Shown: one piece after another, positions 1-64,000 of the stretch
How positions within the stretch are numbered: position 1 is the stretch's first letter
Layout of the letters: each line of letters starts with the position of its first letter
Origin: an uncultured Actinomycetes bacterium
GTDB lineage: Bacteria > Actinomycetota > Thermoleophilia > UBA2241
Reading direction: 5' to 3'
DNA length: 64,000 nucleotides
NCBI GenBank assembly: GCA_963845355.1
Contig: CAWJRV010000028.1
Span: 1,427 to 65,426, forward strand
The notes under the pieces: model-generated
The model's database searches: none
Told to the model about the DNA's origin: nothing
Seen by the model: only the letters and a program-made list of their open reading frames with translations
Position numbers and translations under genes: made by a program

Positions 1-1647
1 CCGGGTAGCCTTGGTGCCGAGCTCGAGCTCCTCCATCTTCTCGATCAGCGGGCCCTGGCCGAAGCGCGACGGCGGCTGGGTCTCCTTGGCGTCGAGACGC
101 ACGCCGAGCACCGCCAGGATGTCGCCCACCGCCGCCTGCGGCAGCGGCCGCTCGCGGTCGGCTGTGTAGGGCTGCCAGGCGCGCAGAAAGCCGGGCTTGG
201 CGACGCGGCTGCCGCGCCCCACGAAGGGCTCGCTGCCGAGGCGCACGTCGAGCCGCTGGCTTTCGATCACGGCCGGCGGCGACAGCGTGGCCAGGAAGCG
301 CCGCACGACCAGGTCGTAGACGCGCGCCTGATCGCCGTGCAGCTCGCCCTTGGGCACGTCGACCGGGTAGATCGGCGGGTGGTCGGTGGTGCGCTTTTTG
401 CCGCGCGTGGGCTTGAGCGCGGCCTGCCCGGCCAGCTCGGCGGCGATGTCGGCCACCGGCCTGTGCTTCGTCATGGCCTTGAGCACCGCGTGCAGGTCGA
501 GCGACGGCGGGTAGACGGTGTTGTCGGTACGTGGGTAGCTGATAAGACCGTCGAGGTACAGCGACTCGGCCGCCTTCATGGCCCGCGAGGGGGCGATGCC
601 GGCGCCCGAGGCGGCGCTCATCAGGGCCGTGGTGTTGAACGGCGCCGGCGGCGCCAGCGTGCGCGGCGTCGTGGCGTAGGCGGTCACCTCGGCGGTGTCG
701 GCCTGGGAGCCGGCGAGCGCCGCGTCGGCGTCGGCCTGAGCGGCGAAGCGACCGCTTGAGTGGTCGACCGTGAAGCGCTCCCCGCTCCCCGCTTCGAGCT
801 CGGCTTTGATCTCCCAGTAGGGCACCGGCACGAAGGCCCGCCGTTCGAGCTCGCGGTCGACGATGAGGCGCAGGGTCGGCGTCTGCACACGCCCGATCGA
901 AAGATAGTCCGAGCCGTAGCGAAAGCTCGCCAGCGACATGAAGCGCGTGAGGACGGCGCCCCAGATGAGGTCGATGTCCTGCCGCGTGTGAGCCGCGTCG
1001 GCGAGTTTGAAGTCGAGCGTGCCGAGCTTGCTGAAGGCCTCTTTGACCTCGCCGGGCGTGAGCGCCGAATAGCGCGCCCGATGGTGGCGGTCGACGATCG
1101 CCGGCGCCACGACCGCCTTGATGTGCGCCGAGCCGTCGTCGCCGTCGAGGAGCACGGGCGGTGCGACGGGCGCGCGACGCGAACGGGTGGTGGTCTTCTT
1201 GGCTGCGGCGCGAGCGGGCTTTTCGGGCTTGTCGTGAGGGTGGCGGCGCAAGGCGTCGCCGCGCAGGATGCGCAGCGCCTCTTCGCCGATCAGCTCGCCC
1301 TCGCGGTCGTAGTCGGTCGCCACGATGATCTCGGTCGCGCCCTTGGCCACGCTGCGCAGGGCGGCCACGGTCGAGGCACTGGCCCCGTCGATCACCCAGG
1401 CCAGGTCGGGCTCGCGGATCATCTCGTCCAAGTGCTTCAGGCTCCAGCGACGGTAGGTATTGGGAAAGGTCGTTTCCATGACGTGGCCGCGCAGGCCGAC
1501 GGCGACCGCCGGCGCGCCGTCCCACTCGAACGCATACGACTTGACGCGCTGCCGACCGCGACCGTGTTCCTTTGTCTCGACGTGCCCGCCCAGGATCTGG
1601 GCGATCTTCGCCGCGGCGGAGTCCTTTTCAGTGACGATCAGTTTCAC
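1..1647 (-). CDS. topA: DNA topoisomerase I (type IA), first 549 codons; 3' end lies beyond the window edge
   Basis: Minus-strand frame open from GTG at 1647 to nt 1 (absent from the ORF track because no stop lies in the window). Translation begins VKLIVTEKDSAAAKIAQILGG (TOPRIM). It contains DYDREGE, GRVQTPTL and the active-site Tyr motif LISYPRTDN. Confidence 0.85.
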   Translation of the reverse strand, partial: MKLIVTEKDSAAAKIAQILGGHVETKEHGRGRQRVKSYAFEWDGAPAVAVGLRGHVMETTFPNTYRRWSLKHLDEMIREPDLAWVIDGASASTVAALRSVAKGATEIIVATDYDREGELIGEEALRILRGDALRRHPHDKPEKPARAAAKKTTTRSRRAPVAPPVLLDGDDGSAHIKAVVAPAIVDRHHRARYSALTPGEVKEAFSKLGTLDFKLADAAHTRQDIDLIWGAVLTRFMSLASFRYGSDYLSIGRVQTPTLRLIVDRELERRAFVPVPYWEIKAELEAGSGERFTVDHSSGRFAAQADADAALAGSQADTAEVTAYATTPRTLAPPAPFNTTALMSAASGAGIAPSRAMKAAESLYLDGLISYPRTDNTVYPPSLDLHAVLKAMTKHRPVADIAAELAGQAALKPTRGKKRTTDHPPIYPVDVPKGELHGDQARVYDLVVRRFLATLSPPAVIESQRLDVRLGSEPFVGRGSRVAKPGFLRAWQPYTADRERPLPQAAVGDILAVLGVRLDAKETQPPSRFGQGPLIEKMEELELGTKATR

Positions 1648-1820
1648 GGGTTGGATCCATCCTTGTCGCTCGCGTTGGGGTAGGCGACTTGTACCATCGA
1701 CGCGGGCGGCTTGTCGATGGGCGCCGCTCGCCGCGATGGGCGAGAGCCCGCCACTCACGGGGGACTATCGTATGCCCGGAAGTCGCCTGGGCGTCACACC
1801 GGACCGTCGTGCCGGTGCGC

Positions 1821-2165
1821 TCAGAGGCCGGCGAACGCCGCCTCTCTTGAGTCGAAGATGGTGAGCACCTTGTCGAGACCGGTGATGTTCAGGATGCGCA
1901 CGACCGGCCGCGAGCCGGCGACGATCAGCAGACGCCCGTCACGCTCGTGAAGGCGCTTGACCCCGCTGATGATCACGCCGAGGGCGGTGGAGTCGATGAA
2001 CGTCACCCCCGACAGATCGATGACCACGTCGACGGCAGCGCCCTCGATCAGGGCGACGAGGTCGTCCTTGAAGCGCGGCGCGGTGTAGAGGTCGACCTCG
2101 CCGGTGAGCGTGAGCAGACCAAGCCCGTCGCGGACCATCGTGGACTCTGAAGAGAAGTCGGTCAT
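1821..2165 (-). CDS. STAS-domain anti-sigma-factor antagonist (SpoIIAA-like)
   Basis: Sensible sequence starts at the internal ATG (MTDFSSESTMVRDGLGLLTLTGEVDLYTAPRFKDDL...VTFIDSTALGVIISG). The upstream part of the 150-aa ORF is R-rich filler. Confidence 0.8.
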   Translation of the reverse strand: MTDFSSESTMVRDGLGLLTLTGEVDLYTAPRFKDDLVALIEGAAVDVVIDLSGVTFIDSTALGVIISGVKRLHERDGRLLIVAGSRPVVRILNITGLDKVLTIFDSREAAFAGL

Positions 2166-2286
2166 CGTATCCCTTTTCGTTGCGTGCCGTGTGCAGGAAG
2201 TGCCGTGGCCGGCCGTGCGGACCCGGCGGACGCGCTCACCGCGGCGTTCGCACAGGGGCTCATCGGGGCGCATTGAAATGCGCTCG

Positions 2287-2946
2287 TCACGGCGTGGCGC
2301 TCGCGCTCGGCGACGGCGAGGCGGCAGCCTGAAGCTGCGCGAGCTGCGCCTTCACCTGGTTTGTGTACTGCGAATTCGGATCGACTTTGAGGAACGTCCG
2401 GTAGGCCGTGATCGCGGCGGCGGTGTCGCCCGCCGCGACGTCGTTCGAGCCTATCGACACGTAGAGGACGTAGTTATGCGGTTCGAGCTTGAGCATCTTG
2501 CGGTAGGCTGCGACCGCGCTTTTGTAGTCGATGAGCTCGCCGTAGATCTGGGCCTCGGACTGTAGGGCGTCGAAGCGTAGCCCGGAGGCGGCGGCGCCCA
2601 GCGCCGAGTCGGGCAGCGCCAGATAGCGATCGTAGTAGCTGATCGCTTTTGTGAGTTCGTTGCTCTGGTTGCCGGTCGGCAGGCCGTTCTGCACGTAGCC
2701 GGCGGCCTGGTATCCCTGGGCCGCGGCCAGCAGGGCGGCGGGGCTCTTAGGATTCTTGGTGAGGTTGGCCACCGCAGTCTTGACCTGCTTGTCGATGACG
2801 CTGCTGCCGGAGTTGATGACGCTGCTGTGACTGCAGCCGGAGGCGACGCCCGAGTAGCCGAAGATCAGGAAGCTGGCCATGAGGACGGCCATGAACCCGA
2901 AGATGATCTTCTGCCAGAACTTGACGCGTTGGCGGTTTAGGAGCAT
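2287..2946 (-). CDS. Membrane-anchored TPR-repeat protein
   Basis: C-terminal 219 codons of the 921-aa track ORF. Starts MLLNRQRVKFWQKIIFGFMAVLMASFLIFGY (TM helix) followed by TPR-like repeats (AISYYDRYLAL, AVAAYRKMLKLEP, AITAYRTFLKVDP). The ATG overlaps the upstream stop as ATGA. Confidence 0.7.
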   Translation of the reverse strand: MLLNRQRVKFWQKIIFGFMAVLMASFLIFGYSGVASGCSHSSVINSGSSVIDKQVKTAVANLTKNPKSPAALLAAAQGYQAAGYVQNGLPTGNQSNELTKAISYYDRYLALPDSALGAAASGLRFDALQSEAQIYGELIDYKSAVAAYRKMLKLEPHNYVLYVSIGSNDVAAGDTAAAITAYRTFLKVDPNSQYTNQVKAQLAQLQAAASPSPSASATP

Positions 2947-4379
2947 CAGCTCTCCCTTTGCTCGGTCGCGGGCGGGTTGTGCCACCAGCCCGATTCGGCG
3001 GCGCCCACCCGGACGCGCCCTTCGCCCACTCTGGACTGCAGCTTGGTGCGCACGCGGCGGCTTTGGGCCCGGATGGTGTGGGCATCGAGCCGCGGAAAGC
3101 CGCCCTCCTGGTAGAGCGGCTCGCCGGCGACGCAGGTGAACAGCACGTCGTCTTGATTGGCGCCGTAGACAAGGGCCGAGTACGGGTCGTCGATGGGCAC
3201 GAAATGCGAGCCGGAGACATCGACGGCGATGAGGTCGGCCTGTTTGCCCGGCACGAGAGAACCGACACGGTCGTCGAGACCCAGGGCCTCTGCGCCGCCC
3301 AGTGTGGCGATGCGGATGCACTGCTCGGCATTCAGCACACGCACGTCGCCGGCGGCGCCGCGGTGCAGAAAGAGCGCGGTGCGCATCTCGTCGAACATGT
3401 CCATGATGTTGCTGGCGGCCGGACTGTCGGTGCCGAAGCCGACCCGCACGCCCTGACGCAGGAGATCGGGCAGCGGCGCGATGCCGCAGCCCGTCTTGGC
3501 GTTGCTTTTGGGGCAGTGGGCGACGGCCGCGTCCTTGGCCTTGAGGATGCGGATGTCGTCGCTGCTGGCGTGCACGCAGTGCACCGCCAGGAAGTTCTCG
3601 TCGAAGACGCCCCACTGCTGCAGGTACTTGATGGGGCTCACTCCGTACGGCTGGATGAGCATGCGCTCCCAGCCCATCTTCTCGCGATAGTCGTGGGCGA
3701 ACTTGCCCGAGCCGGAGCGGATGTAGGTGACCTCTTCGGTGCTCTCGGCGACGTGGCTGGCGACCTTCATGCGACGCTGGCGGGCGTAGCTTGCGAGCGT
3801 CTGGAACAGGCGGCTCGAGACCGTGTAGGGGGCGTGCGGGGCGATGCCGATCTCGAGCCGCGGCGAGACCATCTCGTGGGCCTTCGCGAGGCGTTCGTCG
3901 AGGTCGGCCATGGTCTCGTCGAGGCGCTTGTCGTCGATACCGAAGACCTCGAGGTAGGCCACGCCGCGCAGACCGGCTTCGGCGGCCGCCGTGAGCGTCT
4001 CGCCGGTGTAGGTGGTGTCGGCGACCGTGGTGACCCCCGAGGCCAGCGCCTCGAGCGCGCCGAGGCGGGCGCTCCACAGGTATTCGTCGGGAGTGAGCGA
4101 GGCCTTGACGTCGATCAGGCTGATGATCCAGTCGCCGAACTGCTGATCGTCGAACATGCCGCGAAAGCTCGTGTACTCGAGGTGGCTGTGAGCGTTGACG
4201 AAGCCGGGCATGAGGACGGCCTGGTCGAAGTCGGTGAGCACCGCGTCGGGACAGGCGGCGCGCACGTCGTCGAGCGTTCCCGCCGCGACGATGAGCTCGC
4301 CGTCGACCGCGACCGCCCCGTTTCTGACCGGTGGGGCGGTGATGGGAAGCAGCCATTCGGCACGATAGATGGTGGTCAT
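2946..4379 (-). CDS. Metal-dependent amidohydrolase (MTA/SAH or aminodeoxyfutalosine deaminase-like family)
   Basis: Start at internal ATG (MTTIYRAEWLLPI). Has the HxH motif PGFVNAHSHLEY, plus HVAES, HCVH and GTDS motifs typical of this amidohydrolase subgroup. Confidence 0.8.
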   Translation of the reverse strand: MTTIYRAEWLLPITAPPVRNGAVAVDGELIVAAGTLDDVRAACPDAVLTDFDQAVLMPGFVNAHSHLEYTSFRGMFDDQQFGDWIISLIDVKASLTPDEYLWSARLGALEALASGVTTVADTTYTGETLTAAAEAGLRGVAYLEVFGIDDKRLDETMADLDERLAKAHEMVSPRLEIGIAPHAPYTVSSRLFQTLASYARQRRMKVASHVAESTEEVTYIRSGSGKFAHDYREKMGWERMLIQPYGVSPIKYLQQWGVFDENFLAVHCVHASSDDIRILKAKDAAVAHCPKSNAKTGCGIAPLPDLLRQGVRVGFGTDSPAASNIMDMFDEMRTALFLHRGAAGDVRVLNAEQCIRIATLGGAEALGLDDRVGSLVPGKQADLIAVDVSGSHFVPIDDPYSALVYGANQDDVLFTCVAGEPLYQEGGFPRLDAHTIRAQSRRVRTKLQSRVGEGRVRVGAAESGWWHNPPATEQRES

Positions 4380-4530
4380 GTGGAGCCGCCCGAGGAAGGA
4401 CCTTTTGACGACCGAAAATGGCCCGTGGCGCGTGCCCCGGACCACCGAACCGTGAGTATAGGCGAGGCTCGAGGCGGGCGCAATCAGGCTGCTCTCCGCA
4501 GGGCCTCCTGTACCGCCGCCGGTGGCAAGC

Positions 4531-4536
4531 TATAAT
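4531..4536 (+). promoter_or_regulatory. Candidate -10 box TATAAT upstream of the Asp23 gene
   Basis: ggcaagcTATAATcgg stands out in a GC-rich intergenic region, ~60 nt upstream of GTG 4599. Confidence 0.35.
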
Positions 4537-4598
4537 CGGAGCGTCGAACACGGTGCCGGCCCGAACACCCGGCGCCCCCGAACCGTGCCAGGACGCCC

Positions 4599-4947
4599 TG
4601 TGACCGAGAACACCGACAACAACTACTCGCCCGAAGTCATCTCGACCTACGTGTGGGACGCGATCAAGGATCTGCCCGGGCTCGCCGACCTGCACCGCAG
4701 CACGCTGCAGTCGCTTGGCGAGAAGGTGCACCTCGAGCGCCTCGGTCCCGTCCGCATCGAGGAGCGCGACGGTCGTCGCGTGCTCGACATCCACATCGTC
4801 ATCACCCCTGCCGCCAGGCTGCCCGAGCTCGTGCCGCAGATCCGCGGCGCGGTCCACTCGTACCTGCGCAGCATGACCGGCATCGACCTCGACGAGATCG
4901 GGGTCCATATCGACGACATCGTCTGGGAGGCCGCAGCCGGCACGTGA
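4599..4947 (+). CDS. Asp23/Gls24-family alkaline shock protein
   Basis: VTENTDNNYSPEVISTYVWDAIKDLPGL...VHIDDIVWE matches the Asp23 family pattern. GTG 4599 is preferred to track start 4522 because the TATAAT box lies inside the longer version. Confidence 0.65.
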
Positions 4948-5537
4948 ACTGCGTCGATCTGAACGCCGCCAGCCGCGACCTGCTGCCCGAGGCCTGTGCG
5001 GCTTGCACGTGGTGGCAGAAAGGGACCGCCGGCGACGCCCCACCCTCACCACGAGCCTCCTGGGAAGCCCAGGTCGAAGCCGAAGCCGGCATGTTCGGGC
5101 GCGCGCTGCTCGACGGCGCCGACGTGCTCGGCTGGATGCAGGCCGCCCCCGCCGCGCTCGTGCGCCGCGGGCTACCGGCCGGAGCGCCCTCGCCCGACTC
5201 CTACCTGCTGGCGTGCGCCTTCTTCTACGACGAGCAGTACCTCGCCGGGTTTCAGATGCTGCTGCAGGATGTGATCGCGGCCGTCAAGCTGCGGCGGGTG
5301 AAGGCCCTCGAGGCGTACGCGCTGCGCGACCCGGCGCCCGACCTGCGTTTTACGGGCTACCTGCGCGACCTGAACCTCTTCAACGCCCACGTGCTCGAAG
5401 GCAGTGGCTTTGTGCGGGTGCGCACGGCCGGCCGCGTGGGCCGTTACCGGCTCGACCTCAAGATGCTGGTCGCCGTGTCGCGGGGCCGCAGCGCGGTCGA
5501 GCAGCTCGAGGGCGCCCCGGCGACGATCCCGGCCTGA
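4944..5537 (+). CDS. Conserved hypothetical protein (CxxC near the N-terminus)
   Basis: GTG 4944 overlaps the Asp23 stop as GTGA. Sensible sequence runs VNCVDLNAASRDLLPEACAACTWWQ...FVRVRTAGRVGRYRLDL. The upstream part of the 294-aa track ORF is R-rich filler. Confidence 0.5.
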   Translation: MNCVDLNAASRDLLPEACAACTWWQKGTAGDAPPSPRASWEAQVEAEAGMFGRALLDGADVLGWMQAAPAALVRRGLPAGAPSPDSYLLACAFFYDEQYLAGFQMLLQDVIAAVKLRRVKALEAYALRDPAPDLRFTGYLRDLNLFNAHVLEGSGFVRVRTAGRVGRYRLDLKMLVAVSRGRSAVEQLEGAPATIPA

Positions 5538-5616
5538 CGCCCCAAGGCGTGCGGCGCGACCCAGGGCGCCGCCATGCGGCCGGCGGCAGCGCGCCCCGGT
5601 CAACGGGCAGCGCAGC

Positions 5617-6951
5617 CTAGCGGAACAGCCGCGGCAGGCGTTTCTTCCAGTCGGCCGGCACGATCGCGTCGAGCGCGTCGTCGAGGGTGACCACGCCGAT
5701 CAGACGCTGCTCGTCGTCGGTGACCGGCAGGGCGAGCAGATCGTATTTGGTCATCAGCCGACCGACCTCGTCTTCTTCGGTGTCGACCGCGGCCCGCGGC
5801 CAGTCGGGGTCCATGAGCTCCGCGAGGGTGTCGTCGGGCGGCGCCAGCACCAGCTCGGCCAGGCTCAAGGCGCCCAGCAGGCGGCGCTCGTCGTCGACCA
5901 CGAAGATCGCCGCCAGCGCCGTGTCGCCGGGCTGTTGCTCGCGGATGCGCACGAGCGCTCCGGCAGCCTCGAGGTCTCCCGGCAGGGCGACCACGTCGGT
6001 CGTCATGAGGGCGCCCGCCGAATGCTCGGGGTGGGAGGCGAGCCCGCGCAACGCCAGGGCGAGGTCGGCCGGCAGGCGGGCCAGGATCTCTTCGGCGACC
6101 TCGTCGGGAAGGTCGGCCAGCATGTCGGCGGCATCGTCGGGCTCGATGTGCTTGATGACGGCCGCGGCCCGCTTGCGCGGCATCTCGACCAGGGCCGCCG
6201 AAACGAGTTCGTCGTCCATCTCCTCGAGTGTGTCGGCGGCCAGCGGCGCGTTCAGCGCAGCCAGCACCGCGGCGCGCTGGTGCGGACCGACCTGGCCGAT
6301 GACGTCGGCGAGATCGGCCGGATGCAGCTCGGCGATCTCGGTGAATGCCTCGATGAAGTTGGCCCGCGAGAGGCGCACGGAGATGAGATTGACGTCGTCC
6401 CAGGGCACGAAGTCGCCCGGACGCTCGCGCAGACGCCTTGAAAGAAACCCGAGTCCCATGCGTCGCATGACCGCGCCGCTCGAAGCGTCGACCCCGTGCA
6501 CCACGAGGCGATCGTCGTCGACCGCGAGCAGCACGTCCTGCACGCGGATGAACTTGCGGCGCTCGACGTCGAGCACCTGGTGGTCGAGCACGGCATCGAC
6601 CAGAGCGATCTCCTCGCCCGACAGCGACGCCGGCTTGAGCTCACCCGCCGGGGCGGTGAGCAGGAGGCGCCGGCCGTCGATGTCGATCTCGCCGATCTGC
6701 GCCCACGACGCGCGGAGCTGCTCGTCGTCGCGGCCCACGATGAAGGCCGTGACCGCAGGCGGGTCTGAGGAGAGCGAGGCAAGGACGTCGAGCAGCTCGC
6801 CCAGCTCGGCGCCGGCCGAGTCGACGACCGTCAGAGATTCGAGTTCGGAGAGCGCTAATCGGCCGGGGTCGGCATCCACGAAAGTGTGGTCATCCTTTCT
6901 TGTCGGCGTCGCGCAGCCGCTAAAGGTATCGGCGGCGAAGGTGTCTGTCAA
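5617..6951 (-). CDS. MgtE N-terminal domain + CBS-pair protein without a transporter membrane domain
   Basis: DLPDEVAEEILARLPADLA (MgtE_N-like) followed by two CBS-like segments (LMTTDVVALP..., LLALPVTDDEQRLIGVVTLDDALD). The start is uncertain: TTG 6951 or GTG 6879. Confidence 0.7.
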   Translation of the reverse strand: MTDTFAADTFSGCATPTRKDDHTFVDADPGRLALSELESLTVVDSAGAELGELLDVLASLSSDPPAVTAFIVGRDDEQLRASWAQIGEIDIDGRRLLLTAPAGELKPASLSGEEIALVDAVLDHQVLDVERRKFIRVQDVLLAVDDDRLVVHGVDASSGAVMRRMGLGFLSRRLRERPGDFVPWDDVNLISVRLSRANFIEAFTEIAELHPADLADVIGQVGPHQRAAVLAALNAPLAADTLEEMDDELVSAALVEMPRKRAAAVIKHIEPDDAADMLADLPDEVAEEILARLPADLALALRGLASHPEHSAGALMTTDVVALPGDLEAAGALVRIREQQPGDTALAAIFVVDDERRLLGALSLAELVLAPPDDTLAELMDPDWPRAAVDTEEDEVGRLMTKYDLLALPVTDDEQRLIGVVTLDDALDAIVPADWKKRLPRLFR

Positions 6952-7110
6952 TCATGTTCGGGCGGACATCGCGGGATGGTCGCGGCGGCTTTTCTCGTCG
7001 CCCGATTCCGTCTAAAGTCTAGCTTTCGGTCACTCGGACCTTGCTCTCCGCGGAGGGCGGACGACGGCCGTGTCCGGCAGCGAAGACGGAAAGGGGGAAC
7101 AGTGGCAGAG

Positions 7111-8532
7111 ATGCCGGTCGTCGAACGTCCTGCGGACCAATCCGACGAAAACGTCCCGTTCAAGATAGAACAGCGAGGCATCGAGCTGATTCCCGACGAT
7201 GCCCGCACAATGCGCCCGGCCGGCCTCTTCTGGCTGTGGGCCGGCGCGGTGTGGAACGTCGAGTTCCTCGTCTACGGCGCGCTGATCATGTCGTTTGGGC
7301 TTTCCTTCGGGCAAGCGGTGCTGGCCATCGTCGTCGGCAACCTCTTTTACATGCTGCTCGGCTTTGCCAGCCTGCAGGGCCCGGCCACGGGTACGACCGC
7401 CTTCATGGTCAGCCGGGCGCCGTTCGGGCAGAACGCCAACCGCGGCGTAGCGTTCTTCAACTGGATCACCCAGGTCGGGTTCGAGATCGAGGGCATCGTC
7501 ATCATCGTGCTGGTGTTCGAGGCGATGTTCCTCCGCGGCGGCGTGACTGCCGGCAATGGCCTCAAGGTCCTCTTCATCGTGGTCGCCGTCGGCGTGCAGT
7601 TCCTCATGCCGTTCCTCGGCCACGCCACGATCACGAAGGTGCTGCACTGGCTGTCGTACGTGTTCATCGCCGTCTTTGCGGTCATGGCCGTTCTCATCGT
7701 GCCTCACGTCCATCTGAGCAGCCTGCACCAGAGCGCCTCGTGGGCCGAGTGGACGACTGCCCTGGTGGTCATCATCTCGGTCGGCGGACTGGGCTGGTCC
7801 GAGAACGGCAACGACTACTCCCGCTATCTGCCGCGCGCCACCCCGAAGGCCAGGACCTTCTGGGCGGCGACGCTCGGTCCCGCGATCCCCTCGCTGCTGC
7901 TCGAACTGCTCGGCGCAGCCGCTTTCGCCATCAGCCCCAAAACGACCGGGGTCACCGGTGTGCCCGCGGCCTTCGCGGCCTGGTTCTTCTGGCCCTACAT
8001 GATCCTCGCCCTGCCTCAGCTCTTTGCCATCAACACGATCGACCTGTACTCGTCGGGCGTGACCCTGCAGGCTATCGGCATCGCCGTGCGCCGCTACCAG
8101 GCGGTGATCATCGACACCGTGGTGGTGGCCATCGTCACCGCCCTGGTCATCTTCAAGGGCAACTTCTACACCGACCTCACCGGCTTCCTGCTCTACATCG
8201 TGGTGTGGCTGGCCCCATGGTTTGCCATCGTGATGGTCGACTACCTGTTGCGGCGCGGGCGCTACGACGCGCCCTCGCTCGCAAAGGAGCGCGGCGGTCT
8301 CTACTGGCGTCACGGGGGCTTCCACTGGCCGGCGGTCATCGCCCAGCTTCTCGGCATGGCGGCCGCCATGATGTGGATCTACGCGAAGTACTTCGTGCCT
8401 TCATACGTGGGGCCGATCTCCTCGCGCACGGCGGGCTCCGACTTCAGCTGGCTGATCGGCATCATCGTCGGCGGCCTCGTCTACTGGGTCCTCGCCGCCC
8501 GCGAAGTGCGCAACGAGGCGTCGCGCGTGTAG
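7111..8532 (+). CDS. NCS1-family (cytosine/purine/uracil/thiamine/allantoin) permease
   Basis: ATG 7111 is preceded by gaaaggggg. Starts MPVVERPADQSDENVPFKIEQRGIELIPDDAR, then ~12 hydrophobic segments. Confidence 0.75.
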   Translation: MPVVERPADQSDENVPFKIEQRGIELIPDDARTMRPAGLFWLWAGAVWNVEFLVYGALIMSFGLSFGQAVLAIVVGNLFYMLLGFASLQGPATGTTAFMVSRAPFGQNANRGVAFFNWITQVGFEIEGIVIIVLVFEAMFLRGGVTAGNGLKVLFIVVAVGVQFLMPFLGHATITKVLHWLSYVFIAVFAVMAVLIVPHVHLSSLHQSASWAEWTTALVVIISVGGLGWSENGNDYSRYLPRATPKARTFWAATLGPAIPSLLLELLGAAAFAISPKTTGVTGVPAAFAAWFFWPYMILALPQLFAINTIDLYSSGVTLQAIGIAVRRYQAVIIDTVVVAIVTALVIFKGNFYTDLTGFLLYIVVWLAPWFAIVMVDYLLRRGRYDAPSLAKERGGLYWRHGGFHWPAVIAQLLGMAAAMMWIYAKYFVPSYVGPISSRTAGSDFSWLIGIIVGGLVYWVLAAREVRNEASRV

Positions 8533-8613
8533 CGCCGCACGCACGCTCGCGGCACGCGCACGCGGCGCCGATCGCGCCGTGCGCCGGCTGCAGACGGCGA
8601 CGCGCTCCAGGCC

Positions 8614-8646
8614 GAAGGGCCCGCTCTGCCAACGAGCGGGCCCTTC
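8614..8646 (+). terminator. Hairpin terminator after the permease
   Basis: gaagggcccgctc-tgccaac-gagcgggcccttc is a 13-bp perfect stem, followed by gccgTTCTT. Confidence 0.6.
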
Positions 8647-8669
8647 GCCGTTCTTGCGGAAGACTTCCC

Positions 8670-8678
8670 TGCTATGCT
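8670..8678 (+). promoter_or_regulatory. Extended -10 (TGCTATGCT) 6 nt upstream of ATG 8685; possible leaderless transcript
   Basis: ccctGCTATGCTgcctcgATG; no Shine-Dalgarno sequence fits in between. Confidence 0.35.
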
Positions 8679-8684
8679 GCCTCG

Positions 8685-9548
8685 ATGCGGTTGTCCTTCC
8701 ACGAAGCGGTAGAGCGCGAGAGGCAGCGCCTGAGCCGTCGGCCCTTCGCCGAGACCGAGCGCAAGACCCAGGCCAAACGGTCGGCCTGGCTGCGACAGCG
8801 GAGCTGGCCGGACGTGGTCAGCCCTCGTCGCGCCTTCGAGGCACTCTTCCTCGACTACCTGGAGCTCGACCCGGCGCAGCTCGTCGTCAGCCGCGAAGGC
8901 CCCGACGAGATCTTCTGGGAGGCGCGCAACCCGTGCCCCACACTGGCAGCCTGCGAGTCACTCGGGCTCGACACGAGGACCGTCTGTCGCCGGGTCTCCG
9001 ACAAGCCCGTTCAGGCGTTTCTCTCTCACCTTGACGTGCGCTTGCGCTTCGTGCGCGACTACGATCACCTCCGCCCGCACGGACCGTTCTGCGCCGAGGG
9101 CATAGTGCGCGTCGATCTCGAGGCGCCCATGGCGATCGCCATCGAGGAGGCTCGGCAGTCCCGCGCCGAGGGCAACAAGGGCTACGGCGCCGTGATCGTG
9201 CGCGGCAAGAGTCTGCTCGCCCAGGCCCACGACACAGCCGCCACCGACAACGACCCGCTGGCCCACGCCGAGGTCAACGCCATCCGCCAGGCCGTGCGCG
9301 TGAGCGGGCACGGCGACCTCTGCGGAGCGCTGCTCCTGGCGACCTGCGAGCCCTGCCCGATGTGCTCGTCGCTGGCCGTCTGGGCCAACCTCACGGCCGT
9401 CGCCTACGGCGCTTCGATCGAGGCCACCGCGCGCCTGGGCAAGACACGGATCATGGTCGGCGTCGCCGATATCGCCGCCGCCTCGCCGACGATGCTGGAG
9501 GTCATTCCCGGCGTCCTCGCGGAGCGCTGCCTGGATCTCTATCGGTAG
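8685..9548 (+). CDS. Two-domain protein: Cys-rich N-terminal domain fused to a CMP/dCMP-type zinc deaminase
   Basis: C-terminal HAEVNAI ... CEPCPMCSS deaminase signature. The N-terminal 130 aa carry NPCPTLAACESLGLDTRTVCRRVSD...GPFCAEG. Confidence 0.75.
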   Translation: MRLSFHEAVERERQRLSRRPFAETERKTQAKRSAWLRQRSWPDVVSPRRAFEALFLDYLELDPAQLVVSREGPDEIFWEARNPCPTLAACESLGLDTRTVCRRVSDKPVQAFLSHLDVRLRFVRDYDHLRPHGPFCAEGIVRVDLEAPMAIAIEEARQSRAEGNKGYGAVIVRGKSLLAQAHDTAATDNDPLAHAEVNAIRQAVRVSGHGDLCGALLLATCEPCPMCSSLAVWANLTAVAYGASIEATARLGKTRIMVGVADIAAASPTMLEVIPGVLAERCLDLYR

Positions 9549-9614
9549 GGCCGCGGCCGGCCGATCGTCGCCTCCGGCGCCGGCTACGCCCGCGCCGGGG
9601 CGCCGCGGCCGGCG

Positions 9615-9623
9615 TGGTAAGCT
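9615..9623 (+). promoter_or_regulatory. Extended -10 (TGGTAAGCT) 9 nt upstream of ATG 9633; possible leaderless transcript
   Basis: gcgTGGTAAGCTgcccggaccATG. Confidence 0.3.
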
Positions 9624-9632
9624 GCCCGGACC

Positions 9633-10628
9633 ATGACCGTCGTCTATCTCCTCGCGGCCCTCGCCATCATCCTGCTGTCCGCCGAGCTGTTCACCAACGG
9701 CATCGAGTGGTTCGGGCGGCGCTTCGAGCTCGGCGAAGGCGCCGTGGGCAGCGTGCTCGCGGCGGTCGGCACGGCGCTGCCCGAGACCCTGATCCCGATC
9801 ATCGCCATCCTGTTCACCCACGCGCCCGACTCCAAGGACATCGGCGTCGGCGCCATCCTGGGCGCTCCCTTCATGCTTTCGAGCCTGACGATGGTCGTCA
9901 CCGGCGCCGCGGTGGTCGTGTTCTTCTGGCGCGGCCGGCGCTCCCTCGACTTCTCGATCAACGAGCCCGTGCTGCGCCGCGACCTGTCGTTTTTCGTAGT
10001 CGCCTACAGCCTCGCCATGATCGCCGGCGCGTTGCCGTTCCATCACCTCAAGTGGATCCTCTCGCCCTGTCTGCTGGCCGGTTACGGCGTCTACGTCTGG
10101 CGCACCATGCGCGTCGGCGGCCTGCTCGAGGGCGAGACCAAGCCGCTCTACTTTCACCCCCACCCCGTCATGCCGCACCGGCGGCGCATCATCCTGCAGG
10201 TCGTGGTGGCGACGCTGGGCATCATCGTCGGGGCGCGCGTCTTCGTGGGCGCGGTGCAGCACGTGAGTGTCTCGCTGGGGCTCGACCCGCTGCTCGTCTC
10301 ACTCATCCTGAGCCCGCTCGCCACCGAGCTACCCGAGAAGTTCAACTCGGTGATCTGGGTACGTCAGGGCAAGGACACGCTGGCGCTGGGCAACATCACG
10401 GGGGCGATGGTGTTCCAGAGCACGTTCCCGGTGTCGATCGGGCTGCTCTTCACGACGTGGCAGCTCACGCGCACCGGTCTCGTCAGCGGCGTGCTGGCGC
10501 TCGTCTCGGGGACCGTCTTCTATATGCAGCTCCGCATCAGGCACAAGCTGACCTGGTTCACGCTGTGCGGGGCCGGCTCGATGTACGCGCTCTACCTGAT
10601 CTACGTGATCTTCATCGCCAAGGCCTGA
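9633..10628 (+). CDS. Sodium/calcium exchanger (CaCA) family membrane protein
   Basis: Two alpha-repeat-like motifs (GSVLAAVGTALPETLIPI and LGNITGAMVFQSTFPVSIG) in a polytopic protein. Confidence 0.75.
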   Translation: MTVVYLLAALAIILLSAELFTNGIEWFGRRFELGEGAVGSVLAAVGTALPETLIPIIAILFTHAPDSKDIGVGAILGAPFMLSSLTMVVTGAAVVVFFWRGRRSLDFSINEPVLRRDLSFFVVAYSLAMIAGALPFHHLKWILSPCLLAGYGVYVWRTMRVGGLLEGETKPLYFHPHPVMPHRRRIILQVVVATLGIIVGARVFVGAVQHVSVSLGLDPLLVSLILSPLATELPEKFNSVIWVRQGKDTLALGNITGAMVFQSTFPVSIGLLFTTWQLTRTGLVSGVLALVSGTVFYMQLRIRHKLTWFTLCGAGSMYALYLIYVIFIAKA

Positions 10629-10754
10629 AGTGCCGGCCGAGGCGCCGACCGAGGCGCCGGCGAGACCGCAGCGAAGTCCCGCGAGGTCCCGCCTGGGCCG
10701 CGCTGAAGGCCCGCCGAGGCGCTCCGGCGAGGGAGCGTGCCGCGGGCTACCTGC

Positions 10755-12698
10755 CTACTTGCCGACCCAGATGGTCACCGTGCTGCCCGACGTCGTGGCC
10801 GTGCCGCTCTTGGGCGACTGGTCGTACACGATGCCCGCGCCCAGCGAGCTCGTACCGTACTTGGGCGGTGCCACCACGAAGCCGTCGTTGGTCAGCAACT
10901 GCTCGGCCGCGGCCAGCGGCATCGTGAGGACGCTGGGCATGGTGATCGGCGTTCCGGTGGGCGAGGGCGTGCCGCTCGGCGAAGGCGAGCCGCTGCTCAC
11001 CACGATGGTCACGGTGCTGCCCTTGTCGACCGTCGTGCCGGCCACGGGATTCTGACTTATCACCTGACCGACGGGCACCGTGGTGCTGGTCTGTTGCGAG
11101 GAAGTGCCGAGCACGAGCCCGACCGCCTGCAGCGCGCTCGCCGCCCCCGACTGATCGAGCCCGGACAGGTCGGGCACGCTCACCTGGGGCGCGCCGCGAC
11201 TGACGTAGTAGCTGACCGTGTCGCCGCGGCTCACGGTGACGCCGGGCAACGGACTCTGCTTGTAGACCTTGCCCTTGGTGATCGTCGCCGACGCGCCCGA
11301 CAGCTGTTTGCCGACCAGGCCGTACTTGACGAGCCAGTTCGCCACGGCAGCGGGCGTCCAGCCCGTGAAGTCGATCAGCGTGGTGGTGGCCGGCCCACGG
11401 CTCACCCAGATGTCGACGGTGCCGCCTTTGGCGAGCTTGGCGCCGCTCGAGGGCTGCTGCCGGGTGACGAGGCCCGCGCCGAACTGGTCGGTGTAATCGT
11501 CGTGGAGCTTGACCGTGAAGCCTGCGCTCTGTAGCTGCGCGGTGGCGGCCGCCTGGGTCTGGCCCACCACCGGGGGCACGGTGCGGGTGGTGTCGCTGAA
11601 GAACGACTTCCAGACCACGACACCGGCGACGGCGGCGATCACGAGAAAGGCGACGAGGGCGATCCAGGGCCACGGCGAGCGTCGGCGGCGCTTACCGGCC
11701 GGCCCACCGGGCGTACGGGCCGCGGCCCCGGCGGCCGCCCCGACGCCGGCCGCGGCGCCCGCCACGGCCGTCCGCGGCAGCACCCGGGTCGTGCCCTCGG
11801 CGCCGCCCGCCGGCGACTGTACGATGGTGCGGTCGAGGCTCGGGTCGTAGCTGGCCGCGAGCAATGGCCCGCCGCTGCGCGCCGCGACCAGGTCGGCGCT
11901 GAATTCGGCGGCGCTGCGGTAGCGGTGATCGGGGTCTTTGGCGAGCGCCTTCAGGACGATCTGATTGAGCGAGTAAGGCGTGCCCGGCACGAGCTCCGCC
12001 GGTTCGGGCGGCTGCTCGTTCACATGCTTCAAGGCCACGGTGACGGCGCTGTCGCCGCGGAAGGGCAAGCCGCCCGTCAGCATCTCGTAGAGTACGACAC
12101 CCACCGAATAGAGGTCGGTGCGCTCGTCGACGGGCTCGCCCTTGGCCTGTTCGGGGGCGAGGTACTGGGCCGTGCCCAGGATGGAGCCGGCCTCGGTCAT
12201 CTGCGAATCGTCGGCTTTGGCGATGCCGAAATCGGTGACCTTCACCGTGCCGGCCGCGTCGATCAGGATGTTCTGGGACTTGATGTCGCGATGCACGATG
12301 TGAGCGCCGTGGGCCACCTGGACGGCCGCCAGCAGCTCGAGCGTGACGCGCACCGCCTCGCCCGGCGAGCAGCGGCCTTCGCGGCGGATGCGGTCTTTGA
12401 GCGTCTCGCCCTCGACATACTCCATGACGATGTAATAGGTGCCGTCGACCGGACCCCAATCGTAGATGTTGACGATGTTGGGGTGGTTGATGCTGGCGGC
12501 GGCCTGGGCTTCGCGGCGGAAGCGCTCGACGAACTGGGCGTCGCCCGAGTAACGGCTCAGCAGCACCTTGACCGCCACCTGGCGGCCGAGCGTAGCGTCT
12601 TCGGCGAGATAGACGTCGGCCATGCCGCCCACGCCGAGACGGCGCAGGACGCGGTAGCGGCCGGCGATCACCTGTCCGTTGTCGAATCCGTCGGTCAC
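10755..12698 (-). CDS. pknB: Ser/Thr protein kinase with four PASTA repeats
   Basis: GVGGMADVYLA, HRDIKSQNIL and DFGIAK motifs, one TM helix, then four C-terminal PASTA-like repeats. It is the last gene of the fhaA operon. Confidence 0.9.
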   Translation of the reverse strand: MTDGFDNGQVIAGRYRVLRRLGVGGMADVYLAEDATLGRQVAVKVLLSRYSGDAQFVERFRREAQAAASINHPNIVNIYDWGPVDGTYYIVMEYVEGETLKDRIRREGRCSPGEAVRVTLELLAAVQVAHGAHIVHRDIKSQNILIDAAGTVKVTDFGIAKADDSQMTEAGSILGTAQYLAPEQAKGEPVDERTDLYSVGVVLYEMLTGGLPFRGDSAVTVALKHVNEQPPEPAELVPGTPYSLNQIVLKALAKDPDHRYRSAAEFSADLVAARSGGPLLAASYDPSLDRTIVQSPAGGAEGTTRVLPRTAVAGAAAGVGAAAGAAARTPGGPAGKRRRRSPWPWIALVAFLVIAAVAGVVVWKSFFSDTTRTVPPVVGQTQAAATAQLQSAGFTVKLHDDYTDQFGAGLVTRQQPSSGAKLAKGGTVDIWVSRGPATTTLIDFTGWTPAAVANWLVKYGLVGKQLSGASATITKGKVYKQSPLPGVTVSRGDTVSYYVSRGAPQVSVPDLSGLDQSGAASALQAVGLVLGTSSQQTSTTVPVGQVISQNPVAGTTVDKGSTVTIVVSSGSPSPSGTPSPTGTPITMPSVLTMPLAAAEQLLTNDGFVVAPPKYGTSSLGAGIVYDQSPKSGTATTSGSTVTIWVGK

Positions 12699-12749
12699 AA
12701 GCTCCTCACCGTCACGTTACCACACTCCCCCCTCGACTCCTGCCCGGCC

Positions 12750-14180
12750 TCATGGCAGGGCGGGCTGCGCCAAAGCGGCTTTGATGACCTGGGCAGCGAG
12801 CGGCGCCGCCACGTCGCCGCCCGTGAACAAGGTGTTCTCGATGGTGACCGCCACGGCCACCTTGGGGTCGTTTGCCGGGGCGAAGGCGATGAACCAGGCG
12901 ACGTTGCTCGCGCCGCGTTGCGCCGTGCCGGTCTTGCCGGCGACCTGGATGCCCGTCAGGGCGGCCGCCGTGCCCGTCCCGGCATTGACGACCTGCTGCA
13001 TCATGACGTTCAGCGTCTGCGCCGTGGCGGGGCTCGTGGCGGTCGTCCAGAGGCTCGGTGAGGCCTGCTGGAGCACGGTGCCGCTGCTGCTCGTGACGCG
13101 CTGTACGAGGTAGGGCTTCATGACCTGGCCGGCGTCGGCCACACCCGCCGCGACCAGCGCCATCTGTAGCGGCGTGGCCAGCACCGCCTCTTGCCCGACC
13201 GCCGCCCAGGCCACGTCGAGCGGGTTCATCGCAGCCGTGGTCGGCAGCAGCCTGGAGCCGCTGTAGCGGCCACTCGGGTAGACCATGCCGAGCGGCAGCT
13301 CGAGCGGCGGCCTCTGGTAGAAGCCGTAGGCCTTCATCTGCGCGACCAGGGCCTGCTGACCGAGCAGCGTGCCCACCTTGGCGAAGGTGGTGTTGATGGA
13401 GTCGGTCAGCGCCTTGGTGAAGTCGTGAACGCCGAACACCTCGCCGTGATAGTTGGTCACCTTGCCGCCGTAGATCTGGTAGACGCCGGTGTCGTCGAAG
13501 GGCGTCGTCGGGGTGACTTTGCCGAGATTGAGGGCAGCGGTGGCGGTCACCACCTTGAACGACGAGCCCGGCGGGTAAAGGCCCTGCGTCACGCGCGACA
13601 GCAGCGGCGCGCCGGGCCTCTTGATGAGAGCCGGGAAGGTCGTGTCGATGTGCGCCGGATCGTAGCTCGGCGTCGAGGCGGCCGCGATGATCGCGCCGGT
13701 GGTCGGATCGAGCGCCACGATCGCGCCGACCTGAGCCCCCAGGGCGCTCTGGGCCACCTTCTGCACGGCGGGTACGATGGTGAGCCTGACGTTCGCGCCC
13801 GGAGTACGACGACCGAGCAGCCGGTCGATCAGACCCTGCGTGCCGGCGTGGGAGCCGTTCAGGTAGCCGTTCATCGAGGCCTCGATGCCCGCCTGGCCGT
13901 AGCGCGCGCTGTCGTAGCCCACGATCTGGGGCGCGACCGGCCCCTGGGGATAGGTGCGGTAGTAAAAGCCCGAGCGGCGAGCGTCGCCGGCGATGGTCGA
14001 GCCGTCGAAGCCCAGAATGAGCCCGCGCTTGACCCGCAGCTGCTGGGCCGCGACGCGATGGTTCTCGGGCGCCCGGCGCAGGCTGCCGGCGTGGATCACC
14101 TGGATCCAGACGACGTTGGCCATGAGGGCCACCATGAGCACGACCCCGCAGACGAACACGCGACTGATGGCGCGATCCAC
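12750..14180 (-). CDS. pbpA: Penicillin-binding protein A (class B transpeptidase)
   Basis: SSFK (SxxK), SIN (SxN) and KTGTA motifs. GTG start sits 9 nt after the rodA stop with a GGGAGGGG ribosome-binding site. Confidence 0.9.
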   Translation of the reverse strand: MDRAISRVFVCGVVLMVALMANVVWIQVIHAGSLRRAPENHRVAAQQLRVKRGLILGFDGSTIAGDARRSGFYYRTYPQGPVAPQIVGYDSARYGQAGIEASMNGYLNGSHAGTQGLIDRLLGRRTPGANVRLTIVPAVQKVAQSALGAQVGAIVALDPTTGAIIAAASTPSYDPAHIDTTFPALIKRPGAPLLSRVTQGLYPPGSSFKVVTATAALNLGKVTPTTPFDDTGVYQIYGGKVTNYHGEVFGVHDFTKALTDSINTTFAKVGTLLGQQALVAQMKAYGFYQRPPLELPLGMVYPSGRYSGSRLLPTTAAMNPLDVAWAAVGQEAVLATPLQMALVAAGVADAGQVMKPYLVQRVTSSSGTVLQQASPSLWTTATSPATAQTLNVMMQQVVNAGTGTAAALTGIQVAGKTGTAQRGASNVAWFIAFAPANDPKVAVAVTIENTLFTGGDVAAPLAAQVIKAALAQPALP

Positions 14181-14189
14181 CGCCCCTCC

Positions 14190-15509
14190 CTACGCCAGCT
14201 CCGCAAGGCGGAGTCGTTCGGTCGTGCTGCCCGCCTCGACCACCGCGCTGCGGTGCGAGACCATGAGCAGCAGGGCGACGAGCACCAGGTTGGCAGTCAG
14301 CGAGCTGCCGCCGTAGCTCACGAACGGCAGCGTGATGCCGGTCAGCGGGATGAGACGGGTGACGCCGCCGACGATGATGAAGCTCTGCAGCCCGAACACG
14401 GTCGCAAGGCCCGCCGCCAGCAGTTTCGAGAAGCCGTCCGTGGCCTGCAGGGCTATGTGAAAGCCGCGCCAGGCGAAGAGCAGGTACAGCAGGATCAGGC
14501 CGATCGCGCCGACCAGGCCGAGCTCGTTGGCCACGGCGCTGAAGATGAAGTCGGTCTGCAGGTCGGGCACGGTCGGCACGTGGTTTGCGTAGAGCAGGTA
14601 GCCGCGCCCGAAGCCGGCCCCGAGCAGGCCGCCGTCGGCCATCGCGAACAGCGACTGCAGAAGCTGGTAGCCGCTGGTCGAAGCGGTCTTCCAGGGGTCG
14701 AGCCAAATGGCGAACCGCTCGTGGACGTGGGCGACGAGCTGAGCGCCGGCGGCGCCGGCCACGAACAGGGCGGCGCCCGTGACCACGTAGGCGATCCGCG
14801 TCGTGGCCATGTAGGTCATGGCGATGAAGGTCGTGAGGAACAGCAGCGACATGCCGAAATCCTTCATGACGACGAGCATGAGCAGCGACAGGATCCACAT
14901 GAGAAGCAGCGGGCCGAAGTACTTGAGGGGCGGCACGTGCAGGCCCAGCAGGCGCCCTGTGGGCACAGAGAGCATCTCCTTGTTCTGGTCGAGATAGCCG
15001 GCCAGAAAGACGACGACGGCGAGCTTGGCGAACTCCGACGGCTGGATCGAGAAGCCGGCCACGCGGATCCACAGGCGAGCGCCGTTGACGCTGGTGCCGA
15101 CGACGAACGTTAGCGCCAGCAGGAACAGTCCGACCGCCCCGATGACATACCGGTAGGTCTCGAGGCGGCGGTCGTCGCGCACCACGAGCACCGTCGCCAC
15201 GAAGAGCGCCACGCCGATCGCCAGCCACTCGCCCTGCTTGAGGGCGAGCGCCGGCGCGATGCGGTAGATCTCGGTGAGCCCGATCGAGCTGAGCAGGGCG
15301 GCGAGCGGCACCAGATAGGGGTCGGCCTGCGACAGATACCGGCGCTCGGTCAGGTGGATGACCAGGAAGAGCACGACGAAGATCAGGCCGGTGACGATCG
15401 AGTCGCGGCTGATCTCGTGGAAGCGCGCCGCGTAGACCGACACGTAGGCGATCGTGGCCGCGACGCCCACCAGGGCGAGCAGCCAGGCTTCGGTCGCGCG
15501 GCGGCTCAC
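14190..15509 (-). CDS. rodA: SEDS-family peptidoglycan polymerase FtsW/RodA
   Basis: Polytopic protein with GFSIQPSEFAKL. GTG 15509 overlaps the pstP stop as GTGA. The upstream part of the 531-aa track ORF is out-of-gene filler. Confidence 0.85.
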   Translation of the reverse strand: MSRRATEAWLLALVGVAATIAYVSVYAARFHEISRDSIVTGLIFVVLFLVIHLTERRYLSQADPYLVPLAALLSSIGLTEIYRIAPALALKQGEWLAIGVALFVATVLVVRDDRRLETYRYVIGAVGLFLLALTFVVGTSVNGARLWIRVAGFSIQPSEFAKLAVVVFLAGYLDQNKEMLSVPTGRLLGLHVPPLKYFGPLLLMWILSLLMLVVMKDFGMSLLFLTTFIAMTYMATTRIAYVVTGAALFVAGAAGAQLVAHVHERFAIWLDPWKTASTSGYQLLQSLFAMADGGLLGAGFGRGYLLYANHVPTVPDLQTDFIFSAVANELGLVGAIGLILLYLLFAWRGFHIALQATDGFSKLLAAGLATVFGLQSFIIVGGVTRLIPLTGITLPFVSYGGSSLTANLVLVALLLMVSHRSAVVEAGSTTERLRLAELA

Positions 15510-16837
15510 GGCACGCCCTGCGCCTGGCGCTCCAGGGCGAGCGCCGCCTGCTTGCGATGCAGGTCGTGGCGCTCGATGCGTGCGAGCACGCTGGGCGCCA
15601 CCGTAGCGAGGGGCGTCGTAGTCTGCAGATAGAGGCTGTTCAACCGCAGCCCGCCGACCTGCAAGGGCAGGCCGTGGTACACGCTCACCATGCCGTCGTG
15701 GTCGCCGACGAAGTAGACCGTGTTGCCGACGGCGCCGCCCACAAGACAGACGAGCACGAGCACGCTCACCGCGACGACGAACCACAGCCGGCGCCGGCGG
15801 CGGCGCGGCGCGGCGCCGGTGACCGGCTCGTCGGCCGGCGGCGGCACATCGGCCGCCTCGCCGGCCGTGCCCGGCGCAGCGGGGGTCGTGTCATCGGCGG
15901 GATCCGGCGGGGCGTCGTCGGGCGGCTGGCCGACCGCGGGCGGGGCGCCGTCGGGCGGCTCGCGGACCTCCGGCGGGGCGTCGGCGACAGGCTCGTCGAC
16001 CACGGGCAGCGCGGCGGTCGCGGCTTCGGCGACAGGCTGGCCGACCGCGGGCAGCATGCCGGTCGCCGCCTCATCGAGCGCGGGCAATGCGGCGGTCGCG
16101 GCTTCGGCGCCGGCTGTCTCGGATGCGGGCGCCACGACCTCGTCCAAGCGCAACACGACGACCGTGATGTTGTCGTGGCCACCTTCGTTTTTGGCTTCGC
16201 GCACGAGCTGGCGGGCGATGCGGCCGGGGTCGTCGACCGCCGCCAGGATGGCGGCCATAGTGGTCTCAGAGATCATCGAATAGAGCCCGTCGCTGCACAG
16301 CAGAACCGTGTCGCCGGCCCGCAGCTCGAGCTCGCCGGAGTCGATCTCGACGGAGGGTTCGGTGCCCAGGGCGCGGCTCAGGATGCTGCGTTGCGGGTGG
16401 TTCTGGGCGGCCTCGCGCGTGAGGTGACCCTCGCGCAGCATCTCGCCGACCAGCGAGTGATCGTCGGTCACCTGCACGAGGGTCTCGTCGCGCCACAGAT
16501 ACAGGCGGCTGTCGCCGACGTGGGCGAACTCGAGGCGGTCGTCGCCCAGCAGGATGGCGGTCAGGGTGGTGCCCATGCCGGCCTGCGCCCGGTCGGCTCG
16601 CGATCGTTCGTAGACGCGCTCGTTGGCGGCCTGCGCGGCCTCGTGCAGCGCGATATCGGCGGCGAGGGCGGCGGCCATGGTCTCGAGGGCAAGCTGCGAG
16701 GCTACCTCGCCGGCCCGCGCCCCGCCCATGCCGTCGGCCACCGCGTAGAGCGGCGGTGCGGCGATGTAGGCGTCTTCGTTTCCCGACCGGTGCAGGCCGA
16801 TGTCGGTCAGCGCCGCGTGTCGGGCGGCTAGGCGCAT
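15506..16837 (-). CDS. pstP: PP2C Ser/Thr phosphatase with Pro/Ala-rich linker and TM anchor
   Basis: TDIGLHRSGNEDAY, ADGMGG and LLCSDGL motifs. C-terminal TM segment LWFVVAVSVLVLVCLVGGAV. Confidence 0.9.
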   Translation of the reverse strand: MRLAARHAALTDIGLHRSGNEDAYIAAPPLYAVADGMGGARAGEVASQLALETMAAALAADIALHEAAQAANERVYERSRADRAQAGMGTTLTAILLGDDRLEFAHVGDSRLYLWRDETLVQVTDDHSLVGEMLREGHLTREAAQNHPQRSILSRALGTEPSVEIDSGELELRAGDTVLLCSDGLYSMISETTMAAILAAVDDPGRIARQLVREAKNEGGHDNITVVVLRLDEVVAPASETAGAEAATAALPALDEAATGMLPAVGQPVAEAATAALPVVDEPVADAPPEVREPPDGAPPAVGQPPDDAPPDPADDTTPAAPGTAGEAADVPPPADEPVTGAAPRRRRRRLWFVVAVSVLVLVCLVGGAVGNTVYFVGDHDGMVSVYHGLPLQVGGLRLNSLYLQTTTPLATVAPSVLARIERHDLHRKQAALALERQAQGVP

Positions 16838-16844
16838 GCGACGA

Positions 16845-17423
16845 TCACTCCTCGTAGCGGAAGATCGTCTCGCCGATGCGCACTTCGGTGTCGAGAAGGA
16901 GCTGTGCCTCGACCACCTCGCGTCCGTTCACGAAGGTGCCGTTGGTGCTGCCCAGGTCCTCGACGAAATGGAGCTGGCCGCGCGGCACCACACGGGCGTG
17001 AGTCTGCGAGACGAAGGGGTCGTCGAGCACCAGATCGCTCGCCGGCGAGCGCCCGATCATGATCCAGCCCTCGAGCTTGACCTCGGTGCCGACCGCCAGC
17101 ACGGGGCTGGACTCGACCACGAGCCGGGGATCGATGTTGGCCATGAGGTCGAGCGACTCGCCGGGCATGGTGCGCTCGACGTGGCGCTGCTTGCGGCGCT
17201 GACGACGCTCCGCCGGTGTCGCTTCGGGCACGCTGGGAACAGCCGACACGACGGGAGCGGGCGGCGGAGTGGCCGGCGCCGGCCGCGCCTTGGGCGGCTC
17301 GGGCGCCGGCCGTTGAACGGGGCCCGAGACGTCGCGCACGGTGCGGCGCACGACGAAGGCGACGAAGGCGAACAGCAAGACGAGGAAGGCGATCTTGAGA
17401 ACGAGGAGGACGACGTCTAGCAC
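16845..17423 (-). CDS. fhaB: FHA-domain protein FhaB/FipA-like
   Basis: GTG 17423 overlaps the fhaA stop. N-terminal TM helix and C-terminal FHA domain (IGRSPASDLVLDDPFVSQTHARV...STNGTFVNG). Confidence 0.8.
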   Translation of the reverse strand: MLDVVLLVLKIAFLVLLFAFVAFVVRRTVRDVSGPVQRPAPEPPKARPAPATPPPAPVVSAVPSVPEATPAERRQRRKQRHVERTMPGESLDLMANIDPRLVVESSPVLAVGTEVKLEGWIMIGRSPASDLVLDDPFVSQTHARVVPRGQLHFVEDLGSTNGTFVNGREVVEAQLLLDTEVRIGETIFRYEE

Positions 17424-18202
17424 GGCTGCCTCTCGAAGCGCAGGCCCGTGGTGCCGAGCTGCACCTGATCGCCGTCGGCGAGCGCGGCGCGTTTCACCTC
17501 CCGCCCGTTCACCGTGAGACCGTTGGTGGAATCGAGGTCGACCAGGACGTAGTCGTCGCCCTCGCGCCGCACCTCGGCGTGGCGGCGCGACACGTTCGGG
17601 TCGTTTATGACGACGTCGCACTGCCGGCTGCGGCCGAGCACCGTGGCCGGCGCGTCGAGCTTGTAGATGCGCTCGCCCCGCACCAGCACGCCGCACAGGG
17701 CAGGCCCCGGCGGCGGCGCGGCGGCGGCCGGCGGCGGTTGAAAGACGATCGTCTGAGAGAGGCCCGCGGGCGGCTTGGCGACCGTGCCGACGGGCGGCGC
17801 CACCAGCTCGACGGCCGCCTCGCTGGGAGCCGTCTGAGCGCTCATGCGCGTGGCGATGCCGAACTCTCCGAGGGCGAGATCGGCGTCTGAGAGCAACGTG
17901 ATGCGGGGGGTGGCGACCAGCGTCCAGCTCTCACGGTTGGCATAGGCCACGAGGTAGCTCGCCAGGTCTTCGACGAGCGGACCCTCGAAGGAGCTCAACT
18001 GCTCGTAGTCGCCCGGCGAGAGGTAGACCTCGTACTCGTTGGGCACATAGACGCGCGACACGCTGACCGTCTTGTGGTCGCTCATCTCCTTGGCCAGCTT
18101 GTGAGCCAGCTCGACCGGTTGCACGCTGGACTTGAAGGCGCGGCCGAAGATGCCCTCGACCATCTTCTCCATGTGCTTTTCGATCGACTTGAGTACGTTC
18201 AA
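17417..18202 (-). CDS. fhaA: FhaA (DUF3662-like N-terminal domain + FHA)
   Basis: TTG start 6 nt after AAGGAG. N-terminus FGRAFKSSVQPVELAHKL. C-terminal FHA domain (LGRSRQCDVVINDPNVSRRHAEV...STNGLTVNG). Confidence 0.85.
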   Translation of the reverse strand: MNVLKSIEKHMEKMVEGIFGRAFKSSVQPVELAHKLAKEMSDHKTVSVSRVYVPNEYEVYLSPGDYEQLSSFEGPLVEDLASYLVAYANRESWTLVATPRITLLSDADLALGEFGIATRMSAQTAPSEAAVELVAPPVGTVAKPPAGLSQTIVFQPPPAAAAPPPGPALCGVLVRGERIYKLDAPATVLGRSRQCDVVINDPNVSRRHAEVRREGDDYVLVDLDSTNGLTVNGREVKRAALADGDQVQLGTTGLRFERQPC

Positions 18203-18398
18203 CGACCGCTCCTTGCGCGTTCGTGGGTGGCGCTGCCTGCGCGAGGCAAAAGACTACCACACGTTTGTGCCCGGCGGACGCCCCCGGCAGGCCCGCGGCC
18301 GAGCCTCCCCAGGCCGCCGGACGAGCCTCGGCGGGCGTCCGTGCGAGCCTCGGCAGCCGCGCCTTCGCGAAGGTCGCCGGCCCAACGCCGGGCGTGCT

Positions 18399-20105
18399 CT
18401 AGGCGTCGTCCCAGATGGGGTCGCCGGCGGGGACCTCGGCGGCCAGGCGGTCCGGCCGAACCAGCGCCAGCACGGCGCCGCAGCCGAAGGCCGCCACGAC
18501 GACGTTGGCCAGCAGCTCGTCGGTACCGGCGGGCGGCCGCCAGGCCGGCGTCGGCAGCGCGCGCCCGAGGATATAGAAGGTCGAGAAGGCCACAGACCAC
18601 AGCCAGAGGCGCGCTTCGAGGCGTCCCAGTCGCAACGCCACCGCCAGCGCCAGCGCGAGCGCCGCGCACAGCGCCGCCTGGGCGAGGCAGGGCCAGCTCA
18701 CGACCGCGCGGCCCACCACGACAAGCGCCGTGGCGGGGTTGCCGGCCGCTTCGAGACGCCCGGCCAGTCCGCGCGACGCCGCAAATCCGGCGAACGCGGT
18801 ACGCGCCGGCGCAGCCAGCGCCAGGACGAGGTAGGTCACGACGGCCGTCCAGGCGGCGACGAAGGGGGCGCGGCGGCGGCCGAAGGCCGCCGCCGCGCAC
18901 ACGGCCAGCAGCGTGCCCGACAGCGGCGCCAGAAGCAGGGCCAGGGCAGGCCAGACGCACATGAGCGGCCGGCGCCGAAAGACGATGAAGACGACCACCG
19001 CGACAGGCAGGTAGGCGAGGCCGGCGGACAGCGAGACGTTGAACAGCGGAAACGCGGCCGCGCCCAACGCGAAGGCCAGCCCGACACGCGGCGCGACGAG
19101 CCAGATGAGCGCCGCCGCCAGGGCCACCGGCAGCGTCCAGCCGGGCGGGTAGGCGGGCAGGCGCGCGAGCAACGCCGCCAGCGACGCGCCCACGAGGGCC
19201 GCCCCGAGGCCGCGCTGAACGATCACGTCGAGGCGTCGCAGAGGAGCGAGGAGACGCCGCGGATGAAGCCGGTGGCGACCGCCGAGCCTCGCCGACACGC
19301 CGCGCAGCGCCTCGGCCGTCTCGACCGCCGAGGGCCGCTCGCCGGCGCGCAGGCTGCAAGCGGCGGCCACCGCGTCGCACAGCTCGCGCGGCAGGTCGGG
19401 GCGCACCTGCTCGAGCGGCGCGATGCGGCCGGCGAGGATGTTGCCGACCGTCTCGCCGGCCGAGGCCCCGCGCACGGGGTTCTCGCCGGCCAGCAGCTCG
19501 TAGAGCAGCAGGCCGGCGGAGTAGACGTCGGTCGGCGGACCGACCCGGCGGCCGGCGGCCTGCTCGGGCGACATGTAGGCGACCGTGCCGAGTAGCTCGC
19601 CTTCGGCGGTCAGCGTGTCGGCGTCGGCCAGGCGCGCGATGCCGAAGTCCATCACCTTGATGACGCCCTGGTGGTCGACCATCACGTTCTGCGGCTTGAT
19701 GTCGCGGTGCACGACGCCCCGGGCGTGGGCGTAGGCGAGGGCTTCGCAGAGCTGGGCGACGGCCAGCACCGCCTCGTCGTCGCGCAGCTCGCCGACGAGC
19801 TGCGCCAGCGACTCGCCGCGCACCAGCTCCCAGACGAGGAAGCTGCGACGACCGTCGGAGAAGAAGTCGAGCAGAGCGACGATGTCGGGATGGTCGAGCG
19901 CCCTGGCGGCTTCGACCTCGCGCACCACGCGACCGGCGAGCGCGGCGCGTTCGTCGACCACCTTGAGAGCCACGTCGTGGCCCGACTCGAGATCGACCGC
20001 CTCGTAGACGTCGGCGGAGCCGCCCGAGCCGATCTTGCCGACGATCTCATAGCGTTCACGCCAGTCGGTGACGACGGGCGTGCGGTCATACGACGATGCG
20101 GGCAC
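18399..20105 (-). CDS. Ser/Thr protein kinase fused to a polytopic membrane domain
   Basis: GSGGSADVYEA, HRDIKPQNVM and DFGIARL motifs, then ~8-10 hydrophobic segments. GTG 20105 lies 11 nt after AGGAGG; the track start is TTG 20129. Confidence 0.8.
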   Translation of the reverse strand: MPASSYDRTPVVTDWRERYEIVGKIGSGGSADVYEAVDLESGHDVALKVVDERAALAGRVVREVEAARALDHPDIVALLDFFSDGRRSFLVWELVRGESLAQLVGELRDDEAVLAVAQLCEALAYAHARGVVHRDIKPQNVMVDHQGVIKVMDFGIARLADADTLTAEGELLGTVAYMSPEQAAGRRVGPPTDVYSAGLLLYELLAGENPVRGASAGETVGNILAGRIAPLEQVRPDLPRELCDAVAAACSLRAGERPSAVETAEALRGVSARLGGRHRLHPRRLLAPLRRLDVIVQRGLGAALVGASLAALLARLPAYPPGWTLPVALAAALIWLVAPRVGLAFALGAAAFPLFNVSLSAGLAYLPVAVVVFIVFRRRPLMCVWPALALLLAPLSGTLLAVCAAAAFGRRRAPFVAAWTAVVTYLVLALAAPARTAFAGFAASRGLAGRLEAAGNPATALVVVGRAVVSWPCLAQAALCAALALALAVALRLGRLEARLWLWSVAFSTFYILGRALPTPAWRPPAGTDELLANVVVAAFGCGAVLALVRPDRLAAEVPAGDPIWDDA

Positions 20106-20175
20106 CTGGCTACCGGCCTCCTGACGCAAGCTCTCCCGAGGGTAGCACGCGCTCCCTTACGTCCTCTATTCGCTG

Positions 20176-20184
20176 TGGTATAGT
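20176..20184 (+). promoter_or_regulatory. Extended -10 (TGGTATAGT) upstream of tRNA-Leu
   Basis: gctgTGGTATAGTc lies 25 nt before the tRNA 5' end. Confidence 0.45.
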
Positions 20185-20208
20185 CTTGAACCTGTTCGGG
20201 GTCCTCAA

Positions 20209-20295
20209 GGGCGAGTGGTGAAATTGGCAGACACGCTAGGTTCAGGACCTAGTGCTCGCAAGAGCTTGCGGGTTCAAATCCCGCCTCGCCCACCA
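20209..20295 (+). tRNA. tRNA-Leu (anticodon CAG), CCA encoded
   Basis: Acceptor stem gggcgag/ctcgccc, anticodon stem ctagg/cctag with loop ttCAGga, long variable arm, T-loop ggttcaaatcc. Confidence 0.9.
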
Positions 20296-20328
20296 GGTTC
20301 ACGTTAGCCAAGCAGGGGGGAGATCCTA

Positions 20329-21426
20329 GTGTCGTTCTTCGACGATGACGCAGAGACCACCCAGGTCAAGGCCCCGACGCCCCGCCCCCGCCGCAAACGC
20401 AACCGCTCCAGGCTGCGTATACAGCGGCTGATCATCGCCCTCGTCGCTCTGTTCGTGCTGGTCTTCGTGCTCGCCCTGGTCGTGCGCTCCTGCCAGCAGA
20501 ACGCCAAAGAGTCGACCTACCGCACCTACTTCTCGCAGGTCCAGGGGATCATCACTCGCTCCACCAACGAGGTCGGCAAGCCGATCGCGGCGCTGCTGGC
20601 CGACCCCACGCAGTACAGCAAGACGGAGCTGCAGACCAAGCTCGCCGCCATCGTCACCGCCCAAGCCGCGATCTACAAGGACACCGACCACATCAGCGCG
20701 CCCGGCAAGCTCAAGGACCTGCACCAAGTCCTGGTCCAGGGACAGTGGGTGCGGCTCGCCGGTGTGAAGCAGGTCGAGGCCGGGCTGACCGCCGCCCTCA
20801 CCGGCAAGCATCTCCACGCCACGGCCCGCAAGCTGGCCGCCCTGTCGGGCTACTTCACCGGTCCCGATGTGTACTACAACGAGCTCTACTACACCCAGGC
20901 GCAGAAGGTCCTGAAGGACGACGGCGTGAGCAACGTCGCGGTGCCCACGACGACCGGCTACTTCGCCGACAGCACCGCCTTCTCGCCGAGCGCGCTCAGC
21001 GCGGCGCTCTCGGCCATCTCGTCGTCGACCAAGCTCAACGGTACCCGCGGCATCGGCCTCGACGGCGTTGCCATAAAGGGCACCGGCAAGACGGTGACCC
21101 TGTCGTCGAGCAGCTCCACCAACATCAAGGCCACGGTCAACATGGTGGTGGTCGTCACAGTGCAGAACCTGGGCAGCGTCGCCGAGACCAACGTACCCGT
21201 CAGGGTCACCTATACCGGTCCCAACGGCAGCTCCGTACAGAACCTGACCGCCACGATCCCGTCGATCGCCGTGCACGGCAAGGAGAGCGCCGACGTGACC
21301 GGTCTCAGCATCCCCACGACGGCGATCACCAAGACGTCAAAGCTGACCGTCGTGGTCGGGCCCGTGCCCGGCGAGAAGGTCCTGAGCAACAACCACGCCA
21401 CCTTCGTGATCGTCCCGGGCCTCTAG
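20329..21426 (+). CDS. Membrane-anchored hypothetical protein with a C-terminal Ig/CARDB-like fold
   Basis: Basic N-terminus, one TM helix (LIIALVALFVLVFVLALVV), and a beta-rich Ser/Thr-rich C-terminus. Confidence 0.65.
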   Translation: MSFFDDDAETTQVKAPTPRPRRKRNRSRLRIQRLIIALVALFVLVFVLALVVRSCQQNAKESTYRTYFSQVQGIITRSTNEVGKPIAALLADPTQYSKTELQTKLAAIVTAQAAIYKDTDHISAPGKLKDLHQVLVQGQWVRLAGVKQVEAGLTAALTGKHLHATARKLAALSGYFTGPDVYYNELYYTQAQKVLKDDGVSNVAVPTTTGYFADSTAFSPSALSAALSAISSSTKLNGTRGIGLDGVAIKGTGKTVTLSSSSSTNIKATVNMVVVVTVQNLGSVAETNVPVRVTYTGPNGSSVQNLTATIPSIAVHGKESADVTGLSIPTTAITKTSKLTVVVGPVPGEKVLSNNHATFVIVPGL

Positions 21427-21432
21427 CCGCCC

Positions 21433-22146
21433 GTGCAGAGTCTGCGCGACATCGCCCCCTACCTGGCGCTCGGCGCCAGCGTCCTCAGCCTCGTGCTGCT
21501 GGTGTTGGTCGTGCGGCTGCTCGTCGGTCAGCGCCGTCTGCGGCGCGCCCAGCTCGCCGTGCTCGGCACCCACGGCGAACGCGACCTCGTGGCCCATGCC
21601 CAGGACCTCGAAGAGCAGGTACGTAACCTGCGCGACGCCGTACAGGGATTGGACGACAAGCTCGTGACCCACAAGACCGAGCTCGACAAGGCTTTCACGC
21701 GCCGCGCCGTCGTGCGCTACGACGCGTTCCGCGACATCGGCGGCGAGCAGAGCGCCTCGATCGCCCTGCTCGACAACACCGCCTCGGGCCTCGTGATCAG
21801 CATGATCCATTCGCGCGACTACGCGCGCATCTACGTCAAGCAGCTCCGCCAGTCGGTGCCCGACCGGGCACTGTCGCCCGAAGAGGTCGATGTGGTCGAG
21901 GCCGCCCTCAACGGACCGGCGGGCGGCACGATCGGCGGCGCCGGACCGGCGGGCGGCGCGCCCAGGCCGGCGGGCGGCGCGCCCAGACCGGCGGCCACTC
22001 CCGCGCCCGTCCGGCGCCCCGCCGGCGCCGGCGAGCCGCAGGCACCGGCAGATCAGCAAACGCCGGCGGAGCGCCCAACGCCGTCGGAGCAGCCATCGCC
22101 GCCGGAACAACGTCCGCGAGAGCCCCGCTCGTGGGAGTCGCAGTGA
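21433..22146 (+). CDS. DUF4446-like membrane protein
   Basis: N-terminal TM helix, then RRAVVRYDAFRDIGGEQSASIALLDNTASGLVISMIHSRD. Pro/Gly-rich tail. Confidence 0.6.
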   Translation: MQSLRDIAPYLALGASVLSLVLLVLVVRLLVGQRRLRRAQLAVLGTHGERDLVAHAQDLEEQVRNLRDAVQGLDDKLVTHKTELDKAFTRRAVVRYDAFRDIGGEQSASIALLDNTASGLVISMIHSRDYARIYVKQLRQSVPDRALSPEEVDVVEAALNGPAGGTIGGAGPAGGAPRPAGGAPRPAATPAPVRRPAGAGEPQAPADQQTPAERPTPSEQPSPPEQRPREPRSWESQ

Positions 22147-22988
22147 GCGCCGGCGCGTCACAGCCGGTCGCATTTCTGGGACCCGAAGGCACCTTCACCG
22201 AAGAGGCGCTTCTGGCTCACATGCCGGACGGCGCCTACCACCCGTTCCCCTACCCTTCCATACGCGAGGTCCTCAAGGCGGTCCAGGCCGGCGAGGCGCC
22301 GCTGGGCATCGTGCCCATCGAGAACTCCATCGAAGGGTCCGTGGTCGTCACGCTCGACAGCCTCGCGTTCAGCTTCGACGACCTGCACGTCGTGCGCGAG
22401 GTCACCTGGCAGGTCCACCAGCAGCTCATCGCCCGCCGCGCCCTCGAGTTCGAGCGGGTGACCAAGATCGTCAGCATCCCGCACGCCTACGGCCAATGCC
22501 GCGATTTCATACGCGAGCACCTCGATGGGGTCGAACACGAAGCCACCGACTCGACCGCCGAAGCGGTCCGCCGCGTGAGCCGCGTCGACAGGCCCTGGGT
22601 GGCGATCGGCACCCGGCTCGCGGCCGAGATGTACGAGTGCGTGGTGGTCGCCGCCGACGTCGACGACGCGCCCGACAATCGCACGCGTTTCGTCTTCGTC
22701 AGTCGCGACGAGGCACCCCAGGACGGCACGGCGACCTACAAGACGAGCATCGTCTGCGGCATCTCGCAGGATCAGCCCGGCAGCCTGCTCATGATCCTCT
22801 CGGAGTTCGCCTACCGCTACGTCAACCTGACGAAGGTCGAATCGCGACCTTCCAAGCAGGGCTTGGGCGACTACATCTTCTTCATCGACATGGTGGGCCG
22901 CGCGACCGACCCGCCCATCGCCCAAGCGCTCTCCTGCCTCGGCTGCAAACTCACCTGGCTGAAGGTGCTGGGCTCCTACCCCACCTGA
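22143..22988 (+). CDS. pheA: Prephenate dehydratase
   Basis: VAFLGPEGTFTEEA, TRFVFV and ESRPSKQGLGDYIFFID (ACT domain). GTG 22143 overlaps the upstream stop as GTGA. Confidence 0.85.
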   Translation: MSAGASQPVAFLGPEGTFTEEALLAHMPDGAYHPFPYPSIREVLKAVQAGEAPLGIVPIENSIEGSVVVTLDSLAFSFDDLHVVREVTWQVHQQLIARRALEFERVTKIVSIPHAYGQCRDFIREHLDGVEHEATDSTAEAVRRVSRVDRPWVAIGTRLAAEMYECVVVAADVDDAPDNRTRFVFVSRDEAPQDGTATYKTSIVCGISQDQPGSLLMILSEFAYRYVNLTKVESRPSKQGLGDYIFFIDMVGRATDPPIAQALSCLGCKLTWLKVLGSYPT

Positions 22989-22997
22989 GCTCCCGAC

Positions 22998-23114
22998 AAA
23001 GCGCCTTACAGAACGTCCGAAGCGCCTAACGGAGCGCCCGACGGAACGTCGGACGAAGCGCCTGACGGAGCACCGGACGAAGCGCCTGAGGGAGCGCCGT
23101 ACGGAGCGCCTGAC
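22998..23114. repeat. Degenerate 12-nt tandem repeat, ~10 units (consensus GGAGCGCCTGAC)
   Basis: gaagcgcctaac ggagcgcccgac ggaacgtcggac gaagcgcctgac ggagcaccggac gaagcgcctgag ggagcgccgtac ggagcgcctgac. Intergenic between pheA and a GNAT gene. Confidence 0.8.
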
Positions 23115-23228
23115 CGCCCCCATCGCAGGTCGTCTCTCTTGCGCCATTTCGCGGTATACAATCCCTGGGAAAGAGGACCTGATCGCCCAGACCGGCGCCG
23201 CCTGCGCCGGAGACCGCGGAGTGTGAAC

Positions 23229-23690
23229 ATGACGCGCGTGAAGGTCGAGATCCGCACCATGCGCAGCGGCGACGAGAGCATGCTCGTCTATCTGGCCGAA
23301 GAGACGCTGCACCCCCTCGCCGCCCGCGCCGGCCACCCCGAGCGCTACGATCCCGCGGACCTGCTGGCTCTGCTCGCCGAGGCCTCGGTGTTCGTCGCCG
23401 AGGCAGGCGGCGAGATCGCCGGCTACGTGGCCGTCGAGCGCGTCCCGCAGGCGCTCGAGGTGCGCTGCCTGTGCGTCAACCCCGCCTTCGAGGCCCAGGC
23501 GGTTGCCCACCAGCTCATGGACTGGGTCGAGGGAGTGGCCTTCACGGAGAGTCGCAGCCGGCTGCGCGCGCTCGTCCCGGTCGCCGATGAGCGCTCACAG
23601 CACCTGTATCGCGGTCACTCGTTCGTGCCCGTGCCGACCGCCGACCGCCCCGAGACCGTCGTGCTCGAGAAGCGCCTGAGGGCTGAGTAG
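23229..23690 (+). CDS. GNAT-family N-acetyltransferase
   Basis: MTRVKVEIRTMRSGDESM...GEIAGYVAVE...VNPAFEAQAVAHQLMDW. A TACAAT-like -10 lies at 23157-23162. Confidence 0.7.
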   Translation: MTRVKVEIRTMRSGDESMLVYLAEETLHPLAARAGHPERYDPADLLALLAEASVFVAEAGGEIAGYVAVERVPQALEVRCLCVNPAFEAQAVAHQLMDWVEGVAFTESRSRLRALVPVADERSQHLYRGHSFVPVPTADRPETVVLEKRLRAE

Positions 23691-23743
23691 GGTTTGTGAC
23701 ATCCTGGGCCGCCTGGTCCGGACCGACCATAGTGGAGGGGACC

Positions 23744-24268
23744 ATGGCCTTACCGTTCGGTGTGCGTCAGAAGCCGTCTTTCATCGAGATGCCCGCCCAG
23801 ACGATGGCGGTCGTGCGTTCGGTGGGCGATCCGAACGAAGTCGGTGCGCAGGTCTTCCCGGCCCTGTTCGGCGCCGTCTACACGCTCAAGTTCAAGGTCC
23901 TCAAGCCGCGCGGCGTCGAGTTCGAGGTGAGTGCTCTGCGGGCGCGCTGGCCGCTTGCCCTCGACACCGCGAAAGAGCAGTGGGTGGGCCTGTGGGGGAT
24001 CCCCGTCCCCGACGACATCGACGAGCTGCCCCAGACAGTGCCCGACGTGCCCGTCGCCCTGGAGACCTGGGAGTACGGCGCGATGGCCCACATCCTGCAC
24101 CTCGGGCCCTACGCCGACGAGGAGCCGACGGTCGGGCGGCTGCGTGAGTTCATCGCGGTGAGCGGCTACGAGATCGCCGGCGCCCATGAGGAAGAGTACC
24201 TCTCCAAGCCCGACGCCAAGCAGATGAAGACGATCATCCGCTACCCGGTGCGGCCGCTGGCGGTGTAG
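23744..24268 (+). CDS. GyrI-like small-molecule-binding domain protein
   Basis: Start at internal ATG (MALPFGVRQKPSFIEMPAQTMAVVRSVGDP). HLGPYADEEPTVGRLREFI resembles the effector-binding fold. Confidence 0.6.
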   Translation: MALPFGVRQKPSFIEMPAQTMAVVRSVGDPNEVGAQVFPALFGAVYTLKFKVLKPRGVEFEVSALRARWPLALDTAKEQWVGLWGIPVPDDIDELPQTVPDVPVALETWEYGAMAHILHLGPYADEEPTVGRLREFIAVSGYEIAGAHEEEYLSKPDAKQMKTIIRYPVRPLAV

Positions 24269-24321
24269 CCGGCGGCGCAGCGACGCCAAACGACGCGGCA
24301 GCGGCGCCCTGCCGTGGGGCT

Positions 24322-24374
24322 GTTGCGTCGCTGGCGAAAAGTTGCAAATTACAACTTTTCGCCAGCGACGCAAC
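24322..24374. terminator. Perfect 23-bp-stem hairpin with an AT-rich centre
   Basis: gttgcgtcgctggcgaaaagttg-caaatta-caacttttcgccagcgacgcaac, located between convergent genes. Confidence 0.6.
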
Positions 24375-24380
24375 ACAGCA

Positions 24381-24424
24381 GACGGCGGGCGGGGCGGGCG
24401 CTCGCGCCCGCCCCGCCCGCCGTC
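24381..24424. terminator. Perfect 20-bp, almost pure G/C hairpin
   Basis: gacggcgggcggggcgggcg-ctcg-cgcccgccccgcccgccgtc, 14 nt beyond the stop of the L,D-transpeptidase gene. Confidence 0.6.
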
Positions 24425-24437
24425 ACATACGGGCTGG

Positions 24438-25730
24438 TCAGTAGTGGATGTAGACGGTCTCCCCCACCCACGAGTGCACGTAGGTCCAGTTGGCCACCCA
24501 GATGGGTTCGCGCACGCAGCCGTGGCTGGCCGGGTACGGCGGCACTTCGGGGTACCCGTGCATGGCGAAGTTGCCGTAGAAGTCCATCGTGCGCCAGAGG
24601 ATGGCCGAGCCGAGCCAGGTGGAGGTGCTCGGCGCCTTCCGGAGGATGTGGAAGCGCCCCACGGGCGTGTTGCCCGTGGCGCCGGTCGACACGGGGATGA
24701 TGCCGTAGGGCTTGCCTGCCTTGACGATCATCAGGATCTGGCGTGTCTTGTCGATCTCGATGTGCGTCGCCGGCGACTTGTACCGGGCCTTGATGAGGCG
24801 AGCGACGTCGAGCTTGCGCCAGTCGACCCCCGCGAACACATAGGTGCGCGGCAGGCCGTAGGCCTTCTGAAAGGCGACGATCGAATCGCCGGCTTCGACC
24901 GAGATGCGCGACGAGATGCCCGGCACCCGGAACCTGAGTGCGGCGAGGCGGGTCAGCAGGATGCGCGCGTAGCGCCCGTGCGATCCCACGGCGACACGAC
25001 GCCAGGGCGCGGCGAGGGTGGTCTTGAGGAGCGGGGCGGCGGCAAGGCCACCCGCGGCGGCGGCGGTCACGCGTACCGGGAACGCCCCGATGCCGGGCGT
25101 GCGAAGCCTCAAGACGAGCGTGCCGGCCGCCGGGTTGCCCGCAGCGACAGCGACCTTCTTGCCGTGGTGATAGACGATCGCCGAGACGCGACCGGTGTAC
25201 GAGGCCGGCAGCACGGTGACCGTGAACCTGGTGAAGCCCCACGGCAGCGTAACGCCGGCCTTGACCGTGACCTTGGGCGCGACCGTGAGGGCGAGCGGCG
25301 GGCCGGTCGTGCCGTCACCGAGGGTCGCCGTGACGGTCCCCCCGACCGTGGGGACGAAGGTCGCGCTGAAAGCGCCGCTCGCGTCGGTCGCGGGGCTGGC
25401 CACCGTCGTGCCGTCGACCGCCACGGTCACCGTCTGGTCGGCGGTCGCCGGAGTCACGGTACCCTGCACCGTGACCGTCATGCCGTACACGACCGCCGCC
25501 GGGGCGACCGTCCAGGCGACGGTCGTGGGTGTGGGCGCCGGGGCCGGGTCGCCCAGCGCGCCCGACGACTGCGAGGCCGCCGGGGCGGCCGCGGGCGAGC
25601 CCGACGGCGAGCTCTGCGTGCCGGTGGCCCACGCGATGCCGGTGACCGACCCGCAGGCGATGAGTGTGAGAAGCGCCAGGGCCGTCCCCCAGCGCCGCGG
25701 CCTGCCGAACCCTGTGCCGCCTGCGCGCAT
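24438..25730 (-). CDS. L,D-transpeptidase (YkuD domain) lipoprotein with Ig-like N-terminal repeats
   Basis: Lipobox LLTLIACGS. C-terminal GYPEVPPYPASHGCVRE holds the catalytic His/Cys motif. Confidence 0.85.
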   Translation of the reverse strand: MRAGGTGFGRPRRWGTALALLTLIACGSVTGIAWATGTQSSPSGSPAAAPAASQSSGALGDPAPAPTPTTVAWTVAPAAVVYGMTVTVQGTVTPATADQTVTVAVDGTTVASPATDASGAFSATFVPTVGGTVTATLGDGTTGPPLALTVAPKVTVKAGVTLPWGFTRFTVTVLPASYTGRVSAIVYHHGKKVAVAAGNPAAGTLVLRLRTPGIGAFPVRVTAAAAGGLAAAPLLKTTLAAPWRRVAVGSHGRYARILLTRLAALRFRVPGISSRISVEAGDSIVAFQKAYGLPRTYVFAGVDWRKLDVARLIKARYKSPATHIEIDKTRQILMIVKAGKPYGIIPVSTGATGNTPVGRFHILRKAPSTSTWLGSAILWRTMDFYGNFAMHGYPEVPPYPASHGCVREPIWVANWTYVHSWVGETVYIHY

Positions 25731-26010
25731 GTCTCACTCCCCCTGCCTGGATGACCGTCCTAATCTGATTGTAGTGCGATGCCGGGCGGCGGCGCCAGCG
25801 GGGTCTGCGCGCTGACCACCGGCGACGTCAGGGGGCGCTCGTGCGGCGCCGGGCGGCGACGCTGGGGGCGCTCGTCGGGCGCGGGCCCGCCGCCGTGCTT
25901 CACAGGCGCCCGCGTCCCATCGTGCGCCGGCCGTCGGCGGCGGGGTACGATACGCGTCGACATCGTCTCCGCTGTGACGACCGTCCGTCCCCGACGACCG
26001 AGGTGAGACC

Positions 26011-27270
26011 ATGCTCGACGTGAAGATGGTGCGCTCCAACCCGGACCTGGTCCGCGCAGGGCTGCGGCGCAGGGGCGCCCCCACGTCGTCGCTCGACGAG
26101 TTCCTCGAAGTCGAGGAGCGGCGGCGCGCGCTCACTACCGAGGTCGAGGCGATGCGCGCGGAACGCAAGCGCGCGAGCGAGGCCATCGGCGCGCGCCGCA
26201 AGGCAGGCGAGGACGCCGCCGCCGAGATGGCCGCCACCCGCGAACTCGGCGACCGCATCAAGGCCCGAGAGAATGAGCTCGGCGCCTCCGAGGCGCGCCT
26301 GCACGAGCTGCTGCTGTCCCTGCCCAACCTACCGCTGGCCGACGTGCCCGAGGGCGGCGAGGACGATTCAGTCGTGCTGCGCGAGGTAGGCGAGCGCCCC
26401 AGCTTCGACTTCGAGCCAAAAGATCACGTCGACCTGGGCGTGGCCCTCGATGTCATCGACATCGAGCGCGCGGCGAAGGTGAGCGGCTCACGCTTCACCT
26501 ACCTGAAGGGCGACCTGGTGCTGCTCGAGCTGGCCCTGGTGCGCTACGGGTTCGACACCGTCATGGCCAGAGGCTTTCGTCCGGTCCTGCCCCCCGTGCT
26601 CGTGCGCGAAGAGGCCATGTATGGAACAGGCTTCTTTCCGACCGACGAGGCGTCGATCTACCGCACACTCGACGGCGACTGCCTGGTCGGCACGAGCGAG
26701 GTGCCGCTGGCCGGCCTGCACATGGACGAGTTCCTCGAGGCCGACGCCCTGCCGCTGCGCTACGCCGGCTTTTCGAGCTGCTTTCGGCGCGAGGCCGGCG
26801 CCGCCGGCAAGGACACGCGTGGCATCCTGCGGCTGCACCAGTTCGACAAGCTCGAGATGTTCAGCTTCTGCCTGCCCGGCCAGGCGACCGGCGAGCACGA
26901 GCTCATCCGCTCGATCGAAGAAGAGATCCTGCAGGGTCTTGAGATCCCCTACCGGGTGGTCGCCATCGCCGCCGGCGACCTGGGAGCGCCGGCCGCCAAG
27001 AAGTACGACTGCGAGGCCTGGATGCCGGGTCAGCAGCGCTATCGCGAGGTCACGAGCTGCTCGAACTGCACCGACTACCAGGCCCGCCGCCTCAATGCGC
27101 GCTACCGCAGCGAGAAGGGCCCGCGGTTCGTGCACACGCTGAACGGCACGACCATCGCGGTCGGCCGCACGATCATCGCCATCATGGAAAACCACCAGCG
27201 CGCCGACGGCACCATCGCCGTGCCCGAAGCGCTGCGCCCGTACGTGGGCAAGGACTCGATAGATGGTTGA
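26011..27270 (+). CDS. serS: Seryl-tRNA synthetase
   Basis: N-terminal coiled coil (MLDVKMVRSNPDLVRAGL...). Class II motifs FSSCFRREAGAAGKDTRGILRLHQFDKLEMF and GRTIIAIMENHQ. Confidence 0.95.
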   Translation: MLDVKMVRSNPDLVRAGLRRRGAPTSSLDEFLEVEERRRALTTEVEAMRAERKRASEAIGARRKAGEDAAAEMAATRELGDRIKARENELGASEARLHELLLSLPNLPLADVPEGGEDDSVVLREVGERPSFDFEPKDHVDLGVALDVIDIERAAKVSGSRFTYLKGDLVLLELALVRYGFDTVMARGFRPVLPPVLVREEAMYGTGFFPTDEASIYRTLDGDCLVGTSEVPLAGLHMDEFLEADALPLRYAGFSSCFRREAGAAGKDTRGILRLHQFDKLEMFSFCLPGQATGEHELIRSIEEEILQGLEIPYRVVAIAAGDLGAPAAKKYDCEAWMPGQQRYREVTSCSNCTDYQARRLNARYRSEKGPRFVHTLNGTTIAVGRTIIAIMENHQRADGTIAVPEALRPYVGKDSIDG

Positions 27271-27361
27271 GGCGGGTCGACGCGGGGTTGGCGCCAGGTT
27301 GAGGCGAATCTGAAGCGGGTTGAAGCGGGGTCGAGCGGAGCTGAAGCGGGGCCGGAGCGGC

Positions 27362-27772
27362 CTAGATGACCAGCTCGGCGCGGCCGAAGGCCGCGCCCTC
27401 CGTCTCCTCGCGCCAAGGGATGACGTAGCACTCCACGGTCGCCCCAAGGTAGTCATGCTCGAGGTCGGCCTTGGCGCGCCGCAAGTCGCGCTCGAGGATG
27501 CGCTGCTGGTCGAAGCCCAGGCCGCCGAGGGCGCGCTCGTAGGCGAAGCAGTCCTGGTGGGAGACGAGCACGATCCGCCGGATGTCGTGAAAGTTGACGA
27601 TCTGCGAGACCGAATCCTTGGCGACGCGCCGCTCGGCGCCGGTGCGGGTGAGCGCCAGCGGACCGCCGGGCACCAGCAGACGGTCGGCGTCTTCGATGTG
27701 AAGGCGGCGCTGGAGGTCGTCGAGCGCCGGCGCCACGCGCCCGTCGGAACATGCCACCAGCAACGAGTTCAT
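27362..27772 (-). CDS. Hypothetical protein
   Basis: Internal ATG start (MNSLLVACSDGRVAPALDDL...). The composition looks coding and no family was recognised. Confidence 0.5.
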   Translation of the reverse strand: MNSLLVACSDGRVAPALDDLQRRLHIEDADRLLVPGGPLALTRTGAERRVAKDSVSQIVNFHDIRRIVLVSHQDCFAYERALGGLGFDQQRILERDLRRAKADLEHDYLGATVECYVIPWREETEGAAFGRAELVI

Positions 27773-27914
27773 AGCCCGGTAGTATCCCAGAAGAGGCGAC
27801 GTTACACTACCGGGGCTCACGGCTTGAGCCGGGGGCACGCAGTGAGCGACCGCCGCGGTCACCGTGCCGAAAGCGAAGACCGCTGCGCCGGCAGATCGAT
27901 GCAAGGAGACCTGG

Positions 27915-28337
27915 ATGCCCTCAGAGCTCGTGATCCACGCCGACTATCAGGGCGGCATGAAGCTGCTTGCCGGCGACGGCGAGCACTCGGTCGTGATCGA
28001 CTACCCGCTCGAGCCCGGCCAGCCCGTCGACGGCCTGACGCCGCTCAAACTGCTGCTCGCCAGCGTGGCCGGCTGCGCCGGCAACACGGTCGCCTTGCTC
28101 ATGAAGAAACGAGACCAGCCGCTCAAAGGTCTCGAGGTCGTCGCCCGCGGACAGCGCCGCGACGAGCACCCGAGTGTGCTCACCACGATCGATGTCGAGT
28201 TCGTCCTTCACGGCGTCGGCCTCGACCCGGCCGTGGTCGAGCATTGCATCGCCGTCGCCGACGGCCAGCTCTGCCCCGTCTGGGCGATGATCAAGCCCGG
28301 CACGCCGATCGCCACGTCGTATCGTCTGGTGGACTGA
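27915..28337 (+). CDS. OsmC/Ohr-family peroxiredoxin-like protein
   Basis: ATG follows AAGGAG. LLLASVAGCAGN and GQLCPVWAM provide the paired Cys. Confidence 0.75.
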   Translation: MPSELVIHADYQGGMKLLAGDGEHSVVIDYPLEPGQPVDGLTPLKLLLASVAGCAGNTVALLMKKRDQPLKGLEVVARGQRRDEHPSVLTTIDVEFVLHGVGLDPAVVEHCIAVADGQLCPVWAMIKPGTPIATSYRLVD

Positions 28338-28422
28338 CGCAGGGCGGCGTTGGAGCGAGTCGGACGGACGCAAGGGCGGCGTCAAAGCGGGTAGAGTCGA
28401 AGATCCCGCACGACGGGCAGCG

Positions 28423-28513
28423 GAGGGGTGGCCGAGCGGTTGAAGGCAGCGGTCTTGAAAACCGCCAGGGGTCGCAAGGCCCCTCGTGGGTTCGAATCCC
28501 ACCCCCTCCGCCA
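28423..28513 (+). tRNA. tRNA-Ser (anticodon TGA), CCA encoded; integration target of the island
   Basis: Acceptor stem ggagggg/cccctcc, anticodon loop ctTGAaa, long variable arm, T-arm gtggg-ttcgaat-cccac. Confidence 0.9.
28454..28513 (+). repeat. attL core (3' 60 nt of tRNA-Ser)
   Basis: cttgaaaaccgccaggggtcgcaaggcccctcgtgggttcgaatcccaccccctccgcca is repeated at 50210-50270. Confidence 0.85.
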
Positions 28514-28583
28514 TTTGCAGCACTTTTGACCTCTGGCGGCGCCGCCTCAAAGGGCCCAACGCAGGGCCAACAGAGGAAATTAG

Positions 28584-28604
28584 TTGGTGACATTCTGGTG
28601 ACTT
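28584..28604 (+). promoter_or_regulatory. Two TGGTGAC(A/T)T repeats; candidate integrase arm-type sites (P' arm)
   Basis: tTGGTGACATtcTGGTGACTTgg lies ~70 nt inside attL. Three related copies sit at the other end of the element. Confidence 0.4.
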
Positions 28605-28621
28605 GGTTTCGGCGGAGTGCC

Positions 28622-29891
28622 TTACGACGCTCCGTCTACCGGCGCCGACAGGGCCGTTTCGAGGCGCTGCACGGCGTCGTCCTGCATCGACGGCAGGACG
28701 TGCGAGTACGTGTCCAGCGTGATCGCGATGGTCGAGTGCCCCAGCATCTCGCTGACGACCTTGGGATGGACGCCTTGCCCGAGTAGCAGGGTCGCGCAGG
28801 TGTGCCTGAGATCATGGAAGCGGACCTTGTAGTCGGTCTTGCCGATGAGGCTGCGCCAACTGCTCGCAAAGCTCTCCGGGTTCCAGGGGTCGCCCCTCTC
28901 CCCCGCGAACACGAGACCCTGGTCCCGGTAATCCTTCCCCTGAAGCAATCGCATGGCCGCCTGGTCGCTCTTGTGCTTGCGCAGAGCGGCAGCCGGCCGT
29001 CTCGGACAACATGACGACGCGGCGGCCACGCGAGGTCTTGGGCTCCTTGAACAGGGGTGCGCCGTGTATCCATTGGAGCGATTCGACGCAGCTTAGCGTC
29101 CTTGCGTCTATATCTATGTTGCGCCAGCGCAGCGCGAGCAGTTCGCCGCGCCTCATGCCCGTGTGGATCGCCAGCAGGACTGGTAGGTGCATCCTCGTGC
29201 CCTCCGCCTTGGCGAGCAGAGCACGAACCTGTTGGGCGTCAATCGTCTGCATCGGCTTGCGTGCCGGCTTGGGCGGCTGTACAGCGTCACAGACGTTGCG
29301 CACGACGAGGTTCCACTTCACGGCCCGCTTGAGTGCTTCGCTCAGAACTCGGTGATGATGCAGCACGGTCCTTGGCGAGAGGCCGGTCGGTTGGGGCTCG
29401 GCCTTCGCCCGCGAGCGCCGCTTGCCCTTCGGCTTGGCCACCTTCCGCTGGATGCGCCCGGACTTGAGCGCTTTGGCGTAGTAGCTCTGGACGTGCAGGC
29501 TGGTGAGCTTCGGTAGCAGCACTTCGCCCAGAGCTGGCACCAAGTGCAGCCGCACGATCTGCTGGTAGCGCAGTAGGGTCGCGGGCGACAGGTTCGACTC
29601 ACACGACGAAAGCCACTGTTCGAGGTAGTCGCGCACCTTGAGGCGTTGCGGGTCGATGTACGCGCCCGTCGCAATCTCGTTGAGGATGCGGGCGTGGTAG
29701 TTCTCGGCTTCCGTCTGGAGCCCATGGAACGTGTGTCGGCGCCGGATGCGCTTCCCGTCTGCGTCGTAGCCCAAGTCGACCACGAACGTCCAGACCCCCT
29801 TGCCCCTGCTCTTGATCGGCGCCTTCAACGGGACGCCCGTTGCTGGCGCTTCTGAAGAGGCCAGCACACCGAGACTTGGCGCCACCGTCAT
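28622..29891 (-). pseudogene. int: Tyrosine integrase interrupted by one frameshift (~28991-28997)
   Basis: The N-terminal frame reads KSRGKGVWTFVVDLGYDADGKRIRR...HTGMRRGELLALRW...KTSRGRRVVMLSETA. The C-terminal frame continues AAALRKHKSDQ...FHDLRHTCATLLL...LGHSTIAITLDTYSH (catalytic Tyr). The start may be ATG 29891 or TTG 29828. Confidence 0.8.
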
Positions 29892-30702
29892 CGGCTGGGC
29901 AGAAGCGCTGGCGGCCGTCCGTGACGAGGAACGGGGTGCGGCATGTGTCCAGCTCACAAAGCCTCACGAGTCCATGGTCAGCCCAATCGCCGACGTGAAA
30001 CCAGACGGTCTCAACGAGTGTTCTCGTGCTTGTCAGCCAGCGGAGGCGATTCTCGGGCAGGCTGGGGAAGAGAATCGTCTGAAGACTGCGCGTGTTCGAC
30101 GCGACCAGGTCCGCCACTATCTTCATAGCCAAGCCCGGTGCGTCCACATCGGGGTACATCTCGTTTCTGACTTCGAGGCCAAGAGCCAAGGTGAACCCGA
30201 GTGATGCGTTGGACGTGTCGACGAGGGCGGCCGAGCGCCACTCCGTCTGGTAGCGCGCCAAGACGGCTCCGACCTCCTCGGCAGAGTCGCCCTGGAGTGC
30301 CTCTAGCAGTTCCGTCGCGAAGCGAACCGACCTCGCCTGTGCCAGGAACCACGGCAGGGGGTCGCCTCCCGCCAGTCGACCCACCTCGCCCCTTATCGCC
30401 GCCTCCCTGCTCTCGTCGACCTCGGCCCCAGCCTTGAAGTCGGCCCACTCGTCCTCTAGCAGCGTTGGCACCAGCAACTCGCAGTAGCCGAGCAGGCCGT
30501 ACCTGCGGACGAAGTCACATGCAGACCTCTCGTCGACGACCTTCGACAGGGCGTTAGGCAAGTTGGGCACGTCCTGAGGTCGGTAGGCGCGTCGACGTAC
30601 TTCGTCCGGCTCATAGTTGATGACAAGCCCTTTGACGAACGGCTCGTCGCCCGCTCGCCAAGACACGCGGTCAACCTCAACGTGAGACTTTCTTACGCTC
30701 AT
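29599..30702 (-). CDS. Leftward hypothetical protein ending in a Cys4 (CGNR-like) zinc-finger motif
   Basis: MSVRKSHVEVDRVSW...LCELDTCRTPFLVTDGRQRFCPADDGGAKSRC. The last ~100 codons overlap int and look like filler. A shifted frame gives LQKRQQRASR-stop at ~29825. Confidence 0.5.
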   Translation of the reverse strand: MSVRKSHVEVDRVSWRAGDEPFVKGLVINYEPDEVRRRAYRPQDVPNLPNALSKVVDERSACDFVRRYGLLGYCELLVPTLLEDEWADFKAGAEVDESREAAIRGEVGRLAGGDPLPWFLAQARSVRFATELLEALQGDSAEEVGAVLARYQTEWRSAALVDTSNASLGFTLALGLEVRNEMYPDVDAPGLAMKIVADLVASNTRSLQTILFPSLPENRLRWLTSTRTLVETVWFHVGDWADHGLVRLCELDTCRTPFLVTDGRQRFCPADDGGAKSRCAGLFRSASNGRPVEGADQEQGQGGLDVRGRLGLRRRREAHPAPTHVPWAPDGSRELPRPHPQRDCDGRVHRPATPQGARLPRTVAFVV

Positions 30703-30737
30703 GTCTTGCTATTTCTCTACCGTTAGAAGGACCAATG

Positions 30738-30746
30738 TGCTATAAT
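30738..30746 (+). promoter_or_regulatory. Extended -10 promoter TGCTATAAT of the rightward Cro-like gene, followed by an 11-bp palindrome
   Basis: aaTGTGCTATAATgacc, then GACACcGTGTC at 30759-30769. AAGGGGG ribosome-binding site and ATG at 30797. Confidence 0.55.
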
Positions 30747-30796
30747 GACCTATACAAAGACACCGTGTCAAGAGCAAATGCGAACAAGGGGGCACC

Positions 30797-30997
30797 ATGA
30801 AGACACTCAGGATGAAGCGGATTCTACGCGACTGGAGCCAAGCGGAACTCGCTCGGCAGTCGGGACTCAGCCCGAGCACGGTGTGCCAGATCGAGTCCGG
30901 ACGGTTTCGGCCATACCCTTCGCAACTCGCCAAGATCGCTCGGGCACTCGACGCCTCCGACAACCCCGGCGCTCTGCTTGCTGATGTCGAGCGGTAG
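30797..30997 (+). CDS. XRE-family HTH regulator (Cro/CI-like)
   Basis: MKRILRDWSQAELARQSGLSPSTVCQIESGRF. Confidence 0.8.
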   Translation: MKTLRMKRILRDWSQAELARQSGLSPSTVCQIESGRFRPYPSQLAKIARALDASDNPGALLADVER

Positions 30998-31208
30998 CAC
31001 CGAGGCGTGGACCTGGGACGACTTCCCCGAAGTGCTCCAGCCGCGTCACATCATGACCATCCTCGGAGTCTCCGACGCGACGGTCTACGACCTGAACCAC
31101 AACATGCTGAAGGGCGTGGCTCGCAGGGTCGGACGTCAATGGCGCTACCCCAAGTCGGGGGTGCGCCGGCTGCTGGAGGGCGACATCGTCGCTCAAGTCG
31201 AGGGGTGA
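30984..31208 (+). CDS. xis: Excisionase-type HTH DNA-binding protein
   Basis: LQPRHIMTILGVSDATVYDLNHNMLKGVARRVGRQWRYPKSGVRRLL. Confidence 0.7.
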   Translation: MSSGSTEAWTWDDFPEVLQPRHIMTILGVSDATVYDLNHNMLKGVARRVGRQWRYPKSGVRRLLEGDIVAQVEG

Positions 31209-31804
31209 TCGCCCCGACGCCACTCAAAGCGGCCCGCGCTCGTTGTCTCGACTGCGCCGAAACGCGGACCGACGTTAGCAACTGCGGTGACGCGGACTGC
31301 GCCTTGTATCCGTACCGACTGGGCGTAGGCCGAATCACCCTGCGGATCATCCGCCTGCATTGCCTGGAGTGCTGCGACGGTTCCACACACGAGGTGAAGG
31401 AGTGCCCGGCCGTCTCCTGCCCGCTCCGCTCCTACCGTATGGGTCATCGCCCGACATCTGGCAAGCCCGCTACAGAGGTGCAGAAGGATGGCACTCGAAA
31501 AGGCCCGTCTTGCACTCCACGGGGCTCGAGAACTAGACATCCAGCGCGCGGTAGCTCTTTCTGGGGTGACTGCCCTATGAGGGGTGCTTGCGGCGGAATC
31601 GCGTACGCGGGAACGCAGCTCCGCGCGATCGCCTCGGCGTCCGCGTTGGCGGCGGCTGAAAAGCGGAGAAGTCCGCATCCCCAAGGACCCGTACGGCAGG
31701 GTGTTCGTTGTCTCCGCCGGCTTCCTCCGGAGGCGCTTCGGTCGGTGCGTCCTTCACCGCGATTCGCCGCCGTTCACCACCATATGGACAAACTGGCATC
31801 TTGA
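31205..31804 (+). CDS. Cys-rich zinc-finger protein with two tandem CxxC...C...C-P-L-x-x-Y-R-x-G modules; 3' end uncertain
   Basis: GTG overlaps the xis stop. Contains RCLDCAETRTDVSNCGDADCALYPYRLGVG and HCLECCDGSTHEVKECPAVSCPLRSYRMGHRP. The sequence after ~31470 looks like filler, so a frame change is possible. Confidence 0.45.
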   Translation: MIAPTPLKAARARCLDCAETRTDVSNCGDADCALYPYRLGVGRITLRIIRLHCLECCDGSTHEVKECPAVSCPLRSYRMGHRPTSGKPATEVQKDGTRKGPSCTPRGSRTRHPARGSSFWGDCPMRGACGGIAYAGTQLRAIASASALAAAEKRRSPHPQGPVRQGVRCLRRLPPEALRSVRPSPRFAAVHHHMDKLAS

Positions 31805-31852
31805 CATTCTGAGGCTAATTCTGTGCAGAACCCTGGCCAAACTTGGCGAAAT

Positions 31853-31861
31853 ATGCTATAC
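31853..31861 (+). promoter_or_regulatory. Second island promoter, extended -10 TGCTATACT
   Basis: aaataTGCTATACTgtac lies in an AT-richer stretch ~55 nt upstream of ATG 31915. Confidence 0.45.
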
Positions 31862-31914
31862 TGTACTTGAAAGGGAGTAGTGCTTACTCCATCTTGTCCA
31901 AGGGGGGCCTATTC

Positions 31915-32098
31915 ATGACTGAGACCTACCTGTCCGTGCGCGAGACCGCTTCTCGCCTCAGCCTCTGTCCGGAAACCATTACGGCTGGATCAAGCGGGGC
32001 ATCGTTCCAGCCATTCAGACTCGGGCGGGACCTACCGCATCCCCGAGTCGTTCATCCGGGACTACCCCACCGTGCCGATGGCGGCCGTCGAGGCTTAG
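31915..32098 (+). pseudogene. Excisionase/MerR-like HTH gene with two single-nucleotide frame disruptions
   Basis: Three frames read in succession give MTETYLSVRETASRLSLCPETI | YGWIKRGIVPAIQT | GGTYRIPESFIRDYPTVPMAAVEA-stop. The breaks are at attac (31977-79) and cgggcggg (32024-30). Confidence 0.65.
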
Positions 32099-32338
32099 GT
32101 GCGCAGTGAGTCGGTCGCTGCTGATGCAGTGCGGCGCTGGGCTCAACAGCGCGCCGTTCCACTCGGGGCCGTTGACGGCCTGATGCTCATGATGCTTGAG
32201 CAGGGTTACGACGAGTGGCAGGCGATCGCCGCGCTGCGCCTGATGGAGTCGCATGGACTCATCCGCGTCGGCGCCTCTCAGGAAATCGTCATCACGCGCT
32301 ACGGCGAGGCGCAGCTCGCCGCGACCAGAAACCGCTAG
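32099..32338 (+). CDS. Small hypothetical protein
   Basis: GTG follows the preceding stop directly. 79 aa with coding-like composition (LMLMMLEQGYDEWQAIAALRLMESHGLIRV). Confidence 0.5.
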   Translation: MRSESVAADAVRRWAQQRAVPLGAVDGLMLMMLEQGYDEWQAIAALRLMESHGLIRVGASQEIVITRYGEAQLAATRNR

Positions 32339-32483
32339 CGGGAGACTGTGAAGGGGAAACCATGACCATAAACGCAGCGAGGCCCGGGCGCCGTGGCAAG
32401 CAGACCCGGACCTCATCAAATCTACTTTTCATGATACTCCATCGGAGTCGGTCCGTCAACCAGGGTTGCCCTGCGGGTCCGAC

Positions 32484-33635
32484 ATGAACGGCGAGGTTCG
32501 TATCCCGAAGGACGAGTTAGACGGAGTCCTGAGCTTGTCGGCCGGCGGCAAGATCACCCCGAAGGAACTCCTTGCCGCCCTCACCATCTGTCGCCTCACC
32601 TACGGCCACAACAACCAAGGGCACACGAGTGTCCGAGCCCAGGCTGTCGCCGATCGCACCGGCATGAGCGTGCGGGGCGCGCAGCGGAGGATCAAATCCC
32701 TCGGCGACAAAGGCGTCCTGAAGACCTGGGGCGCAAACAGCAGGGGCGTGCTCGATGTAGGACTGCACCCCGACGTGTCGATAGCGGGTCAGGCGATGCA
32801 GGCGCGCCTGGCGAAGGAGTACGCCGACAGACAGTCCGGAAAGCCCACCCCGTCACTAGCTAGTGACGCAGTACCCCGTCACCAGCTAGTGACGCACCCC
32901 CCGTCAGTAGCTAGTGACGCACCGATGAAGCATTCCTCTAGAAGCACACCCATTGAAACAGTCCCTAGAGAAGGGGACCTCGCTAACGCTTCGGGGGAAA
33001 CCCCCACTCGGGCGACCGTCGAAGCAAGCCCCTGCGCTCCTTGCCCCCTCGTTAGCCCAGGCACGAAAGACGGCACCGGGGAGGAGGCGGAGCCGCACGT
33101 TACGCCGCCGGCTCCCTATCACCAGAGGGATTCCCTCCTCTCTGACGACACGCTCGCCCGGGCGGTCGGCGCCTTCGACCCGGATGGTCGGGTGTCCGCA
33201 AAGGCGGGAAGGGGAGCGATCCTGCGTCTCTGGGTGCGCGTTCTCGACGAGGCGTGGTGCTCTGGATATCAGCGCGCCTCCGACGAACGTCTCGTCGAAG
33301 TTCTTCTGCCGATCATGGAGCGAGTCGGGGCCGAGAAGGCCAAGTACATCCTCCGCGATGACGTGCGCTATCCGGCCTCCTATCTCGACAGCGTTGGCCG
33401 CGACGAGTTGCTTTTCGAGGAGGACGGCGACCTGCGGGAGCTCAAACAGGCCGAGCGTGAATCTGACCGCGACATCGAACGCACAGCCGTGCCCAATGAG
33501 AACGCTAGGAAGCTGGCGGAGTTGGCACGCCAGACGATGGATCGTATGGCGGAAGAGGGCCGCTCCATCTTCGGGCCGCCCGAAGAGGAGCCGGAGTGGG
33601 AGCGCGGTCTGGGTTACTCGATGGGGATGGCGTGA
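32484..33635 (+). CDS. Replication-organiser-like protein (winged-helix N-terminus resembling phage O/replisome organiser)
   Basis: ITPKELLAALTICRLTYGHNNQGHTSVRAQAVADRTGMSVRGAQRRIKSLGDKGVL. Acidic C-terminus. Iteron-like repeats lie inside the gene. Confidence 0.6.
   Translation: MNGEVRIPKDELDGVLSLSAGGKITPKELLAALTICRLTYGHNNQGHTSVRAQAVADRTGMSVRGAQRRIKSLGDKGVLKTWGANSRGVLDVGLHPDVSIAGQAMQARLAKEYADRQSGKPTPSLASDAVPRHQLVTHPPSVASDAPMKHSSRSTPIETVPREGDLANASGETPTRATVEASPCAPCPLVSPGTKDGTGEEAEPHVTPPAPYHQRDSLLSDDTLARAVGAFDPDGRVSAKAGRGAILRLWVRVLDEAWCSGYQRASDERLVEVLLPIMERVGAEKAKYILRDDVRYPASYLDSVGRDELLFEEDGDLRELKQAERESDRDIERTAVPNENARKLAELARQTMDRMAEEGRSIFGPPEEEPEWERGLGYSMGMA
32851..32921 (+). repeat. Three copies of a 16-bp palindrome GTCACTAGCTAGTGAC (+CGCA): candidate origin iterons
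   Basis: cGTCACTAGCTAGTGACgca (32851-70), cGTCACCAGCTAGTGACgca (32878-96), cGTCAGTAGCTAGTGACgca (32902-21). Spacing is 27 and 24 nt. Confidence 0.7.
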
Positions 33636-33937
33636 TGCTGTTCCTGGAGTCGATCCGCCAGCAGAACGGCTGGCCGCGAGTTCAACTCGCCCTCACGGCA
33701 GCCATGGACTACGAGCGTCTTTGCCACCTTGAGGCCGGCGTCGTGTCGCCAACCACGCAGGAGGCCGAGAAACTCGCTGCCGTGCTGAACTACACGGGCT
33801 CCCCGGCGCAACTCTTCACGCCCGTCGTCACGACTACCACGCCGAGTCGGCCGGCGACCAGGACCGAGGCGCCACGGAAGATTCCGCTCAAGGGCGGTCG
33901 GTTGCCCTGGTCGACTTTGAGGACGCCGAGCGCGTAA
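33635..33937 (+). CDS. XRE-like HTH protein (3' end uncertain)
   Basis: ATG overlaps the rep stop (TGATG). IRQQNGWPRVQLALTAAMDYERLCHLEAGVVSPTTQEAEKLAAVLN. Confidence 0.5.
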   Translation: MLFLESIRQQNGWPRVQLALTAAMDYERLCHLEAGVVSPTTQEAEKLAAVLNYTGSPAQLFTPVVTTTTPSRPATRTEAPRKIPLKGGRLPWSTLRTPSA

Positions 33938-34564
33938 TGGAGCACCTGTGGTACCGGATGAAGGGCAACACCACGGACTATGCCGTCTCGCGGTAGCGTG
34001 CTACTCCACCGGTTCGTTACCGGCGCGCGCGCGGGACGGTCGTCCACCACAAGGACGGCGATGGCCTCAACTGCCGCAGAAGAACCTGCGAGTGCTAGCC
34101 GCGCCGCACACGTCCGTACGACAGGGCCGGCGGCAGGTTCTTCGAGCCAGTACAAGGGCGTGACGAAGAGTGGCAACGAGGGAAGACCGTGGCAGGCCCG
34201 CCTCGGGATCGACCGCAAGCACTACTACCTGGGCCGCTACGCTTCCGAGGTGGAGGCTGCCCGAGCCTACAACGCCGCTCAGGCGAAGTTCGTCGGCTTC
34301 ACATCTGGCGCTTACTTCAACGACATTCCGAAGGGATCGCGCTTCGGCCGCATCGTCCTACCAGAGGCGTCGCTGCTACGGCTCAACAATGCTGCCGCAG
34401 AGTACCGGCTTCGAAGCAAGTCCGAGACATCTTATGGCCACGAGGGGAAAGTCGCGGCTCTATTCGCACGGGGGGTGGCTCATGGGGAGTCAGAAGAACA
34501 GGTTTGCGTCGCCAGCCAGGACGTCCGTCGCCATCAGCCCGGTCGCGACAAGCAGGGGCAGTAG
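33871..34564 (+). pseudogene. HNH endonuclease with AP2 DNA-binding domain, broken by about five frame switches
   Basis: Pieces in different frames: IPLKGGR | VALVDFEDAERVMEHLWYRMKGNTTDYAVSR | GSVLLHRFVTGARAG | TVVHHKDGDGLNCRRR | NLRVL | ...SSSQYKGVTKSGNEGRPWQARLGIDRKHYYLGRYASEVEAARAYNAAQAKFVG (AP2). Confidence 0.65.
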
Positions 34565-34567
34565 GCC

Positions 34568-37500
34568 ATGCCGCTAATCGTCGGCGACCTCAACGGCAAC
34601 CCGACCATCGTTGCGCCCCCGCCGAAGAAGAAGAAAGACGACCAAGGCCCCCTCGGCCCACCCACTTCCCGAGACCAGAGACGGTGGCGTCCCCATCGCC
34701 CGTCGCGCCAGCGGCTCCCGCCGCCACGCCGCCTGCCGAAATCCGCATCGCCAACATCGTGCAGGGCTACCATGCCGCCACCGGCCGCATCCCCGCGGCC
34801 GAGAAGATTCACGACGCACTCTCCATCTCCACCGGCCAGGAGGATGCCTTCTACTGGATGCAGCACTTCGCTCCGCTTGGCAATCCGGTAGTGCCGCTCT
34901 CCATCCGGCAGGCCGCCGCCAAGGGCGACTACCTCTCGCCGGGAAAGTTAGACCCGACCATGCCGCCGGATGTAAAGAGTCTGGTGCCCTACAACCAGCA
35001 GACAGTCACGACGCAGACCCCGCAGGAGTTGCTGTATGGCGGCGAGGCGACAGTCGGCCCGAGCCAACAGTTCTTCGCTGGCGGCCCCAATCCGCAGGAG
35101 CAAAGTGCCAAACAGGGACTCCTGAACGTCGTCCACGCCCTGACGCTGCCGACCTACGCCCAGCAGTATCAGAAGAACGTGGCCGACGCTGCGCTGTCGA
35201 AGTGGCCCGCCCTCAAGCCGCTGGGCCAACTCCTCGCCATCCCCACGTCCACGAACTTGCAAGACGCCATGAACGTCGGCGTGCTGAAGAACTACCTCGA
35301 TTCGCGCGGCTTCAGTGGAGCGCTCACCTCACCGAGCGGTACGCCGCAGTACATCGGGCCGCTGTCTGCTCCGTTCAAGAACACGGCCAAGCTCAACAAC
35401 GCGATCCGCACCTACGTCTTCTACCACGACCTCGCTCCCGCTTTGAGCGGCGACCTCAACGCCGAGACGGAAGCCGGCGCCACGGGGATGCTCCAGTCGG
35501 GCGAGTCCGTCGTCGACTATGTGCGCAACATGCCGGGATCAGACGAGGACCACAAGAATCTCGTCTACCTCTGGTCGTTCACCTCCCGGCCCGCCGACAT
35601 GCCCGCCGGGGCCTTCGCCGAGTGGTATCACGCCAAGTATCCGTCGCTCACTCCCGCCATCGTCCAGCAGCAACTCGCGCAGAAGAACACCAACAACCTG
35701 TCGGACATGAGCGCTATCCCCGACGACGTAAAGCAGGCGTTCTCCTACATCAACGCCAAACTTCCGAGGGACTGGCAGAGCGCCAATAGCGATGTCGGCA
35801 AGGCAGCGAACTCCGTCGTCGGCTTCATGGTGCGCCCACTATCGGATGTCTTGCAGGGCAACATCCGCGAGATCGGACCCGGAGCGCAGGGCAAGGTCGT
35901 CGGCCACATCAAGGTCGACGGCATGGTCCCGGCTCAGTTCGTGGCCCAGACGGTCAACTACGCCCTCAGCGTGCCCGAGCGCCAGATCGCCGCCCAGGTC
36001 TACGCCACTCTCGGCCTGTATCGCATGGCGAACGGCGACGAGAAGCTGAATCAGGTCATCAGCCAAGCGGCCAGCCAGATCACCCAGACCAAGGTGACGC
36101 CGGGCCAGGAGTTCGTCAAGGCAGTCGGCCTCGACCCGGTCAACCAGAACTGGCTCGCCTGGATGGGCGACCAAGCCTCGATGATCGCCGCTGGGTCCGT
36201 TTATGACGCCGCCGGGAAGGCCCTCGTCTCCGGCGCGCTTGACACCGACGCCGCCCGCGCCATCGCCGGGAGCGTCGGCATCAAGACCGACGCTCAGGTC
36301 ATCGCCTCTCTGAACGCTGTCGAGGACCCACAACTGCGTCAGTTCGCCATGCGCCTGCACTACGACGCCTGCTCGCCGAGCGAGTCCGCGCACTGGTCCA
36401 CGCTGGGCACCAACCCCGACGACATCGCGGTAGACCCGCGAGTGTCGGCGGCGACATCCTCGCCCCATTGGCGCGGGCCGTCCTCGCCGAGTCTAGCGTC
36501 CACATGGAAGCTACGGGCCTTCCAAAGCGAAGATGCCCCGGCCTTGCAGCGCGCCTTCCACCTCTCGACCATGGACGCATCGCCGGTCGACCTGACCTCG
36601 ACCAGCCGCGCCGACATCCAGACCTTCCAACATCTGCTACACCACGGCTATGAGGTCAAAGACGCGATGGCCTGGGGCGCCAAGATGACGCAGGCCATGA
36701 TCGACGACGCCAAAGCCGCGACTCCCGCCGAAGGAGAGGCGGCCCCGGCGCGCCAGTTCGCCAATGCCTCGAAGGTCAAGGCCGACCTCGAACAGGAGAT
36801 TGCCGATCACTATCGCTGGGACGAGAAGCCCAGCACCGACAACCCCGCCGGCGTCGTGCGGCAGCCCTCAGCGAAATTCATCCAGGCCATCAAAGACGAC
36901 CCGCTCATCGGACTCAACTGCGAGGACCCCGCGCGCCCCAGCTTCTACGACGAGTACCAGCACTTCGACCAAGCCCTCCAGAAGCACTACTCCACGCGCT
37001 TCGGCCCAAACCGCATGTATGCGCCGACGCTCGACGAGAACGGCCAAGTCATCGAAGGATCGAAGGCCCCTACCCCCACGACGCGCACCAACCAGACCGC
37101 GCGACTGGCCGACATCGACCGCAAGATAACCGCTCTGCGCCGCAGGGCGTCCTTGCAGAGCGAGTTCGACGTCACGGGCGCCACGCCGGAATGGGGAACC
37201 GCGACCAAGCCGAACCCCAAGGGCTACGTGCTGGGTGCGGACCAAACCATGCGCGCCCCGGCCCCGAAAGAGAACCTTCTGGCACAGGCCAACCCCGCGA
37301 CGACAGAGGTGCAGTTCAGCCCCGACGAGTTGCGGGCCGAGCGCGAGGACCTGCTGCTGCGCCAGAAGGAAAACGCCAAGGTCGGCGAGTCGTTCCACAG
37401 CCAGAAGACCGTTGACTCAGACCAGCCTTACACCGACGCCGAGCTCTGGCACCACATCCGAGACTCTGGCGGCATCAAGCCAGACGACGCCTACAAGGAC

Positions 37501-37839
37501 TCGCACGTCACCGGCCGCGAGAACACGGCGGCCTACAAGGGCCTCGCGCGCAAGGGCGGCCAGCCCATCGACGAACTCGCCAGCGACATCGCCGCCAACT
37601 TCCCGCACTTCGGCATCCGCAACGCCGACGACCTGCGCGAGTGGCTCGACAACTACAAGCCGCCGGCCAAGGAAGCGTCGACAGCCGAGCGCGACATCTA
37701 CGGAACCAAGGCGAGCCAAGACCCGCGTATCTGCGGTGCAGAAGGCGCTCTCTGCCGCCCAGAAGGCAGATACTCCCGAGTCCAAGCTCGCCGTCGTCTC
37801 CAGGGCCATCGACAAGATAGACATGACCCATGTGACTGA
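34568..37839 (+). CDS. Giant island protein, segment 1 (no recognisable domain)
   Basis: Sensible sequence in the 34189-37839 ORF from ~34690 (AEIRIANIVQGYHAATGRIPAAEKIHDAL...). The start is either ATG 34568 (MPLIVGDLNGNPTIVAPPPKKKKDD, another frame, tightly following the previous stop) or GTG 34684. Confidence 0.6.
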
Positions 37840-40390
37840 CTGGGAAGCCTTCCACGAGCCCAGCGCAGCGTCCCAGTACGCCTACCGACGCGCCCAGCTA
37901 CAGCACTTCATAGACGACTACCGCATGAGTGACCCGGCCGCCATCAGCGCTCGCATCAAGTTCATCGAGGACCGCTTGGCTGGCAAGACCACGGGTACTG
38001 CTGTGGCTCAGACGGAACTTGCTCCGGTAGGCGGCCACCTGTCTGCCGACGACGCGGCCGCCCTCAAGGCCCTGCGCGCCAAGCGCAACTCTGCCGTTAA
38101 GTCTCTGCGCTCCGCCACCGGGACCGTGCCGACCCCGCTCACCGAGACGCAGCTCGCACACCTTGCCGACTGGAATCACAACGAGATGACCGCAGCCATC
38201 TTCAACTCCTCGGACGCGATGAAGGAGTGGACTCTCAAACAGGAGAAGTGGGGCGCGCTGCACTGGAACACGGTCAACAACGGCTTCCGCAAGATGGCCC
38301 TGTTCCGCGTCGGCACGCAGATCAACATGAACACCGCCGACGAGGGCTTCATGGCGCTCATCGACGGCACGATTCCCGTGCGCGCCCTGAAGGACTACAA
38401 GAAGGCCCTGACCAAGCAGGAGATATCCGCCATCGACTCTGCCGGTCCCGAGTTCCAGGCCCAGATCGCCGCCATGAACCTCTCGCCGCACCGCATCTGG
38501 GATGCCGTCAAGCCGGGGGAGAAGGGCTTTTCAGACTGGGCAACCAAGCGCCTCTCGACGTTCTCCGTTCCCTCGTCCAAAGTCTGCTCTGACTGGTATG
38601 ACGGCTACCTCGAAAGCCTCGCCAAGCTCTCCAAGAACGGCACCGTGAAGATCACGGGCCAGATGTCAGACGAAGCCTGCGTTGCGGCCACCAAGCGGCT
38701 CGCTACCATGGCCCGCAGCGACCCCTGGTATCGGGACTTCCTCACCGAGACCGGGGTCGTTCCGCGCGACTACTACATCCGCGCCATCGGCGCAGACAAC
38801 ATCGACGAGTGGGCCACGGCCGTCGACCAGCAGGCACGGCCGATGATGCGCAACGGCGTCGCCCGGCGCCACTTCTCTCAAGGGGTGCGGTCGGTCAAGG
38901 AGGGCGAACTCGACGACGTGAAGGTGCAGCAGGCGTATGGCCCGGTGCCGCGCGAGACCCACACGGCCGGCGTCACAAACGCCACCAGCCCGACGAGCAA
39001 GGTGTTCGACTCGGCCACGGGCAAGATGTTCGAGGTCTCGAACATCATGTCGCAAGCCACGCGCGCTCAACAGTTCTGGCGCTACTACAGCAACGAACTC
39101 GCTTTCCTCAAGAGGAGCTTCCCGGCGCTCGGCGAAGACGAGATGATCCCCATCGCCCGCACCAAGGCATACAACGCGATGAAGAGCGTGGCCTACTTCA
39201 ACAACCGCACGCTCACCGAAGAGGCCCTGCACAACGTCGTCTGGTTCTTGCCCAGTTACCGACAGTTCTTCGCGCGCTGGATTCCCTTCATCGGCAAGAA
39301 CTTCTTCAAGATGTGGGCCATCGCCAACGCCGGTTCGCAACTGGCGAAGCTGCGCGTGCCCAACTCCGTGCCCATGATCGGCGGCAACACCGCCTTCGAC
39401 CTCGCGGCCTTCGGCACGTTCTTCAAGCCCTACTTCTCGCACGACATGACGACCTATCAGCGCATCCGCCAGATGGCTCCCCCGCTAGCCGGCTCGCTCA
39501 GCAGCATCGCCGAGAGCGGAGCGCTTGTCGGCAACCTCCTTGGCGCGACCGCTCCCGAGACGTTCTACGAGAAGATAAGCGGCGGCTTCAAGGCAGGACA
39601 GGGCGCGAGCGGGCTGCCCGGCATGGGCCAGCTCGCTGGGCCGCTCGACTCGCTCATCTACGCGAGCACCGGCCTCGGCTCTCACGGTGTTCTCGGCGTC
39701 GGCCCAGACACCCCCGCGCAGGTGCAGAAGGCCCATCAGCGCGTCGCTCTCGTCACGTACGCCATGATCGACCAGGCACTCGCCTCCAACGGCCGCTCCG
39801 TCGACCAGAAGAAGGCCGTGGACCAAGTGCGCTTGCAGTCGGGAGCCTTTGCCGCCACCAAGGAAGTCTCGCCGCTCACGAGTTCGCAGGTGTTGCCCCG
39901 CAAGACCTACACGGTGACGCCCTACGTCGTGACGAAGAACAAGAACGGTACCTACGCCGTCACTCCTGGGTCCAAGCAGAAGGTGACGATAGACCTCCAG
40001 CAGATGCGTGACGCCGCCTACGAACTGATGAGCGCGCCCGCCTCGCAGGCGGGAGCCGTCCTCAAGAAGTACCCAGAGTATGCCAAGGTACAGAAGGCGT
40101 GGACGCTGACCGGCGACGCGCGCATGGCCTTCCTCGCCCAAAACCCCGAGGTCATCCCATTCGTCAGCCGCCGTACTGAGGCCAACCCCAACACCACCGG
40201 AACGCCGACTGCCTTCTACGTTGAGGGCCAACGCACCGACATGACGCCGCAGCAGCTCCAGTCCTCCATCCAGCAGACCTACCGCGACGTGCAGAAGTGG
40301 GTGCTGTCCCAAAACTACGCGTCCCAACTGGCGGTCGTGAAGTCGCAGTTCGCCAAGGCCATGACCGCCAAGTACGGCAAGGGCTACTGA
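37700..40390 (+). CDS. Giant island protein, segment 2 (+1 frame relative to segment 1)
   Basis: The protein sense continues across frames: ...STAERDIYGTK | (R)AKTRVSAVQKALSAAQKADTPESKLAVV.... The remaining ~890 codons are uninterrupted. Confidence 0.6.
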   Translation, partial: TEPRRAKTRVSAVQKALSAAQKADTPESKLAVVSRAIDKIDMTHVTDWEAFHEPSAASQYAYRRAQLQHFIDDYRMSDPAAISARIKFIEDRLAGKTTGTAVAQTELAPVGGHLSADDAAALKALRAKRNSAVKSLRSATGTVPTPLTETQLAHLADWNHNEMTAAIFNSSDAMKEWTLKQEKWGALHWNTVNNGFRKMALFRVGTQINMNTADEGFMALIDGTIPVRALKDYKKALTKQEISAIDSAGPEFQAQIAAMNLSPHRIWDAVKPGEKGFSDWATKRLSTFSVPSSKVCSDWYDGYLESLAKLSKNGTVKITGQMSDEACVAATKRLATMARSDPWYRDFLTETGVVPRDYYIRAIGADNIDEWATAVDQQARPMMRNGVARRHFSQGVRSVKEGELDDVKVQQAYGPVPRETHTAGVTNATSPTSKVFDSATGKMFEVSNIMSQATRAQQFWRYYSNELAFLKRSFPALGEDEMIPIARTKAYNAMKSVAYFNNRTLTEEALHNVVWFLPSYRQFFARWIPFIGKNFFKMWAIANAGSQLAKLRVPNSVPMIGGNTAFDLAAFGTFFKPYFSHDMTTYQRIRQMAPPLAGSLSSIAESGALVGNLLGATAPETFYEKISGGFKAGQGASGLPGMGQLAGPLDSLIYASTGLGSHGVLGVGPDTPAQVQKAHQRVALVTYAMIDQALASNGRSVDQKKAVDQVRLQSGAFAATKEVSPLTSSQVLPRKTYTVTPYVVTKNKNGTYAVTPGSKQKVTIDLQQMRDAAYELMSAPASQAGAVLKKYPEYAKVQKAWTLTGDARMAFLAQNPEVIPFVSRRTEANPNTTGTPTAFYVEGQRTDMTPQQLQSSIQQTYRDVQKWVLSQNYASQLAVVKSQFAKAMTAKYGKGY

Positions 40391-40869
40391 AGAACAAGGA
40401 GTATCTGGCGCTCGACGCCAAGACCGCGCTGCCGGCGCTCGTCGCCCAACTCAACAACCGCTTCGGGCACGCCAACCACGACGCCATCGCCTTCTCTCTG
40501 GCCAGCGGGAAAGACCCGTTCGCCGTCACCGACAAGTGGATCACGCCGGAGATTCAGTCCTCGATCAAGGTGCCCAACTGGGTCAACCGTATCAACGTGC
40601 AGACCAGCGGCACGCTGTCGACGGCTTCCTATCACGACATGGTGTCGGCCTTCGAGAACGGCGGCGCGGCGACGCGGGCCGACCTGCGCGCCTCGTCGGT
40701 GTGGCCCGAGTTTCTGGCGCGCTACCGCACAGACCAGGACAACGCCGCCGACAGCGCCATCGGCTACGCCCTCACGGCCGCAACGACCGGGCTGACGCCC
40801 GATCAGCGCACGATGGTAGGGATGCCCCAGGGTCACCCGCAGAGATGGATGTCATCGGGGGCTATCTGA
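40385..40869 (+). CDS. Giant island protein, segment 3 (or separate gene lacking an obvious start)
   Basis: ...AKAMTAKYGKG | LLKNKEYLALDAKTALPALVAQLNNRFGH.... The only in-frame start (GTG 40297) would overlap segment 2 by 94 nt. Confidence 0.45.
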
Positions 40870-41915
40870 ACCGCTCCCAGCAGTGGCACGACCAGCTCGC
40901 CAAACTGCCGTTGTTCTCAAAGGCATGGATCGCGGCCTACTCCGCCGAAAAGCGCGACCTCGCGACGTTCCGCACCGACAACAAGGTGCCGGCGCTCTCG
41001 ATGGATGCCGCCACCCTGCTCTCCCGTCTCGGGCTGGACAAGGAGCGCAACTGGGGCGGCCTCACCCCGCAAGAGCAGAAGATCGCCGACTACTGGAACA
41101 AGCAGACCATCAACGTCAAGATCACCGGCACTACCATCGACATGAACGGCTCGGCCGACCTCAAGCAAGTCCTCAAGATGGGCTCCCAGTTGCAGGGCGA
41201 AGCCAAGCAGCAGTGGCTCGAAAACCTGCGCGCCTTCTGGTGGAAGGGCGTCCTGCAAGTCGGCGAAGCCTGCCGCAAGTCGCTCGCTGCCACCTACGGC
41301 AAGTGGGGCTCGAAGGCCGGCGTCTACACGCCCGCCAACAAGTCCGGGGCCATCCTCGCCTACGCCGCCACCTTCGCCGGTACGCCTTACCTGTGGGGCG
41401 GCAAGACGCCCGCAGCGGGGTTTGACTGCTCGGGATACACGGCCTACGTGTACTCACACTTCGGCATCGACATCGGTAGCGGCACGCAGAACCAACAGCA
41501 CGCCGGGATGCCGGTATCGACCCAGCCGAAGGCGTGGCAGCCGGGCGACCTCATCTTCTACAACACCCACGACGGCCAGCCCTCGCCCTCGCATGTGGCC
41601 ATCTACGCCGGCAACGGCCTCATCTGGCAGGCGCCGCACACCGGAGCGAGCGTCGAGAAGGTCTCGTGGACTGAGCCCGGAACTGATGTCGTCGCGGTGC
41701 GCCGCGTCCTGCTCGGCAAGAGCGGCGGCCCCATTCAGGGCGAGAGTCTGACCTCCAACGACGGCAAGGCGATGCTGGCCAGCTTCGAGACCTTCTGCGG
41801 CCAGCTCGCCCAGCTCGACGTGCGGGTGGGCGGCGGACAGTTCGCCGACGAGTGGAAACGCTACAACACAAAGCACAACATCGCACGCGCCATCATCGAC
41901 CCGAGTAGGTTCTAG
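40845..41915 (+). CDS. NlpC/P60 (C40) cell-wall peptidase domain protein
   Basis: GTPYLWGGKTPAAGFDCSGYTAYVYSHFGI (Cys nucleophile), PSHVAIYAGNGLIWQAPHTG (His residues). ATG 40845 overlaps the preceding frame by 25 nt. Confidence 0.8.
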   Translation: MDVIGGYLNRSQQWHDQLAKLPLFSKAWIAAYSAEKRDLATFRTDNKVPALSMDAATLLSRLGLDKERNWGGLTPQEQKIADYWNKQTINVKITGTTIDMNGSADLKQVLKMGSQLQGEAKQQWLENLRAFWWKGVLQVGEACRKSLAATYGKWGSKAGVYTPANKSGAILAYAATFAGTPYLWGGKTPAAGFDCSGYTAYVYSHFGIDIGSGTQNQQHAGMPVSTQPKAWQPGDLIFYNTHDGQPSPSHVAIYAGNGLIWQAPHTGASVEKVSWTEPGTDVVAVRRVLLGKSGGPIQGESLTSNDGKAMLASFETFCGQLAQLDVRVGGGQFADEWKRYNTKHNIARAIIDPSRF

Positions 41916-41971
41916 TTGAACCGACCACAGAGCATGAACGAGGAGGTCAGCATGACTGAGGAATCCGACTA

Positions 41972-42834
41972 ATGGGCTGGAGCGTATCGACCGGCAAGCC
42001 GCCGGCCAAGAAGAAGCCGCCCAAGACGGGCGCAGCACGTTGAGTGGCACGAGTAGCGGGTCTGGCGCGAAGTCGACCAGCACGGGAGTGAAGTCGTATT
42101 CGTCCACCGTCTACGCCGACTACCTCAAGGAGATCGGCATCAACCCTGGCGCGCAGGGCGCGTGCGGCGGCGATCAAGTGGGCCATTGGAGCGCGGCCGA
42201 CAGCTCGATGTTCCTGCGCTACGTCAAGCAGACAATGCCCGGCCAGCTACCTTAAGACGAGCCTCGGCAAGAGTGACATCCGCAACTTCTTGGGTCAGTG
42301 GCGCTTGTACTCCACGGGCAAGCCATCGAAGGGCGACATGCTGAACTTCACGAGGGGCAACTGGACGGCATGGCAGATGGGCGAGTTCGTCCGTACGACT
42401 CCCTCTGGAAGACCTACCAGGCAGAGGGCATCGGCAACGCCACGCAGCAGTTGCAGGCCAACCCGAGCGAATTCTCGGCCTACGCCCAGCAGTTCGGCAA
42501 CATCCTCAAGAGCTACGGCGTGCGGCCCGACCAGAAGGGCACCTACAACGGTCAGCTCAAGATGGCCTTCGGCGGTCGCATCACGCCGACGACCTAGCCA
42601 ATAACGCGCAGACCTACTTCGGTGGGCGCGAGTCTTACGGCGATTGGACGGGCGCCGCCCCGACGCAGCAGACTGAGCAATCAGGCGCTCTACGGCGGTC
42701 AGGGTTCGGTCGCCGCCCAGTCGCGCATCGTGCAGGCTTTCAACCAGATCAAGAATTTTCAGCAGACTCCCGGGGCGTCCTTCAGCACCGGCACCACGAA
42801 CACCGGAGCCATTCAGCAATCGAGCGTTTTCTAG
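41972..42834 (+). pseudogene. Hypothetical gene fragmented by ~5 frame switches
   Basis: The sense can be followed across frames: MGWSVSTGKPPAKKKPPKTGAA | SGTSSGSGAK...VKQTMPGQ | SYLKTSLGKSDIRNFLGQWRLYS...WQMGEFV | PYDSLWKTYQAEGIG...FGGRIT | DDLANNAQTYFGGRESYGDWTGAAPTQQT | QALYGGQGSVAAQSRIVQAFNQIKNF... Confidence 0.5.
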
Positions 42835-43014
42835 CCGGAGGGGGGCGCGAGGGGTCGCAGTCGTGCCGAAAAACTACCGATAGCAGTTTCGACAAGGGTA
42901 GACTAACGATTGCGAGGAAGTATTTCAGTCAAGGCTGCAATCCTCCGATTAGTGGTATAAGAAAGCGTCTGGAACGCTCGTGCGATGGAATGCGACACAT
43001 GGACAGAGGGCACC

Positions 43015-43221
43015 ATGACGCATGCACAGACAGAGCGTTTGGCACAAGACATCAGCAAGCATAAGGGCCAGTGGGTTCTCGTTAAGGGAACTCGAGTCGT
43101 TGCTGCTGCGCCAAGCGTCAAAACTGCAATCAACAGCCTCCCCCAGAAAGATCGAAGTAAGGTTCGCGCTCAGTTCTGCCCGAAAGAAGACTACACGGGT
43201 TCGTCTTTTTCCGCGCTCTAG
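43015..43221 (+). CDS. DUF5678-like small protein
   Basis: MTHAQTERLAQDISKHKGQWVLVKGTRVVAAAPSVKTAINSLPQKDRSKVRAQFCPKED. Lies in a lower-GC stretch. Confidence 0.6.
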   Translation: MTHAQTERLAQDISKHKGQWVLVKGTRVVAAAPSVKTAINSLPQKDRSKVRAQFCPKEDYTGSSFSAL

Positions 43222-43585
43222 GTGCGGCTTCCCTCTCTCCGATTCCGACGCCCACCGGCCGCGTGGAAACACGCGTGTCGACGTCGCTTTCCGGGACGAT
43301 CCTGACGGCGTTCCGTACATGGCCCTCGTTGATTCCGGGTCGATACGAACGATCGTGCCAGCATCCGCGCTCGAGGGAATCGACATCGGCGAGCCGCTTG
43401 ACCGCATCGACAGGCTTTGTTTCGCCGTCTGGCAGCTTGACCGCGTTCCGATACATCGCCTCGACATGCGCATCGTCGCGCCGGCGCCGTGGGATGACAT
43501 CGAGCTCCCGGATGTTCCGGTGGCGGTTGCGGATGCCGACTTCCCTTCATCGTCCTTGGGTCCACAGCCCTTACCCACGTGGTAG
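43222..43585 (+). CDS. Retropepsin-like (clan AA) aspartic protease, probably with an early frame disruption
   Basis: PYMALVDSGSIRTIVPASALEGIDIG has the D-S-G active-site context. No in-frame start exists. GTG 43222 follows the upstream stop directly but in the neighbouring frame. Confidence 0.5.
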
Positions 43586-43741
43586 TCCTTCTGCGAGACG
43601 CGGACCAGCGACTTCACCTGAAGTCGACAGAGGCGTTCGCCAGGCCCGGCACCACGCGACGCCACATTCTGATGCGGTGCGGTGCCCGTGACGACGAAGC
43701 CGCTCCTCTGAGCCGGCCCCGCATCCGTGCGGTAGCTGCGC

Positions 43742-44251
43742 TCAGAACCGCGAGACGACGATGGCGGCAACCTCGAAAGCTATCCCCACGACGATGTACT
43801 TGAAGGCCCGCCAGCCCCGACGAAGTGTTCTCTGCGCTCCCTGTTCAGGCTGTCGGCAAGCGCCTTGGAAGCGTCCTCCTCCATTGCGACCATGCCGCCT
43901 CGTAGGTCACGCAAGGACTGCCAGATGGCCTTGATCTTCAGCGTCCGTGTCGGGATAGGAGACACTGAGGGTGAGGCTGGCTGACCCGGTGATGGTCCCG
44001 ATACGCCCCGTGGCTGCCAATCTAATGTTTCGTGGCGGAGCTGGCCTCCGCCATAGCCACGACCAAAGTCTTCTCAGCCACCGCCAGGACGCCGAACACA
44101 TTCGCGTAAGCGCACTCATCAGGCGTGCCCAGAACTGCCGCCCTCGCGACCGGACCGCTGACCACACGCCCTCCTCAATCAACCCGTCGGCAGCGCCGGC
44201 GGTGAGGAAGACGAGGCTAATGATGCTCAGTACGAAGGCGGGCCACGACAT
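43742..44251 (-). pseudogene. Two small membrane-protein ORFs with frame disruptions
   Basis: MSWPAFVLSIISLVFLTAGAADGLIEEGVW | ...GTPDECAYANVFGVLAVAEKTLVVAMAEASSATKH-stop (~44022). Then VSPIPTRTLKIKAIWQSLRDL...NRERREHFVGAG | WRAFKYIVVGIAFEVAAIVVSRF-stop (43742). Confidence 0.4.
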
Positions 44252-44459
44252 GGGCCGAGTGTCTACCAGCCGCAGACAGCGAAAGGGCCGCCCTTGGACG
44301 GCCCCTCGCCGGCGTGCGCCTGGTCACTGTCTCCCCGCGCGTCCGCAGTAGCGTAGCTTCCTGCCGCGCAGCCTAGCGACCATCCGTCTGCCCCAACAAG
44401 GCCGCGTGACCCCATTTCGGTTGACGTTCGCCTCGCACGCCCGCAACCGGCCCACTCGT

Positions 44460-46045
44460 CTACAGCTTGGGGAAGCTGCGGGCTGAGATGACGCGGTCGT
44501 ACTTGCCCGAGCCCATGCCGAGCGTGATGGTCCACTCTGACCCCTGAGTGTATGTGGTGACTGTCGTATACCCCGGAGAGTATGTCGTCGAGGAAGATGA
44601 CGAGGTGGAAAACGCCAGCGGGTCACGCGACCTCACACACTGCAGAGTGGTGAGGAAGTCGCGCGTGTAGCTGTTCCAGTCCTTACCGACGCAGTCCCAG
44701 GCGATATAGCTTCCCTCGGCAACCTTGTTGATCGTGGTCCTGCTTTTCGCTCGGACGTAAAACGCCAGGACTGGGGTGTCCGAACCCCCGGCCGGCGTCA
44801 AGATCACCATCGCATCAATCGCCATTGGGTCCTTGATGACAAGTTTCCCCATCCCGTCGCGCATGTGTCTACGCAGAATGTCTCCGTTGGCTAGCCGAAT
44901 TGGCTTGACCACCATGACCGTCGTCGCAGCGTCACCCGCTCGGAGCTTGCAGAGGCCGGGCGACGCCACTGTGACCGTGTAGGTGAGCGGTAGATTCTGC
45001 CCTGGCGCGACCTCGGCAGGACGCGCGCCGGCCTCTTTGCCGTTGGTCTCAATGGTTCCGGGGAAAGTCGGCGAGACGTCTCCGAGGTTCTTGACCGAGG
45101 CGGTCACGATGATGTCTTCGCCTACCGAAAAGACCCCCGACACGGAATGTGGCAGAGCTTCGCCGACCTCTTCGGTTCGAGCGATTGCCTTGAGTCCGCT
45201 GACATGGAATGTGGCCGGGCGAAGTGCGACCGCGGCAATCTCAGTGCCGCCGAGAATCAGCAGATGATGGCCACGCGACGTACCGCTGGGAACGGGAAGG
45301 TCGACAGACCGCGTCTGCCCAGCCGAGAGAGGCAGCTGCATGTCAGCCTGCTTGATGCCATCGAGGGCATAGGAGCCCGTGTAGGTGCCGGCGAACAGGC
45401 CGTCGTTCTTCACCTTGACGGTCAGCGTTGGCGCAGCACCGAGGATCACGCGCTTGTCGCTGGGGACGACAACCCGGTAGTGGGGCATCCACCACAGCAC
45501 GGCCGCAAAGACGATGGAGGCCGCGAGGAGCGACGCGACGGTCGCCGCAAACCGCTTGCGGGATGTCAACTTGGCCAGACCCCACAAGAGCGACGCGACG
45601 AGTACCGCAGCCAGCAGCGTGAACGCAATGCCGACACCGTTGCGGACCGAGGCTCCCCACCCACGGCGAACCAGACTACGATTGCGAAGACTGCAATCGC
45701 AACCACTGCTCGCCAGACCCAACGCCAGCCGCTAAGGCCACCTCCAGACAACGCTGCTGGCGGTGCGACGAGCGACGGAGGGGTCGCAGCGCCAGTGGGC
45801 GCTGGGCCGCCCTGATGTGGGACTGCATGAGCGGGAGGACGGGGCGCGGCTGCTACCTGGATCACCCACTCAAGCAGACCCTCGCGCGCCCAGTCGACCT
45901 GGCCCAGAGCGTCGTAAGTCAGGACGTCCTGGGCCGTGATGGGGCCATGGCCTTGAAGGATGAACTGGTGGCGGGTCTCGTCGTAGGTGATGGTGCTGCC
46001 CGACCAGCTCGTCGTTTGATTGAAGACCGCGACAAGCAAACTCAT
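44460..46045 (-). CDS. Large membrane protein: cytoplasmic N-domain, Pro-rich linker, TM helices, extracellular Ig/CARDB-like repeats; one frame switch (~45645-45665)
   Basis: The 159-aa ORF (MSLLVAVFNQTTSWSGSTITYDE...AIVVWFAVGG) continues in sense into the 420-aa ORF (GASVRNGVGIAFTLLAAVLVASLLWGL...) across a G-run. Confidence 0.55.
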
Positions 46046-46169
46046 GTTGACCCCCCGGTCGACCAGTCGAGTCTACTACGAATCAAAAGCGGCGAAGAAA
46101 CCAGCAAAGAGGATGGTCCAGGCGGCCACAAAAGCCACCGAACCCCAGACCAACGCTGCGGAGCCGAAG

Positions 46170-46907
46170 CTAGACTGTCCGCGCCTCGACGTAGAGGTCG
46201 TTGCGGAGCAGGTAGCGCACGCGACTCTGGATACCAGCGGCCGCCCCGACGCGTCGTCACGCCGGCATCGTTCAAGCGCTGGCAGATGGTCCGCAGGCTA
46301 AGTCCGTCTTGTGACCACTCTTGAACTTGGGCGACCGTCGCCAGTTCGCCCGCATGAGCCTCCAGGAGCCCGTCTGAGCGCGTGTATCCGTACGGCGTTG
46401 GTCCGTAGGCCCGCAGGTGCTTCTTCTTGTGTGCGAGGGCGGCCGTCGTGCGCTCGCTGATCAGCGCGCGCTCGAACTCGGCAAAGCCGGCCAGCATGGT
46501 CAGCATCATGCGTCCGGTGCTGCCGGCCGTGTCGATCGCCGCGCCGCCCATGTCCACCAGGTGCAGCGCCACGCCGGCGGCGTTCCAGCGCTCGGTAAGG
46601 ATCAGGGCGTCGGCAGCGTTGCGGAATAGTCTGTCAAGCTTGTAGGCGACGACGTGCTGGGCCTTGCCGGCCGCGATCAGCTAAGCAGCTCCGCGCCGCC
46701 GGGCCGCGTGTGAAGGTGCTTGTAGGCGCTCACGCCCTCGTCGCGGATCGTCGCTGCGACCTCGAAGCCGCGCATCGTGCAGTAGGCCCTCAGGCGCTCT
46801 TCTTGGGCTTCGAGGGAGACGCCGTGGCGCGCCTGCTCGTCGGTCGAGACGCGCACGTAGAGCACGGCTCTGTCTGTCGCGGTGATCTTCATCGCGCCCC
46901 CCTTCAC
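46170..46907 (-). pseudogene. Serine recombinase (resolvase domain + start of recombinase domain), two frame switches and truncated
   Basis: MKITATDRAVLYVRVSTDEQ (catalytic Ser) ...GAELL | LIAAGKAQHVVAYKLDRLFRN...GRMMLTMLAGFAEFERALISERT...GGRWYP | SRVRYLLRNDLYVEARTV-stop. No zinc-ribbon or coiled-coil part follows. Confidence 0.7.
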
Positions 46908-47353
46908 AGCACACTCTTGAGGTAGTCATCTAGCACCGATTGCAGGATGAGGCGCTGCTTGCCGGTCGCGTTGCGCAGACAGCGAAGTGTGCCGTCGTCG
47001 CACCAGCGCCGCACGGTCATCGGGCTGACCTCGTAACCTCGCTCGGTGAGATAGGCGGCGGCTTCTGCCGTCCTGAGCGTCTGCTCGTTCGGTGACGAGA
47101 CCCGACTTCTGGACCTCGCCCAGAACTCCTCAAGCGCGCTCACGGGGATGCGCCGATGCTTGTACCCGATGGCGCCGCGCTCCTCGCGGACCCGCTGCAA
47201 GACCTCGGGCGGTGGCACGCAACGCAGCTTGCCTTCCTCGCAGAGCGTCTGGATGGTGCGCAGGTTGATGTCCTTGAGGCCGCGCTCCCTGAGGATCTGA
47301 AGCGCCTCAGTGGTCGTGTAGGGTTTCCTGCTGTTCGGCTTCCTGGCCGCCAC
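46904..47353 (-). CDS. Double excisionase-type HTH protein (possible recombination directionality factor or regulator)
   Basis: Two HTH modules: YTTTEALQILRERGLKDINLRTIQTLCEEGKLRCV and LRTAEAAAYLTERGYEVSPMTVRRWCDDGTLRCL. Its stop overlaps the recombinase GTG as GTGA. Confidence 0.7.
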   Translation of the reverse strand: MAARKPNSRKPYTTTEALQILRERGLKDINLRTIQTLCEEGKLRCVPPPEVLQRVREERGAIGYKHRRIPVSALEEFWARSRSRVSSPNEQTLRTAEAAAYLTERGYEVSPMTVRRWCDDGTLRCLRNATGKQRLILQSVLDDYLKSVL

Positions 47354-47378
47354 GCCCGCACCCCTTCGGTCGGTCTCT

Positions 47379-47417
47379 CTGCTGACAGCAGCATATACCT
47401 CTGCCCGTAACAGTCAA
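47379..47417 (-). promoter_or_regulatory. Sigma-70-like promoter (TTGACT-16 nt-TATGCT) with an overlapping 13-bp palindrome
   Basis: The minus strand reads ggtgTTGACTgttacgggcagaggtaTATGCTgCTGTCAGCAGagag. CTGCTGtCAGCAG overlaps the -10/TSS. AAGGGG ribosome-binding site and GTG 47353 follow. Confidence 0.45.
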
Positions 47418-47840
47418 CACCGTTAGAGTCGGCCAATAGCAGACTCGTCATGAGCGATCCGGCAGGAGTGGACGTCACGTGCGAAAGGCTGCCCCACCCA
47501 GCGCCGCCGCAACCCCCTCCTGCCTCACTGACAGACATAACTGAGGGACAGAGACACAGATGAGGACAGAGAGAAGTCGGTCTGTATACCCTGTGGGGTA
47601 TATGCAGGGAAGATGCAGCGAGGCGCGCGAGCGCCGAGCTGGGGCTCGCAGATTCGCAGGCTGGACTTTGTCCCGGCCGTGCAAAACGCCGTCGCCTACC
47701 TATTGTGAGCTTGCAAACGGTCCAAACTCCCGCTTAGCGACACAGGCTCGGAAGAGTCTTCCCGCACTCTGCCCTGAGCACGAGAAGGCCCCCCGCCGGC
47801 GTGCGACGAGGGGCTTTCGTGCGGAGCGTTGTGTCAGACG

Positions 47841-48176
47841 CTAGCGCTCGCGACTTCGTCTAGCCTCGGTGTAGTCGCAGATGGTCGGATCGGAGAAGAT
47901 GATCGCGGCCTGGTCGCGCTGCTCGGCGATGTACTTGTCGAGCCAGTCGCCCGGGCGCTGTGCTTCGTGCTCGAGCTCGTGCGCCGCCTCGTGCAGTGCG
48001 GCCGGGGCCACCCGCTCGTCGTGCGTGACTGTTGGTCCCTCGAAGTCGATGAACCACTCGCCCGTGCGCTTGTAGACGACGATCAATTCCTCGACTCCGA
48101 AGCAGTCATCAGTGAAGTCGCCGATCTTGTCGAGTAGACGCTGCTTGCGACGGTCTGTCTGTGCGGTGGTGCCCAT
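47841..48176 (-). CDS. Hypothetical acidic protein
   Basis: Intact 111-aa ORF with coding-like composition (LIVVYKRTGEWFIDFEGPTVTHDERV...). No family recognised. Confidence 0.5.
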   Translation of the reverse strand: MGTTAQTDRRKQRLLDKIGDFTDDCFGVEELIVVYKRTGEWFIDFEGPTVTHDERVAPAALHEAAHELEHEAQRPGDWLDKYIAEQRDQAAIIFSDPTICDYTEARRSRER

Positions 48177-48964
48177 GGTCTCCTCCTTGCTTGATTCTTG
48201 CCTACGACCAGGACACTAGAGGAGCGTGTGCGAGTTGTCAACTACCGACCGTTACAGACAGAGACGAGGCTAGCTCAATGGTTTCAGACCGGCATCCTGA
48301 CTGGTTGACGCTCGCGCCCGGCATGTGTGCCCATGCTCCCATCGTGTCGGTTTCGGCAGACTTTCGGGGAGCGTACCTGTCCGTGTTGCGAACCGCCTTC
48401 GGTGGGACTGTCCGCGTCAGTGCGCGATCGGGATGGCTCGCTGGCGGCTTGCTGGACGAGGCGCGCCTCTACTCGGTACGCCTGCGTCCTGAACCGTTCG
48501 GTTCTGGACAGACAGGCTCGAAGCGTGCGGGACGGCAGCGATGGAGGCAAATCGGGACGGGGTGATGAAGGGGGCGCATTGCAAGGTCGGCAGATCGGGA
48601 CAAGCGGCGGCGTTTCGCACCAGGCGCGCGAATGCGTGCATCGGCATGCGATCACCCGGCATCGCCGCATCCCCTCTTTACCGGATGGACAGAAGGACGG
48701 ATGACAGGATGACCGCAGAGGCGGCTAGAAGCTCGCTGGGCGCACAGGGCGAGCCGTGTGCGTGTTCGTGCCTGCTTGAGCGTGGGACCTGCTCAGGCAC
48801 CTGCTTGGGAGTGCCTGCACGTGCTTGCGATCAGATGCACGACGCGCCGCGTCGCCGGATTGGCGAGGAAAAGGGGTAGGTGCTTTAGTGCGCGCGCGAC
48901 ATATTCGCGGAATTGGGAGCTTAGCCCAAGCGTTTCATAACACCGTCTATCCCATTCTTCTTGC

Positions 48965-49132
48965 TCACGGAGGCGGGATTCGGGAAGTGTGCAGGAGCGT
49001 GGCGCCCCAAGCGAGCCAGCCGGCGGCGAGGAAGGCTTGCGGGAAGCTGCGATCCACGATGCCCCCACAGACGAAGAGGACGCCCAGGATGCAGACGATG
49101 ATGCCGCCGAAATAGAATCCCTCGCGCTGCAT
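48965..49132 (-). CDS. 55-aa two-TM peptide
   Basis: MQREGFYFGGIIVCILGVLFVCGGIVDRSFPQAFLAAGWLAWGATLLHTSRIPPP. Below the ORF-track length cutoff. Confidence 0.4.
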   Translation of the reverse strand: MQREGFYFGGIIVCILGVLFVCGGIVDRSFPQAFLAAGWLAWGATLLHTSRIPPP

Positions 49133-49162
49133 CTCAGCTCATGCGGCGATAGCCGAGGTAGC

Positions 49163-49345
49163 TCAGAATCCACCTAGCAAGAACAGCACCAGGGCGATGG
49201 CGTCGGGATAGTAGAGCGCGTCGGGGCCGAGGGGATGGTTCAGCACGGCGTCGGCGATGACCACCACGCCCCAGAGCGCGATCAGCACGCCCACCGCGAA
49301 CAGCACCTTGCCCCTCATCTCGACCCCCTCATTCTCCATCGCCAT
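49163..49345 (-). CDS. 60-aa two-TM peptide
   Basis: MAMENEGVEMRGKVLFAVGVLIALWGVVVIADAVLNHPLGPDALYYPDAIALVLFLLGGF. Its ATG abuts the methyltransferase stop (TGA-ATG). Confidence 0.5.
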   Translation of the reverse strand: MAMENEGVEMRGKVLFAVGVLIALWGVVVIADAVLNHPLGPDALYYPDAIALVLFLLGGF

Positions 49346-49996
49346 TCACTTCGCGATGACAAAGTAGATCGTCGTGCGCCGAGGGTGGTGCGTCGTGAAC
49401 ACCGTCGCATCCGGCCCAAGGAAGTCGCACAAGCGATCGGTGCTCTCGAACTCGTTGTCGTGCTCCCGATTGCCCTTCCCCCTAGCTTCGGGCGCCACCT
49501 GCGGCGTCGACCCGACGATGTGACCACCCTCTGCGAGTGCGTCCCGCAAACGTGCCATCACCGCCCGCCCGTCCACTGCCGAAAGGTGCTCGATGGCCTC
49601 GAAGAAGCAAATGAGGTCGTACCCGGAGCCAGGCAGGGGTTTCCTGATGTCGGCGCAAGTGAAGGCAATGTTGCTGCGGGAGTGCCGTCGGCGAGCGACC
49701 GCAAGCGCTGCGGGATCACGGTCGAGAGCGTCGATGCTGCCGGCCGTGTCGGCCCAGAAGATATCGCTGAAGTAGCCATCGCCGCAGCAGACGTCGAGGA
49801 CCCTTCCACCCCCGGGAAGGTACAGAGCGAGCCAAGACGCCGCGCTCAATCCAGAAGAGGTTGCGGGGCCATAGCAGCTCGTCGATGCGATGGTCGTACC
49901 AAGTGTGCCTGCCGGCCCTCCACTGTTGTAGCAGGCGCTTCCCGGCGTGGCTGCGCACGACCGTTGCGAACTCGTAGATCTCGACTCCCCCCTCAA
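49346..49996 (-). CDS. Class I SAM-dependent methyltransferase with one frame switch (~49835-49845)
   Basis: GGRVLDVCCGDGYFS (motif I) and YDLICFFEAIEHL. The N-terminal sense (TWYDHRIDELLWPRNLFWIERGV) lies in the adjacent frame. Confidence 0.6.
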   Translation of the reverse strand: MRGESRSTSSQRSCAATPGSACYNSGGPAGTLGTTIASTSCYGPATSSGLSAASWLALYLPGGGRVLDVCCGDGYFSDIFWADTAGSIDALDRDPAALAVARRRHSRSNIAFTCADIRKPLPGSGYDLICFFEAIEHLSAVDGRAVMARLRDALAEGGHIVGSTPQVAPEARGKGNREHDNEFESTDRLCDFLGPDATVFTTHHPRRTTIYFVIAK

Positions 49997-50067
49997 AACC
50001 CCTCAGAGCATACGACCGCTACCGGACGGCAGCAATAGGCGCGTTACGTCGTCTGGCCGCCGCACGG

Positions 50068-50096
50068 TTGGTGGCATTTTGGTGACATGGTGACTT
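50068..50096 (+). promoter_or_regulatory. Three TGGTG(A/G)C(A/T)T repeats; candidate integrase arm-type sites (P arm)
   Basis: tTGGTGGCATttTGGTGACATGGTGACTTcgg lies ~115 nt inside attR, in the same orientation as the left-end copies. Confidence 0.4.
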
Positions 50097-50209
50097 CGGC
50101 TGCCCTCCTGTGGTCGTTTCCGGTTCCTTGGCCAGCGACCTGCTCGTATGCAGGAATTCTTGTCTTCGGTTCGGTTGGCTTCTGGAACCTTGCGGAAGCC
50201 TATGACGAA

Positions 50210-50270
50210 CTTGAAAACCGCCAGGGGTCGCAAGGCCCCTCGTGGGGTTCGAATCCCACCCCCTCCGCCA
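50210..50270 (+). repeat. attR core: orphan copy of the tRNA-Ser 3' end with one extra G
   Basis: Identical to 28454-28513 except cgtGGGGttcg versus cgtGGGttcg. No tRNA 5' half lies upstream. Confidence 0.85.
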
Positions 50271-50287
50271 GAGCGCCTACGTGGCGC

Positions 50288-50491
50288 CTACGTGGCCGAC
50301 GGCACGATGTGCAGGTGTTCCCGCTCGAAAGGCAGGATCACCCAGCACTGCCGGCACAGCCAGACCGGCGGCTCGGCCTGCGCGTCCTGCCCCACGAGCA
50401 TGACCGGCGAGTCGCTCAGCTCCATGGAATGGCCGCATTGGGGGCAGTGCGGCACCTTGCCATGCTTGCCGCTGTTCTGAAGGGATGACAC
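50288..50491 (-). CDS. Small Cys4 zinc-ribbon protein
   Basis: GTG follows GGGAGAG. HCPQCGH...WLCRQCW. Confidence 0.55.
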   Translation of the reverse strand: MSSLQNSGKHGKVPHCPQCGHSMELSDSPVMLVGQDAQAEPPVWLCRQCWVILPFEREHLHIVPSAT

Positions 50492-50578
50492 AGGTCTCTC
50501 CCTGCTTTCTCGTTTCGTTAGTCACAGTTTCTCCGCTATGGGCAACGTCGACACTTCCGCGGCGCATATGATGACGGC

Positions 50579-51256
50579 ATGAGCAAAGGCCACGCAGCGC
50601 CGGGTGTCGGGGCCGTCATCTTCGACATGGACGGCCTCATGTTCGACACCGAGCGACTCGCTCGCCAGGCGTGGCGCTCAGCCCTGGCAGATCACGGCTA
50701 CGACCTCGACGACGACCTCTATCTCTCTGTCGTGGGCCGCACCGCGCAGGAGGCCCGCGCGATCTTCGCCCGGGCTCTGGGGCCCGGCCTGCCGATCGAC
50801 GATGTCGCCGGCGACGCGGCGCGACGCCTGCGGGACCTGCTCCTGCCCGTGCCACCCCTGAAACCCGGCCTCGTCACCTTGCTCGACGGCATCGGCGACC
50901 TGCGCCTGCCGGCCGGGGTGGCGAGCTCGACCGCGCACGCCGAAGTCGAGCGCCGTCTCGTGGCCGCCGGCCTGCGCCGGCGGTTCGCCGCCGTCGTGGG
51001 CGGAGACGAGGTCGCTCACGGCAAGCCCGCGCCCGACCTCTTCCTGATGGCCGGCGAGCGGCTCGGGATGGCGCGGGACCGCTGTCTCGTCCTCGAGGAC
51101 TCGGAGGCGGGTATCGGCGCGGCGGCCGCGGCCGGCATGATGTCCGTGATGATCCCGGACCTGGTGGCGGCCTCGCCGGCCGTCCGCGCGTCGGCCGTGA
51201 CCGTGGTCGCCTCGCTGTCGGACGTCCTCGCCGTCCTGCGTCCGCTCGTCTCCTAG
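50579..51256 (+). CDS. HAD-superfamily hydrolase (beta-phosphoglucomutase-like subfamily IA)
   Basis: VIFDMDGLMFDTE (motif I), ASST, and GKPAPDLF...LVLEDSEAG. Confidence 0.8.
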   Translation: MSKGHAAPGVGAVIFDMDGLMFDTERLARQAWRSALADHGYDLDDDLYLSVVGRTAQEARAIFARALGPGLPIDDVAGDAARRLRDLLLPVPPLKPGLVTLLDGIGDLRLPAGVASSTAHAEVERRLVAAGLRRRFAAVVGGDEVAHGKPAPDLFLMAGERLGMARDRCLVLEDSEAGIGAAAAAGMMSVMIPDLVAASPAVRASAVTVVASLSDVLAVLRPLVS

Positions 51257-51912
51257 CGCCAGACGACCAGGCGCCAGCCCCGCCGCGCCGCCGTGCGGGC
51301 CAGCGCGCGATGAGCGTTCACGGCGACCGCCTGGGCGGCGCGTTCGAGCAGCGCGACGTCGTCGACCGAGTCGCCGTAGGCGGCCGCGAGCGCCCAGCCT
51401 CCCCGACCGAACCGGTCGTCGGCGAAGCGGCTGAGAGCGGTCCACTTCTCCCGGCCCTCGAGCACCGGGCCGGCAAAGGCGCCTCGGCAGCGGTCGCCGT
51501 CTATGACGAGCTCAGAGGCGAGGCAGCCGTCGGCTCCCAGCCCAGTGGCGAGACGGCGCACGACCATGCCGAGCGAGGCGGACACCAGCAGGACGTAGAG
51601 CCCCCGGGCGCGCAGCGCGGCGATCTCGGCGCGGGCGTCGGCGCTCACGAGCGGCAGAAGCTCGGACACAAGCCGGTCGGCCATCTGTTCGGCGCGCGCC
51701 ACCGTCAGGCCGTCAAGGACGGCAAGCCCGCGACGCCGCGCCTTGACCGGGTCCATCAGCCCCAGCCTGTGCAGCAGGTAGATCGCCACGAGCCGCGCGA
51801 ATGCCGCCCGGCTGAGCAACCCTGCCGCGCGCAGGTGACGCAGAAGAACCGTCTGTGAGGCATGCTTCGAAAACAGGGTCCCGTCGACGTCGATTGCGGC
51901 GATCGAGGCCAT
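51253..51912 (-). CDS. HAD-IB family hydrolase (SerB-like)
   Basis: MASIAAIDVDGTLFS..., LLVSASLGMVV, and YGDSVDDVALL. Internal ATG chosen as start. Confidence 0.75.
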   Translation of the reverse strand: MASIAAIDVDGTLFSKHASQTVLLRHLRAAGLLSRAAFARLVAIYLLHRLGLMDPVKARRRGLAVLDGLTVARAEQMADRLVSELLPLVSADARAEIAALRARGLYVLLVSASLGMVVRRLATGLGADGCLASELVIDGDRCRGAFAGPVLEGREKWTALSRFADDRFGRGGWALAAAYGDSVDDVALLERAAQAVAVNAHRALARTAARRGWRLVVWR

Positions 51913-52080
51913 CGCGGCCTGCCCGGCCGGTGCGCTGCCTGCTTCAGAAACGTCGTTCACCCGCTGTCGCCGGCCTCCTGGTGCAAGCGCCCACGACCAC
52001 ATGGACACACGCGCATTCAAGGTTTCCCAGATTCCACCGATTCATCTCGTACCTGTCAGAGGATGGGAGGGAGAGTATCG

Positions 52081-52317
52081 ATGAACGACTGCGAAATGCT
52101 CGAGCGATGCATCTTCTTCAACGACAAGATGCACGATTATCCCTTTGCCGCGGAGCAGATGAAGAAGACTCTCTGCCTCGGCGACAACCGCGCCTGCGCA
52201 CGCTACATGGTACTCAACGCCCTGGGGAAGGACCACGTTCCCGGTGATCTGTTCCCCAACGACGTCGCTCGCGCCGAGCGGGTGATCGCAGACTCCGACG
52301 GCTCCTCCAGCGTCTAA
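52081..52317 (+). CDS. Small Cys-rich hypothetical protein
   Basis: ATG follows GGGAGGGAG. MNDCEMLERCIFFNDKMHDYPFAAEQMKKTLCLGDNRACARYMVLNALG. Confidence 0.5.
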   Translation: MNDCEMLERCIFFNDKMHDYPFAAEQMKKTLCLGDNRACARYMVLNALGKDHVPGDLFPNDVARAERVIADSDGSSSV

Positions 52318-52426
52318 GGGAGTCTGAGCTTGCCGCTCGCTTGCTCGACACGGTAGGGTCCTGCCGAGACACGCTCGCGAGGCGCGCCCGAACGGGTGCT
52401 CCCCGGCGTGGCGTCGCGGAGAGGCC

Positions 52427-53053
52427 TTGGCGCAGAGCAAGCTGATCATGTTCGACTTCGACGGCGTGATCGCCGACTCCCTCGACGATCAAAGCCGGGC
52501 CTACGTCTGCGCCATGCGAGCCGCGGGCTTCGCCGAGCTGGCGACACCCGGGCAGTTCCTCGAGTTCACCGAGGGCAACTGGTTCGAAGAGCTGGCGGCG
52601 GCGGGCGTTCCCGCGAGCGTGGTCGACGAGCTCGAGGACGCCTTTGGCGCCGGACCGAGCCCGCGACTCTTTCCCGAGATGGCCACGGTGATCGAGCGTC
52701 TTGCCGGCGCCCATCGGGTCATCGTGATCACCTCGAGTCGCACCAGCGTGGTCACGCGCGTGCTCGCAGAGCACCGCGTGCGCGGCGTGACCGAGGTGAT
52801 CGGAGGCGACCAGGACGAAAGCAAGACGCGCAAGATCGGCGACGCCCAGCGGCGCTTCGGGCGCGCGCTTACCGCCTGGTATGTAGGCGACACCGTGGGC
52901 GACATCATCGAGGCCCGGCGAGCGGGCGTCGGCACGGTCGGCGCGGCCTGGGGCTGGCACGGAAGCGAACGCCTGCGTCGCGCCAGGCCCGACCACCTGG
53001 CGCACGCGCCCGCCGACCTGCTCGACCTCTTCCAGGGCGGGAGCGGCGCCTAG
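52427..53053 (+). CDS. HAD-superfamily hydrolase (phosphoglycolate phosphatase-like)
   Basis: LIMFDFDGVIADS, VITSS, and YVGDTVGDIIEA. The start is TTG 52427 or ATG 52448. Confidence 0.75.
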   Translation: MAQSKLIMFDFDGVIADSLDDQSRAYVCAMRAAGFAELATPGQFLEFTEGNWFEELAAAGVPASVVDELEDAFGAGPSPRLFPEMATVIERLAGAHRVIVITSSRTSVVTRVLAEHRVRGVTEVIGGDQDESKTRKIGDAQRRFGRALTAWYVGDTVGDIIEARRAGVGTVGAAWGWHGSERLRRARPDHLAHAPADLLDLFQGGSGA

Positions 53054-53778
53054 CGAGGGGGAGCGGGCGCCACGAAGGTGACGACGTCGCGCAGCACGAA
53101 CGTGCCGGCCAGCCGGTCCCCGAGACGCTGGTGGTTGGCGTTGCCGGCGATGGCCACCATCGCCACCGGCACGCCGACAAACCAGAAGGCGCCGCTCAGA
53201 ATCTTCGTGAAGTTGCGCACGATGAGGGCGCCTATCCCGGGCCGCCCACCACCGTAGGCCACCACCCGCAATGACAGCAGGCGCTTGCCGAGCGTGGCGC
53301 CGAAGATCGCCTCGCAGATGAGGCAGTAGGCGCCGAATCCGAGCCACAAGGCGGCCTCGAGAATCAGGACCGGCCGCGAGGTAGTGCCGAGGTGGCTCCA
53401 GATGCCCTGGGCGCCGCCGAGCGCGCCCGACACGCCGATCACCAGGCCGACCGCCGCTGAAACGATGGCGTAGTCGATCACCGCTGCCGCCAGGCGGCTC
53501 TGCCAGGTGGCCAGCACCTGGGTGCGAGCCGCGGCGGGAGCAAACGCCATGACGCCGGGTGCCCCCGGGGCGCCCGGCAGCGCGCCGCCGAACGGGCCGC
53601 CCGCGGGCGGCCCCATGGGCGGAGCGAAGGGCGGCGGGGGCGGCGGGGGCGGCTGCTGCGCAGCCGCCCCCGCCGCGCCCGCGTCGTCGGCCGGCAAGCC
53701 GCGCACCGGGTAGCCGCACTTGAAGCAGTAGTCGTGGCCCACCGGCAGGCCCATGCCACAGTTCTCGCAGATCGGCAC
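53050..53778 (-). CDS. RDD-family membrane protein with an N-terminal zinc ribbon
   Basis: MPICENCGMGLPVGHDYCFKCGYP, a Pro/Gly-rich linker, then WQSRLAAAVIDYAIV and TM segments. Confidence 0.7.
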   Translation of the reverse strand: MPICENCGMGLPVGHDYCFKCGYPVRGLPADDAGAAGAAAQQPPPPPPPPFAPPMGPPAGGPFGGALPGAPGAPGVMAFAPAAARTQVLATWQSRLAAAVIDYAIVSAAVGLVIGVSGALGGAQGIWSHLGTTSRPVLILEAALWLGFGAYCLICEAIFGATLGKRLLSLRVVAYGGGRPGIGALIVRNFTKILSGAFWFVGVPVAMVAIAGNANHQRLGDRLAGTFVLRDVVTFVAPAPPR

Positions 53779-53788
53779 GGTCGCTACC

Positions 53789-54271
53789 CTACCGAGGTTG
53801 ACGCATCAGCAGGGCCCTGATGCTGTCGCGGTGGCGTTCCGACGAGACGCGCAGATGGGTGAGCACGCGGGCGACGTTCGCGGAGTCGCTGGCAAACACC
53901 TGGTAGGCGTCGCGCTCGACGATCTGCTGCTCGAAGTCGAGCGCCGTCTCGAGCGCCTGGACGAGCGTGAGACGGCTGTTTTCGGCGACCTCCATCTGGT
54001 CCCGCACCTCGCGGGTCGACTTACGCAGCTCAGGCAGCGGAAAGCGCTGCTTGTCGATGAACGTCGCCGGTTCGCCGTCGGAGGCTGCGAGGTCGCGCAT
54101 CAGCGAGCCGTGGCCGTACTCCTCGGCCGACAGCCCCTGCCAGAAGCTCGCCGTGTCGGGAAAGCACATGCCGTAGGCCGCGTAGAGGTCGCCGATGGCG
54201 TCCTCGTGGTCGGCGAGGGCGTCGACGACCTGCCTGGGCGTCGAGTCGCCGCTCGCGCCGCTGCTGCTCAT
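53789..54271 (-). CDS. Ferritin-like/four-helix-bundle hypothetical protein
   Basis: ALADHEDAIGDLYAAY...SAEEYGHGSLM...ALDFEQQIVERD. The helical E/H-rich pattern supports the fold; the function is not assigned. Confidence 0.5.
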   Translation of the reverse strand: MSSSGASGDSTPRQVVDALADHEDAIGDLYAAYGMCFPDTASFWQGLSAEEYGHGSLMRDLAASDGEPATFIDKQRFPLPELRKSTREVRDQMEVAENSRLTLVQALETALDFEQQIVERDAYQVFASDSANVARVLTHLRVSSERHRDSIRALLMRQPR

Positions 54272-54364
54272 GCTGCCTCCCGTGGTCCTCTCGGCCGGAG
54301 GTTCTTGATCGGCCGACCTGAGAGGTAAGTGTAGCAGGCTCTTCGCCGGCGCCCGGCCATCATC

Positions 54365-56449
54365 CTAGTCGCGGCCGGCCATCATCCGCGAGAAGGCCAG
54401 CAGACTCGCCGCGGTAAGGTCGATCGCCGGCTCGGTGTTGGGGTAGTTCTGCACGGCGTCGCGCCACTTGGCGCCGTCGGACCCGTCGGCGTCGAACTGC
54501 CTGAACGGATCGGCGCTCGGCCCGAGTCGCATACCCGCCACGGTACCGTCGTCCTGGTCTGCGTTCGGCCCCTCGACGGCCGCGCCCAGCAGCACCGGCG
54601 CCCGGCCGTCGAGCGTGCCCCGCAGGTTGGCCACCTGGTGCTGCAGGCAGTGAGGAAACGTCGAGCCGTCGCCGACGATGAGCGACGTGCCCCAGGCGTT
54701 GGCCCCCAGGATGTCGGCCAGCCAGCGGCTCGCCCAGGCGGCGTAGGCCGTCGAGTGGGTGAGCTCGTCGTACTCGCTCGCCATGACGACGAGGCCGGCG
54801 CCGTGAGAGGTCGTGTCCCACTGGTTCCAGGGAAAGCCGAACTGGAACGGGTCGCGTCGCGCCTGGACGACCGCCCCATGGAGCGCCTTGCCCAGATCGC
54901 CCAGAAGCTGCGCCCGGCTGACCTCGAGCCCGCTCGGATCGCCGGCGCGCTCGATCGCGCGGTACAGCTCGTAGTGGGCGAGGCCCGAGACATCGTAGAG
55001 GTTGAGCGTGTCGGCGGCGTCGTGCGGGCCGCCGATGTAGGCCGCCGCCCAGTGGGCGGCCGCGCGCAGGTAGCTCAGGGGGTGCTCCCCCGTCAGGCCC
55101 GCGACCGTCGCGCCCCCGTCGGCCATGGCGAAGTAGAGCTCGGTCGCGCCGAGTTCCATGTCGTCGCGCCACTCCACCTCGGGGTAGTAGTCGTAGGGGA
55201 TGGCCGTCATGAGCTTCTTGGGCGCGGGGTCGGCGAGCGCGAAGATGTGCACCGCGGCACGCAGACAGTGATTGGCGAAGACCGGATGGGTGGCGCGGTA
55301 GACCTGGTAGGCCAGGGCCAGCGCAGCCGCGTCGCGACCGGCCAGGTTGGGGCTGATCTTCGCACCGGGCGGACCCGCCCGAAACACGGGGCGGTGACGG
55401 ATGTAGCGATAGACGGGGTCGCCGGCGCGCCAGGTGTCGTCGCGCTGCGGCAGCCGCCAGATGTCGTGGTCGCCCGCGGTGTGGGCATTGCCCGAGCCGA
55501 TCCCGACCTGGTAGTAGAGCGTGCGCGTGCGGTCGTTCCACATGCGCAGCAGCCAGGTGGCGCCGAAAAGGCCCTCGGCGGAGAAGTCGGACGTTTGCGA
55601 AGCGGCTCCCATCTGGGCCGGAAAGTCGCGTTGCCCGACCAGCATCAGCGCTTCGACGTAGGTCGTCGCGTGAACGAACTTCAGGTAGTCGCCGGCGTCC
55701 CACCAGCCGCCGGCGGCATCGATGCGCACATGCAGCGGGGTGAGATCGCCCCGAAAGATACCGTCACCGTTCACGGTCGGCGTGAGAAAAGTCATGGCAT
55801 GCCGGTCGTTCAGATGCCCTGGCGCCGTGCGCAGCGCCGAGGGGTAGAACGAGGGTCCGTCCTGCTCGGTCTGATAGAAGCGCAGGGCGTTGGCGAGCGC
55901 CGGCCCGTACACGGCCGCGCCGCTGCCTATCGCAAACGGCGGTGAGACGGCCTTCACGGGGCCGCTCACCGCGACGGTGTACGTGCCGGAGTCGGTCAGC
56001 CGGTCGAAGTCGAGAGCGTAGACATGCCGGTAGCGCCGGCTCCAGGCGCCCAGCGACACGCCGATCGGCAGCGGACCGGCGACCACGGCGCCGTCGCGGC
56101 TGACCGTGAACGTCGCGCCCGCGGCCGGCGCCTGCGTCATGAGGTAGGCGCGCTTGGGCGCCGTCGCCGCGTAGCCGACCTGATCGACACGCACGCAGGC
56201 GTCGGGGCTGGTCGCATTCGCGGCGGTCGAAGCAGTCGCGGCGGTCGACGAAAGCCCGGCGGTCGACCCGGTCGAGCCGCCCGACACTGGCATGCCGGCG
56301 CCGGTCGGCGCCGCGTGAGGTTGCGAGCCACCGCACGCCGCCAAGCCGCTCAGGCGCGCGAGCGCCACCGTCGCGGCCGCGGCCGCGACGATCAAAGCGA
56401 CCAGCGCCGGCCGCTCGTCGCCAGAGCAGCGAAGCCCCCGGTACTTCAT
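54365..56449 (-). CDS. Glycoside hydrolase family 9-like enzyme (lipoprotein, Ig-like N-domain)
   Basis: Lipobox LSGLAACGG. AAGGWWDAGDYLKFVHATTY, GDHDIWRLPQRDD, and C-terminal NTEPAIDLTAASL. Confidence 0.75.
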   Translation of the reverse strand: MKYRGLRCSGDERPALVALIVAAAAATVALARLSGLAACGGSQPHAAPTGAGMPVSGGSTGSTAGLSSTAATASTAANATSPDACVRVDQVGYAATAPKRAYLMTQAPAAGATFTVSRDGAVVAGPLPIGVSLGAWSRRYRHVYALDFDRLTDSGTYTVAVSGPVKAVSPPFAIGSGAAVYGPALANALRFYQTEQDGPSFYPSALRTAPGHLNDRHAMTFLTPTVNGDGIFRGDLTPLHVRIDAAGGWWDAGDYLKFVHATTYVEALMLVGQRDFPAQMGAASQTSDFSAEGLFGATWLLRMWNDRTRTLYYQVGIGSGNAHTAGDHDIWRLPQRDDTWRAGDPVYRYIRHRPVFRAGPPGAKISPNLAGRDAAALALAYQVYRATHPVFANHCLRAAVHIFALADPAPKKLMTAIPYDYYPEVEWRDDMELGATELYFAMADGGATVAGLTGEHPLSYLRAAAHWAAAYIGGPHDAADTLNLYDVSGLAHYELYRAIERAGDPSGLEVSRAQLLGDLGKALHGAVVQARRDPFQFGFPWNQWDTTSHGAGLVVMASEYDELTHSTAYAAWASRWLADILGANAWGTSLIVGDGSTFPHCLQHQVANLRGTLDGRAPVLLGAAVEGPNADQDDGTVAGMRLGPSADPFRQFDADGSDGAKWRDAVQNYPNTEPAIDLTAASLLAFSRMMAGRD

Positions 56450-56519
56450 GGCGTCCCCCCCTTGACGATGGACGGGCGAGCAGCTACTCGCGCTCGACAT
56501 CGGCGCCCCGGTGTGGCGG

Positions 56520-56711
56520 TCAGTCGGCGGAGCTCTCCTTGCGGGCTCCGATGATCCCCGAGACGATCAGCGCCACGACGCCCACGATCAGGGCCAGGAT
56601 GATCGGATGGCCGCCGTGCTTGAACCAGGCGATCATGCCCGAGAGCAAGATGCCCGTGAACACGCAGATGGCCACGACCCAGACGATGACGATGAGGATG
56701 AATTTGCCCAC
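56520..56711 (-). CDS. 63-aa two-TM membrane peptide
   Basis: GTG follows AAAGGGGGAGAG. VGKFILIVIVWVVAICVFTGILLSGMIAWFKHGGHPIILALIVGVVALIVSGII. Confidence 0.5.
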   Translation of the reverse strand: MGKFILIVIVWVVAICVFTGILLSGMIAWFKHGGHPIILALIVGVVALIVSGIIGARKESSAD

Positions 56712-56779
56712 CTCTCCCCCTTTGTGAGCGACGCGCTGCAGCAGCGCGCCGACCGGTCGGTCACGCACTGCTGAGCTGG

Positions 56780-57808
56780 TCACGCACTGCTGAAGCCGAA
56801 GCCTACCACGCGGTCCGCAGGCGCCAGAGGGCTGACCGGCAGGCCCGCGCGGGCCTCGGGCGCGTTGTAGCCCACGGGCGCCACATCGTTCGGACCGTCG
56901 GGGTAGAAGAGGCTGGCGAGCGCCTGGATCTGGCCCCGGCCGACGCCGAGCTCGAACTGCCCGCCGCCGTAGAGCTCGATGCCGGCAGCCTGGGCACGCT
57001 CGATACAGTCGAGAAGCGCACGTACGGTGCCGAAGCGCGACGGCTTGATGTTCAGGTGGCGCGCCGGCAGCGGCAGCGCCTCGACGTCGGTCCAGGAGTG
57101 GATGGGCGCATCCCACGACAGGCGCGCCGCCGCCGCACGGATCAGCGCGCCGGTGTCGTCGTCGATGCCGGGGTCCTCGACCACGGCGTCGGGAAAGGCC
57201 GCAAGGACCGCGGCGTACACGACGGCGTCGGCCGGGTTTTCGACCAGCGTCCCCTCGTAGTAGGCCTTGAAATCGACGATCCGCACGCTGCCGGTCGCGG
57301 CGATGTCCGCGATCAGCGCGGCATCCCAGTCGGGTGTGGGGTCGAGCTTGAACTGCAGACCGGGATACAGCGCCAGCCAGGGCCTGATGTCGAGCCGCGT
57401 CGAGACGACGAAGCGTACCGGCCGGTAGGGCAAGCCCAGGGCCTCGCCGAGCGACAGGCCCGCCTGGCGCAAGGCCAGGTCGAGGGCCGCGCTTTCGAAG
57501 GCCCAGCGCCGGTAATCGCGGCTGGCGGGCCGCGCCGGCTCGCGGGCAAAGAGCGGCTGCCAGGCGAGACGGCGCAGGAACGGATGAAGGGCACTCACCC
57601 AGCCCAGGCCGAGCGCGCTGGGGTAGTCGTCGTGGTCGGCCGCGTCGTAGGTCACGTCTTCGCCGCGCCCCACGTGGCCGCCGCCGTGCAGCACGATCTC
57701 GGTGGTCACTCGTGTGAAGCCGCTCGAGACCGCAAGCTCGTGGCGGACGCATTCGTAACCTTCGATCGTCAGGTCGAGTCGTGCAAGTCGCTCGTCGTAC
57801 AGGCTCAT
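56780..57808 (-). CDS. Hypothetical protein (possibly an enolase-superfamily-like barrel)
   Basis: Intact 342-aa ORF with coding-like composition. The fold assignment is only an impression. Confidence 0.6.
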   Translation of the reverse strand: MSLYDERLARLDLTIEGYECVRHELAVSSGFTRVTTEIVLHGGGHVGRGEDVTYDAADHDDYPSALGLGWVSALHPFLRRLAWQPLFAREPARPASRDYRRWAFESAALDLALRQAGLSLGEALGLPYRPVRFVVSTRLDIRPWLALYPGLQFKLDPTPDWDAALIADIAATGSVRIVDFKAYYEGTLVENPADAVVYAAVLAAFPDAVVEDPGIDDDTGALIRAAAARLSWDAPIHSWTDVEALPLPARHLNIKPSRFGTVRALLDCIERAQAAGIELYGGGQFELGVGRGQIQALASLFYPDGPNDVAPVGYNAPEARAGLPVSPLAPADRVVGFGFSSA

Positions 57809-57837
57809 CGTGTCTTAGTACCCGCCAAGGCCCTCGA

Positions 57838-57942
57838 CTAGGCGCGCGACGAAGTCACGCCGGCCTGAGCGGGAACGACGAAGTCGTTTCACGGCACTAG
57901 GCGCGCGACGAAGTCACGCCGGCCTGAGCGGGAACGACGAAG
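57838..57942. repeat. Tandem duplication: 46-nt perfect repeat with a 59-nt period
   Basis: ctaggcgcgcgacgaagtcacgccggcctgagcgggaacgacgaag occurs at 57838-57883 and 57897-57942. A third ctaggc at 57948 is the M20 stop region. Confidence 0.85.
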
Positions 57943-57947
57943 CGACG

Positions 57948-59324
57948 CTAGGCAAGCATCTCGCGCACGAGCTCGTAGGCGAACACCGACTGAAAGGCAA
58001 GGTCGCGCGCACTGATACGCTCGTCGACGTTGTGGAACAGCGGCGTGACGGCGGCCCCGTCGTCAACCAGAAACGGCGCAAAGTTGTAGGCCACGACCCC
58101 GGGGAACGCCGCCCGGAACCAGTTCGAGTCGGTGAAGCCGACGGAGTGGATGGGCACGACCCGCGAACCGGGCACCAGACGCGCCATCACCGCAGTGACG
58201 GCCTGCCGCAGCGGCGTGTCGGCCGGCGAGGCGTTGCCTTCGATGGTGCCGAGCCACTCGATCTCCCAGCGCGCGTCGACCGCTGCCAGCGCCGTCTCGA
58301 CCTCGGCGGCCACACGATCCTGGGTCCAGCCCACCGGCATGCGGCAGTCGACCGTCACCGTGGCGCTCGGCGGAAAGACGTTCACCGCTTCGCCACTCGA
58401 ATGGACGATCGTCGGCGAGAAGGTGAGGCCGTAGAGCGGGGCCAGCAGGTCGGCGGCCAGGCGGTCCTGCGACGAGTCACTCTCGGAAAGCTCCGCGAGC
58501 GCCCCTCGCGCGGCGCTCTCGTCGAGCAGCCGGGCGCGCAGCGACGGCTCGGCGACGAGCAGCTCGACGTACTCCGGGGGCACGGTCTCGAGACTGAGGC
58601 GCGGCTCGTAGTCGTGCAGGGCGCGCACCACGTCGGCGGCGCCCACGACGGCGTTGTCGCGCCGCAGCGGCACCGAGGCGTGGCCCGACTCGCCGGACAC
58701 CACGACACGAAACTGGGCCGTGCCCTTCTCGCCGACGTTCAGGTCGTAGAGACGCTCGCCGCCCGGCAAAACGAGGAACTCACCCCCGCCTTCGTTCAAC
58801 AGATAGTCGCAGGCCACGAGGTCGGGACGGTGCTCGCACAGCCAGCGCGCCCCGCCGATGGCGCCGTCCTCTTCGTCGGCCTCGGCCACGAACACGACCT
58901 CGCCGGCGAACTCACGGCCCTCCTCGGCCAGCCGCCGCAGGGCGACACAGAACGCCGCCAGCAGGTTCTTGACGTCGACCGCACCACGACCCCAGATGTA
59001 ACCATCCTTGACAACACCGTCGAAGGGCGGCTCGGTCCAGTGCTCGGCTTCGGCCGGAACGACATCTTCGTGGGCCATGAGCACGAGTCGCGGCCCCGGT
59101 CGCGAGCCCGCCAGGCGCAGCACGAAGCTGCGCCGCTCGGCCGGTTCGCCGCAGATCTCGCCCTGCAGCCCGTGGGCGCGAAAGTAGTCGTCGAGGAACC
59201 GCGCCACGGCCGTCTCGTTGCCGGGCGGGTTGCTCGTGTCGATGCGGATCAGGGCGCTGAGCAGCTCGGTGGTCTCGCGCTCGACGCGCGTGACGAGTTC
59301 GGGGTCGATGGCGGCGATATCCAC
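57948..59324 (-). CDS. M20-family metallopeptidase (ArgE/DapE/CPG2-like)
   Basis: LIRIDTSNPPGNE, LVLMAHEDVVPAE, and AEADEEDG. GTG follows AAGGAG. Confidence 0.85.
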   Translation of the reverse strand: MDIAAIDPELVTRVERETTELLSALIRIDTSNPPGNETAVARFLDDYFRAHGLQGEICGEPAERRSFVLRLAGSRPGPRLVLMAHEDVVPAEAEHWTEPPFDGVVKDGYIWGRGAVDVKNLLAAFCVALRRLAEEGREFAGEVVFVAEADEEDGAIGGARWLCEHRPDLVACDYLLNEGGGEFLVLPGGERLYDLNVGEKGTAQFRVVVSGESGHASVPLRRDNAVVGAADVVRALHDYEPRLSLETVPPEYVELLVAEPSLRARLLDESAARGALAELSESDSSQDRLAADLLAPLYGLTFSPTIVHSSGEAVNVFPPSATVTVDCRMPVGWTQDRVAAEVETALAAVDARWEIEWLGTIEGNASPADTPLRQAVTAVMARLVPGSRVVPIHSVGFTDSNWFRAAFPGVVAYNFAPFLVDDGAAVTPLFHNVDERISARDLAFQSVFAYELVREMLA

Positions 59325-59550
59325 GCGTTCTCCTTGTTGGGCGACCGGTCACGAATGATAGCGGGCTTGGCGACCGCGTTCACCCCGGAGCTCGCGAACG
59401 GCGCGGTCGCGACGTGGTGGCGCAGCGGGCGCGGCGGGCGCTGCGCGGGCGCGCCGCCGGTCGCGGCACACCCGCGCAGCGCCCGCGCGCGACGAGCAAT
59501 CGGGAAGACGCCGCGCGTGCACGCGCGGGTGCTTTCGGGCACGCTGACGG

Positions 59551-59561
59551 TGCGGTATAGT
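59551..59561 (+). promoter_or_regulatory. tRNA promoter motif TGCGGTATAGT
   Basis: Lies 13 nt upstream of tRNA-Ser(GCT). The same 11-mer family occurs at 59752 and 62809. Confidence 0.5.
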
Positions 59562-59573
59562 GAGCGCCCGCGC

Positions 59574-59666
59574 GGAGAAGTGGCCGAGAGGCTGAAGGCA
59601 GCCGCCTGCTAAGCGGTTAACGGGTTTAAGGCTCGTTCCCGGGTTCGAATCCCGGCTTCTCCGCCA
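59574..59666 (+). tRNA. tRNA-Ser (anticodon GCT), CCA encoded
   Basis: Acceptor stem ggagaag/cttctcc, anticodon loop ctGCTaa, long variable arm, T-loop ggttcgaatcc. Confidence 0.9.
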
Positions 59667-59751
59667 GTCTGCTCTCTTCCCCGCCTCGCCAGCCGTTTCG
59701 TCGTGGGCTGCCCCATGCGGCGCGACCGTGCGGCTCGACCGGGCCGCGATT

Positions 59752-59762
59752 TGCGGTATACT
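59752..59762 (+). promoter_or_regulatory. tRNA promoter motif TGCGGTATACT
   Basis: Lies 15 nt upstream of tRNA-Arg. Confidence 0.5.
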
Positions 59763-59776
59763 TCCAGCTCTCGCGT

Positions 59777-59854
59777 GCGCCAGTAGCTCAGCTGGATTAG
59801 AGCGTCGGTCTACGGAACCGAAGGTCGGGAGTTCGAATCTCTCCTGGCGCACCA
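59777..59854 (+). tRNA. tRNA-Arg (anticodon ACG), CCA encoded
   Basis: Acceptor stem gcgccag/ctggcgc, anticodon stem tcggt/accga, loop ctACGga. Confidence 0.9.
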
Positions 59855-59907
59855 GACCTCTTCCGGCGCCCTTGCCCCCGCCACCCTTCCGAGCCGGTTC
59901 GCGGGGG

Positions 59908-61410
59908 TCAAGGCCTGTATCTGAGCAGGAAGCCGTCGTCGCTGCTGCCGGCCTGCTGTGAGCCGGCCACGTAGACCGAGTGCGTGCCCACGACGAGCAG
60001 GGCGTAGTCCTGATTGTCTGCGCCGGCGCCGCTATAGCTGCTTGCCCACATCGGGCTTCCCGAGCTGCTGAACTTCTGGGTCACGATGTCGGAGCCGGTG
60101 GACGTCTGGCTCCTGCCGACGACGAAAGCGGCTCCCGCCCGTCCCGCGGCGACGTGTTCGGCGATGTCGTTGAGGTTCGCCGGACCGTTGTAGGTCTGCT
60201 CCCAGACAGTGCCGCCGGCGGGCGTGAGCTCGTCGATCAGCATGTCCTCGTGGTTGGTGGCGCCCGCGTAATACTCGCCCACGACCGCCAGGTGCCCGTT
60301 CGACAGCAGCGCGATGTCCCCGTAGGTGGTATCGGTGCCTGGGGCGCCGCCCCCGCCCGAGTTGTCGGTCAAGACCCCTGCGCTCGTATACTCGAGCATC
60401 AGGTAGTCCTGGCCACCCGAGCCGTCGGACGAGCTGCCGACGACATACACGTCGCCGCCTCGGCCCACTGCGATGGCCGCTCCGAAATCGTCGCGGGCGA
60501 GTCCGTCGTCGTAGCGTCGCGTCCAGCGGTGACGGCCGGCCGCGCTGTACTTGATGGTGAGCGCGTCAAGGCCGGTCGCCGTGGCGAAGCTGCCGCCCGT
60601 GACGTATGCGTCGCCCGCCGCGTCGAGCGCAAGATCGCCTACGTAGTCGACACCCGGGCCCGTGTAGCGGCGCACCCAGCGGCGAACGCCTGAGCTCGAG
60701 TACTTCGCCAAAGCCATGTTGTACGAGGTCGTCGGGTCGTACTCCGTGGCGGCGACGAAAATGTTCCCGCGGCGGTCCACGGCCACGGACTGGGACGCAT
60801 CGGGGATCAGCGTCGAGCTTCCGAAGGAGCGCACCCAGAGGCGCTTGCCGCCGGGGCTGTACTTGATGATCAGCGTGACGACAGAACCCGAGACCGTAGG
60901 TGAGTAGCCGACCACGACGAGGTCCTTGCCGTCGGCGGCCGCCGCCGTGAGCTGGTCGAAGCCGTCGCCGGTGCCGTTGTAGGTGCGCAGCCAGCGGCGC
61001 TGCCCGTCGGCGCCGTAGCGCGCCGCCACGAAGTCCTCGCTGCTTGTGAACGTGTAGCCGGCGACATACACCCCGCCGCTCGGCGCCGGCGCCAGGGCCG
61101 TGAAGACATCCTCACCATTGCCCGTGCCGTTGTAGACGCGTTGCCACAGAAGGCCGCCCGGAGCGGCGCGGGCGACGGGAGCACCGATAACGAGGGCGGC
61201 CGCGCAGAGCGCGAGGCCAATGAGCAGCGCCAGGATTGCAAACGACACAACAGACGCGGGCCGCTGCGGATCGGCGGCGGCCCGGCGCCTGCCGAACCGG
61301 ATCGCACGTGCCGACGCCGCCCGCGCTACGGAAGCCCTGGGTCTGACAGTTCTCTCCACCTCGTTGAGGTCCGGGGCTTCCTGCGCCGCCGCCACCCCGA
61401 GCCGGGCCAT
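59908..61410 (-). CDS. Membrane-anchored beta-propeller repeat (SBBP-like) protein
   Basis: N-terminal TM helix, then ~8 repeats of the type W.R.Y.G.G.D....A.D..G..YV.G. Confidence 0.7.
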   Translation of the reverse strand: MARLGVAAAQEAPDLNEVERTVRPRASVARAASARAIRFGRRRAAADPQRPASVVSFAILALLIGLALCAAALVIGAPVARAAPGGLLWQRVYNGTGNGEDVFTALAPAPSGGVYVAGYTFTSSEDFVAARYGADGQRRWLRTYNGTGDGFDQLTAAAADGKDLVVVGYSPTVSGSVVTLIIKYSPGGKRLWVRSFGSSTLIPDASQSVAVDRRGNIFVAATEYDPTTSYNMALAKYSSSGVRRWVRRYTGPGVDYVGDLALDAAGDAYVTGGSFATATGLDALTIKYSAAGRHRWTRRYDDGLARDDFGAAIAVGRGGDVYVVGSSSDGSGGQDYLMLEYTSAGVLTDNSGGGGAPGTDTTYGDIALLSNGHLAVVGEYYAGATNHEDMLIDELTPAGGTVWEQTYNGPANLNDIAEHVAAGRAGAAFVVGRSQTSTGSDIVTQKFSSSGSPMWASSYSGAGADNQDYALLVVGTHSVYVAGSQQAGSSDDGFLLRYRP

Positions 61411-61632
61411 CTTGGGTCAAGGTCTTTCGGTGCCCGGCGTCTTTGGGCCATAAACCGTATCGTCGGACCGCCGGCGAGCGCTCGGCCTTCGCGTATCGAC
61501 TCTACCGCCACCTCCGGCTGAACCGCTCAGGGTCGTCTGGAGGCTCCACTCCTCGAGAGGATGGAGCCATGAGAACGGCAACGAGGTGTCCGGCAGAGGC
61601 CGAGGGTGGCGGCCGGCCAGCGCGGCGGCGCT

Positions 61633-62172
61633 CTACGGCGTCGGTGCGCTCACGCTGGCAGCCGCGGCTCGCGCGGCGGCGCGAGCGGCGGTCCGCGCCC
61701 GCACACGCTCCATGATGGCCGGTGACGTGAGGACGTAGGCCACCATGGCCGATGCCAGCCCGGTCGGCACGAGCAGGATGCCGCCGAGGGTCGCCACGTA
61801 CAGCCCCAGGCCGGGCCGCATCGGGTCGTAGATATGCCAGCCGGCCGTAAAGCACACCATGGTGATGGCCACGCCGGCGAGGCTGACGGCGAAGCAGGGC
61901 AGGATCGACAACCTGATTGGGCGGCGGACGATCATGACGAGGCCGACGACCACGACCAGCCCTGCCAGCCCGAGGACCGGCAGACCCCACGGCGTGGCGA
62001 GCGCACCGTTGATGCCGGCCGAGGAGTGCACGCTCAGGTTGACGTCGTGGCCGGTCGAGTAGTTGGCCCAGGGCAGGAACACTCCCGCCAGCACGGCGAG
62101 GCCCAGTATCACGGTGACGATGCCGTCGCCCACCCAGTCCGCCCGCGAGAATCCACGACGTCGCAGTCTCAA
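61633..62172 (-). CDS. Polytopic membrane protein, unknown function
   Basis: Four or five hydrophobic segments. The start is uncertain (TTG 62172 or GTG 62133). Confidence 0.55.
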   Translation of the reverse strand: MRLRRRGFSRADWVGDGIVTVILGLAVLAGVFLPWANYSTGHDVNLSVHSSAGINGALATPWGLPVLGLAGLVVVVGLVMIVRRPIRLSILPCFAVSLAGVAITMVCFTAGWHIYDPMRPGLGLYVATLGGILLVPTGLASAMVAYVLTSPAIMERVRARTAARAAARAAAASVSAPTP

Positions 62173-62296
62173 AGGAAACCCCCATGCCGAACGTCCGCTT
62201 TGCGCGGCCTATCGCGTAAGTATCGGCCGAGGTCCGCCGCAGCGTGAGCGCAACGGCCTCTGATATCCTCCGTAGATCGACGGGCATCCTAGGACC

Positions 62297-62761
62297 GTGA
62301 GCGAACACCACTTTCCACGCGACGAATACTTCATGCGTTTCGCCCTGCGCGAAGCCGCGCGCGCCGGACGGCACGACGACGTGCCGATCGGCGCGGTCGT
62401 CACCTTTCAGGGCGAGATCATCGGCTCGGCCGGCAACGAGCGCGAGCTGCGTCAGAGCCCCACAGCCCACGCCGAGATCCTCGCCATAGAACAGGCGGCG
62501 AAGCGCATAGGCCACTGGCGCCTGCTCGACACGGTCATCTACGTCACGATCGAACCGTGCCCGATGTGCGCCGGCGCCATCGTGCTGGCCCGCGTGCCGA
62601 GACTGGTCTACGGCGCGCCCGACGAAAAGGCCGGCGCCACTGGCACCCTCTTCGACATCGTCCGCGACCCGCGCTTGAACCACCGCGTCGAAGTCGTCGG
62701 CGGCGTCCTCGAAGACGAGTCGGTCGAACTGCTGCAGCAGTTCTTCAAGGAGCGCCGGTAG
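62297..62761 (+). CDS. tadA: tRNA-specific adenosine-34 deaminase
   Basis: PIGAVV, HAEILAI, and PCPMCAGA...RLVYGA. Right size for the family (154 aa). Confidence 0.9.
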   Translation: MSEHHFPRDEYFMRFALREAARAGRHDDVPIGAVVTFQGEIIGSAGNERELRQSPTAHAEILAIEQAAKRIGHWRLLDTVIYVTIEPCPMCAGAIVLARVPRLVYGAPDEKAGATGTLFDIVRDPRLNHRVEVVGGVLEDESVELLQQFFKERR

Positions 62762-62808
62762 GCAGGCGACGCGCGCCGGTCGCAGCCCGTGTCGCCCGCC
62801 TCAGGCCC

Positions 62809-62819
62809 TGCGGTATACT
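62809..62819 (+). promoter_or_regulatory. tRNA promoter motif TGCGGTATACT
   Basis: Lies 29 nt upstream of tRNA-Ser(GGA). Confidence 0.5.
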
Positions 62820-62847
62820 GTCGCTCTGCCGAATGCGACGGCGGCGC

Positions 62848-62943
<96 letters not shown>

Positions 62944-62975
62944 CCACCCGCCCGCGTCGCGTCGAGCGCATCCGC

Positions 62976-63068
62976 GGAGAGGTGGCTGAGCTGGCTGAAA
63001 GCGGCGGTCTCGAAAACCGTTATGCGTCGCGAGGCGCATCGGGGGTTCGAATCCCCCCCTCTCCGCCA
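62976..63068 (+). tRNA. tRNA-Ser (anticodon CGA), CCA encoded
   Basis: Acceptor stem ggagagg/cctctcc, anticodon loop ctCGAaa, long variable arm. Confidence 0.9.
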
Positions 63069-63156
63069 GTCTTGCAGCTCGATCCTCCGCCCCGCCGGCC
63101 CCGGCGCCCGCCCGGATGCTGCATCTCCCCAGGCGACGTGGTACCCTTTTTGGCCA

Positions 63157-63232
63157 CGGGCAATTAGCTCAGGGGGAGAGCGCCTGCTTCACACGCAGGA
63201 GGTCGATGGTTCAAATCCATCATTGCCCACCA
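63157..63232 (+). tRNA. tRNA-Val (anticodon CAC), CCA encoded
   Basis: Acceptor stem gggcaat/attgccc, anticodon stem cctgc/gcagg, loop ttCACac. Confidence 0.9.
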
Positions 63233-63250
63233 TCTTCTTGCTCGGGGGGC

Positions 63251-63958
63251 GTGACGGAGACGCGCGACAGCAGCCGATCCGATGCCGTGGTCGAGACTCG
63301 CGGCGGCGTCGCCGAAGCTCCCGGCGCGGCGCCCAGAACGACCGCTCCCGGCGCGGCGTCCCACAAGATCGCTCCCGACGATGTCGCCGTCCGCACGGCG
63401 CTACCCGGAGACCTTGCCGAGATCGTCACGATGGTCCGCGCGGCCTTCGGCTACGACCTCGAAGCGAGGCTCGTCGAGCGTCTCGAGCGCGAGCATCGCG
63501 TCGCGGCATCGGTGGTGGCGGTGAGCGAGCGGCGCATCGTCGGCCACGCCCTGCTCAGCCACCTGTCGCTGACCGCTCCCGGCAGCCCCTCGCGGCCCGC
63601 GCTCGCGCTGGCGCCGGTCGCCGTCGCCCCCGAGCGCCAGGGCTGCGGCATCGGCGAACTCGTCGTGCGCGGCTGTCTGCGACGCGCCGATCCGGCGCTG
63701 CCCGTCTTTGTCATCGGCGACCCTGCCTTCTACGCACGCTTCGGCTTTGAGCCGGCAGCCGCCTATGGTGTGACGTCCCGCTTCGACGTGGCGGCCGGGT
63801 ACTTCATGGTGCGCCCGGGCCACTACTCCTCAGGAGAGCGGGGTGAGCTCGACAGGCCGCGTGAACCGAACGGGCCGCGTGAACCGAACGGGCCGGGTGA
63901 GCCACACGGGCTGAGCGGCCACACGCTCGACTACCCGGCTGCCTTCGACGGGCTGTGA
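63251..63958 (+). CDS. GNAT-family N-acetyltransferase with a repetitive C-terminal tail
   Basis: VAPERQGCGIGELVVRGCL, FVIGDPAFYARFGFEP. The tail PREPNGPREPNGPGEPHG comes from a 21-nt tandem repeat. The start is uncertain (GTG 63251 is the first start after the tRNA). Confidence 0.65.
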   Translation: MTETRDSSRSDAVVETRGGVAEAPGAAPRTTAPGAASHKIAPDDVAVRTALPGDLAEIVTMVRAAFGYDLEARLVERLEREHRVAASVVAVSERRIVGHALLSHLSLTAPGSPSRPALALAPVAVAPERQGCGIGELVVRGCLRRADPALPVFVIGDPAFYARFGFEPAAAYGVTSRFDVAAGYFMVRPGHYSSGERGELDRPREPNGPREPNGPGEPHGLSGHTLDYPAAFDGL

Positions 63959-64000
63959 GCTCGCCCGGACCATCGCAGACGACGCGCTGACGAACGTATG

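Follow-up and report, generated by a model that had tools for sequence, protein, structure and literature searches.

The plus-strand region 34568–41915 of the window (the whole 64-kb stretch of DNA that was analysed) contains the remains of one gene of ~2,450 codons (7.35 kb), which is cut by three, probably four, single-base frameshifts. Judged by sequence homology, its product is a member of a previously undescribed family of giant proteins (2,100–3,200 aa), and the setting of this family is a head module like that of podophages. On the grounds of position, size, composition and analogy, we favor a reading, on balance the probable one, in which this is a pseudogenised copy, residing in a cryptic element, of the gene for a virion-internal or ejection protein that has its own cell-wall endopeptidase. 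Owing to the ±1 frameshifts, the copy in the window is probably not expressed as one protein.

In a third-position GC plot, the coding signal ran through 34568–41915 without a gap, with a single coding frame at any point, GC3 values of 0.80–0.95 and frame changes at ~34650, ~37711, ~40383 and ~40850. The open reading frames seen were 34189–37839 (frame 1), 37235–40390 (frame 2), 40297–40869 (frame 1) and 40536–41915 (frame 0). An in-frame stop closes each segment, and 34568–41915 is no single open frame as sequenced. Translation recovered the join of ERDIYGTK to AKTRVSAVQKAL and that of TAKYGKG to LLKNKEYLAL. The parts of the gene are as follows:

34568..34651, plus strand: segment 0, frame 2, N-terminus of the giant gene, MPLIVGDLNGNPTIVAPPPKKKKDDQGP (translation)
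34652..37711, plus strand: segment 1, frame 1, ~1,019 codons, N-terminal third to half (GC3 plot)
37712..40384, plus strand: segment 2, frame 2, ~890 codons, family core, mostly helical (GC3 plot)
40385..40850, plus strand: segment 3, frame 1, ~155 codons (HMMER alignments)
40845..41915, plus strand: segment 4, frame 0, 356 codons, C-terminal part that can be read as an NlpC/P60 gene in its own right
~41379–41666, plus strand: P60 domain, with DCSG Cys and SHV His (PF00877)

The ATG start of segment 0 lies 4 nt past the stop of an upstream HNH/AP2 ORF. Homologue N-termini are alike, with ~10–15 residues followed by a KKKK(K) run (P0004, P0016 and the family consensus). The first frameshift falls somewhere within 34636–34700, and the join of segments 0 and 1 is bridged by the alignment of P0006, which covers residues 21–128. 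Segment 1 carries the conserved motif IxNIVxGYxAATGxLP and aligned in phmmer with N-terminal parts of P0004, P0006, P0011 and P0013, while segment 2, with the hallmark motif FLPSYRQF at 39245–39268 and TADEG at 38333, is the best-conserved region across all homologues. Single HMMER alignments of P0004, P0005, P0006 and P0011 cover the passage from segment 2 to segment 3; individual alignments extended over q1168–2246, across joins 2 and 3, and over q973–1935, across join 1. The preliminary description had read the segments as one giant polypeptide, and this was borne out by the continuity of GC3, by homologues that are single proteins colinear with all segments, and by the HMMER alignments that bridge the joins.

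That the segments are separate functional genes (34684–37839, 37823–40390, a short third ORF and P60 from 40845), arising by a lineage-specific split of an ancestral giant, is very unlikely. Two of these, 34684–37839 and 37823–40390, are public gene calls on the contig and occur as database proteins (P0002 and P0001), and the analogous Beephvirinae region is split into several genes. ATG 37823 is a plausible start, but the coding signal of the new frame begins 110 nt before it, in a stretch where the old frame is low in GC3 and Arg-rich. ATG 40845 is likewise plausible and falls exactly where a separate P60 gene could begin (join 3); segment 3, however, has no start codon near its beginning (ATG, GTG and TTG were sought in 40297–40570), segment 0 with the N-terminal KKKK motif of the family would be left out, and the homologues are all uninterrupted. 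Programmed ribosomal frameshifting, by which the segments would be linked in translation, is scarcely credible: the continuous coding signal, and nothing beyond it, speaks for such a mechanism, which would have to comprise four events in the directions −1, +1, −1 and −1, with no slippery heptamer at any join and with single-frame genes in all homologues.

The NlpC/P60 assignment of 40845–41915 in the preliminary description was upheld, with PF00877 scoring 76.6 bits against a Pfam gathering cut-off of 23 (E = 1.6e-21, profile positions 1–92 of 105). The domain shares 41% identity with the P60 domain of Abafar gp10. The DCSG Cys and SHV His of the two align, the third position being Gln here and His in Abafar, and the part is a predicted peptidase. 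It also matched the PHROGs families 'tail protein with lysin activity' and 'minor tail protein'. Residues 6–155 of segment 4 are homologous to C-terminal regions of giants without P60, and P0012, P0013 and P0014 carry P60 inside the giant protein at the same relative position as the window copy. Since the homologues also cover the beginning of the 'NlpC/P60 gene' (~150 residues) and P60 is internal in three of them, we take 34568–41915 as the unit. Hence, of the earlier picture of a ~2,100-codon gene followed by a P60 gene, the giant gene stood, but its end at 40869 and the separateness of P60 did not, the homologues continuing into the P60 ORF and the true size being ~2,450 codons.

An exhaustive HMMER search returned 37 hits, among them ~20 giants of 2,096–3,225 aa with 20–32% identity, which matched at E values from 4e-77 to 1e-10. 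Homology was colinear over the N-terminal motif, the helical core (FLPAYRQF) and the C-terminal region, and P0004, P0005, P0006 and P0011 showed matches in all three. Each of the homologues is one uninterrupted protein, with an ORF of 2,100–3,200 codons, whereas the window copy is split between frames into four or five segments; over the giant segments, the only short hits were the gene calls of the window itself. No contig encoding the 855-aa call of the window came up in an exact look-up. A word-indexed search with the repaired 2,098-aa protein yielded no homologue, and one with the family alignment yielded a single protein, P0038. No match was obtained by tblastn of segment 2, the L005 giant and P0038 against GenBank phages or of segment 2 against plasmids, and pattern scans of GTDB representative genomes with segment 2 and the core alignment gave no relative.

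Pfam, PHROGs, NCBIfam and PDB sequence searches found no match to the three big segments, P60 being the only match in the gene. Walker A, HExxH and CxxC motifs were absent from the repaired 2,098-aa product, which has no 19-residue window at a Kyte–Doolittle hydropathy of 1.2 and no internal repeat. These empty motif, hydropathy, repeat and database checks are in good agreement with the preliminary description, which had recognised no domain, Walker motif, transmembrane cluster or periodicity. Conjugative VirB4/VirB6-type proteins were rejected on the absence of a Walker motif and of TM segments, and an N4-like virion RNA polymerase because searches of Pfam, NCBIfam and PDB turned up no polymerase family. 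The AF2 model of the core consisted mostly of helices at low confidence (pLDDT 59), and Foldseek found nothing significant for it in the PDB. Against BFVD, this low-confidence model gave low-TM matches only (TM ~0.2, probability 0.98–1.0).

One stretch of segment 1 had given the preliminary description the impression of a linker domain of polyvalent proteins. It proved instead to be a separate unannotated domain, also found on its own:

37417..37689, plus strand: ~80-aa mobile domain inside segment 1, TDAELWHHIRDSGGIKP...GGQPIDELASDIAANFPHFGIRNADDLREWL

This domain matched at least 15 stand-alone proteins (82–231 aa) and four giants, and had no Pfam hit. Its AF2 model (pLDDT 76.5) contained four helices and short strands and had no fold match in the PDB. 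Small proteins with the domain are encoded beside integrase and SSB genes.

The relatives come from metagenomic, IMG/VR and Logan phage contigs. Their gene order is TerL, portal, a gene of ~125 aa, the giant, genes of ~300–580 aa and ~180 aa, an SU10-type capsid protein and tailspikes. It was identical in every contig long enough to show it (L001–L013, L034 and L035), which represent ~10 distinct phages after removal of duplicates. Contigs Ga0209539_1000104 and IMGVR_UViG_3300025764_000005 belong to this uncultured clade. The giant gene always comes directly 3' of the portal and ~125-aa genes and is followed by the genes for scaffold-like and major capsid proteins. PHROGs identified TerL, portal and major head protein, and Pfam identified SU10_MCP, SU10_adaptor and the beta-helix tailspike. 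The uncultured phages with an intact family gene have genomes of 42–51 kb with 58–65% GC, an SU10-type capsid and adaptor, and tailspikes. Against GenBank phages, their TerL had no match and their capsid protein had only ~25%-identity hits to unrelated phages. The genomic context to which the preliminary description had pointed is that of phage head modules, and none of the ordinary outcomes it had set against its own reading was seen, be it a tape measure, minor tail genes or homologues with independent ORFs. A tape measure protein was rejected on three counts: there was no Pfam or PHROG TMP hit, no internal repeat was present, and the relatives' gene lies between portal and capsid, in contigs where no tape measure gene was seen. 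A weak phrog_2337 hit occurred in 1 of 16 members.

In the window, the giant gene lies within an island with these features:

28454–50270: element (island), 21.8 kb, bounded by 60-nt tRNA-Ser att repeats
28454..28513, plus strand: attL, 3' part of tRNA-Ser(tga) (gene 28422–28513), direct repeat
50210..50270, plus strand: attR, second copy of the 3' end of the tRNA, longer by one G
28622..29963, minus strand: tyrosine integrase, split by a frameshift near 29000 (frame-switch scan)
46042..46925, minus strand: serine recombinase, split near 46680 and probably again near 46225

With an integrase by a tRNA gene and, at its other boundary, a direct repeat of the tRNA's 3' end, it has the make-up of a tRNA-integrated island or cryptic prophage. 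Besides the integrase, it carries genes for Cro/Xis-like regulators and an iteron-bearing replication-O-like gene, the protein of which had no homologue in a word-indexed search. At 6.3 kb of the 21.8 kb, or 7.35 kb with P60, the giant gene takes up over a quarter of the island, in line with the earlier estimate. The island was found to lack terminase, portal and capsid genes, and the 64-kb window holds no homologue of the TerL, portal, ~125-aa, scaffold-like or MCP neighbours and no other phage structural gene. Both ends of the giant gene are intact while all neighbouring virion genes are missing, which is odd under random deletion.

The frame disruptions extend to other island genes. In the integrase, profile positions 2–74 and 89–169 of PF00589 lie in different frames, as do positions 1–56 and 60–141 of PF00239 in the serine recombinase; attR carries an indel as well. 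A frame-switch scan of the window found suspicious same-strand switches only within the island and none in the 42 kb of host flank; for 7 indels placed randomly over 64 kb, the chance that all fall inside the island is ~5e-4. Most likely, the element is a remnant in decay that can no longer move, and the giant gene has recently become a pseudogene. Beyond the stops that the shifts create, the giant gene has no in-frame stops, and its GC3 signal is undiminished; its decay must therefore be very recent, unless the indels are errors. Sequencing or assembly errors confined to the island (e.g., from low or mixed coverage of a variable region) would leave the giant gene, integrase and recombinase really intact and the element perhaps active. 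We hold this to be possible, with a probability well short of even. Every disruption is a ±1 shift, 7.35 kb are without nonsense codons and the GC3 signal equals that of intact genes in strength. A C5 run is close to the first join, attR has GGGG at 50244–50247 where attL has GGG (the repeat spacing shifts from 21756 to 21757 inside the repeat), and the sequence comes from one 65-kb contig in an assembly of draft or metagenome type. However, the 42 kb of flanking host sequence is free of such switches, the shift directions are mixed, and several indels fall outside homopolymers, e.g., AG|CTGATC in the recombinase and ACGGCCGGCTG in the integrase.

Among cultured phages, Abafar and other Beephvirinae, which are Streptomyces podophages, encode a protein of 1,644 aa and, as a distinct product, an NlpC/P60 protein between portal and capsid, apart from the endolysin. 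Like the relatives of the window gene, the Beephvirinae (Abafar gp8 of 1,644 aa and gp10 of 435 aa; Manuel gp10) are short-tailed, infect high-GC Actinobacteria, have genomes of 44–46 kb with ~60% GC and place a very large unannotated protein and an NlpC/P60 protein in the portal–capsid interval. The BFVD model of the large Manuel protein ranked within the first three in the Foldseek search with the core model (TM 0.18, probability 0.98, low-confidence model). In contrast to the window gene, this region is split into five genes, and the capsid is of N4 type rather than the SU10 type of the window gene's relatives. Between the large proteins and the family, HMMER gave ~0–4 bits and hhalign a probability of 3%, neither significant, with two weak colinear motif matches; the direct comparisons covered Abafar gp8–12.

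The giant gp27 of the Microbacterium phage Burro, whose gene adjoins the portal gene, is virion-associated (PMC7302621). Burro gp27/gp31 and the proteins of Cluster EK podophages (>4,400 aa) resemble the family in being giant, fast-diverging, domain-poor, portal-adjacent and from actinobacterial podophages (PMC7302621), but they are twice as long and encoded upstream of the portal, not downstream. The family HMMs scored <0 bits against Burro gp27. Short-tailed phages such as T7 (gp14–16) use ejection proteins that total ~2,300–2,950 aa across SU10 and T7. SU10 packs five ejection proteins of ~2,950 aa in total, one of them a peptidoglycan hydrolase; these proteins, gp20–24, are packed in the head, released before the DNA and largely helical (PMC9509320). 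They can be compared with the giant in size and features, and the window gene's relatives also have an SU10-type capsid and adaptor. Unlike the giant, the SU10 and T7 ejection proteins are made as several polypeptides from genes at the far end of the structural module, and their hydrolase is of the transglycosylase kind instead of NlpC/P60. SU10 gp20–24 had no HMM or BLAST hit to the family.

Two lines of evidence underlie the proposal of a virion protein with lytic activity: the P60 part matches PHROGs lysin and minor tail families with its Cys and His motifs, and Abafar/Beephvirinae, SU10 and Burro show comparable large or ejection proteins. By analogy, the product would be packed in the capsid near the portal and expelled before the DNA; its long helical body might help to span the thick actinobacterial envelope, and the C-terminal NlpC/P60 endopeptidase of the window copy and some relatives may cleave peptidoglycan locally. 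A single chain would then be the equivalent of the ejection proteins of a short-tailed phage.

The protein might also be truly virion-associated and yet no ejection device, acting instead as a head-assembly or portal-accessory (MuF-like) protein or as polyvalent-style anti-defence cargo, which we judge rather unlikely. The slot directly 3' of the portal gene is the usual place of a MuF-like gene in many phages, and the ~80-aa domain shared with the small integrase- and SSB-associated proteins hints at modular cargo. Polyvalent proteins of phages and conjugative elements are reportedly very large, are codelivered with DNA and may include cell-wall peptidases. Proteins with a 'large polyvalent protein associated domain' did occur among the weak BFVD matches, but these matches (probability ≤0.08) were not significant. 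Moreover, no MuF (PF04233), LPD or enzymatic Pfam domain other than P60 was present in 16 members, comprising the window protein (E ≤ 0.1) and 15 homologues (E ≤ 1e-3), and the window protein lacks the LPD, MuF, ArdC, methylase and helicase modules that define polyvalent proteins.

Giant domain-poor genes beside the portal thus recur in actinobacterial podophages, as in Burro, Cluster EK and the Beephvirinae. The window family is a third such family, unrelated to the others by sequence, with ~20 members, a conserved core, an optional NlpC/P60 domain and a fixed place in the head module. It adds weight to the view that, where the host wall is thick, short-tailed phages carry very large internal proteins to cross the envelope, and supplies alignable sequences for testing it. 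If the indels were assembly errors, the island could be an intact 21.8-kb integrative element with a 2,450-aa single-chain ejection or cell-wall-breaching protein as its only virion gene, a satellite that loads its own genome-delivery protein into helper podophage capsids; more broadly, the family would represent an 'ejectosome' made of one polypeptide, the defining feature of a clade of SU10-like phages from high-GC Actinobacteria without any cultured member. We regard this scenario as improbable. In annotation terms, a single gene underlies the four public 'hypothetical protein' calls, each of them a fragment, and the island is probably dead, a remnant and not an active element.

Between 34568 and 41915 on the plus strand, the third-position GC plot showed a single coding frame at each point, with GC3 of 0.80–0.95, and this frame changed at ~34650, ~37711, ~40383 and ~40850 (joins 0–3) without a non-coding gap. 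The segments and frames of this region (hereafter the giant gene) were as follows:

ATG 34568 to ~34651, plus strand, segment 0, MPLIVGDLNGNPTIVAPPPKKKKDDQGP, preceding the first long segment
34189–37839, plus strand, listed ORF in frame 1, 1,216 aa
37235–40390, plus strand, listed ORF in frame 2, 1,051 aa
40297–40869, plus strand, listed ORF in frame 1, 190 aa
40536–41915, plus strand, listed ORF in frame 0, 459 aa

Past each switch, the abandoned frame was Arg/Pro-rich with low GC3 up to its stop. The two joins quoted in the preliminary description were reproduced exactly on translation, and segment 3 lacked a start codon close to its 5' end. Because the shifts across the joins are mixed (−1, +1, −1, −1) and no slippery sequence was found at any of them, programmed recoding is not a credible explanation. 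The repaired product of segments 0–3, 2,098 aa in length, was rich in Ala, Ser, Thr and Gln and had four Cys residues. Walker A, HExxH and CxxC motifs were absent from it, as were hydrophobic segments and internal repeats, so that the earlier reading of this region as devoid of a Walker motif, transmembrane cluster or periodicity holds after repair. The three large segments had no match in Pfam, PHROGs, NCBIfam or PDB sequence searches, and a word-indexed homologue search retrieved no relatives.

An exhaustive HMMER search with a 1,200-aa query, purposely spliced over joins 1 and 2, matched 37 proteins. Two of these were the window's own public calls (P0002, 34684–37839, and P0001, 37823–40390), which are known from one 65,462-bp NCBI/ENA contig only; ~20 were giant homologues (giants) of 2,096–3,225 aa with 20–32% identity, and the remainder were small proteins having one ~80-aa domain in common. 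The fused window protein (segments 0–3 plus the P60 ORF, 2,454 aa) aligned colinearly with the giants from N- to C-terminus, both in the conserved N-terminus, where a KKKK run is followed by 'NIVxGYxAATGxLP', and in the core, where F-P-Y-Q-W are invariant within a 'MFLPAYRQF..W' motif. Single HMMER alignments to four homologues (fused-protein residues 1168–2246 for P0004, 1186–2257 for P0006, 1185–2249 for P0005 and 1175–2253 for P0011) crossed both join 2 (aa 1937/1938) and join 3 (aa 2098/2099) and extended ~150 residues into the 'NlpC/P60 gene'. Join 1 was crossed by alignments to P0014 (residues 973–1935) and P0003 (943–1073), and join 0 by the P0006 alignment (21–128). Moreover, three homologues (P0012, P0013 and P0014) carry an NlpC/P60 domain internally, at a position equivalent to that in the window. 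Hence, 34568–41915 is one ancestral gene of ~2,450 codons, P60 part included.

Relatives were located on Logan contigs (L001/L002), in IMG/VR (L003–L006) and in JGI metagenomes (L007–L013), and also on L034 and L035, together representing ~10 distinct phages after removal of duplicates, on contigs of 42–51 kb with 58–65% GC. The giant gene lay at the same place in every relative whose contig was long enough, preceded by the large terminase (PHROG 38), portal (PHROG 64) and a ~125-aa protein, and followed by a 250–800-aa protein, a ~180-aa scaffold-like protein and the major capsid protein (PF17236 SU10_MCP, PHROG 1328). Genes for an SU10-type adaptor, for tail proteins and for beta-helix tailspikes were located downstream of the capsid gene, and a tape measure gene was not observed on these contigs. 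The setting is the head module of short-tailed phages, whose hosts are probably high-GC Actinobacteria. The giant ORF was unbroken in all relatives, with 2,219–2,454 codons in L003–L005 and L007. This phage clade is uncultured: the giants and the relatives' TerL had no tblastn match among 50,697 GenBank phage records, the capsid protein gave ~25%-identity matches only, and no relative was found in plasmids or GTDB representative genomes. The window gene belongs to a new phage head-module protein family, one of a known kind, namely giant proteins with few domains that are encoded in the virion module of actinobacterial podophages. The colinear giants and their head-module context bear out the central guess of the preliminary description, a single phage-related giant polypeptide. 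The gene is larger than the ~2,100 codons proposed there, since homology continues into the P60 ORF that had been set apart as a separate gene, and the product falls outside the definition of a polyvalent protein.

The layout between portal and scaffold/capsid in cultured Beephvirinae podophages of the Manuelvirus type, such as Streptomyces phage Abafar, is strikingly parallel. In Abafar, this stretch (L024, 5394–15996) encodes 1,644-aa, 271-aa, 435-aa NlpC/P60, 433-aa and 386-aa proteins, ~3,170 aa of unannotated proteins in total, and the endolysin is encoded elsewhere. Homology of the large Abafar proteins to the giants was not demonstrable (HMMER ~0–4 bits with two weak colinear motifs; hhalign probability 3%), and the P60 domains alone matched, at 41% identity to the window gene. 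The 4,491-aa gp27 of Microbacterium phage Burro adjoins the portal gene and is reported to be virion-associated (PMC7302621), and the five SU10 ejection proteins gp20–24 sum to 2,956 aa and include a peptidoglycan hydrolase (PMC9509320); similarity to the giant family was detected for neither. Its position, size, helical character and P60 domain, together with the analogous proteins of SU10, T7, Burro and Beephvirinae, suggest that the giant product is an internal virion or ejection protein bearing a cell-wall endopeptidase.

An AF2 model of the core (38012–40384, alignment of 11 sequences) was of low confidence (pLDDT 59) and consisted mostly of helices, with a single small beta-sandwich. Foldseek found no match to it in the PDB and three in BFVD (probability 0.98–1.0, TM only ~0.2), one of them a large hypothetical protein of Streptomyces phage Manuel. 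The stretch that had suggested a polyvalent protein is part of the conserved ~80-aa domain (37417–37689; also noted in proteins P0017–P0035 and at L030–L032), with the consensus TDxxLWxxIxxxGGIxR...ENRRAxxYLDR...DxLAxEIxxxFPxFGIxDxDDLWxWL. The domain had no Pfam match and, despite a fair model (pLDDT 76.5), no PDB fold match. It also occurs in stand-alone proteins of 82–231 aa, one of them encoded beside integrase and SSB genes, and its position varies among the giants that have it, lying inside the core in P0003.

The GC content of the window, ~70% overall, drops to 62–65% between roughly 28 and 50 kb, where a 21.8-kb island is inserted:

28422–28513, tRNA-Ser(tga), left border of the island
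28622–29963, minus strand, tyrosine integrase, split by a frameshift near 29000
32466–33635, weak replication-O-like gene with three iterons
32843–32921, three tandem ~26-nt iterons within that gene, each with the palindrome GTCAC(T/C)AGCTAGTGAC
33980–34564, plus strand, HNH/AP2-type endonuclease-like ORF (PHROG 99, E 1.8e-12), its end 4 nt upstream of the ATG of the giant gene
44460–50002, minus strand, right arm with a membrane protein, serine recombinase, HTH_17 protein and class I methyltransferase
46042–46925, minus strand, serine recombinase, split once or twice (PF00239 positions 1–56 and 60–141)
50210–50270, attR, 60-nt copy of the tRNA 3' end, bounding the island together with tRNA-Ser(tga)

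The two end repeats are identical except for a 1-base indel (GGGG at 50244–50247 in attR, GGG at 28488–28490 in attL). In the integrase, PF00589 profile positions 2–74 and 89–169 fall in different frames: one frame encodes the SAM-like and arm-binding N-terminal parts plus the first half of the catalytic domain, another the RHRH/Y half. The serine recombinase is broken after '...GGAELLS' by a 1-nt loss at AG|CTGATC and probably shifts again after '...GGRWYPES', and its recombinase domain ends early. The phage neighbours of the giant gene have no counterpart anywhere in the window. In this genome, the giant gene is frameshift-disrupted, in an island without other virion genes and with broken recombinases. 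A scan for same-strand frame switches with the upstream frame open well beyond the switch flagged positions within the island only, and the flanking host sequence (42 kb), in which the PstP-RodA region lies, looked clean; the probability of seven randomly placed indels all falling inside the island is ~5e-4. Assembly errors would fit the absence of nonsense codons from the giant gene and its undiminished codon bias, but they are the less likely source of breaks that are island-specific and, in several cases, outside homopolymers, for which reason we favor true mutations in a decaying remnant. The 7.35-kb gene has both ends intact and abuts the HNH/AP2 ORF, yet all adjacent virion genes are missing, which suggests that it was gained as a cassette, possibly moved by the HNH/AP2-like protein, or that the island is mosaic and not the product of simple deletion.

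HNH genes are also present in the head module of related phages (L001). The island further encodes Cro-like and Xis-like HTH proteins. The replication-O-like protein had no homologue in the word-indexed search, and the iterons within its gene look like a lambda-O-style origin. On the 3' side of the giant gene (41956–44460), two small ORFs of 99 and 106 aa without homologues are followed by ~1.8 kb in which the coding signal is weak and unstable in frame, possibly from more degraded genes. The right arm, in which the membrane protein has a weak CARDB-like match, has the opposite direction of transcription from the left arm, and could represent a second element, nested or fused. In the host flanks (12750–20156, minus strand; 59574–63232, plus strand), a PstP-RodA-like pair of PP2C phosphatase and FtsW/RodA genes lies among large same-strand ORFs, and there is a cluster of five tRNAs (Ser, Arg, Ser, Ser, Val), a gene content typical of a high-GC actinobacterial chromosome.
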